Part shown: in pieces, positions 1-64,000 of the stretch
Layout: each line of letters opens with the position of its first letter
Numbering within the stretch: position 1 is the first letter of the stretch
Assembly: GCA_000004695.1 (NCBI GenBank)
Contig: CM000150.2
Location: forward strand, 2,816,001 to 2,880,000
Direction of reading: 5' to 3'
Length of the DNA: 64,000 nucleotides
From: Dictyostelium discoideum
Taxonomy: Eukaryota
Made by a program: the position numbers and the translations under genes
Notes under the pieces: generated by a model
Seen by the model: the letters and a program-made list of their open reading frames with translations, nothing else
Told to the model about the DNA's origin: nothing
Databases searched by the model: none

Positions 1-112
1 TTTTTTTTTTTTTTATAATTAAATAAATGATTTGATGTTTTTTTTTTTTTTTTTTTTTAATTTATACTAAAATTTTCTTGATGTTGAAAAAAAAAGAATT
101 CTTATTTTTTTT

Positions 113-300
113 CTATAATCTTGGAGAATAAAGAATAAAAATCGGATACCCAACCACACTTTGAGATAATAATTTTTAAATTTACCTAAATAAGCCATAA
201 TTTCCGAAATAAGCCATAATTTAAAATTTTTTCCTTTTTTTTTTCCTCTATTTTTTTTTTTTTTTTTTTTCTTTGAAAGGAAACCACCAAAATTTTGAAT
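113..300 (+). repeat. Copy A of a ~90-120 bp dispersed/direct repeat (cTATAATCTTGGAGAATAAAGAA..CACACTTT(G/C)AGATAATAATTTTTA .. CTTTGAAAGGAAACCACCAAAA)
   Basis: Read directly: 113-190 aligns with 445-520 and 270-300 aligns with 540-565, with ~85% identity. The family is not recognised and may be part of a repetitive element. Confidence 0.5.
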
Positions 301-444
301 TTTATTTGAAAATGTTATTTTTTATAAATTGGTAAAGAAAAATGATTTAAAAATTTTTTTGGGTAAATGGAGATAACATTTAGAACACGTTTCAAATTAT
401 TCAAAAATTTTATTGTTCTTCAAAATCTTTTTCATTTTTTTTTC

Positions 445-570
445 CTATAATCTTGGAGAATAAAGAACAAAAAAATGGGTATTCAAACACACTTTCAGAT
501 AATAATTTTTAGATATAATTTAAAAATTTTTTTTTTTTTCTTGCAAAGGAAATCACCCAAAAAAAAAAAA
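445..570 (+). repeat. Copy B of the same direct repeat
   Basis: 'cctataatcttggagaataaagaacaaaaaaatgggtattcaaacacactttcagataataatttttag' followed by 'cttgcaaaggaaatcacccaaaa'. It is a paralogue of 113..300. Confidence 0.5.
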
Positions 571-706
571 AAAATAAAAAATTTAGTCTTTTCAAGGGAA
601 AAAAAAATTAGAAATTTATTATTAATGTTGCAGGGAAATTTCAATAAAATTTCTTACATTACATAAAAAAATAAAAAATAAAAAAAAAAGAATTCATCTC
701 AACATC

Positions 707-738
<32 letters not shown>

Positions 739-1102
739 AAAATCAAAAATCAAAAAAGATATTGCCAGTGATAATATTAGTTCCAATTCAAAAAAAAAAA
801 AAAAAAAAAAAAAAAAGCTTGTGATAATAATAAACTCACATACAATATTTATTTTTTAATTATTGTTTTTTTTTTTAAAAAAAAATGGCATTTTTAAGTA
901 AATCAAATGATAATACAAAAGTATCAATGGAGATTAGAAAAATCAATCAAAGATGATAAAAGGACATTTTTAGGGTATTACACAAGTACTTTGAGCAGGT
1001 GAGTCTGTAAATCAACAATTTTCAAACAATTAAAAATTTTACAAGAAAATGGTCTTTGGACAACAAAAGAGTTACAAGAATTTAGTAATACAATTTCTTT
1101 CT

Positions 1103-1162
1103 TTTTTTTATTTTACTTTAAAAAGTTAAAAATCTGGAAATTTTCTGATTAACTTGGGTTCC

Positions 1163-1201
<39 letters not shown>

Positions 1202-1440
1202 TTTTTTTTATTTTATTTTTATTTTTTTTTATAATTTATAGAGAGTACTGAGTGAATTATTGTATTTTTTGAGATGTTTGGGAAGTGTTATTGCGTGAAG
1301 TGGTGAGTTCCATTGTCTGAATTGTAATAGTTTTAGCGAGATTAATGAATCTACGCAAAATTTTCAAAACGAAACAAAAAATAAATTACAATAAAGTAAA
1401 AAGATGGCTTTTAAAATAGTTTATTTATTTATTTTTTTGT
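1103..1440 (-). mobile_element. TRE5-A-derived fragment: A-module piece, ORF2 3'-end piece, internal oligo(A), start of B-module; 5' end faces tRNA-Trp
   Basis: The reverse complement of 1310..1440 matches the A-module of the TRE5-A copy at 39476..39540 ('aaaagccatctttttactttattgtaatttat..gtttcgttttga.aattttgcgtag'). The reverse complement of 1240..1310 matches the ORF2-3' segment found in both other copies ('..caatggaactcacc..cacgcaata.aacttcc.aaacatctcaaaaaatacaataattcactcagtact.tctataaat'). An oligo(A) tract follows (plus-strand T35 at 1166..1200), then the B-module start 'cctgggaacccaagttaatcagaaaatttccagatttttaacttttt'. It ends about 108 bp from the 5' end of the tRNA-Trp. Confidence 0.6.
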
Positions 1441-1547
1441 TTTGTATGTCTTTTTATATGAAAAATGAAATAATCAAAAAAAGCAATTGTTTTTTTCCAA
1501 AAAAAAATGGCGGGTTATGAAAGTGTGCAATCCAGTTTGTTTTCAAT

Positions 1548-1634
1548 GACTCCTTAGCATAGTGGTTTATTGTAATTGTCTCCAAAACGTTAGAAGTTAG
1601 CAGTTGGTCCAGGGTTCAACTCCCTGAGGGGTCT
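1548..1634 (+). tRNA. tRNA-Trp (anticodon CCA) with a ~13-nt intron 3' of the anticodon
   Basis: The acceptor stem GACTCCT pairs with AGGGGTC at 1627..1633, with one G-U pair. The T-arm is CAGGG-TTCAACT-CCCTG. The anticodon arm is ATTGT-CTCCAAA-[intron aacgttagaagtt]-GCAGT with the anticodon CCA. The D-arm is less regular, so a tRNAscan check is needed. A TRE5 fragment upstream and an ex-B box downstream support a genuine tRNA gene. Confidence 0.55.
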
Positions 1635-1654
1635 TTTTTTAAGAAAATTTTTAA

Positions 1655-1675
1655 GATCGCAGGTTCAATTCCCCT
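1655..1675 (+). promoter_or_regulatory. ex-B box (extra downstream B-box) of tRNA-Trp
   Basis: 'agatcgcaGGTTCAATTCCcc' lies about 25 bp 3' of the tRNA and resembles a tRNA T-arm/B-box. Dictyostelium tRNA genes commonly carry a second B-box downstream (established knowledge). Confidence 0.5.
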
Positions 1676-2160
1676 AAAATTTAATGTATTACCATGATTC
1701 TTAATATTATTAATATTATTTATTATGATTTTTAAAAACTTTTAACATTAAACAATCACCAAAAATCTACAGGTCGAAAAATCAATTGTCCAAATTAAAG
1801 AAATAATACCAGAAAAAATTGTAATTAAAATCATCCCAATAGTAATAATAAACCTGAATAAACTACTATTTTTGCTAAAGACCCAGATCTTGCAAATAAT
1901 TAATAGCATTTGTAAAAGTGGTTTTTTTTTAGACAAATACAATGTACATTTTAATTTAATTTAATGTAGAGCGTCTAAAAAAAAAAAAAAATTTTGGCGA
2001 TAGTGATACCAGTTTGGATATATATTCTAATGTTGGTCATTCCGTAACTAGTAACTCACCTAAATATCAAAAAAATAATTTAAACAATGATATAAAAAAT
2101 TTATAACCTATAATTTGAAAAGCTATAGAGATTAAAGGGGTTATGCTATTGAAATTTTAT

Positions 2161-2997
2161 TTATTTTTTTGAAGCTTTTTTAGTTTTTTTTGGTTTGGTA
2201 GCAGCTTGAACTTTTGGTTTTAATTTAGAGGTTGGTTTTTGGGGTGCTAGCTGTTTTTTTTTATCTTTTTCACCTCTTCTCATTTCAGCAATGCTTAGTG
2301 TTTTTGCAATACCATCGGTTTTTGATTGACGACTTGGTCTAGTTGAAATTGGGACAATTGGTTGTTTTTTTGGGGTATCTTCTTTTTCTTCTTCTTCGTC
2401 TTCTTTTTCTTCTTCATCTTCTTCCATTTCTTTTTCTTCTTCTTCCTCCTCTTCTGGTTCTTTTTCTTCTTCTTCCTCTTCTGGTTCTTCTTCTTCTTCT
2501 CCTGGTTGTTCTTCTCCTGGTTGTTCTTCTTTTGTTTGTTCTTCTTCAGGTTGCTCTTCTTCAGGTTGTTCTTCTTCTTCTTCTTCTGATTGTTCTTCTT
2601 TTGGTTCTTCTTCTTCTTCTTCTTGTTGTTCTATTTCTTTTACTTTTTCTTCTTCTTCTTCTTCTTCTTCTGGTTGTTTTTCTTGCTCTTCTTGTTCCTC
2701 TGGTTCTTGTTCATCCTGTTTTTCTTGGGTTGGTTGAACATTTTCTTCATTTTGATTATTACTTTTTTCGTCATCATCGTCATCCATTTGTTTATCTTCT
2801 ACTTTTTGATGGATAGAGGTTTCAAGGGATTGATCATTTGATTTACCCTCAACATCACTTTCTTCTTTTTGTTGAGAGTTGATAATACTTTCATCATCTT
2901 CAATTTCTTGGAATGGAGAATCCTTTTTATCTTGTTCAGTATTTTCCATTTCAACGTTTTGATTATCGTTCTTTTCTTCATCTCCCATTACCTCATC

Positions 2998-3058
<61 letters not shown>

Positions 3059-3465
3059 GTATCACCTTCTAATTCTTGAAATTTTTCATCATCTTCTTGT
3101 GGTTGTTGACTACTAATATTAGATAGAATTGAATTATTTAAATCATTAAAAGTTGATAGATTTTCATCACTTTTTTTTAATGACTCATTTTCTTGAGATT
3201 GAACGAATGATGAATCACTTTGTTGAGATTGAAAAATGTCACTATCAACAGTGGTATCGTTATTGTTTGAACCTTTATCGGTTGGAGTTGAATATTTTTC
3301 ATCTTGGTCAAAATCAATTGATTGACCAGATGTGTTACCACTTGTTTTACTTAGAAATTGGTTTGTAAATGGTGAATTAAATTGATCATTATCAGAATCG
3401 TCATCTGAAGAATTTTCATTTTTAGAAATTTCTCCACCACTTTCATCACTTTCATTCATTTTCTT

Positions 3466-3498
<33 letters not shown>

Positions 3499-3504
3499 TT
3501 CTTT

Positions 3505-3587
<83 letters not shown>

Positions 3588-4159
3588 CTTCTTCATCATT
3601 ATTATTAAATTGAACTTTTGGTAATGGTTTATGAGCTACTACTCTTTTTGGTTGTTTTGGTGAATCTTCTTCCTCTTCTTCATCTTCTTCTTGCTCTTCT
3701 TCATTATCATCCTCTTGTTCATCTTCATCATTATCTTCTTCATTATTATAATTATATTGATTTTTTACAATTTGACTATTATCTTCATCAGAGGAAGAAC
3801 CAATTTCCATTGGTTCATCTTGAGTGCCACCACTACTACTACTATTTACGATTGGTTGTCTCATAAATTGTTGAGTTGGTACTCTATAATTACCATCATC
3901 CTCTTCTTCACCATCGTCATCATCATCATAACTTTGATCATCTTCTTCATCTTCTTCATCATAATCATCATCATCTTGAGGTGATAAGAATTTTTGTTGT
4001 TGTTGTTTTGATGGTTGTAGTCCTGAATAGGTAGAGAATTTTGGTGGTTCTTTACCACCATGTTTTGGTCTTTCAAAATCTTTAAATCTATCTTCTTCTG
4101 AATCATCATCTTCTTCGACAATATCATCTTCAAGTTCTTCTTCAGTATCATCAGTTTCA

Positions 4160-4258
<99 letters not shown>

Positions 4259-7200
4259 AATAGTTTTTGATGTTTTTGATTTTGTAAGAATTGTTGAGCT
4301 TGCGAAGCTTGTTGATCATCTAATTCATCATCGTCATGAACTACAGCACTATCATCATCCTCTTCTTCTTCATCTTCTTCATCCTCTTCTTCATCTTCGT
4401 TTGAATCAATTTTATAGATATCTTCAAACTCTGAATCTTCATCATCATCATCGTCATCATCAGAATCATAATTTTCATCATCATCATCATCATCATCATC
4501 AGAATCAGGCATACCTCTTTTCTTTAATTTTGGAATTGGATATTCTCTATTTAAACTATCTTTAAATCTAACATTTGTAGTTTTCTTGGCAGAACCACCA
4601 CTTTTAAGTGCAGATTTTAATGGTGAACCTTGTGGAGTACTACCACTAGCAACTGATAAATTTGGTGAAGATGTTGTAGTTGAAGTTGTAGTTACCATTG
4701 TTGGGAAAATCATATCAAGAGAAGATTTATTTGAGGTTGCAACTTGTTCTTCTTCTTCTTCTTCATATTCTTCATCATATTCTTCATATTCTTGTTCTTT
4801 TATTTGTTTCTGTTGTTGTTGTTGTTGTTGTTTTTGTTGTAGTAATAATTGTGAATGAACTTCCATTTGATGTTGTAAAAGTTCTTGTTGTCTTTGGAAA
4901 TCTAAAAGTTTTTCTTGTTGATCTTCAAATTCTTTTTTAATTCTTTGTTGTTCTTGTAATTCTTTTTCTTGTTGAGCCAATCTTTGTTGAATTAATAATC
5001 TCTCTTGTTGTTCTTCATTTGATTTCTTTGTTAGAATCTCTAAATTTGAAATGGGAGCAGTTGATAAAGTTGATGATAAATATAAGGAATCATTATAAAG
5101 TTTTGGAATTGGTGATGGCATTACAATTGGTTTTTGAATGAACGATTGTGGTGGTACTAAATTAACTTTTGAAATTGATTTTGGTAATAATGGTATATTA
5201 TCTTCTTCACTATTTAAAAATTGTTGTGGTTGTGGTTGTTGTTGTTGTTGTTGTGATTGTGGTTGTTGTTTTGGTTTATCTTGTGATTCATTTGTAATAT
5301 TAAAATGAATTGGTCTTTGAATTAATGGTAATGATTGTTCATAATTTAATAATAAATGATTGATAGTATCATGACCATCGAAAACATCACCATTGACTCT
5401 AGTGGATTGATAGTAACGATTAACTTTACAAGCTTCAGGAATACGACCTCTTTTAATATAATATAAAGAGATTAGAGATGAAGCTTTCATTTTGAAAAGG
5501 AAATGTAAAAATACTTGTTCTTCAATTTCATCAAGAGACATATTTAAAATTAAATCCAATTTCTTTAAATTAAATGTATAATTAAATATTGAAAATAATA
5601 ATCTTTCAATTGAATCGATTGTTAATTGATCTTGTAAACGATTTCTAAAACTACGTTGGAATAAGATTGCCTCTAGAATTGAATGATTTGATAAAAGAAT
5701 TCTAACATATAACTGAGCTTCATCTGGAGTTTGTGGTTGGAAATTAAAACCTTTCATTAAAAGTTGAGCATAATTTTTGAATCCAAAACTATAAAATCTT
5801 GCTAAAATTGGATAAAGATATTTCTTTGTAACTTTTGAAGAATTTAATAATGTAAATGCACTTTTAATATCTTCATCAATTAAATTACTATTATTTTCAC
5901 GATTGGTGGCATCTTCATCATCATCATCATCGTCATCAATATTCATTTGATCTTGTGATTTTAATAAATAACTATCTAATTTCCAAATACCCATAATAAA
6001 ACTATAATAATTACTAGAGATATGGAAAGAACCAAAGAATGATTTTAAAGTTTCCGATTGATGTAAACTCTTTCCATTACTACCATTACCACCATTAAGA
6101 TCAGTTAATTCTAAATCTATTAATAAATAGAATAGTACTGAAATCTTTTTTGTAAATTGTTGAGATGATTCAAAAATTTTAAAGAATGATTTCATAGTTT
6201 GAGAATTATGTGGTGGATAAGAACTCATTATTTGATTACCATCAGTCGTTGTTGTTGTTGTTGTTGTTGTTGTTGATGTCGATGACGATAAATCAATATT
6301 TGAATAGAATAAATCAATTAATAATCTATCCGAAAGATATTGATTAGTTCTACCAATATTACCCATTTCAATTGTTAATTTCTCTTTAATAATTTTTCTC
6401 TTTTGAATTGTATAATTTCTAACTGATTCCATATCATTCAATGTTGATGGTTTAAATAAACCAAAATATAAAGACCATTTTAAAATTTCAATAAATCTTG
6501 CAATATTAATTGCTTGATCAATTTTAATTTTTAAAGTATCTGGTAATAAATTGGAATTTGAATTTAAATTTGAATTTGAATTAGAACCACCACCACCACC
6601 ACCACCATCAATTATCATATCATTTGAATTTAATTTATTTAAATTCTCTTGAATATATCTATCAGCTAATGATTTAAAAATACGAACTAAATCTGTAATT
6701 TTAACATAAACTAATTCTAAAAGTTTTGGTGTATCAGAATTTAATTTACTATAAATTTCAGAGAGACCAAAATTTCTATTTAATGTTTGAAAATGTGACC
6801 AAAACGATTCCAATATTAATTTTGCATTTGATGATTTATAATTTAAAATGTAATCCTTTACAATTGAAATTAAATTATTATTTAATGAAAATATTAATAA
6901 ATCATTTCTTTGTTGTTGTTGATCAGATTTATAGAATGGGAAAATATTTGATTCTACAAATTTAACATAGACTGAATTTAAAAGTGTTGATGATTCAAAT
7001 AAAATTGCACCCTTATTCGATAATTCATATACTAATCTCTCTTTTGGACTTAAATAATCTATATTATCAATAGTTGAAAATGATAATAATTTAAATTTAA
7101 AATTTGGATGATAAATTGTTAAATTTAATTTATTTTCTTCAAAATTTTCATAATTATCATCAAAGTTATCACTACCACTACCACTATTACTACCACTAGT

Positions 7201-8352
7201 TTGATATTGATCTTCTTTACTTAAAAATACTTTACTATTATTATTTTCTAATTGATAAAGTACATTATTTAAAACTGATTGTTGATCAATCCAAATTGAA
7301 TGATAACCATTATTTTTAAAGTTTCCATTCTCATCATCCAATTTAATTGAGTGTAACCAATGTTGTTGAGAATTTGAACTATAATTTATACCATGTCTTT
7401 CTAATAAAAATAAATCAAATAATTTAATTTCAATTTTAATTGTACCATTTTCAATGAATTGATAAATAAATATTGATTTTGATTTTGGTATAATTCCATT
7501 ATTTAATTTTAAATCTTTATTTTGATAAAGATATGACATTAATAAAATTTCACCAAATTGATTAGTTTGACTATTAGTTTGATTAATTTTTGTAATATCA
7601 ATTGGTGTATCAACATTTTGAGTTAATGAAATTAAATTATTAATTGTTTTACTTGAATCTGGTGATAATTGTAAATCAAATTCTAATTTATATAAAATGA
7701 TTGAAATGTTATTATTTGAAGATTTATTATTCTTTGAACCTCTACCAATCCATAGATGACTAACACTTGATGTATCATCATCTTCCAACTCTTGATAGAG
7801 AAAGTTGGTGACTGGTGATTGTTTATTCTCTAAATGACTAACACTTGAATGCAATCCAACCTCTCTAGCTGGTGAACAATAATACAATTTGAAGTTGTTA
7901 CTTGAGAATAACTGAAATGTTCCAATGCTATAGCCAATTGCTATCATTCTTAAACTCTCGATATATTCAATCGATGTAACATCCAATTGAGTAAATTGGT
8001 TGGTTTGTTGTTGTTGTTGTTGTTGTTGCTGTTGCTGTTGTTGTTGTGGATATTGGTGTTGTAATTTACTCTTTAAATTTTGTTGTGTAATACCATTACG
8101 ATCTTCAACTAAATATCCCTCTGATGAATGTTTACCTGCTGGATATTCAAATTTGTAACTATTTCCATTAAATAATTGATCACCACCTAAAATAAAATAT
8201 GGTACTAAATTATTGGTCTTATTATTAAAGAAATGTTTATAATCATAATTTGTTATATCTTGTAATATTAATTGATTCTTTTTTTTTTTAAAAAAAAAAA
8301 AATACAAAATAGATTAAAAAAAATAAAAAATAATTAATATTTGATTTTTTTC

Positions 8353-8392
<40 letters not shown>

Positions 8393-9136
8393 ACTGATGA
8401 TAAAAATTGTTCTCTTAAATTAAAATAAATATCAACTATTATAACTTGACAAGAATTTTGAATACCTAATGCTAATGGAGTTTTAATATTTCTAATTAAA
8501 TCAGCTTGTGCTTTTGAGAATTTAGATTCTCTATATAATTGTTTAATGTATGTTATAGTTGATAATGGTGTTGTATCCAATGTTTTTAATGTGTCACCAG
8601 TTTGAATATCTAAAACTTTTAATGATGTACTATTTCCACCCTTTAATGCTACAACAATAAATATTTGATCTTCGACAATTATTTCACCAACTGCTGTAAC
8701 TGAACACTAAAAATAAAAAAATAAAAAAATAAAAAAAATAAAAAAAAAAGGGGAAAGGGGAGGGGAGGGTTCAATAAAAAATAAATTAGTCGTTAAAAAC
8801 AAAAAAAAAAAAAAAACAAAAAGTTAATATCATTTTATTATTATTTTTAAAAAAAAAAAAAGTAAATATATATATATTTACCTCAATTGAATTTTCAACA
8901 ACAAAACAAAATGTTGTTATTCTTTTACCATTATTTAAATCATAAAAAAATATTTCGTTTTCTTTTGTAAACCAACTATAATTACCATCAGAAGTTATTC
9001 CTGATGGAATTTCTTCATGGTTTATATTTGGTTGTTTATTATTATTATGATGAGTATTTCCATAATTGAAATTATCAATTGGTGGATATAATAATTTTCT
9101 ATTGATTTTAGTTTCCATTGTAAGTGGAAAAGACAT
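2161..9136 (-). CDS. Large (~2,227 aa) low-complexity acidic/poly-Q protein, 3 exons; family not recognised (an ELYS-like layout is a weak hypothesis)
   Basis: A 6,147-nt ORF at 2161..8307 is preceded on the same strand by two coding segments joined through canonical introns. Exon 1 is 9136..8882 (MSFPLTMETKINRK..FVVENSIE, donor GTAAAT). Exon 2 is 8706..8395 (CSVTAVGEIIVEDQIF..NLREQFLSS, donor GTAAGT). Exon 3 is 8277..2161 (NQLILQDITNYDYK..). The phases are consistent (255, 312 and 6117 nt). The N-terminal ~1,000 aa are of ordinary complexity. They are followed by (CAA)n poly-Q, D/E-rich tracts, poly-N and a Lys-rich tail '..KPKKTKKASKK'. The exon-3 acceptor lies in an A-run, so that boundary is uncertain. 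Confidence 0.6.
4161..4258 (-). repeat. (CAA)n microsatellite encoding a ~39-residue poly-Gln tract inside the large gene
   Basis: A perfect (TTG)n run on the plus strand. Similar runs occur at 3520..3590 and 7995..8045. Confidence 0.9.
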
Positions 9137-9930
9137 CCTTAGAAAAAATTATGATTGGAATGAAAAACCAAAGTGATGTTGAAAAAAAAAAGAAAAAAAA
9201 TAAAAAAAAAATAAAAAAAATGAAAAAAAAAAAAAAATTGAAAAAAAAAATAAAAAAATAAATTTTAAAAATTAAATTTTAATACGGAGCGCGCCGAATT
9301 TTTTTTACTTTTTTTTTTATTTTTCATTTTTATGTTTGACAACTTCAATCCCTTATTAATTTTTTTTTTTACATTTTTAGTTTTTTTGATTTTATCATCT
9401 TTGGCAACTTTAACCTTTTTTATTTTTTTATTTTTTTTATTATTTTTTATTTTTTTTATTTTTTTTTATTTTAATTTAAAAAATCAAATTAGAGTTTGTT
9501 CCTAATAATAAAAATAATAATTAATAAGGTAATAATAACAAACCATTTATAATTTTGATTTAACCCAAATCTAACAACTATTTTTAAAAATCATAAAATA
9601 TTTATAGATGAACAGTGGCAGTTGACTCACAACAAGCATTTAAAAAGATATTTATTTTCACCCTTTTAGTGGAAATTACTTTTTTAAAAATTTTATTGTT
9701 TTCTTTGAAAATTCCCAAATTTAATTTATTTTATTTTTTATTTTATTTTTTTTTTTTTTAATTCTCAAAAAAATAATAAAAAAAAAATAGATTTAATTTT
9801 TTTTTTTTTTTTTTTTTGCCATAATATAAATCAAAAAAATAAATAAAAAAATAAATAAATAAATATAAATAAATAAATAAATCAAAAAAAAAATAAAGTA
9901 AATTAAATAAAAAAAAAAAAAAAAAAAAGA

Positions 9931-12040
9931 ATGTTAACAGTAAATTTTTTAGCAACAAATAATTTTAAGACAAAATATTCCGATCTTTCTAAAGATACAA
10001 CGATTGATAGTCTTAAAATACAATTTTATAGAGAACATTCTTCAAATTTGCCTTTGCCATCTTCTGTATTCATTGAAAGTGATGAAGAGTCAAATAATGA
10101 TAATCATGTAAATAATAATAATAATAATAATAATGGTGATAAAGAAGTTGAATTTAAAGAAATTAATCAAAGTGATGAAAAAGTTGTTGAAGAAAAAACC
10201 AATCATTATTCAAGAGCACATTCATCAATTATTCATTCACATCAAATTAGATTTATTTTCTCTGGTAAACAATTAGAGAATTTTTCAACACTTGAGGAAA
10301 ATAAAATTGAAAATGATTCAACTATTATCGTTGCAGTATCACCATTCCTTGTAAATATCGAAGAACAATTCATTCAACATCAAAAGAAACAAAATCAAAA
10401 AGAATCATCAAATCAAGACCAATCAGATACAGTATTCGTTGGTGTTGCTAAAAGAGATCTCTCCTATATGGGTGGTACTATTGAAGAGAAAATAAAATAT
10501 AAACTATCAATTAATGATCGTTCATTTAAATCATCATCATTACAATCAAATTCTCAAGAATTACAAAAATTAGATGATTCAACTACCTTTAATCTCTTGA
10601 GTAGAATTAATAATTTCAATGATTCAACTATAACTAAAGATCAAACTGCATCCCCAATTATTCCAAATGTAAATTTAATTCCATCAACTAAATCATTTAA
10701 TAATGATTCTAAACTTGATTCAACATTAGAAACTAGTTTAGATAGATTATCACTTTATGAAATTCCAAGTAGAGATAAAATGGATTATTTAAATTCATCA
10801 TCACCACCAACAAATAATCCTACTACTACTACTTCTACCGCAACAACAACAGCAACAGCAACAGCAACAACAACAACAACAAAAACTAATCAAGAAATTA
10901 TTAAACCAAAATTATCAATTGAACATTTTTCACCAAATGGTGAAGTTTCATTTGCTGATTCAATTTCAATTATGTTTAATAGACCATTCCTTGATTTATC
11001 ATCAAATACAAAAGAAATTGAACTTCCAATTAAAATAGTTCCACCAGTTAAAGGTGCTAGTTGGCAATCAGTTGATGGTATTCTTTTTAGATATAGATTA
11101 CCAACATCTGAACCAACAACAACAACAACAACAACATCCTTTGGATTAAATTCATCACAACCAAACTTTTTCCCATTATCAACAACCTATAGGGTATCGG
11201 TTGAATGTTCAAACTTTAAAAAACTTTTCAAAGAAGATATTGCTCCATTAGAATATTCATTTACAACTTCACCACAATCATTACTAAATTGGGAATTTAA
11301 TAATGATTTAATCTTACCACAAATCAAATTAACATTTTCACAACCAATTGATTGGAGTAAATCTTCTGCCATTGCAAATTTATTTTCAATTAAAACCAGT
11401 TCAAAATTAGATCCAAAACTCACAAATCTTTCTTTTGTTCCATTAAACACTAATGATGAATCATGTCATTGGAAGAAACAATTGGAGCAAAGTTCAACCA
11501 CTGTTAGAGATAAAATATTTTGTGTTTCAATTACATCAAAGAATATTATAAAATATGAATCAACCATTGAAGTTGATGTTAAAATTGGTTCAATCGCTTC
11601 AAAGGAAGGTCCAAATTTTAATCCAATGAAAAATATAATTGGAAGGATTTTAACACCATCATTTCTTAGTATAAAAGCTGATTTATTACCAGAGTCCATA
11701 TTAAGTAAAGCAACAGAAGTTAGTTTTTCTTCAAATAATATATTGGAATCTAAAATTATTCCTTCAAATCAATATGACAATTATTTCTCAATTATACCAA
11801 AGGTTGAAATTACTTCAGTCTCTATATGTGGTAAAAGTGTTCGTATTTTTGCCAAATTTAAACATTCCCAAACTTATTCAGTTTCGATTAAAAAGTTTAA
11901 AGATATTTATGGTCAAATTGGTGATTCTCATGGAATTTTCTCTTTTCCAAATATTCCAATTAAAATTTGGACTCATCCATCAATTTCTTCATTTACAAAT
12001 AATTTTTATAATTTAGATCCAAATTCACAGTATGTATTAA

Positions 12041-12080
<40 letters not shown>

Positions 12081-12089
12081 TAATATATT

Positions 12090-12162
<73 letters not shown>

Positions 12163-15100
12163 GACCAATTTTTAAAATTAATTCAACAGGTACAGATCAA
12201 TTAATTATTAGAGCATTTACAGTTTCAAAGAAAACATTAAAAAGAAAAACAAAAATTAGTGGATCATTAAAAGTTGATGTTAATAAAATTAAAAATGAAA
12301 ATGGTGAATTTGAATCAATTTCAACAACTACAATTGATTTAGCAAGTTTCTTTGGTGGTAGAAATGTTCATAGTTGTAAATTTCAATTACTTCTTTTTTC
12401 AATTTCATATCCTGGAAATTTAATTTCTCAAGTTTTTGAAAAAGGAGATGATGGTACACAATTTTTATTACAATATACACCAATCAATGTAAATTCTTTT
12501 GAAGTTGGTAATCAATTCATTATAAATGCAACCGATTCAATCTCTAGAGAAAATTTAAAGAATTTATCATTAAAAGTTTATAATGATGATGATGGTGATG
12601 AAAAAGATAAAAAATCATTCAAACAATACACGATAACAGATTCACAAATTCAATTATTTGAAAAATCTACAATCGGTGGTTCTCATATGTTTATTTCAAC
12701 ATTGGATGGTAAAAACAAATGTTTATATCAAGTTCCTATCAATGAAATCAATAAGAAACCTTATGAATTCACTACCATAATTTTTGCCCAACAAGGAATT
12801 TTTCGTCCTGGCGATACTGTTAATGTTAAAGGTACAATTAGAGTTGTAGTTGATGAAGGTGTAATCTTACCAGATTCAAAGTTTTTCTCAAAGTATATTG
12901 ATGTTTATCAAAATGATGATATGGTAAATATATCATACACTTTAAAGGATGCAAAGAAAAAAGAAGTTGCCAAAGGTATAACAAAATTAAATGAATTTGG
13001 TTGCTTTGATCTAAAGTTAGTATTACCATTGGATATTAATTTGGGTAACTGTTCAGTGGTTTATAAATATTGTAATGAAGAATTCTCATTCTCTGATATC
13101 AATGTTCAAGAGTTCAAATTGAAAACATTTTTATTGGAATGCTCAATGTCAACCGAATCAAATCGTGGTACCTTTGAATTGGAGACACCATTTGGTGTTG
13201 AATTATTTGCAAAATCATACACTGATGAAATTATACCAAATACAACTGTAGATTGGAAAATCACCGTAAGACCATTGACACCAATCCTCTCGAATTTGGA
13301 TAAAGCTTTCAATTACTTTAGACATGAAACTGATAATATGTATTTTGGTGAGAGTTTTGCTTATAAAAGTAAAAGATCACCAAATGGTAAACATAATTTA
13401 GATTTGGTTCTTCAAGAATGTTCACAACGTTGTGAAGTTAGAGTTCATGCAACTGTAGCCGATGCTTCAAATAATCAAGAGGAAATCTCAAAGAATTTTA
13501 TTGTAGAGAATACTAAATTCACAAACTTTGGTGTTTTAAGTTCCAGTTCAACGATAACTCATCTTATTAATGTCGGTCAAGATTTCCATGTTGATATGTC
13601 ATTGCGTTACTTTGACAATCAACAATCATTTGATGGTAAAATCGATGCAGAAATTCAAAAGATTCCATATGAAGAAGATTTATTACCAGAGAATGTTCAT
13701 AAGAGTACAATCATACCACATACTGATACTCCTTTAAGATTCTCTTATCAATTCAATGAAACTGGTTATTATAAAATAAAATTAAACTATAGTAATGGTG
13801 GTGAACAATTATCTCAATATCATACCATTTCATTGTTTGTATTTGGTAAACAATCTCAAGCAGAATTAGAATATAAAGAATGTACTGCACCTGTTAAACA
13901 AACAACTACAAACAACACCTCATTACTCTATGGAAAGGAAACATTTAAAGCTAAACCAAAACTTGATATCAATTGTTCATTAGATAAAGAGATTTATCAA
14001 TTGGGTGATACAATTAAAATGTGTATCTCTTCAAAATCATTGAATGCCAAGGGTTACATTTGTTGCTCCAAAGAGAATACAATCATTAATGTCATACCAA
14101 TTCAATTGATTGATGGTCAACATGATTGTAAATTTGAAATCAATGAAAAAGTTTATTATCAACCATTATTCTATGTTTATTTAGAAGGTAGTTTGTTGGT
14201 GGAAATAAATGGTGGCCAAAAGGTTAATCGTTTAACAAGTTCATTCGTAAAGGTACCAGTAAAGATTGATTACACTGACAAGCTATTGAATGTTCAAGTT
14301 GAAAAATGTAATAAATTCCAATCTCCATCAGAAGAATCAAATATTACTATCAGTGTAAAAGATAAAAATCAAAAACCACTCTCAAATGCTCATGTTTCAT
14401 TGATTATTGTTGATCAAGCAGTTTTAGATATAACAAAGCATTCAATTAAAACCCAATGGGATCCATTAAATACTTACTTTGGAGATGGTTCATTTTTTAT
14501 TGGTAGAAATAAAATGAACTCTCTATTGGACAAAACAATCTATAATGATCCAGTAGAAATTAAAACCATTGAATTGGATCTTGAAGATTTCCAAGGCGAT
14601 AATGAATTACAAATCATTAATATTAAATATATGGCAGGTAGAATCATTCAATTAAAAGTATCGGATGAAACAACCATTGGTGAACTTCAACAAATGATTA
14701 TGGACAGAGATGGTCTTCCACCATCATCACAACGTTTATTCTACTTGAATAAACAAATTGATTCAAACGCAACAATGAAACTTAAAGAATTTTCAATCGT
14801 TAATAAAGCAACTCTTAATTTGGTAATCCGTTTACATGGTGGTACAAATACACCACCTTCAGATGACAAACCACTAGCTCAAGATTTGAATAAACCAATT
14901 AGAGTACGTTCAAACTTTATGCCTTTGGCTTACTTTGGAAGTTTAAATACCAATCAAGATGGTAAAGTAACATTTACTTATAAACTTCCAGATAATCTTT
15001 CAACCTTTAGAGTTATGGCTTTGGTTCACTATGGCAAAGATCAATTTGGTAGTTGTGAACATACTTTTATATCATCGTTACCAATAATGGTTCGTCCAAG

Positions 15101-17171
15101 TCCACCACGTTTCTTAAATCATAATGATAAAGCAATATTCCCAATTATGATTTCATCAATCGTTGATTGTGATTTATTTTTTAGTGGTGCAATTCGTTCA
15201 AATAATTGTAACATTGAAACCAAAGGATTCAGTGGTGTACTTCCAGCAAAATCTAGAATCATATTCCCTGTCCATGTTAATGCTTTAGTTTCAAATTGTA
15301 TTGCAGACTTTCAATTTGTTGCAAAAACTCAATTATTAGATCATTCACAAGAGATTTGTGATGCAATCTCATTTAAATTCCCTGTTTTCTCTTCAAGTGT
15401 ATTGGAGACAACAACTATCAATCATAGTTTAGTAAATTTGAAATCAAAGAAAGAAATTTCATCTCACAACTTAAAACTTGATAATTGGAAAGATTTAGAT
15501 CAACAATTGGGTGGATTAACAATTACTCTATCAAAAACTAAACTTCAAAAGATTTCATGTTCAGTTAAAGATTTATTACATTATGAATACTCTTGCTCTG
15601 AACAAATTGCTTCAAAATTATTAGCCCTCTCCACCTTTATAAAGTATCCACATTTATTAGAAGAAAAAGATATCAAAGCTTTAGGTCTTGAGAATATTAA
15701 AACCAATAAGAAACCTTTGGAAGATATGGTTGAAATTTTAAAGAAACGTTATCAATCATCAGATCATTCATTCACTTATTTCGATGATAAAAAGAGTGGT
15801 TCATATGAATTTGTTTCAGTATTTGTTTACTTTGTATTGAATCAAATCTCTGATCTATCGGAAGAAGCCAAAAAATTGGCATCAAAGGCTGAAGCTTACT
15901 TTTCAGGATCTGCCAATGTAATGGTTTTTAATAGAGATTCTTATGAAAAGAATAAATTCCAATATCTTTTAGGTAAAGCATTTGCATCATTTGTCTATGG
16001 TACCATTAAACAAACCTCTGTACCTCATACAAGTTTTATTTCAAAGGTTTTACAAACTGCAAAATTCGATTTCTCAAATAGCCAATATCAAGAGATCTTT
16101 ATCTATCTCTCACAATTCTACAAGAGTCACCTCGATTTCAAAAATATTTCAAACTATGTTACAATTACTGGTTCCTTGGCTTATGTTACTTCTAGTCCAA
16201 TCTTTGGATTCTATGGGGATACTCGTCTTCAGTCAATTTTAATACTTTCACTTTTAGAAAGTGGAAAGACATCACATAAAGATCATCCACTCTTGGAACG
16301 TTTAATAAGTGGTTTAGCTCATTTTGTAAATAAAGAAGGTCGTTATGGTACTACTCAAGCCAATGCATTCAATATCTTTGCAATCTCTCAATATGAAAAG
16401 ATGAAATTATCAGGTGAAAAAGTTGATCCAACATTGGATGCAAGTATTATTTTAGGAAATCGCTATTTGGAAAAGAAAAAAGTAACAATTGGTGATTCAG
16501 AAAATTATACAATCACTGTACCTTTCTCTCAAATCCTAAAGAATCAAAAACCATTGATAATTCAAAGAAAAACAAAAGGTACCCTTTATTATAGCATAAA
16601 TCTCTCCTATGCTTCATTGAATCCAATCTCTAAAGCTATCTTTAATAGAGGTCTCAATATTAAAAGAACCTATTATCCAGTTTCAAATTCAAATGATGTT
16701 ATTTATCATTCTCCAATTGGTGTTGACCAACCTCAAACCATTGAAATCAAAGCAGGTTCAAGAGTAAAGGTAACACTTTCAATAAAGGTCGATCATGTTT
16801 CTAGCTTTATAGTTATTAAAGATAGATTACCAAGTGGTTTGGAACCATTACTTTCAAATTCCTATTATCACAATGGTTATTATTTCAATCATGTTAATAA
16901 TCGTGAAAATGGTGTTGAAATTTATTCAAATCTTTTATATCCAGGTGTTTATAATTATTCCTATCAAACTATTGCAATTACACGTGGTACTTTTATTTCA
17001 CCATCAGCAAAAGTAAGTTTAAAAAATTTTTTCTTTTTTTTTTTTTTTTTATTTCTTTTCATATTACTGATATACTTTTTTTTTTTTTTTTTTTTTTTAC
17101 TTTAGATTGAAGAAATGTATTGTCCTGCAACTTTTGGTCGTTCTTCTTCAGAAATTGTATTAATTAAATAA
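9931..17171 (+). CDS. Alpha-2-macroglobulin/thioester-containing-protein (A2M/TEP) family protein, ~2,337 aa, with an N-terminal and an internal ubiquitin-like domain; 3 exons
   Basis: Exon 1 is 9931..12029. Intron 12030..12163 runs GTATGT..AATAG and carries (TAA)n. Exon 2 is 12164..17012. Intron 17013..17105 runs GTAAGT..TTTAG. Exon 3 is 17106..17171 (IEEMYCPATFGRSSSEIVLIK*). The phases check (2099 + 4849 + 66 nt = 2338 codons), and the frame is open from 12164 with no internal start, so the join to exon 1 is needed. A2M-like motifs are 'LPDNLSTFRVMALV' (cf. PDSITTW), 'SLPIMVRPSPPRF' and 'YEYSCSEQIASKLLAL' (cf. GCGEQ). Ubiquitin-like stretches are 'DTTIDSLKIQ..IRFIFSGKQLENFSTLEENKIENDSTIIV' at the N-terminus and 'IQLKVSDETTIGELQQMIMDRDGLPPSSQRLFYLNKQIDSNATMKLKEFSIVNKATLNLVIRLHGG' internally. 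Confidence 0.7.
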
Positions 17172-17556
17172 ATTGTTGTCATTAATTCCAATCAAAAAAA
17201 TAAATAAAATAATAAAATAAAATTTATTTAATTTTCCAACTATTCCTTAATCTAATCTCAAATAATTTTTTATTAATTCGAGCTTTCTTCTTTTTATTAA
17301 CTTTAAATTTTTTTCTTCTTTTACTTTTTGGAAAACTCTAAAGTTTTTACTTTTTTTTTAATTTATTTTTTTTTTTTTTTGCAATTCTTGGATGATTGTT
17401 TTGTTTTGTTTTTTTTTTTTTGTTGATAATTATTATTTATTATGATGATTAAATAAAATTTGATATAAATATTAATTTATAAAAAGAAAAAAAAAAAATA
17501 AAGAAAATTAAAAATAAAATAAAATAAACTATTATATAAAAGGGTTTTTTTTTTAT

Positions 17557-17931
17557 TTATTCTTCCATAACTTCACGTCTAACCTTCTTTCTACCTCTTT
17601 TATTTCCTTCATCCTCAACTTCATCATAAACAATTTTATTTAATTTTTCTTCTTCAACCTAATTATAAAAAAAAAAAAAAAATTAATAACTAAACAATTA
17701 TTTTTTCCTTTTTTTTTTTTTTTTTACCTTTCTCTTTTGTTTTCTTAATCTTTTTTCTTTATTTTCTTCTGTTTTTTCGTTTTCTCTTTTTTCTTTTGCA
17801 AGATCAGCTGCGTGCTGTTTTTTACGGGCTGCTAAAGAATTCTTTTTTGCCTATTTATGTATATTTAATTATAAAATTAGTTTCAAGTTTTTTTAATAAA
17901 AAAATATATTTCAAAATTAAATAATTACCAT
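17557..17931 (-). CDS. Small (75 aa) Lys/Arg/Glu-rich protein; 3 exons with an ATG-only first exon
   Basis: The ATG at 17931..17929 is followed at once by a GTAATT donor. Exon 2 is 17850..17728 (AKKNSLAARKKQHAADLAKEKRENEKTEENKEKRLRKQKRK, donor GTAAAA). Exon 3 is 17658..17557 (VEEEKLNKIVYDEVEDEGNKRGRKKVRREVMEE*). The GC-rich codons (gcagcccgtaaaaaacagcacgcagctgatcttgc) stand out in an AT desert. The family is not recognised, and the one-codon first exon is an inference. Confidence 0.4.
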
Positions 17932-18295
17932 TTATTTATTTATATATTTACAGGTTGGTTTGATTGGAAAAGAAAAAAAAAAAAAAAAAAAAAAAAAAAC
18001 AATCGTTTTTTTAATTTTTAAATTTTCTTGAAATTTTTTTAAAAACGAGTAAAAATAAAAAAAAAAAAAATTAAAAAATAATTTAAAACAAACAATTAAA
18101 ATGATTATTTTTTTATTTTTTGGGTTTCATTTTTTAATAAAAAAAATAGGTTGAATGGAAATAAAAAAAAAAAAAAAAAAAAAAACATTAACTAAAAATA
18201 TCTCTATGATTTTTTTTATTATATTTTTTTATTTTTTTTTATTTTTTTTTTTCTTTTTTCCAAAACTGAAAAATTAAAAAATTAAAAAATTAAAA

Positions 18296-18336
<41 letters not shown>

Positions 18337-18457
18337 CAAATTAAGATATATAAAAAATTACCATTTTTCACATTATTTTATTTATAGACACGGGCGAGGA
18401 CATAGGTTTATCTAATTAATTAAATAAATATAGATATCAAATAAATAGAATAAAAAA

Positions 18458-19595
18458 ATGTTCAATGCTTTTAAAAAGATATGGGCACCAACTGTAAATA
18501 ATGATGAAGATGAATCAAAAGAAAGACAAGAATTAGGAATTTCAGAAGAGTTAATACAATTGGTTGATAATATATCTAGATTCCCTGAATCTTTTAAAGA
18601 TTTTCCTTTTCAAACTTTAAAAGATCCTTGTAGGTTTTTTTTTTTTTTTTTTTTTTTGATTATAGTGGTATAGTAGTATTAGTATTTGTAGTAGTAGTAA
18701 TATTGACCATCAATAATATTCATACATTTATAATATATTTATATATATAATATTATTTACAGCACTTAAAATGACAAAAATTCAAAAAAGACATGTTGAA
18801 AAGATATTAGAGATTGTTAAACCATTAAATGATTTAAGATTTCAAATGTGTCCATCAGTCATGAATGATGAAAAATTTTGGAAGATTTACTTTACACATA
18901 TTCAAGTAGTATCAAAAGGAATGTTTAATCAATCACCATCATCAACAACAACAGGTACAACAACTACTCAACCACAATCACCAACAAACTTTTTAGAAGA
19001 ATTGGATTCTCAATTTGATAAATTATCATCAAAGAAGAAACCATTCGATGAAGGTATCTCTGAAGAAGAAGATAGCTATTTCTCAATAAATACCTATATG
19101 TTACAATCAAAACAACAACAATTATTACAACAACAACAACAACAGCAGCAACAGCAACAACAATTATTATTACAGCAACAACAACAACAAACTCAACCAA
19201 ATTCATTAAAATCATCAACTTCTTCAATTACACCAAATAAATCACCAATATCAGGTGGTGGTGGAATACAAATAGGAAATAAAATAGCAGTAACTCAACC
19301 AGTTGCTGCCTCCTCTCCAACTTCAACTTTAACACCAACATTAAGAAACAATACTGATAATAATAAAAATAATAATAGTGATGAAAACAACAACAACAGT
19401 AATGCTATATCACTACAATCAAAACCAAATAATAATAATAATAATAATATTGAAATTTTAAACAATACCAATAATAGTAATAATACTTTAATAGATACAA
19501 ACTTTGATAATATAAATAATACAAGTATTATTACAGATGTACAACGAAATATAGAATTGGATAAAAGTATAGATAATTTTTTAAATCCAAGTTAA
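18458..19595 (+). CDS. BSD-domain protein (2 exons), poly-Q/N-rich C-terminus
   Basis: Exon 1 is 18458..18629 (MFNAFKKIWAPTVNNDEDESKERQELGISEELIQLVDNISRFPESFKDFPFQTLKDP). Intron 18630..18762 runs GTAGGT..TTACAG. Exon 2 is 18763..19595. The BSD signature is 'MCPSVMNDEKFWKIYFTHIQVV' (conserved FW..YF). Confidence 0.65.
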
Positions 19596-19982
19596 AATTT
19601 TTATGATTTTTAATAATATATACAAAAATAAATAAAAATAAAAAAAAAAAAAAAAAAAAAAAAAACCAAAATCTTTTAATTAATAATCACTAAACGTTAC
19701 ATTTAATTTAAATTAAATTTCTTTGTTTTATATTTTACAAAATTATTCTTAAAAAAAAGAAAAAAAAAAAAAAAGAAATAGAAAAACTAAAACACAAAAC
19801 ATTACTTTATTTTATTATTTATTTATTATTTAAAAAACCATTGTTTAATAAATTTGGAAAAAAAAAAAAATAATAAAAAAAGATAATATAATAAAAATAA
19901 TAATAATGAAATTCATTTAATAATAAATTGAGAAATAAATAAAATTGTAAATAATTAAATTAATGTGATTAGATAAATTTGG

Positions 19983-20012
<30 letters not shown>

Positions 20013-20015
<3 letters not shown>

Positions 20016-20591
20016 AATCAATTTAAATCATCAATAAATAAAAAATATCTTTCAAACAAAAACAACTATTATCAAATTTTTAGTTATCCTAAAAATAATG
20101 ATGGTTGTAATGATAATTTAAAAATTGAAAAGAATTCTACCAAAACACCACCACAATCATCAACACCACAATTAAATAAAGTAATAATAAAAAATGAAAT
20201 AGAACAAATAAATAATTTCAAAGAAATAACAAATGATATTTTTAAACAATTTAGTAATGATTTTTTTTGGTTTTCAAATAATGATCATTCTAATAATAAT
20301 AATTCTAATAATAATTCTAAAAATAATAATAATAATAATAATAAAAACAATAACTATAATAATAATACAAATATTAATAATAATGATTCAAGTTGTGGTA
20401 AACGTAAAAGAAACTCATCAAATAGTTATTTTACAAATGAAATAAATTTAAATTTAATAAATAAGAAACTTCCAACAAGAAGATCAAGAATAGAATCATA
20501 TGAAAAAATTAAAAATTTAAATATCCAAGAATTAAGTTCTGATGAAAGTTCAGATGAAGATTATAAAGATGAGGAAGAAGAAGAAGAATAA
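20013..20591 (+). CDS. Hypothetical Asn-rich protein (192 aa) with an acidic C-terminus
   Basis: An ORF-track ORF. It is low-complexity with a (AAT)n poly-N region and a C-terminal 'SSDESSDEDYKDEEEEEE'. No family was recognised. Confidence 0.35.
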
Positions 20592-20763
20592 TAAAAAGAA
20601 AAAAAAAAAAAAAAATTAAATAAACAATGTATAATTTTATAATGTTTTATATTATTATTATTATTTTTCTTTTTTTATTTTTTTTTTTTTATTTTTATTT
20701 TCATTTTTATTTTTAAATATTTGTTTATTTGTTTATATTTTGTTTATTTTTATTTTTATTTAT

Positions 20764-22030
20764 TTATTCTCCAAGAATAAATTTAAAATATTCATAAACA
20801 GACCAAACTATAGCAGAACTCATTGAATGGAAAACCATTCTTGGTTTCATACCTCTTAAGTAACCATCCATACCTTCTTCGATCCAAATTGTTTTCATTG
20901 CATCCATCATACCACCATAACGTTTAATTGATTTAGCTGAATTAATTGTTGAACTTGCGATAAAATCTGATTGAGTTTGAAGTCTAGTTTTAACTACATC
21001 AAATGGATTTGTAAATGCTGCTGCCAACATACCAGCACCACCACCAGCAACTAAATGATCGATCAATTGATATGATCTCTCCTCTGGATTCTTATTATTA
21101 AACCATGGTTGAATTATCTTTTTCAAACTTTCATAGGATGCAAAGTATACAATATTGTATGGTACATTCATAACTAATGTTGTAGTATAACCTGAATAGA
21201 AACCTCTAATACCTTCTTTTACCCAAATTCTCTTTGTACAATCTGTTAATCCTTTATAATCTGTAATTTGTAATTGTAATCTTTGTTTAACAACATCCAT
21301 TGGTGATGCAACTGCTTCACTTGTCATCTGAATAAAAAAAAATAAAAATAAAAAATAAAAAATAAAAAAATATATATAAGTATTCAAATAATTTTTGTGA
21401 TTTATTATTATTATTTTAATAAATATTTTAATAAATATTTTAAAAAATACTTACAGTTGCGATAGCACCTGCAATACCAACTTTAATTGGATGATGATCT
21501 TCATCGGAACCAATGAATTTAAATTTAAGTAACTCGTATATTGAAAAATGTACAGCATGAGATGGAGCAGCACCAGCTGCAACTGCTGTTAGCCCTCTAA
21601 ATAAACCAGTGATACCATGTTGTTGTATAATATGTTTAGTAATTTGTAATGATGATGTTTGCATTGCACCTGGTTTAATTGCTTGAATGTGTGTCTATTA
21701 TTTATTATCATTAATTACAAATATTTGTAAAAATAATATTGATGATGATGATGAAGATGATGATGATGATGGGAAAAAAAAGTATAAAATATTGAATTGA
21801 GTTGGTATTTTTTTTTTTTAACCAAAAATAGAAATTTTTTTTTTTTTTTTTTTGGATTCCAAAAATTGTGGTAAATTAAGTTTTTATTTTTGTAGAGAAG
21901 AACATACCTTAATTGTATCAATTGGGTACATACCACAATGTTCTGCAAAACCAGCTGCTGCACCGGCAATTAAATGAACGTAAAATGATCCACCTTCATC
22001 TCCATGACTATGTCCGTGATCACCACCCAT
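20764..22030 (-). CDS. Mitochondrial carrier family protein, mitoferrin (MRS3/4, SLC25A28/37)-like; 3 exons, ~308 aa
   Basis: Exon 1 is 22030..21908 (MGGDHGHSHGDEGGSFYVHLIAGAAAGFAEHCGMYPIDTIK, donor GTATGT). Exon 2 is 21694..21455 (THIQAIKPGAMQTSS..GIAGAIAT, donor GTAAGT). Exon 3 is 21327..20764 (MTSEAVASPMDVVKQRLQ..). All exons are phase 0. The mitoferrin-specific 'AEHCGMYPIDTIKT' matches human 'VEHSVMYPVDSVKT', and 'FYSGYTTTLVMNVPYNIVYFASYE' matches '[24 protein letters not shown]'. It is possibly the gene annotated mcfF, but the symbol is not asserted. Confidence 0.8.
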
Positions 22031-22253
22031 TCTATATTTGTTTTTTTTTTATAAAAATTATTATTAATTTAAATATGTTTGAATTTGCTTTGTAATTAAT
22101 AATTCTAAATTTAGAAAAATTTCAATTAAAAGTATTCAAATAAATTAATTAATTAATTAATCAAACACAAATAAAATTTTTTTTTTTTTTAAAAAACGAA
22201 TGAAAAAAAAAAAAAAGAAAATCAAAAAAAAAAAAAAAAATCAAAAAACGATC

Positions 22254-22294
<41 letters not shown>

Positions 22295-22694
22295 AAATAA
22301 AAAAATTAAAAAAAATTAAAATAAAAAAAAATTCCTCAATTCCATCATGACGAAATCAATACTTTTGCCTTCATCTTAACCTTAAAATTACTTTTTTTAA
22401 AAAAAAAAAAAAAAAAAACCGAAATTCTATTTAAAAAATAAAAAATTTGCTCAATTTATTTTTTTATTTTTATTTTTTATTTTTTTTTTTTTTAATAGAA
22501 CATTCTATCTTCTAAAATTTATTTTTTATTTTTTTTTTTCCATTTTAAAAAATTTAATATTAACCTTTCAAAAAAAATAAAATATGTAATTGTATCAAAA
22601 AGGATAATTATTTTATAATTCTTGATTCCCAAATAATTTTAATTATTTTTTTTTTTTCCCATATAATAATAACAATTTTGATAGTTGGTAAAGG

Positions 22695-22733
<39 letters not shown>

Positions 22734-23117
22734 AAAAATTTTACAATAAAAAGGTAATTGTATAGTTTGAATTTCAAAATTAATTGTTACAAATAAAATA
22801 ATCAAATTTAAAATCTTGGAAAGGGGTTATAATTTACTTTTAATTTTTAATTTGATTAAAAAAATATTTTTAATTTATTTTTTTTTTTTTTTTATTTTAT
22901 TTTTTTTTTTTTTTTTTATGAACATCAAAATTTTTTTTTTTTTATTTTTTTTTTTTTTTCAATTTTTTTTTTTCAATTTTAATTTTTTTTTTTTTGAAAT
23001 TAAATTTTTTTTTTTTTTTTATTAAATTACACCCTGCCCAAAAATATATATATTTCATATATATATTTATTTATTTTTTTATTTTTATTTCAGTATATAT
23101 ATTTTTTTTAAAAAAAA

Positions 23118-23714
23118 ATGGAAACATTATTAGCATTTAAAGTTAAAGGTGGTGTATTATGTTTAGCAGATTCATCAGTTAATCATTCAATTGTAAAGAT
23201 GAAAGATGATGAAGATAAAATTTTAGAAATTGATGGACACAAATTATTATTATCAGCAGGTGAAGCAGGTGATCGTGTTCAATTCACTGAATATATATCA
23301 AAGAATATCAAATTATACTCCCTTCGTAATAGTTATCCAATGTCAACACCAGCAGCAGCAAATTTTATTCGTAATGAATTAGCAACATCCATCAGAAGTC
23401 ATCCATACTCAATCAATTTAATTTTGGCTGGTTATGACAAAGAAGTTGAAGATGGTGGTACATCCCTCTATTACATGGATTATTTAGGATCATTACAAAA
23501 GTTAAATTTCGGTTGTCACGGTTATGCAAGTTACTTTTTATTGGGTTTATTAGATCGTCATCATAAATGTGATCTTTCCCTTGAAGATGGTATCAATTTA
23601 ATGCATTTATGTACTACTGAATTAAAAACTCGTTTCTTAGTCTCTGGAAAATATACCCTTAAATTTGTTTCTTCTGAAGGTATTAAAGTTTTACCATTTA
23701 ATGCTCCACAATAA
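23118..23714 (+). CDS. psmB2: Proteasome subunit beta type-2 (beta4, PSMB2 orthologue)
   Basis: A single exon of 198 aa. It aligns end-to-end with human PSMB2: 'NHSIVKMKDDEDKILE' vs 'ASNIVQMKDDHDKMFK', 'LSAGEAGDRVQFTEYISKNIKLY' vs '[23 protein letters not shown]', and 'AAANFIRNELA' vs 'AAANFTRRNLA'. Confidence 0.85.
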   Translation: METLLAFKVKGGVLCLADSSVNHSIVKMKDDEDKILEIDGHKLLLSAGEAGDRVQFTEYISKNIKLYSLRNSYPMSTPAAANFIRNELATSIRSHPYSINLILAGYDKEVEDGGTSLYYMDYLGSLQKLNFGCHGYASYFLLGLLDRHHKCDLSLEDGINLMHLCTTELKTRFLVSGKYTLKFVSSEGIKVLPFNAPQ

Positions 23715-23867
23715 AAATAAAAAAAAATAATAAAAAAGAATTTTGTTAAAAAAAAAAAAAAAACATTTTTTTTTTTTTATATAAGTAATCAACAATTAAT
23801 AACAAATAGTAACAAATAATAATAATAATAATAATCATACTCAACCAAGCATTAAAATGTAACACAC

Positions 23868-23892
23868 ACACACACACACACACAAATCATTT
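23868..23892 (+). repeat. (CA)12 dinucleotide microsatellite
   Basis: The run 'acacacacacacacacacacacaca' sits in the 3' flank of psmB2. Confidence 0.9.
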
Positions 23893-24524
23893 TATTTTTT
23901 ATTTTTTTTTGAAAAAAAAAAAAAAAGAAAATAAAAAAAGAAAATAAAAAAAAAAAAAAAATATATATTTGTACAAATTCTTATTTTCACTATGATGATT
24001 ATTTTATTTTTGGTGTTTTTTTTTTTTCTGTTTTTTGATTTTTATTTTTTTTGTTTTTTTTTTTTTTTTTTATTTTTACAACTTTTCATAAAAAAAATAC
24101 CTGCTCGAAATTCGAAAAAGGGAGAAATTTTATGACATCAGTTTATTTCCATAAATGGTTGTTTAAACGCAATTGGGGATTGGGAAATTAATAAATAATA
24201 TAACATTATTTTTTCGTTTCCCAATTTTTTATTTTCTTTTTTTTTTTTTTTTTAAAATTTTTTTTTTTTTTTTTTTTTTCATAAGAATTTATTATTACTG
24301 TTTATCATTAATTTAATAATTATTCATATAATCTACATACATTTTTTTTTATTTTTTTTTTTTTAAAATTTTTATTTTTTTTTTTTTTTTTTTCAATTAA
24401 AGTTTTTTTCAATAATAAATTTGTTGTTCAAAAAAAAAAAAAAAAAGGGGTCATTTAAATAAAAAGATTTGTGACAATAAGAATAAAAATAATATAGAAA
24501 TAAAAAAAAGAAAGAAAGAAAGAA

Positions 24525-24557
<33 letters not shown>

Positions 24558-24596
24558 AATTAAATAAAATAACTAAAAGTAAACTTTAATTCGAAA

Positions 24597-27560
<2,964 letters not shown>

Positions 27561-28540
27561 ACAAAATTAAAACAACCAAAAATAAAATAAAAAAAAAAAA
27601 TAAATAAAAAAAAAAAAAACAAAAAAAATTTATCACTATGAAAATAAGAAGAGAAAAATTTCTTAAATTTGAGATAAAAATAAAAAAAAGAATAAAAACT
27701 AAAAATAAATTTTTGATCAAAAAAAAAAAATAAAAAAATAAAAAATAAAACAATTTTGTATTTTTTTCTCAATTTTTTTTTTTTTTTTTAATAATTAAAA
27801 ATTTGCAATAAAAATAAAAATAGAAAAAAATAAAGAAAAAAATAGAAAAAATTGGTAGTTATTGTTTTCTAAAAATAACACATGAGGACCCTCGAATCAT
27901 GATTGATTTTAATGATTATAATCAATAAAAAGTTTTTGGGAAAAAAAAATAAAAAAAAATAAAAATAATAAAAAAAAAAAAAAAAAAAAAAACTGACCAC
28001 CCCACCACACACAAACCAAAAATATTCTTTTTTTTTTTTTTTATTATTAAAGTGATGGTTAAATATATCCATTCATACACACATAAAAATTTTTTATTAA
28101 AATAATATTTTAATGAACCCACTTTGATGGTTATGTTAAAAAAAAAAAAAATAAAAAAAAAAAAAAATTCTGTTGAGATTGATTCAGATTTATTCACATT
28201 TTCTTTTTTTTTATTATTATTATTATTATTTAAATAAAAAAAAAAAATAAAAAAATAAAAAAAAAAAAACAACATTTGAAAAGGTTTCTTTTTAATTATT
28301 ATTTTTTTAATTTTTTTTTTTCTATTCATTATTTTAATATTTTTAATATTATTAATTTACCACAAATTTTATATTAAATAAATATATATAAATTAAATAA
28401 ATATATATAAATAAATAAATATTTAGTTTGTTTAGTTTTTTTTTTTTTTAATAATCAATTATTTTTATTATTTTAGTTTAATTTTTATTATAATTATTAT
28501 TATTTTTTAAATATATATATATTTTTTTTTTTAAATAAAA

Positions 28541-29608
28541 ATGGCAGATAAGAAAATTATTATCGATTTTGGATCAGGTTGGACAAAATGTGGTTTTGAA
28601 GGTGAAGTAACACCAAGTGTAGAATGTTTAACAATTGTTGGACATCCGAATAAACAAGGTGATACAAAATTGTTTTATGGTAAAGAAGCAGTTGCAAGAT
28701 TTAGTACATCAAAATTAGTGTATCCAATAAAGAATGGTATAGTTTGTAATTGGGAAGATATGGAAAAGTTTATAGAGAATACATTTTATTATAAATTAAG
28801 AGTTGAACCACAATATCATTCGGTATTACTAACAGAAACAACAATGAATACTAAAGAGAATAGAAATAAAATGGCAGAGATTATGTTTGAAACTTATGAT
28901 ATACCATCAATTAAAATTGAAAATCAACAAAAGTTATCATTTGATCATTTATCAACAGGTACTAAAAACGGTACAATAGTTGATATGGGTGATGACTCAA
29001 TTAATATAGTGCCATTTGTTGATGGTCAACCAGTGACTGATGCCGTTGTTACACTTGATTTCGGTGGTCGTAATTTAACAGGTTATTTGGCCGCTTTGTT
29101 ATTCCAAAATGGTTATAGTTTCTCAACAGTTGCTGATCACCAAATTGTACGTCAAATTAAAGAGAAACATTCTTTCATTGAATTGGATTATGAAAAACCT
29201 TCAAATACTAAAAAACAATCATTTTCTTATCCTGGTTCATCTGATATTCAAATTGATGCTCGTTATTTATACGGTTGTCCTGAACCACTTTTTAGACCTT
29301 CACTAGTTGGTTTTGATTCTTCTGATAGTCTTTGTAATTCAACTTATTCTTCAATTATGAAATGTGATCAGTCAGTTCAACAATCATTATTTTCAAATAT
29401 AATTTTAACAGGTGGTTCTTCAATGTTTACTGGAATTAAAGAACGTCTTGAATTGGAAATTTCAAAAATTAATACTACCAGCAATAAAATTAATATAATA
29501 TGTTCAAAAGATCGTAAAAATTCAAATTGGTTAGGTGCTTCAAAATCAATTACTTCAACTGATAATTGGGTTTCAAAAGAAAAATTTACTGAAAAGGGTA
29601 CTTTTTAA
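28541..29608 (+). CDS. Divergent actin / actin-related protein (355 aa)
   Basis: A single ORF that aligns along its whole length with actin: 'IIIDFGSGWTKCGF' vs 'LVIDNGSGMCKAGF', 'NWEDMEKFIENTFYYKLRVEPQYHSVLLTETTMNTKENRNKMAEIMFETYDIPS', 'VTLDFGGRNLTGYL', 'YSSIMKCD' and 'LTGGSSMFTGIKERL'. Confidence 0.75.
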   Translation: MADKKIIIDFGSGWTKCGFEGEVTPSVECLTIVGHPNKQGDTKLFYGKEAVARFSTSKLVYPIKNGIVCNWEDMEKFIENTFYYKLRVEPQYHSVLLTETTMNTKENRNKMAEIMFETYDIPSIKIENQQKLSFDHLSTGTKNGTIVDMGDDSINIVPFVDGQPVTDAVVTLDFGGRNLTGYLAALLFQNGYSFSTVADHQIVRQIKEKHSFIELDYEKPSNTKKQSFSYPGSSDIQIDARYLYGCPEPLFRPSLVGFDSSDSLCNSTYSSIMKCDQSVQQSLFSNIILTGGSSMFTGIKERLELEISKINTTSNKINIICSKDRKNSNWLGASKSITSTDNWVSKEKFTEKGTF

Positions 29609-29623
29609 TAAATAATTTTTTTA

Positions 29624-29660
<37 letters not shown>

Positions 29661-29860
29661 TTTAAGAAAAAAAAAAACTTGGAAAAAAAAAAAAAAATAT
29701 AGATATTTTTTTTAAAAATTAATTAAAATAAAAAAATAGTATTATTGTGTAAATAAATAGTTTTTTTTTTTTTTTTATTATTTTTTTTTATAAAATATAT
29801 GTTTTTAAATAGATAAATAATATTAATTTTGAAAATATAATTTCTTTTTTTTTTTTTTTT

Positions 29861-30125
29861 TTATCTTTTTCTTTCAAATGTTTTTGTTGGGCAAATTGAC
29901 CAACCAATCCATCTGCTATTTGGATTTTTAACATAGGTAATTTCATTTTCAATTAATTCACATTCTATTGTTGATGATGTTGTTGATTTGATATAAATAT
30001 CATTTTTAGTTGAATTACCATTATTTAATGATTTTAAACATTCTATTTTATTAGTTTAGTTAGAAAAGTCTTTTTTTTTTATTTTTATATTTTTTTTATT
30101 TCAAACACTTACTAAAAAGAGACAT
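29861..30125 (-). CDS. Possible small 2-exon gene (64 aa: MSLFKCLKSLNNGNSTKNDIYIKSTTSSTIECELIENEITYVKNPNSRWIGWSICPTKTFERKR)
   Basis: A 13-nt exon 1 at 30125..30113 (ATGTCTCTTTTTA, donor GTAAGT) joins exon 2 at 30042..29861 through an AATAG acceptor. The phase fits and the codons are GC-enriched (agcagatggattggttggtcaatttgccc). It is spliced, so it is absent from the ORF track. Weak call. Confidence 0.3.
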
Positions 30126-30275
30126 TGTATTTGTGTGGTGTTATTGTTTTTTTTTTATTTTTTTATTTTTTTTATTTTTTTATTTTTTTTTATAATTATA
30201 TTGTAAATAAAATGATTTTTTTTTTAAATCGATTTTGGATTTATACAAATGATAATTTCCAAAATTATATTTAAA

Positions 30276-30308
<33 letters not shown>

Positions 30309-30962
30309 TATTAATTTTTTTTTTTTTTAATAGTACTAAAAATAAAATAATAAATTCAAAAAACATAAAAATTATAAGTAGTTTACAAAAAAATGAGGGG
30401 TTGTGGGTGTGGTTGTGGGGTGTTTATTGTTACATTGATACAATAACTATCCAATCAATCTTTACCACAAAAAACAAAAATCACTTTCGATAATGTTGGA
30501 ATTTATGGTATATAATTATAATGAAATAATTATTTAATTTTGGTATTTAAACTTGAAAATAATAATAATAATAATAATAACAATAATAAAAAAAATGATA
30601 ATAAAAATAATATTTTGCTTTGTTATTACTCAACCCCAAGTTTATAGATCTTTTTTAAGATTAAAAAATAATTTTTTTAAAAAGTCATTAATTTTTTTAT
30701 TTTTTTCATTAACACAAAATAATAGTTATAATCTTGTGTGAGTTGTTTTTATTATTATTATTTTTTAAATATAATTTAATTATTATTATAATTTTTTGTT
30801 TTTTTTATTATTGAAAATGATATACGATAGTTAGTAATGGTGGTTAGTAGTATTAAAATAATGATGATGATTTTACTCTATATATAAATATATTTTTTTT
30901 TGATTTTATTAATATATTCAAACCAATTGAAATAAAAGGTAATTGAATATTAAATGTAATTT

Positions 30963-30995
<33 letters not shown>

Positions 30996-32279
30996 TTAAT
31001 AATTTTCATTTTACAACACCAATTTTAAAATAAAAAAAAACTTTTAATTTCACAGTCACAGTTTATTGTAATTTTTTTTGATATATGCAGTAGTAGTTAG
31101 AATGTAATCATTTATTATTCAAAAAGACACTCCTTACTTGGAAAAAAAGAACAGTAAAATTGTTTTTATTTGTTATTAATTTTTAATGGCATTAAAAAAA
31201 AAATTCATTCAATAAAAACTAATAAATAAATGAGGAATTTACTATAACTATCACTTATTATTTTAAATATTTATAAATAACTTTTTTTTAAAAAAAGTTA
31301 AATAAATATTTATTTTTCATAGTTTTTTTATTATTTTTATAATTTATTAAAATTATATCCCAATTTAAAAAGAATTTGAAAAATTAAAAAAATAATTTAA
31401 TAAAAAATTAATCAAATTCCTTTATTATTTTTAAATTTATTAATTTAATTAAAAAAAAATAATAAAACCAGCAAACATCCCGAATTGGAAGAGGTCATTA
31501 AAAAAAAAAAAAAAAAAAAAAAAAAATTATTTTTAATTGAATATAAATATACATATATGGTTTTATAGTAATTTAAGTATTAGAACACTTTAAAATGCAA
31601 CCTTTTAAAACATTATCCTCTACATTAATATATCACTTTGTTCCAAAGGCATCCCGGAACCAAACATCGGCAATGGAATAGTCAATGTTTCCAGCTTTCT
31701 TCAACGGAGTTTCCCTTGCAAATTTGTAATTTTGATTATTTATTAAATATCTATTGAATTTTTATTATTTTAGTGACTCAAGATGAATTAATTATTTTAA
31801 TTTTTTAATTTTTAATTATTATCCTTCATTGGTTTATATGAATTGTTTTTTTTTTTGTAAAATAAAAGTTATATTATGAAATAATATTTTATAATAGTTT
31901 TCACTATCTTTTTTTTTCACATCGAGAATCCCTAAAAGAAATAAATTTTTTGTAAAAATATTAAAATGATACCCCTTTTACCATTTTCTTATTTTGAAAA
32001 TTTCCTGATTTGGAAATTTTCTTTATGGCTATAAGATTTCCTAAAAAATAGTTAAAATTTCTTTTTTTATTTCAAATAATTCAAAAAAATCGAAAAATGA
32101 TCAAGTATAAAAAGTATATTTTTTTTAAAAAAAAAAAAAAAATAAAATAATCATTCTGACAAATGTAAAAAAAAAAAATAACAAATAGAAAATAAATCTA
32201 ACTCTAACAATTAAAAAAGTTTAGATAAAAGTTGATAGATAGTTTGAAAAAATAAAAAAAAAAGGAAAAGCAATAAATA

Positions 32280-32310
<31 letters not shown>

Positions 32311-32630
32311 AACAATTTAAATCTTTCTTTATTATTTTTGTATAGTAATTTTTTCAAAAAAAAAATGGTTTACATTTAGATAATAATATATGAATCAATA
32401 CCAATCAAATTATAGAGAAAGGAAAGATTTATCTATGCACTATATCATAGAAAGGTTGATGATCATATAAATATTATCCAAAAGTAAGGAAATAAATCAA
32501 TACTAATTAAATGTCAGGGAAAGGAAAGATTTATCTATGGCATTTTGAAAAGAAATTTATCAATAAAAAATTAGAAAAACCAAAAAACTAAAAATAAAAA
32601 AATATAAATAAAATTTTTTTTATTTTTTTG

Positions 32631-32672
32631 AATTGGATAACGCAATTATTATTTGCTTCTCCTTGAGAAAAT
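32631..32672 (-). mobile_element. Partial TRE5-A C-module relic (oldest of a pile-up)
   Basis: 'tttgaattggataacgcaattattatttgcttctccttgag' matches the C-module end seen at 33001..33060 and 41722..41765 but is truncated. Confidence 0.5.
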
Positions 32673-32725
32673 ATAAATAATATAAAAATGTTTAATAATA
32701 TTATTGTTAAATAATAAAAAAAAAT

Positions 32726-32756
<31 letters not shown>

Positions 32757-32894
32757 TTTTGACAATATGATTATAAATGATTTTTTTTTTGTTACAGTAA
32801 ACAAAATAAAGTTTTAAAATAAAACATATAAAAACACATGAAAATTAATTATTAAATTTATTTTTCTTAAAGGAATAAAATAATTATAACTAAT

Positions 32895-32970
32895 TTTTTT
32901 GAATTGGATAACGCAATTATTAGTTGCTTCTCCTTGAGATGCTAGATCTCATTTTATTTGTAGTTTTTTA
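32895..32970 (-). mobile_element. Solo TRE5-A C-module (extremely 5'-truncated insertion)
   Basis: 'ttgaattggataacgcaattattagttgcttctccttgagatgctagatctcattttatttgtagttttttacaggg', preceded by oligo(T) (oligo(A) on the element strand). Confidence 0.55.
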
Positions 32971-32991
32971 CAGGGATAATTAAATCGAATA

Positions 32992-33111
32992 AATTTTTTT
33001 TTTGAATTGGATAACGCAATTATTATTTGCTTCTCCTTGAGATGCTAGATCTCATTTTATTTTATTTATTTATTTTTTTTTTACAGGGTCTCTAAAAGAG
33101 GGGTTGGTTTA

Positions 33112-33149
<38 letters not shown>

Positions 33150-33441
33150 TTTCGAATTTTGAATTGTATTATTACTTTTGATTAAAACATCTTTTTTGTC
33201 CAAACTTTTTTCTAAATCTTTTTTTATTTTATCGTCTGGTTCGTGATTGATGTTTATGACGTATTTGAATTGTTTTTTTTTTAATTGAGTTTTATCCACA
33301 ATTTCGCTTATTTTTTGTAGGCATTTGTGTTGCTTAATATTTGTGGTGTTGTTTGAGATTTTCATTTTATTTTCTTTCTATTTTTTTTATTTTTCTTTAA
33401 AAAGTTAAAAATCTGGAAATTTTCTGATTAACTTGGGTTCC

Positions 33442-33482
<41 letters not shown>

Positions 33483-33999
33483 TTATTTATAGAAAGTACT
33501 GAGTGAATTATTGTATTTTTTGAGATGTTTAGGAAGTTCTATTGCGTGAGGAGGTGAGTTCCATTGTCTGCTAAATTGTAATAGCTTTAGCGAGATTAGT
33601 GAGTCTAATTTATTTTGTTCTTCTGGCCGTTGCTTTGATTTGATTCTTAATGTTTTGTTTATAACCGCTTGTGTCAGCTCTTTGTGTTTTAATTAGTTCA
33701 CGTATTACTTGTTGTCTGTGAATTATTATTTCTTTTTCATCGTGAATGAGTTTGTTTCTTTTGTGCCAAATTTTTTCGAATATAATAGCTATTAAATTGG
33801 CTACTAGTGCAATTTGTAGATGGTTTAAAATCTTCACATTCCAGGTGTGAGTGGTGTGTCCACACTTAGTTAGGGTGTAGTTGAAGATTTCTTGTGTGTT
33901 TTTGATGTGGGCTTTGCAGTTGAAGAATATATGTTCTGAAGTCTCATCTTCCCCACACTGTTGGCATGGCATGTTGAATATTTTTGGTAGTGCTTTCAA
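32992..33999 (-). mobile_element. 5'-truncated TRE5-A non-LTR retrotransposon (ORF2 C-terminus, B-module with ORF1 start stub, C-module, oligo(A)), inserted ~30-45 bp upstream of tRNA-Gln
   Basis: Minus-strand order is ORF2 C-terminal ORF (33999..33610), B-module with ORF1 stub (33365..33081, MKISNNTTNIKQHKCLQKISEIV..), 'agaccctgtaaaaaaaa', then C-module 'aaatgagatctagcatctcaaggagaagcaaataataattgcgttatccaattcaaa' and oligo(A). It is bounded by a 16-17-bp direct duplication 'AATTAAATCGAATAAAT' at 32975..32991 and 34000..34016. Confidence 0.7.
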
Positions 34000-34044
34000 T
34001 TAAATCGAATAAATATAGGTTTTTTTCTAAAAAAAATATCAAAG

Positions 34045-34117
34045 GTTTTATAGTGTAATTGGTTAGCACCCAGGACTTTGAATCCTGTAATCTGAGTTCG
34101 AGTCTCAGTAGAACCAC
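34045..34117 (+). tRNA. tRNA-Gln (anticodon UUG)
   Basis: Cloverleaf read by eye. The acceptor GGTTTTA pairs with TAGAACC. The D-stem is GTGT/GCAC. The anticodon arm is CAGGA-CTTTGAA-TCCTG with TTG. The T-arm is CTGAG-TTCGAGT-CTCAG. The discriminator is A. Confidence 0.85.
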
Positions 34118-34139
34118 TTTTTATATAAACAAAAAATAG

Positions 34140-34165
34140 GTCGTTGGTTCAATTCCTGATTAAGA
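34140..34165 (+). promoter_or_regulatory. ex-B box downstream of tRNA-Gln
   Basis: 'ggtcgttGGTTCAATTCCtgattaag' lies about 22 bp 3' of the tRNA. Confidence 0.5.
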
Positions 34166-34379
34166 AACTAAATGGAACTTATTAATAAAAGCACTCAATT
34201 GTTTAATATTTAAAAGTTTTTAATAGTCATCGATTCACACTTTAAAGCTTTCATATTAATTGTGTTTTTATTATTTATTATGATCAATATTGGCATTAAA
34301 TTAAAAATTTAAGTGGTATGTAATAAAATCAAAAATTAATTTTTTTTTTTAAAATGTTTCGTTTAAAACTTGTTATATA

Positions 34380-35110
34380 TTTTCTATTTTTAAATTAGTT
34401 GAATTTTTAGGAGATGATGAAGAAGCGAATTTTACAAATGCATTATATGTATGTTACAAAAATATTGAATCATGTTGTTCATGTGATATTATTTCAAAGA
34501 TTATTATTTTTAGTTGTAAATCATCACATGAATTAGTTGATATTTTAAGTTTAGATAATAATACAATATTGGATTTGCATGTGGTGTCAATCAAGATGAA
34601 ATAGTTAAAGATCTACAATCTCTATTACCCTATCAAGACATTCTTCCATTAAACAAGAGCCCAAGTTAAGATGATTTCAAATCATTAACGAGTAGAATTA
34701 ATGGTGGTATAAATTTTTCATCCTAAACCAAATGTCCAGTGAATATTGAAGTTTATCCACATTCAACTGAAACTAGATCAATTAAAGAAGATATTTTACT
34801 TGATGTTGTCATTAAACCAATAAAAGTTGGTGCTGATGAAGTAGTAATCCCACCAGGTACTAAAATTAAATTTCTTTCAAATTCCTATTGTTCGAGTTGA
34901 ACAATTATTTTAGCAAATGAACTAATAGTGGGTCAAAAATATAATGAAACGGTTTCATTAAAGCGTAAGAGATTTGATGAGTGTAATCAATTAGTATCAA
35001 TTCCTGGCTTTCCATCTAAAATTAACTTTACCATTGAGTTTAAAAATGAAAATATAAAGTGAATATTCATGAAGGTTCAATCAATTTAAATATCGCTTAC
35101 TTTTTTGGGT
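34380..35110 (+). pseudogene. Truncated, stop-riddled paralogue of the 5' half of the vWA-GTPase gene at 36550..38865
   Basis: 34380..35110 aligns base-for-base with 36940..37700 ('..gatgaagaagcaaattt..tattgaatcatgttg..attatttttagtt..gaattagttgatattttaagtttagataataatacaatat..ggatttgcatgtggtg..' and '..ccagtgaatattgaagtttatccacat.caactgaaac.agatcaat.aaagaaga..'). It carries in-frame stops ('atgaaatag', 'ccaagttaag') and deletions. Confidence 0.7.
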
Positions 35111-35620
35111 GAATTCAAATAAAATATGTGTAACAACTGGTGGTCGGTGTCATCAGTGTTAGTTTTTCCTAATGATTTCTTTATTGTGTTGGTTATTGTT
35201 GCAGAAGTTATTGGTGTTGTAATGTTGGGTGATGATGGTGGTGTTGAATGGTTATTTAATGATTGTTGATTTATTAATTGAATGTGTTGTTAAAGTAGTT
35301 GATTTTGTTTATCTATTACTTGTTGCTGTTCTCTTATTTGACGTTGCTGTTCATTGAATGTTGATACCTGTGATTGATGTTGTTGTTCCTCACTATCCTG
35401 TTGTTGAGGTTCATTATTATCAATATCTTCATTGTTATTATTGTTGTTATTATTATTAGTTGACATTCTCTAAAAATAATTATTTGATAAAATTCAATTA
35501 TTTATTATTACTAATTTAATTTATTATTTTATTATTATTGAATTTATTTGTTATTATTATTATTTAAATAAATGATTAATTATTTAAGAAATAAATGTAC
35601 ACATATATCTAGTTGACGAC

Positions 35621-35755
35621 CGTAGCCCTATCGCGTTTTTATTATTGTATATTTATTACTGAGGTTGAAATAGAAACCTAGTTTCTTTTTATAGTCCTCA
35701 GATTTGAGCGAACTCAAATCTGTTAACTACTCCAACCTCAGCCGATAGGGTTAGA
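35621..35755. repeat. Nested imperfect palindrome / hairpin element (~135 bp), GC-enriched
   Basis: The outer arms are 'CCCTATCG' (35628..35635) and 'CGATAGGG' (35743..35750). The second arms are 'tactgaggttgaaatag' and 'ctactccaacctcag', matching at 13 of 15 positions. The core is a perfect 10-bp stem-loop 'cagatttgag-cgaa-ctcaaatctg', plus 'gaaacctagtttc'. The class is unknown: MITE or structured ncRNA. Confidence 0.5.
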
Positions 35756-36517
35756 TCCAATTTAAACTACAATATTATATTATTTTAATTTTATTCTAAT
35801 TAATTATTATTTTTCTTTTTAATTAAATTATTTTTAAATTTATATTATTATTTTATATGATGATTTTGTGTGTGACATTTTTAATACCTTTATCATCAAT
35901 AATTATCATCAAAATAAAACTAGAAAAAATACCCTTAAAGATATCCAATATCTTAAATTGTTAACAAGGGCTGTTGAATTATGTAAATAAAAAAAAGGTT
36001 CCAAAAAAAAAAAAAATAAATAAATAAATAAATAATATAATTTGATAATTTGGTAAAATAAAAAAAATAAAATAATAATATCGGTCTATAAAAATTATTT
36101 TAAATTATTTATTTGTTTTTATTTTTTACATATCTTATTTTTTTTTTTTTTTTTTACCAAATTAAGTATATCTTTTTTTTTAAACTTAAAATATTAATTA
36201 ATTTGGTAACCACAAGAGGTAATCCTAAATTTTCAAAATTTTTTTTTTTTTTTTTATTTTTTTTTTTTTATTTTTCATTTTTTAATTTTTTAAAAATGAC
36301 CTCTTAAAATATTAAATTCAAAACTTAATAAAATTATTTTTTTTGCCTTAAATCAACATGACCTAAAATTTTAATTAATTCAATAGGAGTCAACAAAAAG
36401 GAATGTTTTTTTTTTTTCAAATAGGAATTAATAAAAAGGAATTATTTTTTTTTTTTTTTTTTATCATTCAATCAAAAATAATAATAAATAATTATTAAAT
36501 AAAAATATCATAAATAA

Positions 36518-36549
<32 letters not shown>

Positions 36550-36552
<3 letters not shown>

Positions 36553-38865
36553 TATAAAGAAATTCCAAAAAATAATAATCAAAGACAAGCTCTTAAAACT
36601 GAACTTAAAACATGTACAAATACAGATAGTAGTGTAGTTTATTATTCAATTCTAATTGAAACATCGTCAAGAATGTCTGCCTATAATGTAATAATTAAAA
36701 CATTTATTACTCAACTTCAAAAAATCAATAGAGATTGTCAACTTCAAATCATTACATTTGATGAAACTGTAAATACAGTATTTGAATTCGAAACTGAACC
36801 AATTCTTCTTAAAGATAGTTTAAAAGAAAGTAAGTAATTTTTTTTTTTTTTTTCTTTAATCTTCAAACATATTCTTATATTAATTTATTAATTTTTTATT
36901 TTTTATTTTTTTATTTTTTTTTTTTTTAAATTAGTTAAATTTTCAAAAGATAATGAAGAAGCAAATTTTGGACAAGCATTACAAGTATGTTATGCTAATA
37001 TTGAATCATGTTGGTCAAGTGATAATATTTCAAAAATTATTATTTTTAGTTCAGGTAAATCAACAGATGAATCAGGAGATGAATTAGTTGATATTTTAAG
37101 TTTAGATAATAATACAATATTTGGATTTGCATGTGGTGCCAATTCCGATGAAGTTGTTAAAGATTTACAATATCTATTACCTGGTCACAAGATTGCTCCA
37201 TTGGGTAAAAATCCAAGTAAAGAAATTAAAACATTAATGAATAGTGGTGGTGAAAGTAACAACAGTTGTGGTGGTAGTGGTAGTGGCGATGATGATGATG
37301 GGGCAAATAATTCATCAACTAATTGTCCAGTGAATATTGAAGTTTATCCACATACAACTGAAACAAGATCAATCAAAGAAGATCTTTTTCTTGATGTTAT
37401 CATTAAACCAGATGGTAATACAACAACGATTCCAGCAGGTACAAAAATTAAATTTCTTTCAAGTAAATATTACTCGGCCTATACCATTCAATTAAAAGAT
37501 GATTTAATATTTGGTGAACCATATGAAGAAACCATTAGATTAGAGTTTAAAAAAGGTCAACTTGAAAAAACACAATTTGAACACTTTCCATCAAAAATTA
37601 ACTTTACCATTGAACTTTCAAATGATAGAGACAATGTCCATCAGGGCTATGTATTTTTGAATATCTCTTACTTTTTAGGTGAATTAAAATCAAAGTATAG
37701 TATTAATATTGGTGTTGAAGGTAATATTGGTAATGGTAAGAGTACTTTATTGAATGGCTTCATTAATCTTTTCAATCCAACAGATGAATTGGTTGAATAT
37801 TTCATTGCAAATCGTTCCAATGATGATCATGTAACCACAAGCTTCAACAATACATCATTAAAGGAAATTCTATCATCAAAACAAGATATTCATCCAGTTC
37901 AAGAATCATTCCATGATATTGATATCTCTTTGTCTGATAATTGGGGTTTCATCGATACCGATGTATCATTAAGATATAAAGCCGAAGGTAGAATTCATCA
38001 TGGTGTCTCAAAGAATAATTGTATAGTTCAACAACCATTGGATCGTTATCGTGTCGATTGTTTTATTTTCGTTGTTTCCATTAGAAGTTTCGGTGATAAA
38101 GATTCTATGGCAAAAATTGAAAAGAAAATTAGAGAAGTTATTGATATGGGTATCACTCCTTTATTAGCTATTACTTTTGTTGATGCTCTTTCTAAAAATC
38201 AATTTCAAGAACTCATTAGAACCAGAGGTGAATTATCAGTTCAAGAATCTAATACCTTTATCATCAATAACTATACTGAAAAGGAAACTCATAGAGATAT
38301 CTCTAAAGATATTCAATATCTTAGATTATTAACAAAAGCTGTTCAATTATGTAAAATTTTAAAAGAAAAGCAAGCAATGAATAAATTAAAAGCTTTATCA
38401 ATTGATGAAAATAATAATCCAACACCTGTTAAAAATCAACAACCATCATCATTTTTTGGTGAATGTTCTTCAACCTTCACTTCTCCAAATAAATCGTTTC
38501 AAAGTCCAATGACTGGATCTCCAATGCAAACTCGTCAATCTGAAACTCAACAACAACAACAACAACAACAGCAACAAATATCTTTACCAATTAATGTTAC
38601 CGTTGATGTTGTACCAGATGCTCAAGGAACTATTTTAACTTCATTCGAGATAGAAGCAAATCTTAATGAAACCATCTCTGAATTAAAGAATAGATTAATC
38701 AATGAAATTGACTCCAATATTAATTCAAATGATTGGAGCCTTACAAAAGAAAATGGTACAATTCTATTCGAGTCTGCTAAATTACTATTATTATCCTCTT
38801 CTTTTAAACCTTCTGAACAACCTGATTCCATTAAATTAGTATTAAAGAAGAAATTAAGATTATAA
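36550..38865 (+). CDS. vWA-like domain plus septin/AIG1-like P-loop GTPase protein with a C-terminal beta-grasp (UBL-like) segment; 2 exons, ~736 aa
   Basis: Exon 1 is 36550..36829 (MYKEIPKNNNQRQALK..LKDSLKE). Intron 36830..36934 runs GTAAGT..AATTAG. Exon 2 is 36935..38865. The N-terminus has a vWA-like beta-alpha pattern with a degenerate MIDAS ('VVYYSILIETSSRM..QIITFDETVNTVF..KIIIFSSGKSTDE'). The Walker A motif is 'INIGVEGNIGNGKSTLLNGF', which is septin/GIMAP-like. Further motifs are 'WGFIDTDV', 'CFIFVVS' and 'AITFVDAL'. The C-terminus reads 'INVTVDVVPDAQGTILTSFEIEANLNETISELKNRL..SIKLVLKKK'. Confidence 0.6.
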
Positions 38866-38973
<108 letters not shown>

Positions 38974-39198
38974 CTCTATTATTTATTTTTTTAAATAGTT
39001 AATAAATTTAGTGTAATTTTCAAAAAAAAGATAGTATTGTTTTTATTGATTGATGAGTTTAATTTATTATTAAGGAGAGCTTTATTGTTATCTCCTTTGC
39101 CTTTTTATTGAAAATGTTATTATTATTTATTTTTATTTTTTTCTTTTTTTGGTTTGGTATATATATAAAAACAAAAAAAAAGACCAGGGATTTTTGAA

Positions 39199-39228
39199 GA
39201 GCTCTAATCAGGATTCGAACCTGTGATC
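39199..39228 (-). promoter_or_regulatory. ex-B box downstream of the minus-strand tRNA-Gln
   Basis: The reverse complement reads 'gatcacaGGTTCGAATCCtgattagagctc', about 23 bp 3' of the tRNA. Confidence 0.5.
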
Positions 39229-39251
39229 AAAATTTGATAGATTTTAAAAAA

Positions 39252-39324
39252 TGGTTCTACTGAGACTCGAACTCAGATTACAGGATTCAAAGTCCTGGGT
39301 GCTAACCAATTACACTATAAAACC
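39252..39324 (-). tRNA. tRNA-Gln (anticodon UUG), inverted copy
   Basis: An exact reverse complement of the tRNA at 34045..34117. Confidence 0.85.
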
Positions 39325-39370
39325 TTTGATATTCCTAATGTAATAAAGTTACTCTATAAAATTAATAGAT

Positions 39371-39638
39371 GAGATCGAAAAAAACAAACAACAACAACAA
39401 TCTCTTTTTTTGATTATTTCATTTTTCATATAAAAAAGACTTAAAAAACAAATAAATAAATAAATAAACTATTTTAAAAAGCCATCTTTTTACTTTATTG
39501 TAATTTATTATTTGTTTCGTTTTGAGAATTTTGCGTAGCAAAATTTTCAAAAAAAAAGCAAAAAATAATCAGATCGAAAAAAACAAACAACAACAACAAT
39601 CTCTTTTTTTGATTATTTCATTTTTCATATAAAAAAGA

Positions 39639-39689
<51 letters not shown>

Positions 39690-41395
39690 GGAACCAAGTT
39701 AATTAGAAAATTTCCAGATTTTTAACTTTTTAAAGAAAAATAAAAAAGATAGAAAGAAAATAAAATGAAAATCACAAACAACACCACAAATATTAAGCAA
39801 CACAAATGCCTACAAAAAATAAGCGAAATTGTGGATAAAACTCAATTAAAAAAAAAACAATTCAAATACGTCATAAACATCAATCACGAACCAGACGATA
39901 AAATAAAAAAAGATTTAGAAAAAAGTTTGGACAAAAAAGATGTTTTAATCAAAAGTAATAATACATTCAAAATTCTCACAGACAGTATTAGTACAGTAAT
40001 CTATTTTGTAAATATGTTTGATGCAGAATTAAAAGGACAATTTATAACCACTATAAGACCAAAAAATATGTATACAGATTTTGATTGGTATAAATCACTC
40101 ACAGAAATAGAATGGGTAATAGAAAATGAAGGATGTAAACTAATTAAATCAGAAATTAAAGGCGAAACTCTAATTATCAAAACAGTGAAAAGAGTCGTAG
40201 AAGAATTTGACACTATCATTGAACTAGACAATCTAACATTAATTGGACACTCCAACAAAGGATGGAGAGATCAAACCTCATTACCAGAAAATCAAGAAGA
40301 AAACAAAAATAAAAAACAATCAGATGAACAACAACCACAATCTACATCAGAACAAATACCAAAACAAGGAAAAAGAACAATCATTATCCCACCAATCACA
40401 TCCTCATCTAATGATAAAACATTTATGGCCCTAGATGATACAGCTCAAAAGGTAATAGAAGCATCACTAGAAAACGTAGATGAACTAACAAGAATAGAGA
40501 ATGAGATCAATACACAATCGATAAACAATCAAGAAATTAAAACAAAATCAGAAAAAAATATAGCAACACCATCTCCATACAATACACCAATAAAACAACA
40601 CGGCGAAACAAAGGGACTAACAACGGAAGAAAAACTTAGAGAGGCAAATGATATCTTCGACTTCACCAGCCCAAACACTGATGCAATAAGAAAAATAGAA
40701 TTCCCACTTTCAATCCCTTCAAATCAATGGTTCTTCTCCTCTCCAATAAAACATATCATGAGTTTCAGCCCAACCTATGGTACACCATCGAAAATTATCG
40801 ATTCACCAAGTAAATTGTTAAACACACCAAAAAAGAAACAACAAGACAAAACAAACAAGACCAACAAAACACCAGTCAAACCAAAATTGGGTGAATATGG
40901 ACAAAAAAGCATAAAAACAAAAATGGATGAAGATATAGACAACTTCAACAAGGAAATTCTAAAACAAATCAATAAATCAAAAAACCCCACAAACACACAA
41001 GACCAACAACACAATGAACAAAGTAAAGATCAGTTAGAAGACAAAATAAACCAGAAACTTCAAAAGGTAGATAAAAATCTACCCCAAATAAAACTATAAA
41101 GAAAAACACAATAAGAATAGGTGTTTGGAACGTCCAAGGATCCAACACCATCCAATCTGCCAGCATAATAAACACCGTTTTAGACAACAACAAGCTGGAC
41201 GCAGCACTTCTAACTGAAACAAATATAAAAACAAATAAAATTTACTCAATAAATCAACAATATAAAAACAAAATAACACACCACGCACCAATTGATAAAA
41301 CAGGACAAGGGGTGTCACAAATCATCATCAACACCCGCAATAGAACTTCCTAAACATCTCAAAAAATACAATAATTCACTCAGTACTTTCTATAA

Positions 41396-41453
<58 letters not shown>

Positions 41454-41776
41454 CAAGTTAATCAGAAAAATAAAAAAGATAGAAAGAAAATAAAATGAAA
41501 ATCACAAACAACACCACAAATATTAAGCAACACAAATGCCTACAAAAAATAAGCGAAATTGTGGATAAAACTCAATTAAAAAAAAAACAATTCAAATACG
41601 TCATAAACATCAATCACGAACCAGACGATAAAATAAAAAAAGATTTAGAAAAAAGTTTGGACAAAAAAGATGTTTTAATCAAAAAGACCCTGTAAAAAAA
41701 AAAAAAAAATAAAATGAGATCTAGCATCTCAAGGAGAAGCAAATAATAATTGCGTTATCCAATTCAAAAAAAAAAA
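39371..41776 (+). mobile_element. TRE5-A non-LTR retrotransposon, ORF2-deleted (TRE5-A.2-like): duplicated A-modules, B-module, full ORF1, ORF2 N-terminal stub, second B-module, C-module, oligo(A); 5' end ~32-47 bp upstream of tRNA-Gln
   Basis: An A-module unit 'agatcgaaaaaaacaaacaacaacaacaatctctttttttgattatttcatttttcatataaaaaagacttaaaaaa' is present twice (39373..39448 and 39573..39650). ORF1 is 39765..41099. An ORF2 start stub (..IRIGVWNVQGSNTIQ..) joins directly to the ORF2-3' segment 'caatagaacttcctaaacatctc..'. A second B-module carries the ORF1 start (41495..41695). The C-module 'agaccctgtaaaa..aaatgagatctagcatctcaaggagaagcaaataataattgcgttatccaattcaaaaaaa' closes the element. A perfect 15-bp target-site duplication 'ATAAAATTAATAGAT' lies at 39356..39370 and 41777..41791. 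Confidence 0.8.
39765..41099 (+). CDS. TRE5-A ORF1 protein (444 aa) inside the retrotransposon
   Basis: An ORF-track ORF. The same N-terminus 'MKITNNTTNIKQHKCLQKISEIVDKTQLKKKQFKYVININHEPDDKIKKDLEKSLDKKDVLIK' recurs in the B-module stubs at 41495 and 33365 (minus). Confidence 0.75.
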   Translation: MKITNNTTNIKQHKCLQKISEIVDKTQLKKKQFKYVININHEPDDKIKKDLEKSLDKKDVLIKSNNTFKILTDSISTVIYFVNMFDAELKGQFITTIRPKNMYTDFDWYKSLTEIEWVIENEGCKLIKSEIKGETLIIKTVKRVVEEFDTIIELDNLTLIGHSNKGWRDQTSLPENQEENKNKKQSDEQQPQSTSEQIPKQGKRTIIIPPITSSSNDKTFMALDDTAQKVIEASLENVDELTRIENEINTQSINNQEIKTKSEKNIATPSPYNTPIKQHGETKGLTTEEKLREANDIFDFTSPNTDAIRKIEFPLSIPSNQWFFSSPIKHIMSFSPTYGTPSKIIDSPSKLLNTPKKKQQDKTNKTNKTPVKPKLGEYGQKSIKTKMDEDIDNFNKEILKQINKSKNPTNTQDQQHNEQSKDQLEDKINQKLQKVDKNLPQIKL

Positions 41777-42082
41777 ATAAAATTAATAGATATTAAATAT
41801 GCATATTACATTACTAATTATAGTTGACACACATTTAAATAATATAATAATAATAATAATAATACTGTCAACTCATTATAAATAATATAAATACTAAAGA
41901 ATAATTTTATAAACAATATTGAATATTATAAATATAAACTAATATTAAATAAAGATAACAAAGTATTATTCAATTATATAATTATTAATTATATATATTT
42001 ATAAAGCTAACAAGCTTTATTACACTAAAAAAATTTACATAAAATTTATTTCTTTTAGAAAAAAAAAAAAACCGGAGCAAAG

Positions 42083-42358
42083 TTATTCAGAAAAGTTAAA
42101 AATCATTATTGGTGGGTCTGGGAAACTCTTGAATATTTTACAATCATCATAGTAAATATTAATTGCCTTGAGATATCCTTCGAAGGTTATCCTGTAAACT
42201 TCTTTCATTTTTTTTTTACATTCTTTTGTACAGAGTTTATTTATCTCGGGGAATCTATCCTGGTCAAATAATTTATCATCGTATAAAAATGGGCCAAGTT
42301 TTTTAAGGTTTTCTATTGAAAAGCGGTCATGTCCGCATCCACCTACTTTCCTCAACAT
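42083..42358 (-). CDS. Small ORF (91 aa: MLRKVGGCGHDRFSIENLKKLGPFLYDDKLFDQDRFPEINKLCTKECKKKMKEVYRITFEGYLKAINIYYDDCKIFKSFPDPPIMIFNFSE) with codon usage atypical for the host
   Basis: The ORF-track ORF at 42083..42436 is trimmed to the ATG at 42358. The part upstream of that ATG is a translated AT-rich repeat. G/C-ending codons (GGA TGC GGA CAT GAC CGC, CTT GGC CCA, GAC CAG, TTC CCC GAG, CTC AAG) are unlike the neighbouring genes. No family was recognised. Confidence 0.35.
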   Translation of the reverse strand: MLRKVGGCGHDRFSIENLKKLGPFLYDDKLFDQDRFPEINKLCTKECKKKMKEVYRITFEGYLKAINIYYDDCKIFKSFPDPPIMIFNFSE

Positions 42359-42645
42359 AATTTTTGTTGTGTTTGAAGTGTAAAAATAAAAAAATAAAAA
42401 ATAAAAAAATAAAAAATAAAAAATAAAATTAAACACAGAAAGGTGCTACTATTTTGGGAACACTTAAAAATTTAAGTTTTTATTCATTTAAATAAAAAAT
42501 AAATTAAAATAAAAAATAAACACACAAAATTTATTCCTATTTTTGGTAACAATAAAAATGAAAAATCAAAAAAAAAAATTATTTATATAAAATTAGTCAA
42601 TAAAAAAAGTATTTAAAAAATAAATAGTTTTAAACAAATATAAAT

Positions 42646-42681
<36 letters not shown>

Positions 42682-43070
42682 TATTATTCATTTTAAAGAT
42701 ATGATTTATCTTTTTTTTTATTATTCATTTTAAATATATGATTTTTTTTAATTGAAAATCAAAAATCTACTAATTTATATTCCTTTATTGGACATAAACA
42801 AATATTTATTTAATATTTAAATTTTTTTTTTTTTTTTTTTTTTTTTTATTAATAAAAATGGAAATGTGGATCTAATTAAAATTGCAATGGTGTTGCTTTG
42901 AAACAATTAAAAAAAAATTCATTTTTTTTTTTTTTTCACTAATCTTTATATTATTATTTATAATAATAATAAAAAAAAAATAATAATAATAAAATATAAA
43001 TATTAAATAAATTATATATTATTTTTATTATTATTATAAAAAAAAAAAATAATAAATAAAAAATAAAAAA

Positions 43071-43931
43071 ATGGATGCACTTTCATCACAACAACCATCA
43101 ATTTATTATAATTTTCTTCAAATTACAAAATCCAATATGGAACTTTATCCGGTACCAAAAAATATTGATTCTTGTGAAGCATATGAACCATTTAGAAAAA
43201 CAGTATCAAATGATTTTTGGTATGCTTCAGCATGTCAATTCATTGTTAGATTGGTTAAACTTTCAAAGAATATGAAATTTAATAAAATCAATGAAACTAA
43301 TATTAATCAAATTTTATTTGATCATACAACACATGGATTACATTTAGCAACTGCAACAACTGATACTACCAATGATAATTCAGAGAAATTAGAGATTCAA
43401 CAAGTTGTAAATATCTTTAATGTTTTAAAAGATATGTATAAAAAGAAGAACCAAATTTTAACAGTTGATCAAATTCTATTATGGCATTCTGAAATTTTAG
43501 TTGGACCAAAAAGATTTCAAGATTTTAGATCAACATGGGCATTCTCTGAAGATATAATATTTGTTGAACCAAAAGATGTTAAATCTAAACTTAGCCATTT
43601 AGTAAAAGAATTTAATTCTCATCATCAAGATTTTCTATTAACTGGTAAAACTCCAATCTATAGTGTTATCTCTTGGTTCTTACATTCATTCACTTTAATT
43701 CATCCTTTTGAACATGCCAATGGTAGAATGGCATTACTATTGGTTCAATTTATTTTATTCTCTTTTGAATTTCCTTGTCCTGTACCATTTTTTATTAATA
43801 AATATGAATATCAATCAATATTATTTGACAATGATAAAAATTTTAAAGATAAAAAAGATACACTAACAAATTTAATAATTGAAAGTTCAATTAGAATTTA
43901 TAGAAATTCTAAAGCTTTACAATTCCTTTAA
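43071..43931 (+). CDS. Fic (Fido) domain protein, 286 aa
   Basis: A single ORF. The Fic motif is 'HPFEHANGRMALLL', matching HPFx[DE]GNGR with G changed to A. The flanking helical regions are of ordinary complexity. Confidence 0.6.
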   Translation: MDALSSQQPSIYYNFLQITKSNMELYPVPKNIDSCEAYEPFRKTVSNDFWYASACQFIVRLVKLSKNMKFNKINETNINQILFDHTTHGLHLATATTDTTNDNSEKLEIQQVVNIFNVLKDMYKKKNQILTVDQILLWHSEILVGPKRFQDFRSTWAFSEDIIFVEPKDVKSKLSHLVKEFNSHHQDFLLTGKTPIYSVISWFLHSFTLIHPFEHANGRMALLLVQFILFSFEFPCPVPFFINKYEYQSILFDNDKNFKDKKDTLTNLIIESSIRIYRNSKALQFL

Positions 43932-44038
43932 AAATTAAAAAAAAAAAAAAAAATAGAAATAAATAATAAAATATTTTTTATTTTATTTTTAATAATTAAA
44001 TTTTTTAAAAATATAATTTCTTAGAAATCAATATTTTG

Positions 44039-44077
<39 letters not shown>

Positions 44078-44256
44078 GTTTACATTCAAATAAAAATAAA
44101 TTATTTTGAGTTTGGGTAGATATTTAAATGACTAGAAGTTTTATTTTATTTATTTATTTTTTTTTTTTTTTTTTTTTTTTGGAAAACAGACGAAATTTTT
44201 TTTTTTTTTTTTTGAAATTAATTTCAAAAAGATTCACACCTCAATATAATATGTAA

Positions 44257-47558
<3,302 letters not shown>

Positions 47559-47701
47559 TTAAAAAAAAAAAAAAAAAAACCAATAAAATCAATAAAATCT
47601 ATTATTTAATTATCATAGAGATAAAATTGAACAAATAAAAATAATAACAAAAAAAGAAAAAAAAAATTAAAAGTTTTCCATATAATTAATTAATTGATTA
47701 T

Positions 47702-48193
47702 TTATTGTTTTAATTCACCAATATAATATTCTTCTAAAACCTGTCTAACTTTAATTGGATGTTGTTCACCATTAAAACCTTCAGTTGAATCTTTTCCAGC
47801 ATTTTTCATAATTGCTAAACCACCCATATGTTTATCAACATAATCTGTAACATCATAAACCTTTTTTTTTTTTTTTTAAAAATCAAAATAAAAAATAAAA
47901 TTAGTGTGTTTATTCAAATAAAATAAAATTAAATTATAAAAAAAAAAAAAAAAAAATCTATTTACCTTTTTATCAATAATTAACCATAAATCATCTTCTT
48001 TGTCATGTACTGAAACTTCTTCAGCGGTATAATAAACTGGTGAACCATCTGTACTTTTTTTATGTTGTCTTTTTGGTACTTTAACAACAGTTGGTTTTTT
48101 AACTGGTTTAACTGGTTCTGGTAAAATATAAGTTTTAATTGCATATGCAATTGCAACAAAAACAATAATATATAAAAATGTATTGGTATCCAT
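47702..48193 (-). CDS. Cytochrome b5-like haem-binding protein with an N-terminal transmembrane anchor, 2 exons, 127 aa
   Basis: Exon 1 is 48193..47966 (MDTNTFLYIIVFVAIAYAIKTYILPEP..YYTAEEVSVHDKEDDLWLIIDKK, donor GTAAAT). Exon 2 is 47860..47702 (VYDVTDYVDKHMGGLAIMKNAGKDSTEGFNGEQHPIKVRQVLEEYYIGELKQ*). It matches CYB5 'YTLEEI.KHN...WLILH.KVYDLTKFLEEHPGGEEVL.E.AG.DATE.FEDVGHS', with HMGG in place of HPGG. Confidence 0.7.
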
Positions 48194-48583
48194 CGTTTTT
48201 TTTTTTTTTTTTTTTATATTACACAAACGAAAAAATTAAAAATAAAAAAAAAAAAAAATCTTGTGGAACTATTTTTCAATCATTCCCCGCTAAATGTTTT
48301 TTTATTTTTTTTTTATTTTTTTTTTTTTTTATTTTTTTTTTTTTTTTTCTTATAAAATCATTTCAATTTTTGTGTTGGTACCAATTTTTGATTAGGAAAA
48401 TCATTTCAAATCAATTTTCCAAAAAAATATAATTCCATATTCCAAAAAAAAAAAAAAAAAAATAATAAATAAAAAATAAAATATTTTTAATTGATACATA
48501 AACAAAAGATTTAAAATACAATTTATTAATAATAAATAATTGTGATTTGGTGTTTTTTTTTTTTTTTATGGAAAATTATTATT

Positions 48584-49847
48584 TTATGAGATAATATCTA
48601 ATAATAATTTTTTGAAATCACCACTACAATCAGCTTGAATATCATGAGCTAATGAATTCTTGAAGAGAGTTGAATAAGCAGTTTTAATTTGTGGCATATT
48701 GTGCATTTGAGTTACAACAGTACGAATGAGTTTGTTATCATTTGTACCAGCACCTTTCATTGATTTGTTTAAGATTTCAGCGAAATAACCATATGGGTTG
48801 AGAGCATAGGTAACGATAGCGATTAAACCAGTTTTAATTGAACCAGAGAATTCAGAATCGATTGCTTTGATGAGTGAGTGTTTTTTGTGATGTTTAATGT
48901 ATTCACTAGCGACGGCAGCAATATGTGGTAATGAACGAGAGGTGAGAATTTTGATGAATTCCTTTTCGTCGGTACCAATTTTACCTTCACCAGCTTTGTA
49001 GAGATCTTCAGCATCTTTTGAAACTTGCATTGGGTTGATGACTGGTGATTCATCTCTTGGTTCAGTGAGTTTCTCTAATAATTTCTTAAAGTCACCACTT
49101 GCTTCGGATTCAAGACGATCTTTTAATGATTTACCATGTTTATTCTTGAAGATTTGTTTAATGTATTCCATTTGTACATTACTACGGGTAACTAAAATTT
49201 CAATTATAGTGTTCTCGTTGGTACCTGCACCAGCGCAAGCACTGTGAATTTGTTCAACATCGAAATGAGCTGGTTCAGTTAAGAGGGCAACTAAACATTT
49301 TTCAAAGTTACCACTGGTTTCAGATTTAATATCTTGAATTAAATCTTTGCTATATTTGGCAGAGAACTCTCTCTTGATTTGTTCACGTTCAGCCCAATTT
49401 CTATTGGCTAAAACTTTAATTAAATCAGATTCATTTGTACCAATACCTTTCATTGCTTTTCTTAAAACTTCAGCATCATGTTTACAATCATGAGTGATTG
49501 TACCAACAAAGTAACCTTGATGATATCCAACTACCATACCTGGTGCAAATCCAACTGGTACACCAACTGGTACACCAACTGGTGGATAACCTTGTTGTGG
49601 TGGATAACCTTGTGGTGGATAACCTTGTTGTGGTGGGTAGCCTTGTTGTGGTGGGTAACCTTGTTGTGGTGGGTAACCTTGTTGTGGTGGGTAGCCTTGT
49701 TGTGGTGGATAACCTTGTTGTGGTGGGTAGCCTTGTTGTGGTGGGTAACCTTGTTGTGGTGGATAGCCTTGTTGTGGTGGATAACCTTGTTGTGGTGGAT
49801 AACCTTGTTGTGGTGGATAACTAATTAATTTTAGAAAAAAGAAAAAG

Positions 49848-49883
<36 letters not shown>

Positions 49884-50468
49884 TAATAAATAAAAATAAA
49901 TAAATAAATAGTTTAGTTTAATAAATATTTAAATAAATATATATATATAAATAAAAATAAATAAAATGATAATAATATAAAAATAAATAATTATGGGAAT
50001 ATTATAACTGGAAATATTGATTGTTGAATATTATAGTTGAATAGTGGTAATAATTATATATATATATTTATAATTGAGTATTATAGTTGAATAATTAAAG
50101 TTGAATCCAAATAAATACAAACCCTTGTTGTGGTGGATAACCTTGTTGTGGTGGATAACCTTGTTGTGGTGGGTATCCTTGTTGTGGTGGATAACCTTGT
50201 TGTGGGGCTCCATATTGTCCTGGTTGTGGTGAATTTGATTGTGGTGGATAACTGATGTTGATTTATATTTATTATTATTATTATTATTATTGTTATTATT
50301 ATTATTATTATTATTTGATGTTTTATTATTTGTTTTTTGGTGTGAAAGACAAAAAACAAAAACAAAAACAAATGGATTTGTAAAAAAAAAAAAAAAAAAT
50401 TAATATTGGTGGGTGATTGTGAATGTGAGGATCAGTTAAACATACCCTTGGTTTGGTGGATAGGACAT
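48584..50468 (-). CDS. nxnA: Annexin VII (synexin): 4 annexin repeats plus an N-terminal GYPPQQ-repeat tail; 3 exons, ~462 aa
   Basis: Exon 1 is 50468..50446 (MSYPPNQG, donor GTATGT). Exon 2 is 50251..50123 (129 nt, [18 protein letters not shown](GYPPQQ)n, donor GTTTGT). Exon 3 is 49820..48584, with further GYPPQQ repeats followed by annexin repeats ('[20 protein letters not shown]', '[17 protein letters not shown]', '[18 protein letters not shown]', '[17 protein letters not shown]'). The phases check (23 + 129 + 1237 nt). Skipping the 129-nt exon keeps the frame, which agrees with the two known isoforms (established knowledge). Confidence 0.85.
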
Positions 50469-51125
50469 TTTGATGCTAGTGGTATTTGTTTGTAAGAAAT
50501 TAATAAAATGAAGAAAAAAAAAAAAGTTTTTATTAATTTTTTTTGGAATTAAAAATTTATAATTTATATTAAAAAATGAAAAAAAAAAAAAAAAAAATAA
50601 AATAAAAAATTAAATAAAAAAAAAAATAAAAATCTTTTTTTAACTTACACAAAAAAAAGTTATGGCACAAAATTGTTTAAAACAACAATAAACTGAAATC
50701 GGATCGAGTGTGATATTTAAACATCAACAAGTGTGCGTTGAAAAATAAAGAAAAAACACAACTCATTAATTTTAGGTATGAAAGTTATAATTATAATAAT
50801 AATAACCTATTATAAAATTTTTTTTTTTTTTTATTTGACTCAAATAAACAAATCAATTTAATCATATGTGACCTTACTATTTTTTTTTTTTTATTTTTTA
50901 TTTTTTTTTATTTTTTTTTTCTTTTTATTTTGTGTGCGAATATTTTTTTTTTTATTTTTAATCATTTATTTTTTATAACTATTTATTTCTAATTTTTTTA
51001 ACTTTTTTTGATATTTTTTTAATTATTTTTCAAAATAAATTTTAAACCACTGGAAATTTGATGGGTTTTTTTATTTGAATTATTTTTTTTTTTAATTTCC
51101 AAAGATTTTTTTTTTTTTTCAATTT

Positions 51126-51164
<39 letters not shown>

Positions 51165-51300
51165 ATCAATTTGTCAAAAACTCTGAAAGATATAAATTTA
51201 TTCTTTTACTTGTAATATTTTTTATTTTTCAAAATTTTCAAATAAATACAACTTAATAAAAAAACAAAAAAAAAAAAAAAACAAAAAAAATCAATCAAAA

Positions 51301-51411
51301 TGTCATCATCCACTTCACCTTGGGAAAAATATGCATCAAATCCAAATGGTAACTCTAACCCTTTGGCTCAACCTCCTCAACAAACTAAAAAACCAGCCCC
51401 CAAAAAATAAT
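51301..51411 (+). CDS. Possible small ORF (36 aa: MSSSTSPWEKYASNPNGNSNPLAQPPQQTKKPAPKK)
   Basis: A GC-enriched, non-repetitive short ORF in an AT-rich intergenic region. It is too short for a confident call. Confidence 0.25.
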
Positions 51412-51808
51412 AAAGAGGATAATACTCTATTATAATAATTGACAAGAATGTTTTATAATAATCAGAATAAGAATATTCAATCCCAACTTTGTATTTTAAA
51501 AATAAAATAAAATAAAATAAAATTATATTGTAAATAATACAAGAATCCAATTTTTTTTTTTTTTTAAAAACAAATATTTTTTTAATCTTTTTTTTTTATT
51601 TAATTTTTAAACTAAAAAGGTTGAAACAAAAAAAAAATAAAAAATTGGATTATTTTAAGGATTTATTTTATTATATTTAATTAAATTGAACAAAAGAGGT
51701 ATTTTAAAAATTATTTGAATTTTGAAAATAATAAAAATTAATTATTAATAGAATTGAAGTATTAATTAACCTTGAAAATGATGCATTTTACTATAAAATT
51801 AAATTAAA

Positions 51809-53337
<1,529 letters not shown>

Positions 53338-53906
53338 TTTATTATTTATTTAATATATTAATATATTATTTTTTTGCTATTATTTATTTTTAAAATTAAT
53401 AGTATCATTGGTTTTAATTATTATTATTATTATTATTATTTTTATTATTTATTTATTTTATTTTATTTTATTTTATTTTATTTTATTTTAATTTTATTTT
53501 ATTTTAATTTTATTTTATTTTATTTTGTTTTTTTAATTTAAATGAAAAAATTTTTTTTTTTTTTTTTTTTATATTAGTTAAAACTTTAATATTTTGGATA
53601 CATATCTCATTTTTTTAGTTTTTGGGAAAAAAAAAAATAAAAAAAATAAAAATCAAAAGAATGGTCAAATTCTCATTTTTTTGAAAACTTTTTTTTACCC
53701 TATAAATAAAAAAAAGTAAAAAAAAAAAAAAAAAGACATGAAAGTGTATTTTTGTGTATTCCGAAGAATTCTAAATTATTTCAAATATATTTGAAATATT
53801 AAAAAATTAAATTAACTTTTGTTTTTTATTTTCTTTTTTTTTTTTTTTTCGCCTTGTGAAATAGAGAGAAAGGGAATTGATACACTAAACAATAGTGTTT
53901 ATTGAT

Positions 53907-54501
53907 TTATCTATTTCTATCTTTACTTCTACTTTTTCTTTCTATAGTATTATTTTTATGATATCTATCTCTATCTCTATCTCTGTCCCTATCCCTATCT
54001 CTATCTCTATCTCTACTCCCACTTCTAGTTCTACTTCTATATCTAACCCTTCCTCTACCCCTGCTAGAACTCCTACTTTTATCTCTATATTTTCTTTCTT
54101 TTTCTTTATTCTTTTTTTTTCTTTCTCTTTCTTTTGAATGATATTTTTGTTTACTTCTTGATCTTGACCTTGATCTTGACCTTGATCTTGATCTTGATTT
54201 TCTTTTATAATCTCTTTCATCCTCATCTTCATCAGTTGAATCATAATCATATTTATCTTTTTTTCTTTTCTTTGACTTTTTTCTATATTTCCTATCACTA
54301 TCAGTACTATCTTGTTCCTTTTGTAATAATTGTTTTAATTTATCCTTTTTTATTAATGATGATGATGATGATGATAATGATGATAATGATGATAATGATG
54401 ATGATGATAATGATGATAATGATGATAATGATGATAATGATGATGACTCTTCCTCAGTGTATTTATTTTTTTTATTACTATAACTATTATCTTTTTGAAA
54501 A

Positions 54502-54566
<65 letters not shown>

Positions 54567-55249
54567 GTTATTTGTACTAGAAGAATCAAAAGGTTTACTT
54601 GTTGGACCAATGAATTTTAAACAATCTTCTACTGAATATCCAGAATCTTTCATTTTCACTAAAGTTGCTTTAAAATATTTATCAGCATTTACATCGTTTG
54701 GATCAATTTTCAAAGCTTGTTTAAAATTTGAAATTGCCTTTTCAAATTGTGATGTATTTGCATATACTGCACCTAATGCAACATATGCATCTTTATGATC
54801 ACGATCAATATTTAATGCTTCTTTATAATAATTAATTGCCTTTTCATATTGACCTGATTTTGCATATTTAATACCATTCTTTACACTTTTTTTGTTTTTT
54901 TTTTAAAAATAAAAAAAAAAAAAAAACTTATATTAATATATGTATATAAAATATAACCTTAATTAAACAATAAAAAAAGATAATATTGATACATACGAAC
55001 TTTGAGCCCAAATAAAATTTTGATTCGATCTCAATGATTCCTTTAAATCTTTTGGTACGGAGTTATAAGGTATCATTGAATCTAATTGAAGTAAATTTAA
55101 TGAACTATAAAATGATTCACAAGACCAAGGATTTGAGAATAATTGATCCCTTTCTAACATATTAACTATATTCGTAAATCCAAATTGACTTTTATCATAT
55201 TGATTATTATCAATTTCCTCATCATTATTTTTATTAATATTATTATTAA

Positions 55250-55289
<40 letters not shown>

Positions 55290-56242
55290 GTTTTTATTAT
55301 TATCATCATTATTATTATTAATATTATTATTATTATTATTATTATTTGAAGTAGTTGAGAAATTTTCAAAAGGAGGGTTAAATTTACCTAAAAATTTATA
55401 GTCATTTATATCACAAACTTTTGTATTACCATTATTATTGTTATTGTTATTGTTATTGTTATTGTTATTGTTATTGTTATTGTTAATGTTATTGTTATTG
55501 TTATTATTATTATTATTTTTTGAATAGATTGAGTAAATTATATTTGAAATTTTTGAAATATCAAAACTTAATTGGATATCACATGTTTCAGTATTAATCG
55601 ATAGGATTATTGCTCTTATAAAGTCACCTTTATCATAATAATTAACATCTCTAATCATACTTTTTGAAAATTCAAAAACACTAATTGTTGCTTTAATTCG
55701 ATATTGTGATATTGATTTTAGTTCATTTGGAATTTTAATAAATTTATTATCACAATCTGATGTTGATTGGACATTACTAATCTCTAAAATTTCAATTCCT
55801 AATAATCCATTCTTTTCATCTTTCCAAATTATTGAACCAGTTATTAAAATTGAGTTCTCTCCATTTTCAAATAATTCATTTAATTTCTATAGACAATAAT
55901 TTAATTAATAAGATAAACAAAATAAAATAAAATAAAATAAAATAAAATAAAATAAAATAAAATAAATAAATAAATGAAATCACTTACTAAATATATATTT
56001 GATAATGATAATTTGTTTTTCTCTTGAATTGATTTAATTTTCAATGCGTCAAAGTATTTTGGAATATTACAAAGTCCACCTGATATTAAATAATTATTTG
56101 TGTTTGTTGAACTTACAACTTCATTATAACTTTCAACGGGTGGGGATTGTAATTTTAATTGTTCAACTTTTAAAACTAAAAAATCAATGAGTGGCGAAGT
56201 AGAATTTATCGTTGTAGTTGTGGTTGTGGTGGTCTTTATTGA

Positions 56243-56340
<98 letters not shown>

Positions 56341-56390
56341 CTTCTAAAATTAATGATTTGTCATTTTTTTTCCATTCATTTTCTCTTTTT
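53907..56390 (-). CDS. TPR-repeat protein with a Ser-Leu repeat and RS / RD dipeptide-repeat C-terminus; at least 3 exons, 5' end not located
   Basis: The last exon is 54885..53907 (..KNGIKYAKSGQYEKAINYYKEALNIDRDHKDAYVALGAVYANTSQFEKAISNFKQALKIDPNDVNADKYFKA.., then poly-N, SLSSLSSLSS, (RS)n and (RD)n). The preceding exon is 55886..54997 (KLNELFENGENSILITGSIIW..SNQNFIWAQSS, donor GTATGT, acceptor CTATAG). An upstream exon ends at 55988 (..ISGGLCNIPKYFDALKIKSIQEKNKLSLSNIYL, donor GTAAGT) and is open to ~56390 with no in-frame ATG found. Confidence 0.55.
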
Positions 56391-56412
56391 TGTTGTGAAA
56401 AATTTGTGTGCG

Positions 56413-56452
<40 letters not shown>

Positions 56453-56686
56453 ATAAAAAAAGATTTTTGCCTAATTAAATTAATTGAAAAAAAAAAAAAT
56501 GAAAAAAAAAAATTTAAAATAAATTAAAAAAAAAAAAAAAAAAAATAAAATAAATAAATTGTATTATGAAATTAGAAATTAAAGAGATATTAAATTTTAA
56601 TTAAAATAAAAATTTTTTTAATTCAAAAAAAAAAAAAATGAAAGAACGAACGAAATAAAAAAAAAAAAAAAAATGAAAGAAAGAAA

Positions 56687-56733
<47 letters not shown>

Positions 56734-57355
56734 AGAACAAACGAAAAAAAAAAAAAAAAAAGAAATCCAAACCTGCATAAAAAAAAAAAAAATAATTTTT
56801 TTTTTTTTATTTTTTTTTTTTATTATTAACATGAAAAAAAAATTAAACTTTAAAGAATTTTTTTTAGAATTTATAATAGGAAATAAAATGATGTTATAAA
56901 ATAAAATCAAATTTAAATTTAAATAAAATTAAAAATAGATAAAAAAAAAAAAAAAAAAAAAAAAAAATTAAAAAATAAAACTATATTAATAAATTATATA
57001 TTTATAATTTTAACTATAAAAAAATTTCCCTTTTTCAAAAAATTAACCATTTATTTTTTTTACTCTTTCGAATAAGATCTAATTTGAAGTTCTTTAATCA
57101 ATGCAATTAAAAAAGTTGAGTTGAAAAAAAAAAAAAAAAAAACTTTGATTCAACTGAACATAAAAATCTATATTTGGTAATTGATCTGCCTCAAATTTAT
57201 CCAAAAATAGAAAATATCTGGTTAAATCTATTTATTATAGTAAAATGGAGTTTTTTTTTGTTTTATTTTAAAAAAAAATGTCGTTATTCCTCTTTTTTAT
57301 TTTTTTTTTTTTTTTATAAATTAACATTTTAATTTTTTTTTTTTTTTATTAAATT

Positions 57356-57400
<45 letters not shown>

Positions 57401-57669
57401 CTTAATTTTAAATCTTATCAAATGTCTTTTTAATTTTTAAAATTATATTAACAACTTAAAGAAATAAAAATAAAAATTATAAAATTTTATAAATATAATA
57501 TCTTTTTTTTATTTTTATTTTTTTATTCTAAATTTAGAAAAAAAAAAAAAAAAAAAAACTTTTATAACAATTTTAAAAATAAAATCTTAAAAAAAAATAA
57601 AAATAACTTGTAATTAAATCAATAATTTATAATAATAAAAAAATATTTGAAATTTAATTTTTTTTTTAT

Positions 57670-57701
<32 letters not shown>

Positions 57702-57818
57702 TAGTTATTAATAAAATAATAATTCAATCACCTTTTAAACTAATAATAATAATAAAAAAAATATAAAATTATAAATAAATAATAAAATAAAATAAAATAA
57801 TAAATAATAATAATAAAA

Positions 57819-58859
57819 ATGGATAATAATAAATTAGTAATTTATAAAGTTATAGAAAATTTCAATATAAATCAAAATTATTTTAATAATTTATTTTTTA
57901 AAGTTTGGAGAAATATTTATATAAGGAAAATAATAATGTATCATTTGGAAATTTTTAATAATAAATTAAAAAGTGGTGAAAAAACATTTGATGATTTAAT
58001 ATCATTTTTAATTTATCCTTATAGGGATTATTTAACAAGTGTTTGTATTAATGGTATTGGTAGATACAATATCCCATCGGATTTTTTATTACCACCATTG
58101 ATCAAATCATTAAAATTTGGAGATCAATGGAATAAATTGATTTTACCAAGAGTTTTAACAAATTCATCATTGACATCGATTGAATTTGGAAATGACTTTA
58201 ATCAACCTTTATTCCCTGGCTCAATTCCAAACACTGTAAATTATTTAGAATTTGGAAAGTCATTTAATCAACCTATCATGCCAGGTGTGATTCCAAATTC
58301 TGTAACAATTTTAAAATTTGGTGATAATTTCAATCAACCATTGCCATCGAATATACTACCACAGTCAATTAAAACTTTTAAACTTGGTAAATTTTTTAAT
58401 CAACCATTAGAGGGGGGTTCAATACCTTTGTCTGTTGAAAATTATTATTATGATTCTTTACAACCAATTTCAAGATACTCTTTTCCTTGTTTTATTAAAT
58501 ATTTAGAATTTGGATCTGATTTTAATTACCCTTTAAAACCGGGTGATATTCCTCAATCGGTTCAAGTTTTAAAATTATCTTCATCATTTAATCAACCAAT
58601 AGAACCAAATTCAATACCGACAAGTGTTGAAACTTTAATATTTGGGGTTTCATTCAATCAAACAATTGAACCTGGATCACTTCCAAATAATATAAAAACT
58701 GTGGAATTCAATAAAAACTATGATAAACCAATTCCCCAAGGTACTATTCCAGAATCGGTTACAATACTTAGGTTTGGTCGTAGGTTTTCACAAAGTTTGT
58801 CAAAATCACATATACCGAATACTGTAACTTCACTTTTTATTGGTAATAATCGAATTTAA
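57819..58859 (+). CDS. FNIP-repeat protein (Dictyostelium 'FNIP' repeat family), 346 aa
   Basis: A single ORF. It has eleven or more tandem ~22-aa repeats 'FG..FNQP(I/L)..G.IP.SV..L.FG'. The N-terminus reads 'LFFKVWRNIYIRKII'. Confidence 0.75.
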   Translation: MDNNKLVIYKVIENFNINQNYFNNLFFKVWRNIYIRKIIMYHLEIFNNKLKSGEKTFDDLISFLIYPYRDYLTSVCINGIGRYNIPSDFLLPPLIKSLKFGDQWNKLILPRVLTNSSLTSIEFGNDFNQPLFPGSIPNTVNYLEFGKSFNQPIMPGVIPNSVTILKFGDNFNQPLPSNILPQSIKTFKLGKFFNQPLEGGSIPLSVENYYYDSLQPISRYSFPCFIKYLEFGSDFNYPLKPGDIPQSVQVLKLSSSFNQPIEPNSIPTSVETLIFGVSFNQTIEPGSLPNNIKTVEFNKNYDKPIPQGTIPESVTILRFGRRFSQSLSKSHIPNTVTSLFIGNNRI

Positions 58860-59150
58860 TAAATAAATTAATTTTTTATAATATAATAAAATAAAATGAT
58901 ATAAACTTTTTTTTTTTTTTTTTTTTTTTCAAAATAATTAAAATTAACATTTAAAAAATATTTTTTTTTCTTTTATTTAGAATTATGGTTATTTTATTTA
59001 GTGAATTTTACAATTTTAATTATTAATTTAAATAATAAAAATAATTTAAATAATATTTTTTATTTTATTAAAAAATAAAAAAATGAAAAAAATAAATAAA
59101 AATATATAAATTACTTTTTTTTTTTTTTTTTTTTTTATTATTAAAATATT

Positions 59151-60971
59151 TTAACTTTTAATTAAATTTATTATAAATATTTTTTTAATTTTTTTTAATT
59201 TTTTAAAATAATTTTCAATATCTTGAGGTTCTTTAAAAAATAAATATATATTAAATTCTTTTAATGATGATTGTTTATAATTTTTATAATTCTTTTTAAA
59301 TTCTTTTTGAAATTCTTTAAAATAAATTAAAATATTATTAAAAATAGAAATATCATATATTTTTAAAGTTATTGAATATAATGAATTATAAGAATTAAAA
59401 TTTAAAAATAAAAATTTAAATATTAAATTATAATTCAACTGATGATCATCAAATTTTGGTGGTAATAATTCAATAATTAAATGATTAATTGAATTATTAA
59501 TTTTAAATAAATTTGAAAATAAATAATTTAAAATTGAATTTGGTAATTGATATTTTTTAAATGATAATGTTTTTAATTTAAAATTTGATTCTAATGATTT
59601 AAAAAAGTTTATTGAATAATCTGGATAACCATTTAAATTTAAATCAAAACCAATATCAAAATATTGAATTTGGTTATCATCAGATTCTAAAATTCTTTTT
59701 AGCCCATTTAATATTACATTTTCGGAAATTGAATAAATTAATTGATGATTTGGTGAAATTTTGAAACATTCATCATTCATTTTCATACAAAAACTATCAA
59801 TTGATAATTTTTTTAAATTTTTACAATTTGATAATGAATTAATCATTGATTCCCAATGAGATGAATCATTTTGTTCACTTTCAATTTCTCTATTACCAAT
59901 GAAATAATAATTACAATCTCTTAAAGTTTCTTCATCTTTTTTAAAATTTTCATCATTTATTAGAATTGATTTTATTATATCATGAATTAATAATGATATT
60001 GATAATGTATGTAAATTTGGCAAATGATAATTAATATTTTTTAAATTTCCAACATTTACCCAACCTTCTTTAATTATAATTGATTCCAATCTATCATTAT
60101 CAGTTGAAAATAATGGTGAATAATTATAACTTGGTCTCTCATCATAATCATCATAATATTCTTTAATTTCAATTTTTTTTGGTTTTAATGATTGAATCAC
60201 TGGAAATCTCGAACTATAATTCCCATTATATTCTCTAATTGTTAATTTATTAATTTTAAACATTTCATTTGAAAGTCCAAATTGATCTCTATGAATTTCA
60301 TCCCACTTTCTACTTGTCAACCATTCAATATCAATTATTAATTTATCTTGATAATTTTGATTATTATTATTAATATTATTAATTAATTTTGAAATTGTAT
60401 TTAATATTAAATCTGATTCACTTGATGTTGATTCATAACCTTTAATATTATCAATTATAATCTTTTCATAATTAAAAATTGAACTATTTTCATTAATTTC
60501 TTTAATCATTTCAATTGATTTATTATAATTATCTCCATGATCATTTGCATGAATAATTAAAACTCTTTCATTAAAATAATTTGTAATTAATTGGTTTTCA
60601 ATATTAATAATTGAATTTACATTATTAATTGATAGAGTAAAATTTCTTAATGTATCTTTTAGTTCATGTGAAATTTTATTTATATTAAATTGTTTATTCC
60701 TACAAAAAATCCATTTATTTAATATATCGTTTTCAATTATATTATTTTCAATTATATTTGATATAAATTGAAACCATTTTTTTGATACTAATGAATAATC
60801 AATTATCTCTTTATTATATCTAAAAAATCTTTTTTTTGAATAATGTCTTTTAATATCATAAAAAGACTGTTTCTTTTTATTCTTTATTAACAAATAATCT
60901 AGAATTTTTTTTAAAATTTCATTTTCTAAATATTTTGGTACTATTTTTTTATTTGTAAATTGGTTTCCCAT
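59151..60971 (-). CDS. Hypothetical 606-aa protein, F-box-like N-terminus and leucine-rich-repeat-like body; N-terminal MGNQFT (myristoylation-type) start
   Basis: An ORF-track ORF. 'ILKKILDYLLIK' is F-box-like. The body has repeated L-x-x-L-x-L-x-x-N/C patterns ('NCKNLKKLSIDSF', 'LKTLSFKKYQLPNSILNYL'). Confidence 0.5.
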   Translation of the reverse strand: MGNQFTNKKIVPKYLENEILKKILDYLLIKNKKKQSFYDIKRHYSKKRFFRYNKEIIDYSLVSKKWFQFISNIIENNIIENDILNKWIFCRNKQFNINKISHELKDTLRNFTLSINNVNSIINIENQLITNYFNERVLIIHANDHGDNYNKSIEMIKEINENSSIFNYEKIIIDNIKGYESTSSESDLILNTISKLINNINNNNQNYQDKLIIDIEWLTSRKWDEIHRDQFGLSNEMFKINKLTIREYNGNYSSRFPVIQSLKPKKIEIKEYYDDYDERPSYNYSPLFSTDNDRLESIIIKEGWVNVGNLKNINYHLPNLHTLSISLLIHDIIKSILINDENFKKDEETLRDCNYYFIGNREIESEQNDSSHWESMINSLSNCKNLKKLSIDSFCMKMNDECFKISPNHQLIYSISENVILNGLKRILESDDNQIQYFDIGFDLNLNGYPDYSINFFKSLESNFKLKTLSFKKYQLPNSILNYLFSNLFKINNSINHLIIELLPPKFDDHQLNYNLIFKFLFLNFNSYNSLYSITLKIYDISIFNNILIYFKEFQKEFKKNYKNYKQSSLKEFNIYLFFKEPQDIENYFKKLKKIKKIFIINLIKS

Positions 60972-61440
60972 TATTTAAAAAAAAAAAAAAAATTTTTATA
61001 ACAATAGAAAAAAAATTAAAAAAAATAAAAAAAAAAATAAAAAAAAAAATAAAAAAAAATTTATTTTTAGATTTTTTAAAATAAATTAAAAAATAAAAAA
61101 TCTTTAGCCCTTTGGCTTTTTTATTTTTAAGAAAAATATTGATAAAAACACCCAAAAAAAAAAAATTAATATTTTATATTTCATTTTATTTTTTTTATTT
61201 TTTTTTAATAATTTAATATTTTATTTATTTGAAGAAATTCAAAAAAACAGAATGATTACATTCATTTTTTTTAAATATTTCTTATCATTTTGTGTATTTT
61301 TCAGATTCTCTATTTTTCTATACTAAATTCATAATTATTTTCTTTATTTAAAAAATGAAATAAACAAAATTAAAAAATGCTTCAATTTTTTAAATGGAAA
61401 TACCTCAAGAATTCTTGAGATATTTTATATGCCTCCTTTT

Positions 61441-61541
61441 TTTTGAATGGAATAACGCAATTTTTAGTTGCTTCTTCTTGAGATATAACTCATTTTATTA
61501 ATTTTATTATTAGATATTACAGGTGCCTTTTAAGGTTGTAT

Positions 61542-61608
<67 letters not shown>

Positions 61609-61700
61609 GTTGGGGGGGTGTAGAGTATGTGTGACGTAATATATTTGTTGAGGTTTGATGGTAGTGCTACTGTGTGTAGTGGTTCCAGTGTTTGCCATAA
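61441..61700 (-). mobile_element. TRE5-family 3'-end relic (C-module-like plus long oligo(A)), ~50 bp upstream of tRNA-Lys
   Basis: 'tttgaatggaataacgcaatttttagttgcttcttcttgagata..ctcattttatt' is about 80% identical to the TRE5-A C-module ends at 33001 and 41722. It is followed by '..attacaggtgcc' (cf. 'ttacagggtc') and a T60 tract at 61548..61606, which is A60 on the element strand. Confidence 0.5.
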
Positions 61701-61752
61701 ACAATTTTAAATGCCTCCGGATCTAGTAAAAAATATTCTTTTTCAAAAAAAT

Positions 61753-61825
61753 GCCCAGATAGCTCAGTCGGTAGAGCGCAAGGCTTTTAACCTTGTGGTC
61801 GGGGGTTCGAGCCCCCCTTTGGGCG
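61753..61825 (+). tRNA. tRNA-Lys (anticodon UUU)
   Basis: The acceptor GCCCAGA pairs with TTTGGGC. The D-arm is GCTC-AGTCGGTA-GAGC. The anticodon arm is CAAGG-CTTTTAA-CCTTG with TTT. The T-arm is GGGGG-TTCGAGC-CCCCC. Confidence 0.85.
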
Positions 61826-61852
61826 AAATTTTATGTTGGGACCCCAAAAACA

Positions 61853-61867
61853 AAGGGTTCGACTCCC
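61853..61867 (+). promoter_or_regulatory. ex-B box downstream of tRNA-Lys
   Basis: 'aaGGGTTCGACTCCc' lies about 28 bp 3' of the tRNA. Confidence 0.5.
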
Positions 61868-61899
61868 AATTAAACATAATGCATTTAAAATCACTATAA

Positions 61900-62338
61900 T
61901 ACCCTCCTACATGAAAAAAGATCATGAAGTAACATAGACTACATCCATTCAAAATTTCATAAACATTTTGAATGGTGATATAAAGCTATAGACTATGACC
62001 TTTCTAGACATTTTTCATATAAAAATATAATAGCATTGATATTACACCAAATATGGTTATGATTTGCAATCAAATATACAGTGACGACAAAATTCAAGAA
62101 TCATCTTTAGACTACAACATTATTCTCAAAAAATGGTACAAATCTGCAACTTTAGACTATATAAATAAAGTAAAAAACTTTAAACTATCATTATCAAAAG
62201 ACTCACTCTCAATCTGTTACAAAAACGAATACATCAAACAAATTAAAAATATCAAAAATCATAGAGTCAAAGAATATTGTATACCGATCATAGCCCTACC
62301 ACATAGAGTGATTGTGGATCAATTTATTTAAAAAAATT
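61900..62338 (+). mobile_element. Possible 5'-truncated TRE3-type (downstream-of-tRNA) retroelement relic ending in an A-run
   Basis: A ~440-bp block starts about 75 bp 3' of tRNA-Lys. It is more complex than the flanks, holds a 92-aa ORF (62053..62331, ..HRVKEYCIPIIALPHRVIVDQFI*) and ends '..tttaaaaaaattg'. The assignment rests on position and composition only, not on recognised sequence. Confidence 0.25.
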
Positions 62339-62469
62339 GAATCAAATTATAACAATATAACTAATTGGTATTATTTAAAAAAAAAAAAGAAACTTAAATA
62401 AATAAAATAAAATAAAATAAACATTTATTATTGCAGAAGGTTCAATCCTAGCTAATAATTAATTAATAT

Positions 62470-62508
<39 letters not shown>

Positions 62509-62931
62509 AAAATTTGTGACAGAAAGAGAAGCATATTTTTTGAATTTCTTTATAAGAGCATTATAAAAAGACTTGTTTCAATTTGTTCTAATTCAATACC
62601 ACCAATCGATTTCAATTTTTTCGTCCCAACCTAATTGGCAGAGATTGTGGAAAACATCAGGTCTTTATCTTAATTGTAAAATTAAAAAAGAAAAACTTAA
62701 AATGAAAAAAGATTGAAGCCCAAATGGGAATAAATGTTTAAGATTTTCATTAACGATAAATCTGATGAATAAAATAAATAAGTTAAGGATTTTATTGTTT
62801 ATATTTATCATTACAAATCATTTGTAATAAATAAATTTTCATAAATGATGAATTGTTAATTGTAAATAATAATGATGATTTTTTATTATTATTATTATTA
62901 TTAATATTATTATTATTATTAATTATTATTA

Positions 62932-63521
62932 TTAAGAATTATAATTATAAGTTTGAATACCAAATATTTCATCATAATAAGAGATTAAACAAGTCATGAC
63001 TTCAACAGAGACACCTAAAGTTGGAGCGAAAACAATGGCTAAATTTACAGTACCCATTTTAGTTGAAGGTTCAAAAGAGATAGCATTCAATAAATTACAA
63101 AGATAATGTAGTATACATCTATTTGATTCTGGTAAACGTTGTAATAAAATAATTGATCCAGCAATACGTTTAGATATTGCGTCGGATGAATTACCACCTA
63201 CACGTAGTTCTTCTAATTCTTCACCAAAGTCTTGAGTGAATAAAGTCTCTGGAATTTGACGTAAATATAATTTCAAAATACCAGATACAACATGCTGATC
63301 CAATTGTTGATAAAGGTCAACATTAACACCACGATCAAATTCATTCTTTAACAATGTGATTGCATTTGCACTACCACTTAATCTAAATATACCCTCTTCT
63401 TGAATACCTTTCTCTCTAATATATTCAATTGATTTATAAATTACATCTGGTATTAATGGATGTAATGTTGCTGATTTTTTAACTGCTTCTTCTAATGGTA
63501 TTCCAAATATAATATTTTCAA

Positions 63522-63552
<31 letters not shown>

Positions 63553-64000
63553 TATATTATTATTATTATTATTATTATTTTCATTATGATCAACTTCATC
63601 ATTATTATTATTATTTACACTTGTTGATGATTTTGATTTTGATGTAACTTCGGATACCTTATTTTTAGTTAAAGTACCAACGATTGCTGCTTTCTTTTTA
63701 ATATCACCACCAATCATTCTAAATTTACCTGCAATTCTTCCAACACCAGCAGATAATTGTGACTGTTGTTGTTGGGTTTGGGTTTGTTGTTGTTGTAAAT
63801 CATCTGATGAACCTGAATTTGAATTTAATATTGAACCTGTTTGATGATCATCAGTAGTAGTGCTGTTTGTTGATTGACTTTGAGTATCTTTTGAAAATGA
63901 ATTACCACCTCTTGAACCTACACCCAATTTTTTATGTTGACTAGTATTATTTGTTGAATATTCAATTGTACCACTCTCCCATTCAAATACTGCATTATTA
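62932..64000 (-). CDS. RhoGAP-domain protein, 3' part; CDS continues upstream beyond the window end
   Basis: RhoGAP motifs are 'IFGIPLEEAVKKS..PLIPDVIYKSIEYIREKGIQEEGIFRLSGSANAITLLKNEFD' and 'NLAIVFAPTL'. The stop is at 62932. The frame stays open to position 64000 (..NNAVFEWESGTIEYSTNNTSQHKKLGVGSRGG..). Confidence 0.8.

Follow-up and report, generated by a model that had tools for sequence, protein, structure and literature searches.

We have characterized a Dictyostelium discoideum protein that belongs to the bacterial, ECAM-like branch of the alpha-2-macroglobulin (A2M)/thioester superfamily rather than to the metazoan TEPs, and that carries two ubiquitin-like domains (UBLs), one at its N-terminus and a second one located, as judged from alignments, where its bacterial relatives contain the bait for proteases. 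Dictyostelia conserve this design as a whole. It suggests a protein that, inside the cell, traps or senses ubiquitin-cleaving proteases. We tentatively propose that it is a cytosolic, thioester-bearing A2M in which the internal UBL would act as bait for a Gly-Gly-specific protease. Our literature search found no paper describing such a UBL-baited A2M.

Results

Gene structure

The three-exon gene at positions 9931-17171 on the plus strand of the window (the whole 64,000-nucleotide stretch of DNA that was analysed; Table 1) encodes 2,337 residues, in exons of 27-29% GC. Joining 9931-12029, 12164-17012 and 17106-17171 via GT..AG introns yields a single open frame of this length, whose translation is identical to XP_645989.2 (EAL72081.2, Q55DZ2) of D. 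discoideum AX4, which bears out the three exons and about 2,337 residues proposed in a sequence-only reading of this DNA. The existing annotation of Q55DZ2 is merely "ubiquitin domain-containing protein". Removal of intron 1, whose donor GTATGT begins at 12030, restores the conserved NLDP..P (residues 694-701), where P701 is invariant in 11 sequences, and removal of intron 2 restores PSAK/IEEMYCP (PSAK/IEEMY being residues 2313-2321), which matches the bacterial PPAKAEEMYxPE. As both junctions recreate motifs that are also conserved by bacterial homologues, exons 1 and 2 are parts of one gene. Exon 1 also holds columns that are invariant with these homologues (P335, F349, P366, W378, T418, F444, E559 and G560). 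That two or three separate genes, such as a UBL gene and an A2M gene, were joined in error during annotation or assembly is hardly conceivable: although mergers do occur in annotations of the family, as in the gene model P0188 with a kinase fused upstream, the identical architecture is found in independent assemblies of nine dictyostelid species, the internal UBL sits in the middle of an uninterrupted exon, and the bacterial homologues that share the junction motifs are intron-less.

Table 1. Features of the gene (positions in the window)
Feature	Position	Strand	Residues	Characteristics
Exon 1	9931..12029	+	1-699 and two bases of codon 700	ATG at 9931; N-terminal UBL, low-complexity linker, bacterial-type N-terminal Ig-like region
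N-terminal UBL	9931..10344	+	1-138	begins at Met1, ends VAVSP, without Gly-Gly
Disordered low-complexity insertion	10066..10233	+	46-101	N-terminal UBL loop joining helix 1 to strand 3
Bacterial-type N-terminal Ig-like region	10906..12027	+	~326-699	conserved columns
Intron 1	12030..12163	+		134 nt, 3.7% GC, (AAT)n run inside; GTATGT..ATAG
Exon 2	12164..17012	+	700-2316	stop-free open frame, Pfam matches, profile match to ECAM; MG domains, bait region with UBL, MG8, CUB, TED, most of MG10
MG2 domain	12780..13067	+	906-1001	PF01835, 1.1e-6, 29.4 bits, under the Pfam gathering score of 32.8; within the ECAM profile match
A2M bait-region domain	13977..14429	+	1305-1455	PF07703, 2.8e-8; alignment with bacterial A2Ms
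Upstream disordered tether	14496..14603	+	1478-1513	AF2 pLDDT <50 (model residues 341-376)
Internal UBL	14610..14843	+	1516-1593	ends RLHGG; Pfam ubiquitin 6.9e-18
Predicted scissile site	14838..14843	+	Gly1592-Gly1593	aligned to ubiquitin G75-G76
Downstream disordered acidic tether	14844..14897	+	1594-1611	AF2 pLDDT 33-40 (model residues 453-473)
Conserved R-x-R-x-N-F	14901..14918	+	1613-1618	start of post-bait half of MG8
A2M Pfam domain	14943..15143	+	1627-1693	PF00207, 1.2e-7
Thioester domain (TED)	15543..16415	+	~1827-2117	all-helical; AF2 helices (model residues 690-980)
Thioester motif C-S-E-Q	15594..15605	+	C1844-Q1847	aligned to ECAM and bacterial C[AS]EQ
Bacterial MG10, C-terminal MG domain	16650..17126	+	2196-2323	spans intron 2; bMG10 8.5e-21
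Intron 2	17013..17105	+		93 nt, 10.8% GC; GTAAGT..TTAG
Exon 3	17106..17171	+	2317-2337	last MG10 strands including EEMY; TAA stop
EEMY	17109..17120	+	2318-2321	EXMY motif of C-terminal MG domain

A bacterial-type A2M scaffold

The protein contains the full scaffold of a bacterial A2M, comprising the N-terminal Ig-like region, MG domains, CUB, a TED with CSEQ and an MG10 with EEMY. Pfam matches were obtained for bMG10 (8.5e-21, full-length, 1-130 of 131), ubiquitin (6.9e-18, two stretches), Rad60-SLD (1.2e-10), A2M_BRD (2.8e-8) and A2M (1.2e-7). Among the families anticipated by the sequence-only reading, A2M and ubiquitin were found, whereas TED (PF07678) and A2M_recep (PF07677) gave no match on the 2,337-residue protein, whose C-terminal domain is bMG10 instead. 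In a comparison with solved structures, a profile of 40 homologues matched ECAM (8e-156) and Salmonella A2M (3e-153), followed by human A2M, TEP1, CD109, C5 and C3. In Foldseek, the native structures of ECAM and Salmonella A2M are nearest to the AF2 model (TM-score 0.43), with activated forms scoring lower (0.21-0.37). The assignment as a giant protein of the A2M/TEP type thus holds for the superfamily, as evident from HMM, profile and Foldseek matches, but its branch is bacterial and not metazoan. All the peptides quoted in the sequence-only reading are present, with LPDNLSTFRVMALV at residue 1641, SLPIMVRPSPPRF at 1671, YSCSEQIASKLLAL at 1842 and the string from the internal UBL at 1527.

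The N-terminal Ig-like region is common to a subfamily of ~2,000-residue bacterial A2Ms, where it contains PF13205, and is absent from ECAM, whose match begins only at profile position 361. Further downstream, the match to the bait-region domain ends in a conserved VDxAxLD, and the A2M Pfam domain, which contains LPDNLSTFRVMALV and SLPIMVRPSPPRF, is the block of highest conservation (identity 0.56). Profile and Foldseek matches cover the thioester domain, the matched parts of ECAM, Salmonella A2M, human A2M and C3 being those that contain the TED. The YSCSEQ of this domain aligns to the ECAM thioester YGCLEQ and, as had been claimed, C-x-E-Q is preserved: none of 11 sequences deviates at C, E or Q, and C[ST]EQ is found in nine dictyostelids, where the Pro of the bacterial YPYxCxEQ is replaced. 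In the C-terminal MG domain, E2319, M2320 and Y2321 are nearly invariant; the EXMY motif has two roles in bacterial A2Ms, as shield of the thioester and as binding site of the cleaved bait (PMC4498604).

Two ubiquitin-like domains

The N-terminal UBL, when scanned alone, matches Pfam ubiquitin above the cut-off (2.3e-9, 37 bits), and its counterparts in 7/7 orthologues match as well. AF2 predicts a beta-grasp (pLDDT 92-96), for which Foldseek ranks ubiquitin highest (TM-score on target 0.82-0.87). The domain is interrupted by an insertion (pLDDT <50) with a mean pairwise identity among orthologues of 0.14 compared to 0.49-0.56 for both halves of the UBL. This domain occupies the position of the signal peptide found in nearly all bacterial relatives, and the dictyostelid proteins contain neither a hydrophobic N-terminus nor a TM-like segment. 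With a UBL in place of the signal peptide, the protein is therefore probably cytosolic.

In the internal UBL, residues 1518-1593 align to residues 3-76 of ubiquitin with 37% identity (28/76), which falls far behind the correspondence nearly residue for residue that had been noted initially. In contrast, the presence of two ubiquitin-fold domains is supported by Pfam matches, AF2 beta-grasps (pLDDT 85-92 in the internal UBL) and Foldseek matches of the N-terminal UBL to ubiquitin, and the combined HMM, structure-profile, AF2 and Foldseek results confirm an architecture that is not standard for the superfamily. Together with its flanks, the internal UBL fills a hypervariable gap that extends from VDxAxLxL to RxNF and is occupied in bacterial homologues by a short, Gly-rich loop, and on the basis of this alignment it replaces the bait region, which is a disordered loop in bacterial relatives. 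In the AF2 model, this folded domain is suspended by disordered tethers on either side, with the Gly-Gly itself in disordered sequence, which would leave the site accessible. Pairwise identity amounts to 0.21 over residues 1457-1515, the block containing the upstream tether, and the tether downstream of the Gly-Gly is variable among orthologues (pLDDT <50 for residues 1590-1610). A cut is predicted to occur after G1593. R1615 and F1618, which follow the tether, are invariant in alignment A4. The residues R956, G958 and N963, which in cleaved ECAM are docked onto the C-terminal MG domain (PMC4498604), correspond in the profile alignment to K1610, I1612 and N1617, 17-24 residues past the Gly-Gly.

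Both UBLs, RLxGG and C[ST]EQ are retained in nine dictyostelid orthologues, and Dictyostelia form a separate long-branched clade in the tree (100/100 bootstrap). The UBLs rank among the best-conserved portions of the protein, with a mean pairwise identity of 0.53 for the internal UBL versus 0.34 for the whole protein. Throughout the nine orthologues, the equivalents of ubiquitin R42, K48, R72, L73, G75 and G76 in this domain show no variation, the hydrophobic patch persists (L8 as M/F/L, I44 as F/L and V70 as V/L) and the residue following the Gly-Gly is invariably small (T/A/G/S) and never Pro. The position of Arg74 is not conserved (H/Y/S/F), and of the ubiquitin lysines checked only K48 is invariant, the remainder being replaced in all or most orthologues, with K6 and K27 retained in a few.

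Discussion

The type I bacterial A2Ms ECAM (YfhM) and Salmonella A2M (PDB 5a42, 4ziq, 4rtd, 4u48) share their domain order with Q55DZ2, namely MG domains, a bait between BRD and MG8, CUB, a TED with CxEQ and an MG10 with EXMY. However, the bait of ECAM, a lipoprotein of the periplasm, is short, disordered and of broad spectrum, whereas Q55DZ2 has no signal sequence, a folded UBL as putative bait, an additional UBL at its N-terminus, ~360 more N-terminal profile positions and has lost the Pro of YPYxCxEQ. Its nearest relatives outside Dictyostelia are the ~2,000-residue bacterial subfamily, found in Acidobacteriota, Chloroflexota, Myxococcota, Planctomycetota and cyanobacteria, and a homologue from Cavostelium apophysatum (E ~1e-70). 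These have the N-terminal Ig-like extension, CSEQ, PRFLN and EEMY in common with Q55DZ2, but their baits are short, rich in Gly, Ala and Met and without UBLs, and they carry signal peptides except for Cavostelium and one metagenomic sequence (P0052). The ECAM-like scaffold was most likely acquired by horizontal transfer.

Insertions at this site have parallels. The complement proteins C3, C4 and C5, members of the same superfamily (E 1e-27 to 1e-29), contain an anaphylatoxin domain (ANA) at a topologically equivalent place, and specific cleavage adjacent to it activates the thioester protein. In contrast to Q55DZ2, they are extracellular and metazoan, contain C345C and receptor domains, and their insert is a four-helix ANA cut by convertase instead of a ubiquitin fold with a predicted cut at Gly-Gly. 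A second COG2373/A2M-like protein of D. discoideum, DdiCPRas2 (EAL60755.1, 3,933 residues with a long, unrelated N-terminal half), whose bacterial-type scaffold has been proposed to originate from horizontal transfer, harbours a folded signalling domain of eukaryotic type, a circularly permuted Ras GTPase at residues 2844-3013, between two A2M homology blocks (Elias and Novotny, 2008; PMC2430557). Its C-terminal block of ~776 residues is of the same length as the 726-residue post-bait region of Q55DZ2 and, by comparison with the published description, its Ras-like insert is apparently found at the same place as the UBL. Among ubiquitin-related proteins, the N-terminal UBL resembles integral UBLs such as those of Rad23 and parkin in being without Gly-Gly, and the internal UBL resembles ubiquitin precursors (polyubiquitin, Ub-eL40, Ub-eS31) in its RLxGG followed by a peptide-linked extension, although with just 25-29 of 76 positions identical to ubiquitin and ~1,500 preceding residues, it is not part of a conventional precursor.

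In the proposed mechanism, whose trigger chemistry follows that described for ECAM, a protease recognizing ubiquitin or ubiquitin-like proteins would dock on the internal UBL and cleave the peptide bond following Gly1593. Candidates would be deubiquitinases, ULP-type or LxGG-specific proteases, either of the amoeba or injected by an intracellular bacterium. The freed tail (1594-1617, including R-x-R-x-N-F) would bind the C-terminal MG domain in competition with the thioester domain, as in ECAM, upon which the thioester domain would swing outward and the Cys1844-Gln1847 thioester could acylate a lysine of the protease, resulting in its covalent capture. In the most speculative step, the non-cleavable N-terminal UBL, which is not by itself required by the trap, might serve as clearance signal for proteasome or autophagy receptors, akin to the receptor-binding domain of plasma A2M. 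Peptide-linked ubiquitin fusions are normally cut fast by housekeeping deubiquitinases; if this applied here, a constitutively firing trap would result, except if the UBL, at 37% identity, is overlooked by these enzymes. The cytosol is also expected to hold millimolar glutathione and, as a further point against a trap, the activated thioester may be quenched before reaching a lysine. Arg74 of ubiquitin contributes to recognition by many deubiquitinases; its non-conservation and the loss of the Pro in YPYxCxEQ count against this model.

Alternatively, housekeeping deubiquitinases might cut past the Gly-Gly during or soon after synthesis, leaving a two-chain protein whose thioester later attaches it to another target, such as a cytosol-exposed bacterium or a damaged vacuole, where both UBLs would provide a ready-made ubiquitin coat recruiting autophagy or proteasome receptors. 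Furin cuts C3 and C4 at a topologically equivalent site and TEP1 is also found cut. This correspondence with a processing site and the ANA insertion, the always-small residue that permits general deubiquitinases, a role for both UBLs including the conserved hydrophobic patch and K48, and the apparently cytosolic location would all agree with such constitutive maturation and tagging. We nevertheless consider it unlikely since bait cleavage in bacterial A2Ms itself exposes and discharges the thioester (PMC4498604), so that a constitutively cut molecule should be spent, and the AF2 model, calculated as a single chain, resembles the native and not the activated state. Somewhat less probable still is a role of the UBLs as uncleaved, integral modules that dock the A2M body, then a scaffold or non-covalent inhibitor, to a ubiquitin-binding partner such as the proteasome or a deubiquitinase. 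The N-terminal UBL, clearly without Gly-Gly, must act in this way, and thioester-less type II bacterial A2Ms illustrate that the scaffold can function in the absence of covalent chemistry (PMC5764988). Conversely, insertion exactly at the bait would then have arisen by chance, and without cleavage or thioester chemistry it is difficult to account for the invariance of RLxGG, the following disordered tether and C[ST]EQ amid surrounding sequence that drifts to ~21% identity.

Finally, the cleaved chain 1-1593 with its free RLxGG carboxyl could be conjugated as a whole via an E1-E2 cascade. R72, which lets the ubiquitin E1 distinguish ubiquitin from NEDD8, is invariant together with the Gly-Gly, and ubiquitins with N-terminal extensions are conjugatable. 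Yet we know of no precedent for a 175-kDa modifier, the UBL is just 37% identical to ubiquitin, and both the downstream thioester half and the bait position would be left unexplained, which makes such conjugation very improbable.

The UBL-baited trap, which we tentatively favour, has engineered counterparts. In the ECAM-based A2Mcap, exchange of the bait for a specific cleavage site turns a broad trap into one where only the cognate protease class is covalently captured (PMC9918453), and our fold matches include structures that, from their PDB titles, are of TEV-cleaved or TEV-conjugated A2ML1 (7q60-7q62). These proteins are man-made and contain short linear sites, whereas Q55DZ2 is natural, with a whole folded UBL as putative specificity element.

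Family assignment of the protein

The translation of the gene is identical to XP_645989.2 of D. discoideum AX4 (EAL72081.2, UniProt Q55DZ2), to which databases assign the name 'ubiquitin domain-containing protein' and nothing more. In a window of about 22% GC, the three exons (GC 27-29%) are joined at canonical GT..AG introns (GC 3.7% and 10.8%) into a single frame of 2,337 codons, with the first intron being little more than poly(A) and a downstream (AAT)n microsatellite. We regard the three exons as one gene because both junctions restore motifs that are conserved in intron-less bacterial homologues, namely NLDP..P, with its invariant P701, and PSAK followed across the junction by IEEMY. A fusion created by the gene model was rejected on the architecture of the orthologues, the conserved columns and the alignment with bacterial homologues, and we consider the probability of an annotation artefact to be negligible.

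A sequence-only reading had described the product as an A2M/TEP-like protein with two ubiquitin-like domains (UBLs). All peptides quoted there were found (at residues 1641, 1671, 1842 and 1527) and the observation is confirmed; the interpretation is supported, yet it understated the finding. In Pfam, the protein matches bMG10 (8.5e-21, full length), ubiquitin (6.9e-18, two stretches), Rad60-SLD (1.2e-10), A2M_BRD (2.8e-8), A2M (1.2e-7) and, under its cut-off, MG2 (1.1e-6). The metazoan models for the receptor-binding domain (PF07677), the thioester domain (TED, PF07678), ANA and C345C gave no match at E 0.1 or better, and NCBIfam gave none for the Q55DZ2 protein or its nearest relatives. A full-length single-sequence query of solved structures was swamped by ubiquitin entries, which was resolved by a profile of 40 homologues matching ECAM, the type I bacterial A2M YfhM of E. 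coli, at 8e-156 over ~1,580 positions and Salmonella A2M at 3e-153. The series is graded, with far weaker matches to human A2M (1e-55), TEP1 (3e-53), CD109 (5e-49), C5 (7e-29) and C3 (6e-27). As single sequences, residues 1595-2337 retrieved ECAM at E 0.011 and residues 880-1515 gave no match to solved structures. An AF2 model of residues 1138-2337 (mean pLDDT 78) contains beta-sandwiches and a helical TED; it reaches E 3e-48 in Foldseek and is nearest to ECAM and Salmonella A2M in their native forms (TM-score 0.43), with activated forms being less near. The chain of macroglobulin (MG) beta-sandwiches that defines the A2M superfamily is thus found by Pfam, profile, AF2 and Foldseek alike, and an exposed bait or activation segment between the bait-region domain (BRD) and the following MG domain is provided by residues 1457-1611.

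Two further features concern the chemistry of the protein. Residues 1844-1847 read CSEQ, within a stretch (YSCSEQ) that aligns with the thioester YGCLEQ of ECAM. C1844, E1846 and Q1847 are invariant in 11 aligned sequences, and the motif, together with the helical TED of the AF2 model, is that of a C-x-E-Q thioester domain, in which C1844 and Q1847 are predicted to form the Cys-Gln thioester. The Y-P-Y-x-C-x-E-Q context of type I bacterial A2Ms is altered to YEYSCSEQ, YKHSCSEQ or YSNACSEQ in dictyostelids, which retain the first Tyr and replace the Pro, a conserved residue adjoining the thioester that is important in bacterial A2Ms (PMC4498604). The bMG10 domain with an EXMY motif, typical of type I bacterial A2Ms, is present as well, with a nearly invariant EEMY at 2318-2321; in bacterial A2Ms, EXMY covers the thioester and binds the bait once this has been cleaved (PMC4498604). 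The Pfam matches, the profile, the model, the thioester motif and EEMY therefore identify the protein as a thioester-bearing bacterial-type A2M.

Two other assignments were rejected, that of a metazoan-type TEP on the missing matches to metazoan Pfam models and the preference of the profile for ECAM, and that of a type II thioester-less A2M (YfaS/MagD) on the presence and conservation of CxEQ. JGI labels some relatives 'YfaS', although CxEQ argues against type II for the dictyostelid protein.

The two ubiquitin-like domains

Residues ~1457-1611 fill a hypervariable gap between VDxAxLxL at the end of the BRD match and RxNF at the start of the next MG domain, which in alignments with bacterial relatives is occupied by a short Gly/Ala-rich loop. 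This gap is the bait region, which, in contrast to the norm of the A2M family, here contains a folded domain. AF2 predicts a confident beta-grasp at residues 1517-1588 (beta-beta-alpha-beta-beta-beta, pLDDT 85-92) flanked by disordered segments at 1478-1513 and 1590-1610 (pLDDT <50). This fold and the PF00240 match (6.9e-18) place the domain in the ubiquitin family, as had been proposed, whereas the earlier description of a match 'nearly residue for residue' was overstated, with 37% identity of residues 1518-1593 to ubiquitin 3-76, terminal Gly-Gly included. The domain ends in I-R-L-H-G-G. In nine orthologues, the positions equivalent to R42, K48, R72, L73, G75 and G76 are invariant and the hydrophobic patch remains hydrophobic, while R74 is variable (H/Y/S/F) and the Gly-Gly is followed without exception by T, A, G or S. 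K48 is the sole ubiquitin lysine kept in all nine; K11, K29, K33 and K63 are replaced throughout, K6 in six (kept in three) and K27 in eight (kept in one). Gly1593 is a predicted cut site for a ubiquitin/UBL-specific protease. In ECAM, the disordered segment that is cleaved comprises Arg923-Leu942, and Arg956, Gly958 and Asn963 of the cleaved protein dock on the C-terminal MG domain (PMC4498604). The profile alignment equates these three residues with K1610, I1612 and N1617, located 17-24 residues past Gly1593.

The N-terminal segment also passes as a member of the ubiquitin family, as the earlier reading had held, since residues 1-160 scanned alone match PF00240 at 2.3e-9 (37.3 bits, above cut-off); PF00240 is likewise matched in 7/7 orthologues. 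The AF2 model shows a split beta-grasp with strands at 2-8 and 13-19, a helix at 25-39, a disordered loop at 46-101 and further strands at 104-110 and 130-138 (pLDDT 92-96 over the folded parts), for which the top Foldseek matches are ubiquitin (TM-score on target 0.82-0.87). Instead of Gly-Gly, this domain ends in ..IIVAVSPF in all orthologues and is an integral, non-conjugatable UBL. It begins with strand 1 at Met1, a place where, among the bacterial and metagenomic relatives covered, all but one have a hydrophobic signal sequence. This difference is reflected in the maximum of the Kyte-Doolittle hydropathy over 12 residues, which is <=1.2 in dictyostelid proteins compared to ~1.9-3.2 in 13 of 14 bacterial or metagenomic relatives. 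A search along the dictyostelid proteins revealed neither a hydrophobic N-terminus nor a transmembrane-like segment, and by hydropathy they carry neither the signal peptide nor the lipoprotein signal that characterizes the periplasmic type I bacterial A2Ms. A cytosolic or nuclear location is suggested by these features.

In the linker following the N-terminal UBL (residues ~190-325), the short motifs LL.R...E and LD.LSL are conserved across dictyostelids, and the former is also found in bacterial and Cavostelium relatives (consensus LLxRLxPL).

Orthologues and evolutionary origin

An exhaustive HMM search yielded 8,838 relatives. Ranked below the two Dictyostelium species are five proteins of 2,177-2,259 aa (E 1e-150 to 1e-169) from Cavenderia fasciculata, Acytostelium subglobosum, Synstelium polycarpum, Heterostelium album and Polysphondylium violaceum, all missed by a word-indexed homologue search, after which scores fall to ~1e-70. 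A ninth orthologue, the eukprot dictyostelid protein P0188 (3,390 aa), contains a protein kinase of ~1,100 aa preceding the N-terminal UBL, which probably reflects neighbouring genes merged in the gene model or possibly a real fusion of kinase and A2M. The N-terminal UBL is present in all orthologues whose N-terminus is complete, and the internal UBL ending in RLxGG and the motif C[ST]EQ are found in 9/9. The mean pairwise identity of 0.34 overall rises to 0.53 in the internal UBL and to 0.49 and 0.56 in the two halves of the N-terminal UBL, with the linkers and the N-terminal loop at just 0.14-0.25.

Dictyostelia are monophyletic in 100/100 NJ bootstraps, and the order of their species agrees with vertical descent. 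Their nearest outgroup is a subfamily of ~2,000-aa proteins, for which a genome scan with a tighter alignment located >593 bacterial genome loci, in Acidobacteriota, Chloroflexota, Myxococcota, Planctomycetota, cyanobacteria and others. The subfamily includes P0028, a transcript of the protosteloid amoeba Cavostelium apophysatum (2,033 aa) with a Met/Ala/Gly-rich bait and neither UBLs nor an obvious signal peptide, which nests among bacterial and metagenomic sequences and not with Dictyostelia and may thus have been acquired independently or be a contaminant. A sister-group position of Cavostelium would imply an older amoebozoan origin and was rejected at 0/100 bootstraps. The most economical reading of these relationships would be that the dictyostelid ancestor received the gene from bacteria and that the two UBLs were added afterwards; horizontal transfer has been proposed for Dictyostelium COG2373-like proteins (Elias and Novotny, 2008; PMC2430557).

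Discussion

To our knowledge, every thioester protein of the A2M and complement families characterized to date works in an extracytoplasmic compartment (plasma, haemolymph or periplasm), and the baits of A2Ms consist of flexible peptide. A cytosolic member with a folded UBL as bait would extend the trap principle of A2M to the ubiquitin system. It would suggest that, in a bacterivorous amoeba, a defence protein of bacteria has been redirected at proteases of the ubiquitin system, among them the deubiquitinase effectors of intracellular bacteria such as Legionella, and it would offer a natural, genetically encodable reagent for the covalent capture of deubiquitinases. The gene and its domain hits are already contained in public databases, and a paper of 2008 remarked in passing on the affinity to bacterial A2Ms and a probable horizontal origin. 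Our literature search uncovered no account of the Q55DZ2 gene, a ubiquitin-like bait or a thioester protein of the A2M family in the cytosol. The UBL at the bait position, the lost signal peptide and the retention of RLxGG and CxEQ throughout dictyostelids appear undescribed and together define a specific mechanism that is open to test.

The intact A2M scaffold, the conserved thioester motif, an RLxGG exposed at the bait and the missing secretion signal lead us to propose, tentatively but as a serious possibility, that the protein is a UBL-baited covalent protease trap. A ubiquitin/UBL-specific protease would cleave the chain behind Gly1593, the tail released by this cut, which runs into R-x-R-x-N-F, would displace the TED from MG10 as in ECAM, the thioester would then acylate the cutting protease and the N-terminal UBL could serve as a clearance signal. 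Scaffold and proposed chemistry are the same as in type I bacterial A2Ms, and exchanging the bait of ECAM retargets its covalent trapping to the protease of choice (PMC9918453), so that specificity can be set by the bait sequence. The folded insert and the specific cleavage proposed beside it are reminiscent of the anaphylatoxin domain of C3/C4/C5, and the defined bait is reminiscent of the engineered A2Mcap, for which the TEV-cleaved A2ML1 structures among the fold matches may be a second example. The main weaknesses of such a trap would lie in the missing conservation of Arg74 and the loss of the Pro adjoining the thioester. It is also weakened by the fact that housekeeping deubiquitinases normally process peptide-linked ubiquitin fast. 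Cleavage might instead be a constitutive maturation, after which the thioester would tag a different target and the UBLs would form an inbuilt coat of ubiquitin, a reading that we consider unlikely but worth retaining. That the UBLs are docking modules which stay uncleaved, despite the invariant Gly-Gly of the internal domain, is rather improbable, and a role as giant ubiquitin-like modifier is highly improbable.

In a more far-reaching form of the trap, which we consider speculative and on balance doubtful, a horizontally acquired bacterial A2M would have become an intracellular effector-triggered immune device of dictyostelids with an integrated decoy. A host protein habitually attacked by effector proteases of pathogens would reside in the bait, cleavage by the effector would fire the thioester, and the covalently caught effector would be delivered by the N-terminal UBL to the proteasome or autophagy. 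In DdiCPRas2 (EAL60755.1, 3,933 aa), the second bacterial-type A2M homologue of D. discoideum, the two A2M homology blocks are separated by a circularly permuted Ras GTPase domain at residues 2844-3013 (PMC2430557), and the C-terminal block of ~776 aa matches in length the post-bait region of the UBL protein. Judged from block lengths and published coordinates, this insert apparently also occupies the bait position, so that the decoy would be ubiquitin in one protein and a Ras-type GTPase in the other. If so, two genes would point to a principle of 'decoy as bait', and the possible parallel hints at a general design and suggests that A2M traps baited with folded host proteins form a family. 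If true, the decoy reading would describe the first immune system based on a thioester protein of the cytosol, and nature's equivalent of suicide probes built on ubiquitin.

Other features of the window

The coordinates of the A2M gene and of other features are listed in the table. The neighbouring actin-family, annexin, FNIP-repeat and BSD-domain proteins are of common eukaryotic types and show no obvious connection with the A2M gene. Two adjacent open reading frames (ORFs), one ending in a RING finger and the other with an RFWD3-type WD40 propeller (1.5e-42), are probably one gene split by an intron, and in combination they resemble an E3 ubiquitin ligase of the RFWD3 type. A 2,048-aa ORF lies in a region of strong AT skew, and the window reaches its GC minimum at 56-58 kb.

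Coordinates of features in the window
Feature	Position	Strand	E-value or remark
tRNA Trp(CCA)	1548-1634	+	87 nt, probably intron-containing
AT skew in region of 2,048-aa ORF	2001-4000		-0.43
2,048-aa ORF	2164-8307	-	no Pfam match at E 1e-4
A2M gene, exon 1	9931-12029	+	
Linker with conserved motifs	10500-10905	+	
Poly(A) and (AAT)n of intron 1	12055-12163	+	
A2M gene, exon 2	12164-17012	+	
Internal UBL	14610-14843	+	residues 1516-1593
A2M gene, exon 3	17106-17171	+	
BSD-domain protein	18771-19592	+	
Actin-family protein	28541-29605	+	5.9e-81
tRNA Gln(TTG)	34044-34117	+	
tRNA Gln(TTG)	39252-39324	-	
Adjacent ORFs of RFWD3-like gene	44257-46020, 46239-47555	+	
Four-repeat annexin	48587-49537	-	8e-89
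GC minimum	56001-58000		11.8% GC
FNIP-repeat protein	57819-58856	+	4e-72
tRNA Lys(TTT)	61752-61826	+

Follow-up and report, generated by a model that had tools for sequence, protein, structure and literature searches.

A candidate folded cis-element within a long LTR-type unit linked to a Ty3/gypsy retrotransposon of Dictyostelium discoideum

Why does the very AT-rich DNA of Dictyostelium discoideum carry, in one place, a GC-rich nest of inverted repeats? The question is raised by a block at positions 35618-35757 of the window (the whole 64-kb stretch of DNA that was analysed), in which it occurs only once. A reading made earlier from the sequence alone had noticed its palindromes and proposed either a miniature inverted-repeat element (MITE) or a small structured non-coding RNA (ncRNA). 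The answer we favour, with a probability of about one half, is that the block is a conserved folded cis-element in an LTR-type module of ~1.1 kb, part of a Ty3/gypsy retrotransposon of the D. discoideum species complex. A putative role as cis-acting structure of the retrotransposon RNA, or of replication intermediates, is the best reading of the predicted folds; that RNA is the active form, and what it does, we infer.

The block and its predicted fold

The nested inverted repeats are present in the sequence much as they had been described, i.e. outer arms CCCTATCG (35626-35633) and CGATAGGG (35743-35750), which make a perfect 8-bp pair with an imperfect extension out to 35618-35757, inner arms (35658-35669 and 35731-35742), and a core consisting of a perfect 10-bp stem (35699-35708 and 35713-35722) with a 4-nt loop (35709-35712). 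What had been termed a quasi-palindrome is a small hairpin, called P4 here (35672-35686). Folded as RNA over 146 nt, the block reaches -46.1 kcal/mol (z -5.9) on the + strand and -52.9 kcal/mol (z -7.9) on the - strand, and on either strand none of 200 dinucleotide shuffles folded as well. When a full-length copy of the unit that surrounds the block (described in the next section) was scanned with a sliding fold, the block was the sole strong outlier (z -4.6 to -5.1), the rest being near 0 except for about -3 at the 5′ terminus of the unit. The features of the locus and the elements of the predicted fold are collected in Table 1.

Table 1. Features of the locus, with positions in the window
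Feature	Position	Strand	Basis or remark
Decayed VWA/GTPase-like gene duplicate, left part	34370-35127	+	70% identity to 36906-37694; host DNA
Decayed VWA/GTPase-like gene duplicate, right part	35882-35987	+	81% identity to 38250-38355
5′-truncated copy of the unit, ~757 bp	35129 to ~35885	-	BLAST and alignment to L001, L002 and L003
Start of the LTR-borne gag ORF, MSTNNN...DDTDHQLL	35129-35466	-	In-frame stop at 35290-35292 in the window copy
Structured block	35618-35757	-	P0, P1, P2 and three-way junction with P3 and P4; minimum free energy fold, pair table
P1, 3′ strand CGAUAGGG	35626-35633	-	Partner 35743-35750
A/U-rich one-sided internal loop of 24 nt between P1 and P2	35634-35657	-	Pair table; length and sequence differ among copies
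P2, 3′ strand (UUUCAACCUCAGU region)	35658-35669	-	Partner 35731-35742
P4, small hairpin AGAAAC-UAG-GUUUCU	35672-35686	-	Pair table
P3, hairpin	35691-35730	-	6-bp stem, 2x2 internal loop, perfect 10-bp stem, UUCG loop at 35709-35712
P2, 5′ strand GCUGAGGUUGGA	35731-35742	-	Pair table
P1, 5′ strand CCCUAUCG	35743-35750	-	Within the 16-nt TAACCCTATCGGCTGA, invariant across four diverged units

All D. discoideum copies, and the long-form copy of D. cf. discoideum, are predicted to adopt this fold. In these long forms five G.U pairs and the UUCG loop all lie on the gag-sense strand, and sense folds better than antisense (-52.9 versus -46.1 and -53.7 versus -49.0 kcal/mol), whereas in short forms, which are devoid of P3, the antisense strand is slightly more stable in kcal/mol (for L016, -29.3 versus -24.1 for sense). 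The strand bias, as far as such predictions go, hints at a gag-sense RNA in the long forms and is not general. A conserved TATAAAAT is located ~90 nt upstream of the block.

The palindromes derive neither from the surrounding pseudogene nor from TRE5-like sequences, in agreement with the sequence-only reading, and a structured nucleic acid is still the most plausible way to see the block. Neither of the two identities then proposed held up. Like a MITE, the block is short, has terminal inverted arms and exists in several copies; unlike a MITE, it lacks a target site duplication (TSD) of its own, and among the 10 copies recovered none stands in an independent context, each lying inside the ~1.1-kb unit and always at the same internal position. 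No direct repeat is seen in its flanks, ...TTAAATTGGATCTAA and CTACGGTCGTCAAC..., and these flanks are conserved parts of the larger unit. A small ncRNA gene standing alone found no support from Rfam, tRNA prediction, class-specific signals or two published miRNA supplements of Dictyostelium. Whether Rfam 15 was searched at the gathering threshold or with the cut-off relaxed to E<=10, neither the region nor the isolated block gave anything credible (the best sub-threshold matches scored 8-15 bits for cut-offs of 45-150), and ARAGORN called no tRNA at the block. Class I or DUSE-driven small ncRNA genes of Dictyostelium measure 42-65 nt, contain an 11-nt motif, CCTTACAGCAA, and are preceded at about 60 nt by a DUSE, [AT]CCCA[CT]AA. 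With ~140 nt the block is longer, and nothing that matches a DUSE, the class I motif or a C box was seen near it, the first two being absent from 35400-36000 and from the L001 unit as a whole. Three matches to the DUSE pattern exist elsewhere in the window, with no RNA-like body downstream. A hammerhead ribozyme was considered by eye and rejected: CUGAGGA and GAAAC are present with no helix II between them, and in L001 the former carries a mutation. Searches for the hairpin 20-mers in literature text returned 0 matches, and neither a metagenome scan (exact 25-mer and structural pattern; the single match, L004, is an unrelated GC-rich contig) nor a scan of viral contigs with the structural pattern revealed a relative.

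A mobile unit and its link to a Ty3/gypsy retrotransposon

In each of the 10 copies recovered, the block occupies one fixed internal position of a unit of 0.96-1.18 kb with the ends 5′-TGTAACAAG...TTGTTACA-3′. Full units, found at L001, L002 and L003 in D. discoideum and at L016 in D. cf. discoideum, begin with TGTAACAAGATCTC and finish with TTGTTACA; the first three (L001:4164-5326, L002:4088-5195 and L003:4234-5190) were the references for BLAST and alignment. Copies from both lineages have TG...CA ends with an inverted terminus of only 8 bp (TGTAACAA...TTGTTACA), and the first 15 and the last 8 nt are invariant among units that, taken whole, are ~65% identical between the lineages (about 35% diverged). 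Perfect 5-bp target duplications (AGTTT, ATTTA, AATTG and AAATA) flank the four full units, and the unoccupied site of the L001 copy is visible in paralogous B-box genes. A further duplication, TTTTT, flanks the element at L019, and it is weak, the site lying within T-runs.

The unit contains the start of a gag ORF, which passes through the 3′ terminus of the unit and has no stop codon inside it, except for the one in the window copy. Compared with L001, the unit ORF has a pN/pS of 0.20 (12.5 synonymous versus 10.5 non-synonymous differences) and, judged by such substitutions, is under coding constraint. At L018 (D. discoideum) and L019 (D. cf. discoideum), TGGTAGCTTCTC directly follows the unit end TTGTTACA and the reading frame is uninterrupted; the ORF likewise extends into gag in P0006, P0012 and P0014. 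Outside the window it runs across a primer-binding-like site, TGGTAGC, then into gag, RT, RNase H and integrase. A Pfam search with the unit ORF and the gag tail gave no family, and downstream at L019 the matches are, on the + strand and in this order, zf-CCHC (faint), RVT_1, RT_RNaseH, Integrase_H2C2 and rve. On account of this continuation, we take the unit to be the LTR-type end of a Ty3/gypsy retrotransposon.

This assignment is not fully proven, for a second full-length LTR is not seen in L019, the only element with both ends: its 5′ copy is complete (1073 bp), while the 3′ copy, which closes the element at 15251, consists of the last ~340 bp only and is 97% identical. The asymmetry reflects a deletion or else a non-canonical architecture. 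Ahead of this 3′ repeat there is no purine run, and a missing polypurine tract would be expected there if the 3′ LTR is 5′-deleted. One could also suppose that the true LTR is just the ~340-bp direct repeat, but this is less likely, since the TGT at the start of the repeat is private to L019 and the perfect TSDs lie at the outer termini of the four ~1.1-kb units. With regard to priming, none of the four tRNAs of the window has a 3′ end complementary to TGGTAGC..., a sequence that would presumably fit the usual end of the eukaryotic initiator tRNA. Self-priming of the Tf1 type was tried as well and rejected, no complement of the post-LTR sequence being present within the unit.

What the window contains is a dead remnant of such a terminal repeat, lodged in a pseudogene that is a decayed copy of the VWA/GTPase-like gene next to it. 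The copy retains the 3′ terminus, ...CAGTTGTTACA (TGTAACAA on the + strand, 35129-35136), and is without ~430 bp of the 5′ end, the junction falling within 35882-35889. Alignment of the pseudogene to its intact paralogue is limited to 34370-35127 and 35882-35987, so the segment between them is foreign to it, and ~556 bp of the gene are absent between the two parts. The family has left no gag/pol sequence within the 64-kb window. In our reading, a solo LTR inserted into the duplicated VWA/GTPase-like gene and a subsequent deletion took the first ~430 bp of the LTR together with the ~556 bp of pseudogene. The locus from another strain (L005) is 99.7% identical to the window and has the same insertion, and it is therefore uninformative on polymorphism.

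Conservation of the fold and rival explanations

The longest invariant runs among four diverged units are two 5′-terminal stretches (15 and 18 nt) and TAACCCTATCGGCTGA in the block (16 nt). Two further stretches on its 3′ side, AATAAAAAC and CGATAGGGC, do not vary either. In L002, a diverged D. discoideum copy, identity to the other copies is 93-94% over the block and 68-86% over the remainder of the unit; among the three close D. discoideum copies the block is conserved no better than its upstream flank. The P1 pair is retained in 9 copies out of 10 and in two lineages, a single C-to-A change breaking it in L003. The base of P2, CUGAG/CUCAG, is kept in short-form and D. discoideum copies, and in the D. 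cf. discoideum long form (L017b) the loss of one U of CUCAG leaves a bulged A in this helix. Turnover affects the apical parts: P3, with the perfect 10-bp stem and its 4-nt loop, is missing from half of the copies (5/10, the short forms), in which distal P2 is re-formed as GUAU/AUAC. In L017b, P3 is built from another sequence, GUAGUUGCAGAUCU-AGAGAG-AGAUCUGCAACUAU, with 14 perfect bp, and P4 is also different. Other copies retain a hairpin at the P4 position, with changed sequence and register. L017b nevertheless folds alike (-53.7 kcal/mol, z -8.4), and the short forms without P3 reach z values of -3.3 to -5.2. In these comparisons the predicted fold persists through sequence change, its base being conserved and its apical hairpins re-sequenced or deleted.

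Covariation support for the predicted fold is weak. On a model-guided alignment 94.4% of the cells are paired, against 34-41% in slid controls, and 4 pairs are changed on both sides for 1.4 expected (7 of 500 shuffles reach 4). Each of the four events concerns a single sequence, and the alignment had itself been fitted to the structure. The four D. discoideum copies show 0 compensatory and 4 pair-breaking changes. The basal helix is uninformative on pairing because it is almost invariant, its only change, in L003, being pair-breaking; such invariance is equally compatible with a sequence-specific DNA site. The sequence-only reading had named a unique occurrence combined with a lack of compensatory mutations as what would speak against it. 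Uniqueness does not apply, the block being multi-copy, albeit only inside the LTR; on compensatory change the concern stands in large part.

A DNA-level explanation has to be reckoned with, though we regard it as unlikely: the block could be a promoter or enhancer module in the U3 part of the LTR, in which CCCTATCG, CGATAGGG and their flanks bind a transcription factor for gag and the hairpins are incidental. The gag ATG is 150-290 bp downstream of the block, the surrounding DNA is extremely AT-rich, the basal segments of the block are kept as sequence with no covariation, and the short forms have no sense-strand bias. T-runs are typical of Dictyostelium core promoters, and there is one at 35476-35492, between block and ATG. 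On the other hand, the spacing of the half-sites differs among copies (~70 to ~110 nt) without loss of the potential to pair, and the five G.U pairs of the long forms are possible on one strand only. A factor-binding site predicts neither the swap of the apical parts in L017b for a different and again perfectly self-complementary sequence, nor the re-formation of P2 in the short forms after loss of P3. Rather improbable, in our view, is a functionless relic, i.e. fold-back sequence that arose by template switching or as a small fold-back insertion and has since been a passive passenger of the LTR. It would account for P3 being a clean presence/absence difference of ~43 nt between long and short forms, for stems as perfect as those of young palindromes, and for substitutions in D. 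discoideum copies that are mostly pair-breaking. It does not sit well with a block base that belongs to the three longest invariant runs of units ~65% identical (the other two being the integrase-recognised 5′ terminus), nor with a block in L002 that has changed ~3 times more slowly than its flanks; moreover, mutation pressure in an AT-rich genome should presumably erode a GC-rich island fastest.

Explanations that make the block a source of small RNA fare worse. The hardest to maintain is an independent RNA gene with a Pol III or DUSE-type promoter, carried as cargo. By eye, GGCTGAGGTTGG can be likened to a tRNA A box and, ~30 nt away, GAGTTCG to the start of a B box, and the sense strand is free of runs of at least 4 T until 35492. 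But A58 and C61, near-invariant in the B box of tRNAs, are unmatched, the B-box-like part belongs to P3 and is missing from the short forms, and the searches reported above for a tRNA, an Rfam family (with the isolated block, up to E<=10), a DUSE, a class I motif and a C box were all negative. We also give little credit to a hairpin precursor, miRNA-like or siRNA, processed by a Dicer-like enzyme of Dictyostelium. A precedent has been reported in thug-S, a Dictyostelium repeat with embedded miRNA hairpins, whose miRNAs are encoded at many genomic sites (PMC4894637; PMC6161686), and stacked P2-P3 come near 28 bp in the long forms. However, a miRNA precursor is an unbranched hairpin with a ~21-nt duplex, whereas the block, unlike thug-S, has a branched fold with short stems, the longest uninterrupted ones being of 10-14 bp, and P3 is absent from half of the copies. 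Fragments of the block were not found in the miRNA supplements of PMC6161686 and PMC11014262. Identity with thug-S was examined as such and discarded, the published thug-S miRNA sequences being absent from the unit.

A folded cis-element among known retroelements

We return to the folded cis-element, the reading that we prefer. The block precedes the gag start codon, itself inside the LTR, by ~150 nt (150-290 bp). Since the genomic RNA includes every part of an LTR, be it within the 5′ leader or within the 3′ U3, the block would fold there, or it might do so in single-stranded cDNA made from the RNA. The closing helix P0/P1 would gather the three-way junction, and the invariant basal helix and its flanks could offer a recognition platform to an element-encoded or host factor, the apical hairpins being tolerated, exchangeable decorations. 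Such a platform might serve in packaging or dimerisation, in controlling the translation of gag, or at some step of reverse transcription.

Structured cis-elements are well known in LTR retroelements, such as the TAR, DIS and psi hairpins of retroviruses and the 5′-UTR structure of Ty1, whose gag also begins inside the LTR. The block resembles them as a stable, element-specific predicted fold that lies in the LTR, on the gag-sense strand and upstream of gag, with a basal part conserved between subfamilies and variable tips, and in an element whose ORF starts in the LTR and reads over the LTR end and the primer-binding-like site. It differs from them in having no sequence or Rfam relationship, and in its make-up, a three-way junction with a long-range 8-bp closing helix and a 24-nt one-sided A/U loop.

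The Ty3/gypsy elements described in Dictyostelium include Skipper-1, Skipper-2 (=DGLT-P) and DGLT-A, with LTRs of 390, 208 and 265 bp, respectively (PMC5006619). The present element shares with them the host, the order gag-RT-RNase H-integrase, TG...CA ends and 5-bp TSDs, and with Skipper a pyrimidine-rich stretch, CTTCTCTTCT, directly after the LTR (PMC5006619). Its TSD-flanked unit of 0.96-1.18 kb sets it apart from all three, as far as published descriptions go, identity with Skipper-2/DGLT-P being possible. In DGLT-A the PBS TGGCGACATCGTCTTTC is found 2 bp after the 265-bp LTR (PMC5006619), whereas TGGTAGCTTCTC follows the unit here. DGLT-A and Skipper-2 insert within tens of bp of tRNA genes (PMC5006619, Table 1); the window copy is ~1 kb from tRNA-Gln, and no tRNA gene was seen near unit copies in 9 loci with 3-10 kb of flanks. 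Skipper-1 and Skipper-2 carry a chromodomain in a C-terminal extension of the integrase (PMC5006619). In L019, the 517-aa integrase ORF gave no Pfam match to one (E<=0.05); a diverged group II chromodomain could have escaped detection, or it could have gone with a 3′ deletion. Ginger2/Tdd DNA transposons (TDD-4, TDD-5), whose TIRs measure ~50-300 bp and whose integrase-like transposase is not accompanied by RT (PMC2836005), also occur in Dictyostelium with 5-bp TSDs and TGTNR termini. A non-autonomous member of this group was considered and dismissed, the inverted terminus of the unit being only 8 bp and the unit being joined to RT and RNase H; since the internal region contains RT, the element is a retrotransposon.

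A bolder and quite unlikely reading is that the element represents an undescribed long-LTR gypsy-type family, or else Skipper-2/DGLT-P with a misjudged LTR (gag would start in the LTR either way), and that the invariant helix and three-way junction constitute an essential replication signal, for example by providing a docking site in packaging or in non-canonical priming. In its most radical version, the asymmetry of L019 (1.07-kb 5′ module and 0.34-kb 3′ repeat) may be the native architecture, and the 726 bp that bear the block may be a 5′ extension which is outside the direct repeats and yet integrated with the element.

For the genome of D. discoideum, an odd GC-rich island in very AT-rich DNA finds its explanation as part of a retrotransposon LTR, and this ~1.1-kb LTR-type unit fits none of the LTR lengths published for Skipper-1, Skipper-2 and DGLT-A. 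Annotation is concerned as well: several 'hypothetical proteins', among them DDB_G0271474, ACTFIT_010762, ACTFIT_002117 and ACTFIW_011651, are read-outs from solo LTRs into flanking DNA. For the biology of the family, the base of the folded module is conserved as strongly as the termini recognised by the integrase. Several LTR elements of Dictyostelium are without a canonical primer-binding site, and unusual priming has been suspected in this group (PMC5006619). Should the module serve as a signal for packaging, priming or translation, it would provide a handle on how these elements replicate.

The unit that carries the palindrome

The nested GC-rich palindrome at 35618-35757 of the window (the block) belongs to a repeat of about 1.1 kb (the unit), copies of which were located through a protein search with the window ORF that matched four 'hypothetical proteins' of D. 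discoideum. Full copies surround three of these (loci L001, L002 and L003); they begin with TGTAACAAGATCTC and end with CAGTTGTTACA in 3/3 and lie between perfect duplications of 5 bp, AGTTT, ATTTA and AATTG, respectively. The unoccupied insertion site of the L001 copy, ATTTCAGTTATTT, is found in the paralogous B-box genes adjoining that locus, and the target-site duplication (TSD) of a fourth solo unit (L016:2166-3341) is AAATA. The block, at ~548-690 of the unit, is therefore a component inside a larger mobile element and is not itself mobile; because all copies recovered share this position within the unit, the MITE put forward by the sequence-only reading has to be rejected for the block itself. 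Conservation within the unit is highest over its first 38 nt, where a sub-terminal palindrome, TAACAAGAT...ATCTTGTTA (L001:4164-4195, unit positions 1-38), also present in units of D. cf. discoideum, is followed ~50 nt further in by a second hairpin, AAATGTTCT-AAAC-AGAACATTT; folding z at this terminus is about -3 on both strands.

The unit contains an ORF that runs through its 3′ terminus and is under coding constraint, pN/pS being 0.20 between the window and L001 (12.5 synonymous and 10.5 non-synonymous differences). As there is no stop inside the unit, the predicted proteins have a common N-terminus and part ways immediately after ...DDTDHQLL. Further relatives came from an exhaustive HMMER search and from a profile search: ORFs ~50% identical in 'Dictyostelium cf. 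discoideum' (P0007, P0009, P0010, P0011), and proteins in which the ORF runs on as ...DHQLLH-GSFSSGCKV... for ~270 aa more (P0006, i.e. DDB_G0294302, P0012, P0013, P0014). Solo-LTR ORFs that read into flanking DNA, or were spliced by gene predictors onto neighbouring exons, have been annotated as 'hypothetical proteins' (e.g. ACTFIT_010762, ACTFIW_011651, ACTFIT_002117 and AX4 DDB_G0271474); these are annotation artefacts, not genes.

In the window (D. discoideum; 99.7% identity with assembly GCA_054883475.1 over 28000-37634), an LTR remnant is inserted in a decayed tandem duplicate of a VWA/GTPase-like gene (34370-35987): a segment of ~757 bp stands in place of ~556 bp lost from the duplicate. 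This segment is unrelated to the gene, and the earlier view that the pseudogene does not account for the block was correct. On the minus strand it comprises, in order, an AT-rich stretch, the block, a 150-nt AT-rich spacer, an ATG (at 35466) and an ORF rich in N/Q that is interrupted by a single in-frame stop. The unit 3′ terminus is retained (TGTAACAA on the plus strand, 35129-35136) and the first ~430 bp are missing. Being truncated, solo, interrupted by a stop in its ORF and lodged inside a pseudogene, the window copy is certainly inactive.

Elsewhere in the window, two tRNA-Gln(UUG) genes in opposite orientation (34044-34117, plus; 39252-39324, minus) each have upstream the same ORF start, MKI(S/T)NNTTNIKQHKCLQKISEIV..., one copy being truncated to 94 aa (33081-33365, minus) and the other having 444 aa (39765-41099, plus), which fits the putative tRNA-upstream TRE5 mentioned in the sequence-only reading. 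The tRNA-Trp(CCA) at 1548-1634 (plus; 87 nt; 44.8 bits with Rfam, below the other tRNAs) probably contains an intron. A C-rich run, CCCCACAACCACACCCACAACCCC (~30397-30420, minus strand), lies in AT-rich intergenic DNA and includes a DUSE-like pattern; no RNA-like body was found after it, and it may be a promoter element.

Coordinates of the block, the unit copies and the host gene (window positions unless a locus is named)
Feature	Position	Strand or source	Remark
Outer arms	35626-35633 / 35743-35750	window	CCCTATCG / CGATAGGG
Second arm pair	35658-35669 / 35731-35742	window	
Stem of hairpin P3	35699-35722	window	perfect 10 bp, 4-nt loop
Small hairpin	35672-35686	pair table	
VWA/GTPase-like gene	36550-38865	+	736 aa in other strain's annotation
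Decayed duplicate, left part	34370-35127	+	70% identity
Decayed duplicate, right part	35882-35987	+	81% identity
Full unit copy	L001:4164-5326		1163 bp
Full unit copy	L002:4088-5195		1108 bp
Full unit copy	L003:4234-5190		957 bp
Solo-LTR ORF annotations	L001:5001-5432, L002:5001-6131, L003:5001-5452		
Short-form blocks	L014, L015, L016, L017:2816-2920, L019:9830-9925	D. cf. discoideum	
Long-form block (L017b)	L017:5911-6054	D. cf. discoideum	
Unit copies in TE-dense DNA	L014:1-1847; L018:7157-9360, 11832-12680; L020:1132-6172		

A Ty3/gypsy family, with one element of unequal ends

At two loci, L018 (D. discoideum) and L019 (D. cf. discoideum), the unit terminus TTGTTACA is directly followed by TGGTAGCTTCTC, i.e. 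the TGG signature of a primer-binding site and then a pyrimidine run, and the frame remains open. The L019 unit (9266-10338, 1073 bp) lies 5′ of genes on the same strand, with matches to zf-CCHC (faint), RVT_1, RT_RNaseH, Integrase_H2C2 and rve. An interior with gag, RT, RNase H and integrase, together with TG...CA termini, TSDs of 5 bp and a TGG site right beside the terminus, identifies the element as a Ty3/gypsy-type LTR retrotransposon, and the TSD-flanked units of ~1.1 kb are best read as its solo LTRs.

L019:9266-15251 (GCA_054859235.1) is a near-complete member with unequal ends. A second copy of the last ~340 bp of the unit, 97% identical, closes the element at 15251; it is devoid of the first ~726 bp, that is, of the block-bearing part, and the integrase ORF stops 3 nt into it. 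T-runs occur at both ends, and no polypurine tract was found ahead of the 3′ repeat. Only L019 has the TGT that opens this repeat, TTCGATATG or AAAGAATG standing there in the other copies, and perfect TSDs bound four long units at their outer termini. We favour a post-insertion deletion, the alternative being a native, asymmetric and non-canonical architecture. Where the unit occurs in TE-dense DNA, it adjoins DIRS-like tyrosine-recombinase and RT genes, and the predicted protein P0005 consists of a tyrosine recombinase end fused to the LTR ORF; such copies probably represent insertions nested within clusters of repeats.

LTRs of 390 bp have been published for Skipper-1, of 208 bp for Skipper-2 (= DGLT-P) and of 265 bp for DGLT-A (PMC5006619, Table 1). 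The DGLT-A primer-binding site differs from the post-LTR sequence found here; tRNA genes are absent from the unit loci (0/9), unlike insertions of DGLT-A and Skipper-2, and the integrase tail of L019 gave no chromodomain match. On comparison with the published descriptions, the family may be either Skipper-2/DGLT-P with an LTR longer than reported or an undescribed one. Ginger2/Tdd transposons share with the unit a 5-bp TSD and TGTNR ends, but they have TIRs of 260-297 bp and no RT (PMC2836005). Since none of the published thug-S miRNA sequences is present, identity with thug-S was excluded.

Folding and conservation of the block

The palindromic sequence reported at 35621-35755 proved to be as described; imperfect pairing extends it to 35618-35757, and it occurs once in the window, where no ORF of at least 30 aa overlapping it was found. 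As RNA, 146 nt fold with -46.1 kcal/mol (z -5.9) on the plus strand and -52.9 kcal/mol (z -7.9) on the minus strand, energies matched by 0/200 shuffles on either strand.

Ten block copies were recovered from the two lineages, whose whole units are ~65% identical. Those of D. discoideum (n = 5) are the window copy, its orthologue in L005, and L001, L002 and L003; D. cf. discoideum has two forms, a short one of ~85-100 nt (n = 5: L014, L015, L016, L017a/L020, L019) and, in the further copy L017b, a long one with P3. Every form folds better than shuffles (z -3.3 to -8.4). When four diverged units are aligned, invariance extends furthest in two stretches at the 5′ terminus (15 and 18 nt) and in the 16-nt TAACCCTATCGGCTGA of the block; no variation occurs in AATAAAAAC, CGATAGGGC or the terminal TTGTTACA either. 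The base of the block, made up of helices P0/P1 and the initial 5 bp of P2, is thus conserved like the integrase-recognised ends. The diverged D. discoideum copy L002 shares 93-94% identity with the other copies in the block, against 68-86% in the remainder of the unit.

The apical part varies. P3 is wholly missing from the five short forms; P2 is re-formed with GUAU/AUAC in these, the long form having GUUGGA/UUCAAC. In L017b, P3 (GUAGUUGCAGAUCU-AGAGAG-AGAUCUGCAACUAU) and the neighbouring hairpin P4 differ from those of D. discoideum in sequence and are identical in shape (-53.7 kcal/mol, z -8.4). CUCAG occurs twice in the short form, in the P4 loop and in the P2 3′ strand, so that GGCUGAG has two alternative partners; L016 adopts the alternative pairing in its fold. 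In a covariance-model-guided alignment, 94.4% of pair cells hold standard pairs, as compared to 34-41% when partners are slid by 1-3 columns. Changes on both sides affect four pairs against 1.4 expected, a value reached in 7/500 shuffles with an alignment that leans towards the structure, and covariation support is therefore weak.

Possible roles of the block

Five G.U pairs, which would turn into A.C mismatches on the opposite strand, and a UUCG loop mark the gag-sense strand of the long forms, which also folds with the lower energy; this bias is lost in the short forms (L016: sense -24.1, antisense -29.3 kcal/mol). The genomic RNA of LTR elements represents the whole LTR, with U5 at its 5′ end and U3 at its 3′ end, and the whole LTR is also copied into single-stranded cDNA during replication, so that a fold could act in this process whichever strand it forms on. 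The motif (G/C)(T/A)ATAAAAT is conserved in both lineages ~90 nt ahead of the block, which would lie in the 5′ leader if this motif were a TATA box. The reading we prefer, with a probability of about 0.5, is that the block serves the retrotransposon as a structured module acting in cis, in which the long-range helix P0/P1 would close the junction domain, the invariant base would be the part recognised and the apical hairpins would be dispensable. Candidate roles for the base are packaging or dimerisation, translation control, or a step of reverse transcription. The 'structured RNA' of the sequence-only reading thus survives in modified form, as an element of a retrotransposon LTR.

A U3 promoter or enhancer site is the rival we regard as unlikely rather than implausible. 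Somewhat less probable is a palindromic relic without function; the D. discoideum copies alone (n = 4) show 0 compensatory and 4 pair-breaking changes. We consider a small-RNA precursor improbable, and an independent ncRNA gene is the reading to which we give least credit. The function of the invariant basal helix is worth following, as is the LTR length, or asymmetry, of this retrotransposon family.

Follow-up and report, generated by a model that had tools for sequence, protein, structure and literature searches.

What kind of protein joins a VWA-like domain to a P-loop GTPase, and is the gene that encodes it a working one? The question is raised by a gene in the 64,000-nucleotide stretch of Dictyostelium discoideum DNA analyzed here (the window), in which an earlier note had recognized a VWA-like N terminus, a septin/GIMAP-like Walker A motif, and a C terminus resembling a β-grasp. 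We found that the gene occupies positions 36550 to 38865 of the forward (+) strand, on which all features described below also lie, and that it consists of two exons encoding a 736-amino acid product. Exon 1 (36550–36829) starts with the ATG at 36550, carries codons 1 to 93, and ends one base into codon 94, after which the open reading frame runs into a GTAAGT at 36830. Excision of the 105-bp intron (36830–36934), which is bounded by GT and AG and is strongly A+T rich, results in an in-frame coding sequence of 2211 nt, with exon 2 (36935–38865) ending in a TAA stop. The spliced translation was 100% identical to DDB_G0269482 (XP_646001.1, Q55DY0) of D. discoideum AX4, for which the existing database label reads “VWFA domain-containing protein” and nothing more. 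All sequence strings on which the earlier note had relied were located in this protein, including ETSSR (residues 37–41), GNIGNGKST (356–364), DTDV (434–437), AITFVDAL (505–512), and the stretch running from INVTVDVV to LVLKKK (646–733). A transmembrane-type hydrophobic segment was not found in the 736 residues; thus, DDB_G0269482 encodes a soluble protein, which is made of four folded modules with low-complexity linkers between them. Literature searches with its gene, protein, and UniProt identifiers retrieved no paper, and searches of NCBIfam and PADLOC gave no meaningful match.

The N-terminal module (residues ~28–197; 36631–37245, across the intron) is a VWA domain, as had been proposed. 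The Pfam VWA model (PF00092) matched residues 46–169 with 33.8 bits, above its curated gathering cutoff of 23.8 (E = 5e-8), and VWA_2 matched with E = 8e-6, so that the HMM search assigned this region to VWA rather than to a different fold. In the AlphaFold model of a 95%-identical orthologue, strands and helices alternate over residues 31–196 in a Rossmann-like α/β arrangement (pLDDT 70–84). The MIDAS of this domain is indeed degenerate, with ETSSR (37–41; 36658–36672) standing in place of DxSxS and aligning with DGSGS, DSSWS, DTSGS, and similar motifs of distant relatives. The loss goes further than previously noticed, as the downstream Thr is replaced by Ala and the downstream Asp by Ser; together with the changes of D to E and S to R, every metal ligand is gone. 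Distant relatives with an intact MIDAS keep DxSxS, GxT, and TDG. Thus, having no metal site, the VWA domain of DDB_G0269482 is excluded from classical MIDAS-type ligand binding.

Between the VWA domain and the GTPase lies a fourth predicted domain, which had been overlooked. A low-complexity linker rich in G, S, D, and N (residues 198–224; 37246–37326; pLDDT <50), the length of which differs among orthologues, leads into a seven-strand β-sandwich (residues about 225–340; 37327–37674), with modeled strands at 226–232, 244–252, 264–267, 276–279, 290–296, 314–320, and 328–334. This architecture comes from a domain-level AlphaFold run on residues 222–585 that took in 38 diverse sequences (pLDDT 90.7, pTM 0.89); a full-length run on the orthologue P0001, which used 14 close homologues, gave a G domain with pLDDT <50. 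The β-sandwich is kept across the family and is predicted to pack rigidly against the G domain, while its profile had no significant sequence match in the PDB.

At the other end of the protein, a disordered linker rich in S, P, and Q and containing a Q10 run (residues 586–644; 38410–38586; pLDDT <50) differs between strains by indels and in the length of its poly-Q tract. It is followed by a ubiquitin-like domain (residues ~645–733; 38587–38853), in agreement with the proposed β-grasp, which was supported by profile search, hhalign, and secondary structure. A profile built from 19 C-terminal sequences and compared to the PDB had ubiquitin family members as all of its best 60 matches, among which the single-domain ones included the ubiquilin-2 UBL (E = 5.6e-5) and ISG15 (E = 7.6e-5). 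Alignment to ubiquitin by hhalign gave a moderate score (probability 60%, E = 8e-5). The modeled tail has strands at 646–654, 663–670, 695–698, and 726–733 and helices at 675–686 and 712–715, an order (β-β-α-β...β) that is compatible with the β-β-α-β-β-(α)-β of the β-grasp, at a pLDDT of only 53–65. Because the protein ends with LVLKKKLRL and lacks a C-terminal Gly-Gly, the domain would be an integral ubiquitin-like module and not a conjugatable modifier.

The remaining module (residues ~341–545; 37675–38289) has the fold of a TRAFAC-class G domain and belongs to the septin/GIMAP neighborhood. The Walker A motif pointed out previously, GNIGNGKST (G1, residues 356–364; 37720–37746), has G356, G361, K362, and S/T363 in each of the 38 family sequences and G359 in 37 of them. 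The switch I motif (G2) is HVTT (392–395; 37828–37839), with an invariant T394 (38/38), located directly N-terminal of strand β2 in the domain model, and a largely conserved H392 (34/38). As the G3 element we identified DNWG (428–431; 37936–37947), which HMMER aligned to the septin DTPG and the model places at the end of strand β3; D428 is present in 37/38 sequences, W430 in 28/38, and G431 in all 38. The earlier note had assigned a G3-like role to DTDV (434–437; 37954–37965), just downstream. This assignment did not hold, as DTDV is not among the conserved columns and is represented by DSDI, DGDL, ESSY, or ATDV in Dictyostelium paralogues. The putative G4-like motif is TFVD (507–510; 38173–38184), which follows strand β5 in the model and aligns to the septin AKAD, with the Thr found in 29/38 and the Asp in 28/38 sequences; compared to the guanine-specificity motif [NT]KxD, DDB_G0269482 lacks the usual Lys. 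The domain is closed by a long C-terminal helix, α5 (549–584, or 328–363 in model numbering; 38290–38409; pLDDT 95–97), with no β-meander after it; in this region, D552 is invariant and R547 is conserved as R or K (38/38 each). By analogy with better characterized relatives, the G domain of DDB_G0269482 probably binds GTP.

A P-loop, however, is also found in nucleotide and nucleoside kinases, NadR-like proteins, ABC ATPases, and STAND/AAA-type ATPases, and a reading of this region as one of these rather than a GTPase had to be weighed. Single-sequence searches of the PDB and Pfam did produce weak Walker A matches to NadR (E = 0.1) and to dNK, ATPase_2, NPHP3_N, ABC_tran, and AAA_29 (E = 0.008–0.14), and many relatives matched AAA_29 and AAA_16 weakly. 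Yet these matches span only about 30–60 residues at the P-loop, whereas the alignment of the family profile to septins extends over G1 to G4 (E = 3.6e-10), and conservation includes the switch-I Thr, the DxxG, and the TxxD. We regard the non-GTPase reading as effectively refuted. The P-loop-level matches (NadR, dNK, ABC, ATPase_2) were dismissed as noise, and a profile of nine Dictyostelium-only sequences did no better. A different question is whether the protein is a bona fide filament-forming septin with extra domains. Against the PDB, septin-3, -9, -12, and Cdc12 were the best matches of the family profile (E = 3.6e-10 to 6e-7, spanning G1 to G4), with Di-Ras, IRG, and RsgA next at about 1e-4, which puts the best septin match more than five orders of magnitude ahead of other GTPase families; this signal arose only once an exhaustive HMMER search had added distant relatives to the profile. 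Septins share with DDB_G0269482 the GxxGxGKS P-loop, the correspondence of DxxG to DTPG and of TxxD to AKAD, and a Sep2-like strand β4 of the form R[VI](H/D)xxx[FY]. Moreover, 15/38 relatives gave weak Pfam Septin matches (best E = 7e-6). Despite this, we consider a true septin very unlikely. The 736-amino acid protein has no match to Pfam Septin (PF00735) at E ≤ 1. In the models, one continuous helix (549–584) follows strand β6 and passes into the disordered linker, with no β-meander; because the septin unique element is thus absent, DDB_G0269482 would not be a true septin. A polybasic region N-terminal of G1 was not found either, as residues 321–356 include no more than two Lys and a single Arg. 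The family is without the unique element, polybasic region, and coiled-coil tail that septins have, and DDB_G0269482 instead adds the VWA, β-sandwich, and ubiquitin-like domains. Finally, neither Amoebozoa nor Excavata yielded any septin in dedicated surveys (10.1101/2024.03.25.586683), while the DDB_G0269482 family is present in Amoebozoa and Heterolobosea.

The resemblance to septins in strand β4 is itself incomplete. This strand (RVDCFIFVVS, 466–475; 38050–38079) was aligned by HMMER to RVHCCLYFIS of septin-3 and resembles the septin-specific Sep2 motif, DxR[VI]Hxxx[YF]F[IL]xP (PMC1931588). In the R-V-D-C-F-I-F-V-V-S-I of DDB_G0269482, the R, the V, and the aromatic residue match, D takes the place of H and V that of F, and there is no closing P; across the family, position 468 is H in 26/38 sequences and D in 6/38, including DDB_G0269482. 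The Sep2 His is needed at the septin dimer interface. If the residue at this position is needed as in septins, the Asp suggests that G-interface behavior may differ. By structure, the nearest neighbors of the modeled G domain are GIMAP, Toc, mitofusin, and IF2 and not septins, with GIMAP2, GIMAP7, Irgb10, and Irga6 among them. Thus, the G domain is closest to septins by sequence and to GIMAP, Toc, IRG, and mitofusin by structure. Pfam GIMAP/AIG1 (PF04548) did not match the 736-amino acid protein and matched 7/38 relatives weakly (best E = 0.0015). The structural neighbors also differ in their surroundings. Among the GIMAP/AIG1 and Toc34/159 “paraseptin” GTPases, GIMAPs are without VWA, β-sandwich, and ubiquitin-like modules and have helices or membrane anchors of their own at the C terminus. 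In IRGs (Irga6/IIGP1, Irgb6, and Irgb10) and mitofusin/BDLP, the G domain sits within helical bundles, whereas DDB_G0269482 has no helical stalk and only the single long α5 helix.

Relatives of DDB_G0269482 form a coherent unnamed family. Using a profile that left out the VWA domain, we counted 81 representative clusters with E ≤ 1e-3; tightening the threshold to E ≤ 1e-10 left 45. The matches came from Dictyostelia, Pellita, Pelomyxa, Nematostelium, Amoeboaphelidium, and Pharyngomonas, that is, from Amoebozoa, one aphelid, and one heterolobosean, as well as from metagenomes, a distribution that is patchy across eukaryotes. None of the named matches was prokaryotic, and a word-indexed search with a broad profile returned Dictyostelium fragments only. 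The family core consists of the VWA domain, the β-sandwich, and the G domain, while the C-terminal module is interchangeable, being represented by ubiquitin-like domains, zinc ribbons or DZR arrays, or a protein kinase; one member carries a B-box at its N terminus. Literature searches found nothing on a family combining VWA, β-sandwich, and G domain. What is new here is the recognition of this family and of its septin-clade G domain, which no Pfam model detects; each single kind of domain, and the gene itself as a hypothetical database entry, was already known. The suggestion that the VWA-plus-GTPase combination matches no described eukaryotic family requires qualification, as cpRAS-VWA fusions, which are unrelated, have been described in Dictyostelium (PMC2430557). 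In cpRAS-VWA proteins, a circularly permuted Ras-like domain (G3-G4-G5-G1-G2) is N-terminal to a VWA of the Sec23/24-trunk type, and the proteins are scattered over Amoebozoa, Opisthokonta, and Excavata (Elias & Novotny 2008, PMC2430557). The two kinds of protein thus have in common a GTPase and a VWA in one polypeptide and a scattered distribution; in contrast, the G domain of DDB_G0269482 is septin-like, has the canonical G1-G2-G3-G4 order, and is C-terminal to the VWA domain.

We also weighed whether DDB_G0269482 might itself be a decaying member of a birth-and-death family, with an architecture that has no present function. The decayed paralogue reported about 2 kb upstream was borne out. 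A tandem pseudogene occupies 34371–35984, where tblastn detected frameshifted pieces (34389–35127 and 35883–35984) in different frames, 79–94% identical to an intact 555-amino acid neighbor gene of other strains, to which it is orthologous (ACTFIW_009974). Compared to this syntenic locus, the AX4 pseudogene lacks ~330 bp from its 5′ end, and a further ~570 bp are absent from its interior. Another AX4 relative, DDB_G0282207, is reduced to a 248-amino acid fragment, the MIDAS of DDB_G0269482 is lost, its VWA domain has a dN/dS of about 0.49, and retroelement fragments are present on its flanks. However, the open reading frame is uninterrupted, with a canonical intron and all nucleotide-binding motifs intact; at least two other strains have intact orthologues, and paralogues occur in four species. 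Compared to the other-strain orthologue, the overall dN/dS was 0.24, falling to 0.15 for the G domain and 0.10 for the β-sandwich, with values of 0.10–0.20 across the β-sandwich, G, and ubiquitin-like domains, which indicates purifying selection. DDB_G0269482 is a real, intact gene under selective constraint, and decay without function is highly improbable. The same data bear on the idea of a duplicating and possibly fast-evolving family: duplication and decay are supported, while fast evolution finds little support at an overall dN/dS of 0.24. Unusually fast divergence between strains was rejected, as the protein is 95–96% identical between strains, the unlinked AX4 paralogue DDB_G0275033 behaves alike, and the flanking DNA is 91–94% identical. 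The divergence therefore looks genome-wide and reflects that of the strains. Among the homologues that were recovered, DDB_G0269482 and DDB_G0275033 are the only two AX4 copies that are intact.

On balance, we favor as the probable explanation that DDB_G0269482 is an intact four-module gene of an unnamed family, whose product would act as a GTP-controlled assembly scaffold. Septins, GIMAPs, Toc34, and IRGs are activated by nucleotide-dependent dimerization. By analogy with them, the G domain would bind GTP and dimerize or oligomerize via its nucleotide-binding face, and the VWA and ubiquitin-like domains may serve as partner-binding modules, the engagement of which would be gated by the nucleotide state. 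GIMAP2 oligomerization has been cited (PMC3417536), and paraseptin GTPases with G-interface arginine fingers have been discussed (10.1101/2024.03.25.586683). A role in cell-autonomous defense or membrane organization is plausible. A more specific version would make the protein an immunity GTPase, resembling GIMAPs, IRGs, and bacterial vWA-linked AIG-type effectors, in which the VWA domain or the variable C terminus senses or recruits and GTP-driven oligomerization triggers defense against ingested bacteria. GIMAPs and IRGs among the nearest structures point in this direction, as do the copy-number change, tandem duplication, pseudogenization, and swapped C-terminal modules of the family. [quoted passage not shown] 2020, PMC7159879). 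Nevertheless, we consider the immunity GTPase rather unlikely, since dN/dS values indicate constraint and not an arms race, the inter-strain identity of about 95% is matched by the unlinked paralogue and the flanking DNA is 91–94% identical, so that the divergence looks genome-wide, and the named matches include no prokaryotic homologue.

The GTP-controlled scaffold may have a deeper history, which we put forward tentatively and consider less likely than not. DDB_G0269482 could represent an ancient, unrecognized branch of the septin/paraseptin clade, in whose ancestor the G domain was already joined to a metal-binding VWA and the β-sandwich. Such a branch would survive in Amoebozoa, Heterolobosea, and aphelids, among them lineages in which septins are reportedly absent. 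It might then be a eukaryotic counterpart of the bacterial vWA and AIG-GTPase conflict modules and act as a GTP-driven oligomerizing defense sensor or scaffold or as a septin substitute at membranes. Like the family, the iSTAND systems combine a vWA domain, a variable C-terminal region, and a GTPase domain from the septin/GIMAP neighborhood. However, the latter are operon-encoded systems of prokaryotes with MoxR and an inactive STAND protein as partners, neither of which applies to DDB_G0269482, and an evolutionary link between the two is speculation. Should the septin affinity survive a proper phylogeny, it would bear on septin relatives in Amoebozoa and Excavata, an open question in septin evolution, and a genetically tractable Dictyostelium member would join the dimerization-activated septin, GIMAP, Toc, and IRG GTPases. 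The metal site of the VWA domain, lost in the Dictyostelium clade and kept in some distant relatives, provides a natural experiment on what this domain contributes.

In this very A+T-rich window, the ORF listing and direct reading placed the ATG of the gene at 36550. Exon 1 (36550–36829, +) is followed by an intron (36830–36934, +) with a GTAAGT donor at 36830 and an AG acceptor ending at 36934, and exon 2 (36935–38865, +) stays open through the TAA at 38863–38865. Splicing yields a 2211-nt CDS encoding a 736-aa protein, which exact-sequence look-up identified as DDB_G0269482 (XP_646001.1, UniProt Q55DY0) of Dictyostelium discoideum AX4. Its sole database name is "hypothetical protein / VWFA domain-containing protein," and a literature search on the gene, its paralogue, and their accessions found no paper naming them. 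All sequence strings quoted in the earlier note were found in this protein where it had placed them. A long (TAA)n microsatellite of about 110 bp (38866–38975) begins at the stop codon.

Pfam VWA matched residues 46–169 (E = 5e-8, 33.8 bits against a cut-off of 23.8), and VWA_2 matched the protein at E = 8e-6. A full-length AlphaFold model, built on P0001, a close orthologue of the window protein in another strain (identity 95.5%), showed the strand/helix alternation expected for a VWA over residues 31–196 (pLDDT 70–84). These results bear out the proposed vWA-like N-terminal fold, and a 40-sequence family alignment confirmed that ETSSR stands in place of DxSxS; the degeneration extends beyond that motif. 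In this alignment, distant relatives carry a complete MIDAS (DGSGS, DSSWS, or DTSGS with a G-x-T-N and a T-D-G segment), while the corresponding segments in the Dictyostelium clade read E-T-S-S-R, E-A-N, and F-S-S-G. This distribution shows that the metal site was ancestral to the family and has been lost in DDB_G0269482.

Single-sequence searches of the P-loop region gave uninformative NadR, dNK, ABC, and ATPase_2 matches confined to Walker A, and a weak GTP_EFTU match near residues 467–523. An exhaustive HMMER search with a profile of residues 222–585 (VWA excluded) against 1.84 billion cluster representatives yielded 81 proteins at E ≤ 1e-3 (45 of them at E ≤ 1e-10), most of which share a layout of VWA, beta domain, and P-loop domain. 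The columns conserved in a 38-sequence alignment match a G domain exactly. G1 reads G356-x-x-G359-x-G361-K362-[S/T]363, with G359 in 37/38 sequences and G356, G361, K362, and S/T363 in all 38; switch I (G2) is H392-V-T394 (T394 in 38/38, H392 in 34/38). G3 corresponds to D428-x-W430-G431 (37/38, 28/38, and 38/38, respectively), and a G4-like T507-x-x-D510 follows (T in 29/38, D in 28/38). Other conserved residues are G445, P502, N539-Y540, R547, and D552, with G445, Y540, and D552 present in every sequence. The G3 motif is thus DNWG and not, as the earlier note had it, DTDV (434–437), which varies even among Dictyostelium paralogues.

When a profile of the 38-sequence alignment was compared with solved structures, septins came first (septin-3, E = 3.6e-10; septin-9, 1.2e-9; septin-12, about 1e-8; yeast Cdc12, 6e-7), matching profile positions 120–313, which span G1 through G4. 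Di-Ras, IRG, and RsgA/EngC followed at about 1e-4. In the septin alignments, the family DxWG lies opposite DTPG and TxxD opposite AKAD, and strand b4, RVDCFIFVVS (family consensus IHxxIFV), aligns to septin RVHCCLYFIS, a segment that forms the core of the Sep2 motif described by Pan et al. (PMC1931588). Pfam scans of the members one by one gave only sub-threshold matches in which GTPase families recurred (RsgA 25/38, Septin and MMR_HSR1 15/38 each, Dynamin_N 10/38, GTP_EFTU 8/38, AIG1 7/38); thus, no Pfam model covers the family G domain. AlphaFold with the 38-sequence alignment produced a confident model of residues 222–585 (pLDDT 90.7, pTM 0.89) with the canonical order b1-a1-b2-b3-a2-b4-a3-b5-a4-b6-a5, in which a helical insert separates b2 from b3. 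Its top Foldseek neighbours were GIMAP2, RasL12, Irgb10, GIMAP7, mitofusin-1, and Irga6.

The motif conservation, the septin profile matches, and the AlphaFold and Foldseek results together exclude a kinase or ABC assignment of the P-loop region, and the label "septin/AIG1-like" is apt. That the protein is itself a septin is very unlikely: the septin unique element is absent, as the model places one long helix (549–584) after b6 and no beta-meander. No polybasic stretch was found N-terminal to G1, and Pfam Septin gave no match for the window protein. In dedicated surveys, septins were recorded in neither Amoebozoa nor Excavata (10.1101/2024.03.25.586683). The family is best described as separate, within or beside the septin/paraseptin assemblage. 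Its importance would be greater if a phylogeny made the G domain the sister group of septins, given that the lineages concerned are considered septin-free.

Between the VWA and the G domain lies a beta-sandwich that the earlier note had overlooked. Both AlphaFold models show seven strands at residues ~225–335 (pLDDT 70–79 in the first, above 90 in the second), and the two-domain model has a high pTM, which points to fixed packing of the predicted sandwich against the G domain. It is conserved throughout the family and had no detectable relative in a PDB sequence search.

The C-terminal tail is probably a ubiquitin-like domain, as its beta-grasp appearance had suggested. A profile built from 19 sequences and covering the final ~90 residues matched only ubiquitin-family chains in the PDB; large polyubiquitin scores were inflated by repeat summation, and the significant single-domain matches were ubiquilin-2 UBL (E = 5.6e-5), ISG15 (7.6e-5), and ubiquilin-1 (1.5e-4). 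Hhalign aligned columns 13–73 with ubiquitin residues 10–71 (probability 60%, E = 8e-5), and the low-confidence full-length model has the order b-b-a-b...b. Because the protein ends in KKKLRL without Gly-Gly, the domain would be an integral one. The linker preceding it (residues 586–644; 38410–38586) contains a Q10 run and S-rich tracts whose lengths vary among D. discoideum strains; in one of these strains, 8 Ser are inserted, 5 residues are deleted, and the Q run is changed.

Family members were found in Dictyostelia (D. discoideum, D. citrinum, D. firmibasis, D. dimigraforme, D. purpureum, Tieghemostelium, and Acytostelium), in the amoebozoans Pellita, Pelomyxa, and Nematostelium, in the aphelid Amoeboaphelidium and the heterolobosean Pharyngomonas, and in many metagenomic contigs. 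Their C-termini vary, with ubiquitin-like domains in some and zinc ribbon/DZR arrays in others. A Pelomyxa schiedti protein (P0048, 1698 aa) continues from the VWA-GTPase core into a long region including a protein kinase domain, and a D. citrinum protein (P0023, 777 aa) has a long N-terminal region with a B-box zinc finger in place of the VWA. Two weakly matching metagenome/assembly-derived proteins (E ~1e-7 to 1e-5) have tandem repeated G domains; P0074 carries DTPG and VTFAD, resembling the family's TFVD G4, and P0084 carries DSPG and VNFTN. These two may be the nearest outgroup.

The homologues recovered from AX4 include two intact members, DDB_G0269482 and DDB_G0275033 (58% identical), a 248-aa fragment (DDB_G0282207), and the upstream pseudogene; in other strains labelled D. 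discoideum, the intact genes number at least four. The decayed upstream paralogue that had been proposed is present as frameshifted tblastn pieces at 34389–35127 and 35883–35984 (+), 79–94% identical to intact 555-aa proteins (P0011/P0012) encoded directly upstream of the DDB_G0269482 orthologue in other strains. Alignment of the two loci showed that the AX4 pseudogene has lost ~330 bp at its start and, further in, ~570 bp encoding the core of the G domain. The 555-aa paralogue (5653–7426 of the syntenic ACTFIW locus; window counterpart 34371–35984) is short by nature: it comprises VWA, beta-sandwich, and GTPase and stops right after helix a5, without linker or ubiquitin-like domain. At least one family member can therefore do without the ubiquitin-like module.

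Against the ACTFIW orthologue, dN/dS, computed from small counts, was 0.24 for the whole protein, 0.49 for the VWA, 0.10 for the beta-sandwich, 0.15 for the G domain, and 0.20 for the ubiquitin-like domain, placing DDB_G0269482 under purifying selection. Its ~95% inter-strain protein identity is equalled by the unlinked paralogue, and the DNA flanking the locus is 91–94% identical; these values do not speak for rapid evolution specific to the locus. The earlier note's picture of a duplicating family is supported, that of fast evolution only weakly so.

The nearest relatives of the G domain are septins, GIMAPs, Toc34/159, and IRGs, whose activity and function need nucleotide-dependent dimerisation or oligomerisation via the nucleotide-binding face. 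Since the nucleotide-binding motifs G1, G2, and G3 of DDB_G0269482 are intact, alongside a G4-like TxxD, its mechanism is, by analogy, most likely a GTP-controlled assembly switch, in which partners would bind to surfaces on the rigidly joined beta-sandwich, on the VWA that has lost its metal site, and on the ubiquitin-like tail. The swapping of C-terminal modules and the birth-and-death dynamics of the family resemble those of immune GTPases and of the vWA components of bacterial MoxR-vWA conflict systems, whose variable C-terminal region may carry a GTPase effector domain of AIG type (PMC7159879). A defence role is conceivable and, if shown, would also raise the importance of the family.

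The earlier note could match the vWA-GTPase combination to no described eukaryotic family; however, such a fusion is already known in Dictyostelium, as cpRAS-VWA proteins (PMC2430557). Their circularly permuted Ras-like G domain lies N-terminal to a Sec23/24-type VWA, and with domain type and order both different, they constitute a different family. For the present family, the literature search found no description. Every domain is of a known kind; the novelty, that of a variant, lies in the family itself, in a septin-clade G domain that had gone undetected, and in the architecture.

DDB_G0269482 and the pseudogene are flanked by inverted tRNA-Gln(UUG) genes at 34044–34117 (+) and 39252–39324 (−), within a ~99% identical inverted repeat of ~90–130 bp (34035–34123 versus 39333–39245); the inverted arrangement also occurs in the syntenic locus of the other strain. 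Just upstream of each tRNA gene lies retroelement-like sequence (33081–33999, −; 39643–41800, +), which we take to resemble the tRNA-targeted TRE-type non-LTR retrotransposons of Dictyostelium. Pfam gave no match for a 444-aa ORF at 39765–41099, the first ~70 residues of which are repeated at 33081–33365 (−) with 98% DNA identity, and an ORF at 33610–33999 (−) carries a CxxC...HxxxxC motif. Most of this sequence is absent from the other strain's locus, which retains only ~100-bp traces. Neighbouring genes encode an actin-family protein (28541–29608, +), a Fic/DOC-domain protein (43071–43931, +), and a RING-finger protein with an RFWD3-type WD40 propeller (44257–47558, +); their order is kept in the other strain, with no evident functional link to DDB_G0269482. 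Elsewhere, the window contains two very long ORFs, at 2161–8307 (−, 2048 aa) and 12687–17105 (+, 1472 aa).

What the first reader, a model, noticed from the sequence alone, without database searches (positions are those of the whole stretch)
43071..43931. Fic-domain protein with a variant core motif HPFEHANGR
- Eukaryotes usually encode a single ER-resident FICD/HYPE with HPFxDGNGR.
- Here a compact 286-aa ORF carries HPFEHANGR, where the second Gly is replaced by Ala and His follows Glu.
- The motif Asn and Arg that position the nucleotide are kept.
- Whether it has an inhibitory (S/T)xxxE(G/N) helix is unclear from reading. It could be an AMPylase-type or phosphocholine/de-AMPylation-type enzyme.
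Basis: partly seen in the sequence, partly recalled or inferred. Interest (0 to 1): 0.55.

Follow-up and report, generated by a model that had tools for sequence, protein, structure and literature searches.

The report
Divergent Fic-fold protein in Dictyostelium
This is a real, selectively maintained gene for a small soluble Fic-fold protein found only in Dictyostelium discoideum and its closest relatives, whose active site has lost the usual self-inhibition switch and carries an unusual metal-binding residue, so it probably does not work like the standard human or bacterial AMP-adding enzymes, though what it does is untested.

Summary
The ORF (43071..43931 +, 286 aa) is D. discoideum AX4 DDB_G0269484, annotated "hypothetical / Fido domain-containing". 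It is a genuine Fic protein: Pfam Fic scores 38.6 bits (cutoff 24), and the AlphaFold model matches only Fic structures, with FICD best.

The full motif is HPFEHANGRMAL against canonical HxFx(D/E)GNGRxxR:
- His215 replaces the metal-binding Asp/Glu.
- Ala216 replaces the first Gly, not the second.
- The class II inhibitory helix is present, but its Glu is Ser65 and its Ser/Thr is Leu61.

Ala216 is specific to D. discoideum. His215, Leu222 and Ser65 are conserved in syntenic orthologues of D. citrinum, D. dimigraforme and D. firmibasis. dN/dS is 0.18-0.43, and the active-site stretch is the most conserved part.

Dictyostelids also carry canonical paralogues. His at the Asp/Glu position recurs in otherwise canonical bacterial Fic proteins, so the combination is what is unusual.

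Most likely it is a constitutively de-repressed Fic-type transferase with altered metal or donor handling. A ligand-binding pseudoenzyme is the main rival. It is a new variant of a known kind, of moderate interest.

The parts
43071..43931 (+). Single-exon CDS of DDB_G0269484 (286 aa plus stop), a Fido-domain protein
   Evidence: ORF. 100% identical to D. discoideum AX4 DDB_G0269484 / UniRef Q55DX8. Orthologous single-exon ORFs of 283-286 aa lie in syntenic loci L001, L002 and L004. dN/dS is 0.18-0.43.
43071..43178 (+). N-terminal residues 1-36, predicted disordered; no signal peptide or TM
   Evidence: pLDDT is below 50 for residues 1-36. Maximum Kyte-Doolittle 9-residue hydropathy in the N-terminal 30 residues is 0.59.
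43209..43268 (+). Degenerate class II inhibitory helix (residues 47-66). The (S/T)xxxE(G/N) columns read L61-V-K-L-S65-K, and Ser65 (nt 43263-43265) replaces the inhibitory Glu
   Evidence: Predicted helix at residues 47-62. Ungapped alignment from the conserved F49-W50 anchor to SNKIEN of D. purpureum 149905 and to SNALEN / SNKLEN of relatives. The family profile's 'snklen' aligns to FICD TVAIEG. No [ST]xxxE[GN] is present in any of the 4 orthologues.
43458..43757 (+). Pfam Fic (PF02661) core, residues 130-229
   Evidence: E 1.9e-9, 38.6 bits, profile positions 2-93 of 93.
43527..43568 (+). Beta-hairpin 'flap' (target dock), residues 153-166, with strands at 158-159 and 162-163. R153 is invariant and F164 nearly invariant across the family
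   Evidence: DSSP on the model. Conservation in A2. The role of the flap is taken from PMC3667792.
43701..43736 (+). Fic signature motif, residues 211-222: H211-P-F-E-H215-A216-N217-G218-R219-M-A-L222. Catalytic His, Asn, second Gly and R(1) are kept. D/E is replaced by His215 (43713-43715), the first Gly by Ala216 (43716-43718), and R(2) by Leu222 (43734-43736)
   Evidence: Sequence. Motif census. Orthologues have HPFEHGNGRMAL. This lies within the most conserved 25-residue window of the protein (203-227, 24 of 25 invariant, permutation p=0.003).

Best explanation
DDB_G0269484 is a soluble, probably cytosolic, lineage-specific paralogue of a dictyostelid family of short class II Fic proteins. 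The family's catalytic domain is most similar to that of FICD.

The paralogue keeps the Fido fold, the beta-hairpin target dock, the catalytic His211, the anion-nest residues Asn217 and Gly218, and the beta-phosphate Arg219. Both partners of the autoinhibitory salt bridge have been replaced by uncharged residues: the inhibitory Glu by Ser65, and motif R(2) by Leu222. The metal-binding acid has been replaced by His215.

The most likely mechanism is a constitutively de-repressed Fic-type transferase. His211 would activate a target hydroxyl for attack on the alpha-phosphate of a nucleotide or diphosphate donor held by the nest and Arg219. The catalytic metal would be ligated through His215. There would be no gamma-phosphate clamp, so donor or metal preference probably differs from a canonical Mg-ATP AMPylase. 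It cannot act as a FICD/EfFIC-type deAMPylase.

Shown: gene identity, fold, residue substitutions, their conservation, purifying selection, and the paralogy. Inferred: that the protein is catalytically active, the role of His215 as a metal ligand, and the de-repressed state. Unknown: the donor and the target.
For: Fic membership and fold.

Substitutions and their conservation in 4 species.

Functional constraint:
- Four intact syntenic ORFs with pairwise dN/dS 0.18-0.43.
- Coding sequence is 80-88% identical between species, against 56-65% for the upstream 400 bp.
- The active-site stretch 203-227 is the most conserved 25-residue window in the protein (24 of 25 invariant, p=0.003). That fits a used active site better than a relic.

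His at the D/E position is not a sign of decay in itself. A scan of prokaryotic genomes for HPFxHGNGR gave at least 120 matches. Sixty are genuine Fic contexts; 55 of those 60 keep R(2), and 21 of the 30 with a long upstream ORF keep a class II inhibitory motif.

Loss of R(2) alone does not abolish AMP transfer. FICD R374H and R374C still AMPylate and lose only autoinhibition and deAMPylation (PMC12974487, PMC12409994). The Glu-R(2) salt bridge and its competition with the gamma-phosphate are established (PMC3667792), so losing both partners together is coherent.

No TM or signal peptide.
Against: No biochemical, expression or genetic data exist for this protein (no papers found).

The motif acid is reported as critical for AMPylation and essential for deAMPylation in EfFIC (E115A; PMC6408439). 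No one has shown that His can substitute for it.

The four orthologues are closely related (69-84% identity), so conservation of catalytic residues is weak evidence of catalysis.

The model has moderate confidence (mean pLDDT 73.6) and coordinates could not be inspected, so the orientation of His215, Ser65 and Leu222 is inferred from alignment only.

De-repressed Fic enzymes are typically toxic. Stable retention in the cytosol would therefore argue for low activity or a narrow target.
Confidence: 0.45

Rival explanations
1. Pseudoenzyme. The protein keeps the Fido fold and perhaps ligand or target binding, but no longer catalyses transfer. It would act as a binding, scaffolding or regulatory protein, for example by sequestering a target or a nucleotide.
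For: Three functionally central positions are all changed and stay changed across the clade: the metal ligand D/E, the gamma-phosphate Arg R(2), and the regulatory Glu. The motif acid is reported as critical for both AMPylation and deAMPylation (PMC6408439). The clade sits on a long stem branch relative to canonical dictyostelid paralogues. [quoted passage not shown]
Against: Catalytic His211, Asn217, Gly218 and Arg219 are invariant, and the active-site loop is the most conserved segment. His at the D/E position recurs in otherwise fully canonical bacterial Fic proteins, which suggests it is functional. Loss of R(2) is compatible with AMPylation in FICD.
Confidence: 0.3
2. AnkX-like enzyme. 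It would bind a nucleoside-diphosphate-X donor such as CDP-choline in inverted orientation and transfer the phospho-X group (phosphocholination-type).
For: AnkX has HxFxDANGRxxV, with Ala at position 6 and an aliphatic residue at R(2) (PMC3667792). D. discoideum has HxFxHANGRxxL. Lacking a gamma-phosphate clamp fits a diphosphate donor. FICD's active site can bind a diphosphate ligand without using R(2).
Against: Ala216 is specific to D. discoideum; orthologues have Gly. AnkX keeps the motif Asp. AnkX needs an extra CMP-binding domain for inverted binding (PMC4177925), whereas this 286-aa protein matches only the Fic family in Pfam and models as a single Fido domain plus a disordered N-terminus. 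The profile matches AnkX only at E about 4e-4, against 2e-26 for FICD.
Confidence: 0.08
3. An ordinary regulated AMPylase/deAMPylase working like FICD or EfFIC.
For: The best structural and profile matches are FICD. The layout is class II.
Against: The inhibitory/deAMPylating Glu, R(2) and the motif acid are all absent. There is no TM anchor and no TPR match.
Confidence: 0.04
4. A decaying gene or annotation artefact with no function.
For: Narrow taxonomic range (4 species plus D. cf. discoideum) and a degenerate motif.
Against: Intact ORFs of conserved length sit in syntenic positions in all sampled genomes. dN/dS is 0.18-0.43, and the coding sequence is much better conserved than the flanks.
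Confidence: 0.03

Closest known systems
FICD/HYPE (human; C. elegans FIC-1), metazoan class II Fic AMPylase/deAMPylase of BiP
   Same: Fido fold. FICD gives the best Foldseek hits (E about 1e-6, TM about 0.6-0.65) and the best profile hit (E 2e-26, covering the inhibitory helix through the core). The layout is class II, with an N-terminal inhibitory-helix position. Catalytic His, Asn, second Gly and R(1) are kept.
   Different: No TM anchor and no TPR match. Inhibitory Glu is Ser65, motif Asp is His215, and R(2) is Leu222. Sequence identity is only about 16%. The protein is probably cytosolic. It therefore lacks the residues FICD uses for deAMPylation and autoinhibition.
Canonical dictyostelid Fido paralogues (D. 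purpureum DICPUDRAFT_149905, D. citrinum ACTFIU_007183, T. lacteum DLAC_00370, D. discoideum DDB_G0283145)
   Same: These are the closest sequence relatives (29-37% identity, E 1e-14 to 5e-23). They are of the same short, TM-less type where the N-terminus is known (the T. lacteum and D. discoideum gene models are N-terminally short). They share the FW...helix...Fic core layout.
   Different: They keep HPFxDGNGRxxR. D. purpureum and the D. discoideum locus keep SNKIEN. They lie at different, non-syntenic loci. They form a separate clade (bootstrap 96), and the variant clade sits on a long branch.
BT_2513 of Bacteroides thetaiotaomicron (PDB 3cuc), a Fic-domain protein of unknown function
   Same: Best single-sequence PDB hit (E 2e-6). 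It has the lowest rmsd among the top structural hits (4.7-4.8 A, TMt 0.68) and is of similar size (291 aa).
   Different: It has the canonical HPFEDGNGRIAR motif. It is bacterial.
AnkX (Legionella phosphocholine transferase), motif HxFxDANGRxxV
   Same: Ala at motif position 6 (D. discoideum only) and an aliphatic residue in place of R(2).
   Different: AnkX keeps Asp and has an additional CMP-binding domain and ankyrin repeats. The profile match is weak. Ala is not conserved in the orthologues.
FICD disease and engineered variants R374H/R374C and E234G
   Same: These represent the same two functional lesions, loss of R(2) or loss of the inhibitory Glu. They break the autoinhibitory salt bridge and give constitutive AMPylation without deAMPylation.
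   Different: They are single mutations in an otherwise canonical enzyme that keeps Asp367. Here both lesions are natural, combined, and accompanied by Asp to His.
Bacterial Fic proteins with HPFxHGNGRxxR
   Same: His at the metal-ligand position. At least 60 genuine examples occur across diverse phyla.
   Different: They retain R(2) in 55 of 60 cases and usually retain the inhibitory motif (21 of the 30 that could be assessed). To my knowledge they are uncharacterised.

Membership tests
Fic/Fido superfamily (Pfam PF02661) | Significant match to the Fic HMM above the gathering threshold | tested here: met
   38.6 bits against a cutoff of 24, E 1.9e-9, covering profile positions 2-93 of 93.
Fic/Fido superfamily (Pfam PF02661) | All-helical Fido fold with the motif on the loop and N-cap between two core helices, plus a beta-hairpin flap | tested here: met
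   AF2 model pTM 0.75. Helices 196-210 and 217-231 flank the motif, with a hairpin at 158-163. All 45 Foldseek PDB hits at E<=0.001 are Fic proteins.
Fic/Fido superfamily (Pfam PF02661) | Catalytic His of the motif | tested here: met
   His211 is invariant in the orthologues and nearly invariant across the family alignment.
Canonical AMPylating Fic (HxFx(D/E)GNGRxxR) | Acidic D/E at motif position 5 (Mg2+ ligand) | tested here: not met
   His215 in all 4 orthologues. Among the hits, only the query itself has His at this position; adding its three orthologues makes 4 His out of 109 motifs tabulated.
Canonical AMPylating Fic (HxFx(D/E)GNGRxxR) | G-N-G-R anion nest | tested here: inconclusive
   A-N-G-R in D. 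discoideum and G-N-G-R in the orthologues. AnkX functions with A-N-G-R.
Canonical AMPylating Fic (HxFx(D/E)GNGRxxR) | Second Arg, R(2), which binds the gamma-phosphate | tested here: not met
   Leu222 in all orthologues. 100 of 109 motifs tabulated have Arg.
Class II Fic (intramolecular N-terminal inhibitory helix) | (S/T)xxxE(G/N) motif N-terminal to the core | tested here: not met
   No match anywhere in the protein or its orthologues. The aligned columns read L-V-K-L-S-K. A helix is present at the homologous position, so the protein is class II-derived.
FICD/HYPE orthologue | N-terminal TM anchor and TPR repeats preceding the Fic domain | tested here: not met
   No hydrophobic N-terminus. 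Fic is the only Pfam family matched at E<=10. The protein is 286 aa in total.
FICD/HYPE orthologue | BiP AMPylation/deAMPylation activity | not testable with these tools
   This needs biochemistry. The residues required for deAMPylation (Glu and the motif acid) are absent.
Doc kinases (HxFx(D/N)(A/G)NKR) | Lys at motif position 8 | tested here: not met
   Gly218. The Doc criterion is taken from PMC4177925.
AnkX-type phosphocholine transferase (HxFxDANGRxxV) | Motif with Asp, Ala at position 6 and a non-Arg at position 12 | tested here: not met
   His instead of Asp. Ala is present only in D. discoideum. Leu at position 12 fits.
AnkX-type phosphocholine transferase (HxFxDANGRxxV) | Accessory CMP-binding domain enabling inverted donor binding | tested here: not met
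   Fic is the only Pfam family matched. The model shows a single Fido domain after a disordered 36-residue N-terminus. The profile matches AnkX at only E about 4e-4.

The most novel reading that the evidence does not exclude
A eukaryotic, cytosolic Fic enzyme that has evolved a new catalytic regime. The metal would be His-ligated (for example a Mn, Co or Zn preference, or metal-independent chemistry). There would be no gamma-phosphate clamp and no glutamate brake. The enzyme would transfer a group other than AMP from a non-ATP diphosphate donor onto a Dictyostelium-specific target. That would be a further Fic activity class, in a genetically tractable model organism.
Probability: 0.15. Interest if true: 0.7.

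Novelty: new variant of a known kind. Interest (0 to 1): 0.4.

Why it matters
Fic enzymes are usually held in check by a glutamate that pairs with the second motif arginine. In human FICD, mutations that break this pair (E234G, R374H/C) lock the enzyme into AMPylation, and the R374 variants are linked to disease.

Here, purifying selection has kept a protein in which both partners are gone and the metal ligand is His. If it is active, it shows how a cell tolerates or uses an unbraked Fic enzyme. It would also test whether His can replace the motif acid, which bears on the at least 60 bacterial HPFxHGNGR proteins as well. If it is inactive, it is a clean example of a Fic pseudoenzyme retained in a eukaryote.

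D. discoideum genetics makes either outcome directly testable. The practical reach is modest, because the gene is confined to a few closely related species.

Tried and rejected
1. Enrichment of clade-specific fixed substitutions at the active site. Seven of the 12 lie in residues 195-227. Restricted to eligible conserved columns the contrast is 7 of 17 against 5 of 18 (Fisher p=0.49). I do not claim enrichment.

2. Uniqueness of the Asp to His change. This is rejected, because it recurs in bacterial Fic proteins. My rough chance expectation for the DNA pattern was a few tens. About half of the 120 sampled matches were indeed non-Fic contexts.

3. D. purpureum 149905 as the positional orthologue. 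This is rejected. Its neighbours differ (XPO4, DnaJ, F-box/RhoGAP), it has introns, and it groups with the canonical paralogues.

4. Signal peptide or TM segment. None found. The only hydrophobic stretch (220-238, KD 1.82) is the buried helix after the motif.

5. The profile search in the word-indexed database did not recover the dictyostelid paralogues and returned only canonical Fic proteins.

6. The afdb50 fold library was unavailable. The AnkX structure paper PMC3655470 is not held. The AX4 paralogue P0009 had no contig on record, so another strain's copy was used.

7. Literature searches by gene ID, UniProt ID and 'Fido domain' plus Dictyostelium found nothing.

8. Residue-level geometry of His215, Ser65 and Leu222 in the model could not be examined, because no coordinates are exposed.

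9. I ran no further search on finding the D. purpureum syntenic region.

Full report
**Identity and observation.** The window is AT-rich (GC about 0.12-0.30) and comes from Dictyostelium discoideum. The ORF at 43071..43931 (+), 286 aa, is 100% identical to AX4 DDB_G0269484 (UniRef Q55DX8) on a 4.92-Mb contig. It is annotated only as "hypothetical / Fido domain-containing protein". Pfam Fic PF02661 matches residues 130-229 at 38.6 bits (cutoff 24, E 1.9e-9). Against PDB sequences the best single-sequence hit is the Bacteroides Fic protein 3cuc (E 2e-6), followed by C. elegans FIC-1 and human FICD. The nucleotide sequence shows a clean single exon with typical A-rich flanks. The peptide HPFEHANGR is at residues 211-219.

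**What the motif really looks like.** Aligned to 3cuc (HPFEDGNGRIAR) and to the consensus HxFx(D/E)GNGRxxR (PMC3667792), the full motif is H211-P-F-E-H215-A216-N217-G218-R219-M-A-L222. There are three deviations, not two:
- The metal-binding Asp/Glu is His215.
- The first Gly is Ala216.
- The second Arg, R(2), is Leu222.

The catalytic His, the Asn, the second Gly and R(1) are retained.

**Orthologues, selection and synteny.** The word-indexed search found only three orthologues: D. citrinum (84% identity), D. dimigraforme (78%) and D. firmibasis (69%). All three have HPFEHGNGRMAL. His215 and Leu222 are therefore conserved across the clade. Ala216 is a D. discoideum-lineage change, present in all three D. 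discoideum / D. cf. discoideum assemblies sampled.

The orthologues are single-exon ORFs of 283-286 aa in collinear loci: the Fic gene, then a gene of about 1,100-1,200 aa, then Cyt-b5 on the opposite strand. Nei-Gojobori dN/dS is 0.18-0.43 for all six pairs. The coding sequence is 80-88% identical between species, against 56-65% for the upstream 400 bp. Within the clade, the most conserved 25-residue window is 203-227, the active-site helix-loop-helix. There, 24 of 25 positions are invariant and the only variable one is position 216 (permutation p=0.003). This is a maintained gene, not a relic.

**Family context.** An exhaustive phmmer search of 1.84 billion cluster representatives gave 106 hits at E<=1e-3, but only 7 at E<=1e-10. 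Apart from the query itself, none of these hits has His at motif position 5. Across the 109 motifs tabulated (these hits plus the three orthologues), Gly at position 6 occurs in 104 and Arg at position 12 in 100.

The nearest relatives are other dictyostelid Fido proteins with canonical motifs:
- D. purpureum DICPUDRAFT_149905 (HPFLDGNGRISR)
- D. citrinum ACTFIU_007183
- T. lacteum DLAC_00370
- D. discoideum DDB_G0283145 (HPFIDGNGRMGR)

These lie at other, non-syntenic loci. In a neighbour-joining tree the variant clade (bootstrap 100) sits on a long stem branch. It lies beside a 94%-supported group that holds the canonical dictyostelid clade (96%) and four unnamed sequences from SRA assemblies. 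At least one of those unnamed sequences lies on a eukaryote-like contig.

Khater and Mohanty (PMC4454073, supplement) had already placed Dictyostelium Fic proteins in a eukaryotic clade "E2" that is intermixed with bacterial sequences. The premise that eukaryotes have a single ER-resident FICD therefore does not describe dictyostelids.

**Inhibitory helix.** D. purpureum 149905 has SNKIEN 139 residues upstream of its motif. Relatives have SNALEN, SNKLEN or SNQLEG at the same place, so the family is class II. The family profile aligns to human FICD at E 2e-26, from the inhibitory helix to the core, with the profile's "snklen" on FICD's TVAIEG.

In DDB_G0269484 the homologous columns, counted without gaps from the conserved F49-W50 anchor, are L61-V-K-L-S65-K. 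No [ST]xxxE[GN] occurs anywhere in the four orthologues. The model places a helix at residues 47-62. The helix therefore survives, but its Ser/Thr and its Glu are gone. Ser65 is invariant in the clade.

**Structure.** An AlphaFold2 model built on the 15-sequence alignment has mean pLDDT 73.6 and pTM 0.75. Residues 1-36 are disordered. The core is all-helical, with a beta-hairpin at 158-163 (the flap) and the motif between helices 196-210 and 217-231. Foldseek against the PDB returned only Fic proteins among its 45 hits at E<=0.001. FICD came first (E about 1e-6, TM 0.60-0.66), then BT_2513 (rmsd 4.7-4.8 A), then Fic proteins from M. marinum, Coxiella and others. There is no N-terminal hydrophobic segment. 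The single hydrophobic stretch (220-238) is the buried helix after the motif. Fic is the only Pfam family matched. The protein is therefore soluble and probably cytosolic, unlike FICD.

**Interpreting the substitutions.** The established roles are as follows.
- The motif His is the general base.
- The D/E binds the Mg2+ that bridges the alpha and beta phosphates.
- Asn and R(1) bind the alpha and beta phosphates.
- R(2) salt-bridges the gamma-phosphate in the competent state, or the inhibitory Glu in the repressed state (PMC3667792).
- In EfFIC, the motif acid and the Glu are both essential for deAMPylation, and the acid is critical for AMPylation (PMC6408439).
- FICD R374H and R374C, which lack R(2), still AMPylate and lose autoinhibition and deAMPylation, mirroring E234G (PMC12974487, PMC12409994).

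The coupled replacement of both salt-bridge partners (Glu to Ser65, Arg to Leu222) therefore predicts an unbraked enzyme with no FICD-type deAMPylase activity. The decisive unknown is His215.

To ask whether His at this position signals decay, I scanned one genome from each of 185,579 prokaryotic species for a back-translated HPFxHGNGR. Sixty of the 120 matches are genuine Fic contexts by HMM. Of those, 55 keep R(2), and 21 of the 30 with enough upstream ORF keep a class II inhibitory motif. His is thus a recurrent natural alternative in otherwise fully canonical, glutamate-regulated Fic proteins, which suggests it is functional, presumably as a metal ligand. What is unusual in the Dictyostelium clade is the combination of His with loss of R(2) and loss of the Glu. 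Among the 60 bacterial examples only one clean case also lacks R(2) (L075, HPFVHGNGRTGF).

**Verdict on mechanism.** The most likely reading (about 0.45) is an active, constitutively de-repressed Fic-type transferase that uses His211, with altered metal and/or donor handling. The main rival (about 0.3) is a ligand- or target-binding pseudoenzyme.

An AnkX-like phosphocholine transferase is a minor possibility. The resemblance (HxFxDANGRxxV) depends on Ala216, which the orthologues lack. AnkX keeps the Asp and needs an extra CMP-binding domain. The profile similarity to AnkX is weak. Doc-type kinase chemistry is excluded by Gly218. A FICD-like regulated AMPylase/deAMPylase, and a dead gene, are both unlikely.

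**Novelty.** The gene is in the databases but uncharacterised, and I found no paper mentioning it. It is a new variant of a known kind: a Fic-fold protein with a natural, conserved triple alteration of the regulatory and catalytic centre, in a tractable eukaryote. Interest is moderate (0.4). The variant is real and selectively maintained. Against that, its range is narrow, one of its three hallmark changes is common in bacteria, and nothing yet shows a new activity.

Noticed in passing
L006:7667-8438 (D. discoideum GCA_054883475.1 CM142510.1; locus of DDB_G0283145): The canonical D. discoideum Fido paralogue is annotated as only 143/145 aa. An upstream ORF (7667..7963, a different frame) encodes the missing N-terminal part, with an intact inhibitory motif YQSNKIENINHT. 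It overlaps the Fic-core ORF (7923..8438), and no intron is visible. This points to a frameshift near 7890-7900, which is reflected in the gene models of two assemblies. The locus is either a split or pseudogenised gene, or an uncorrected error. If the frameshift is real, DDB_G0269484 is the only full-length Fido protein in D. discoideum.
   Followed up: partly
window 39734-39954 and 41464-41684: A perfect 221-nt direct repeat, 1,730 nt apart. It duplicates the 5' end and the first 63 codons of the gene at 39765..41099, which produces a truncated 66-aa ORF copy at 41495..41695.
   Followed up: partly
window ~39000-42950: About 4 kb lies between the VWA-domain gene and the Fic gene with essentially no blastn counterpart in the D. 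firmibasis, D. dimigraforme or D. citrinum loci; the only match is one short inverted segment at its 5' edge (window about 39,380-39,650) in D. citrinum. The stretch contains the Lys/Asn/Gln-rich gene at 39765..41099, its partial duplicate, and a 117-aa minus-strand ORF. It looks like a lineage-specific insertion or expansion.
   Followed up: no
window 44257-46023 and onward (+): The downstream gene has extreme homopolymer tracts, with long poly-Asn, poly-Thr and poly-Gln runs, and a RING-like CPICFDYF...C..GH motif near the end of the first ORF. It is conserved in position in all three orthologous loci as a gene of about 1,100-1,200 aa.
   Followed up: no
P0007 (JGI metagenome, 271 aa): A close relative of the canonical dictyostelid paralogues, sister to the T. 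lacteum protein in the tree. It has Gln in place of the catalytic His (IQPFSDGNGRISR), while the rest of the motif is canonical.
   Followed up: no
P0006 (D. citrinum ACTFIU_007183), residues ~47-52: This canonical-motif paralogue has a degenerate inhibitory motif, SNNIKI, with Glu replaced by Lys. The D. discoideum and D. purpureum counterparts have SNKIEN. Loss of the inhibitory Glu has therefore happened more than once in this small family.
   Followed up: no
L075 (Solirubrobacterales MAG, CAVZVK010000010.1), match at 4692-4717 (-): A bacterial Fic protein with HPFVHGNGRTGF, that is His at the metal-ligand position and Phe instead of R(2). It is the only clean prokaryotic example in the sample that combines two of the Dictyostelium deviations.
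   Followed up: no
P0010-P0013, P0015, P0025, P0041, P0063 (metagenomic hits): Several relatives carry two Fic motifs in one polypeptide (tandem Fic domains, 457-937 aa). Some second copies have Asn or other residues at the acid position.
   Followed up: no
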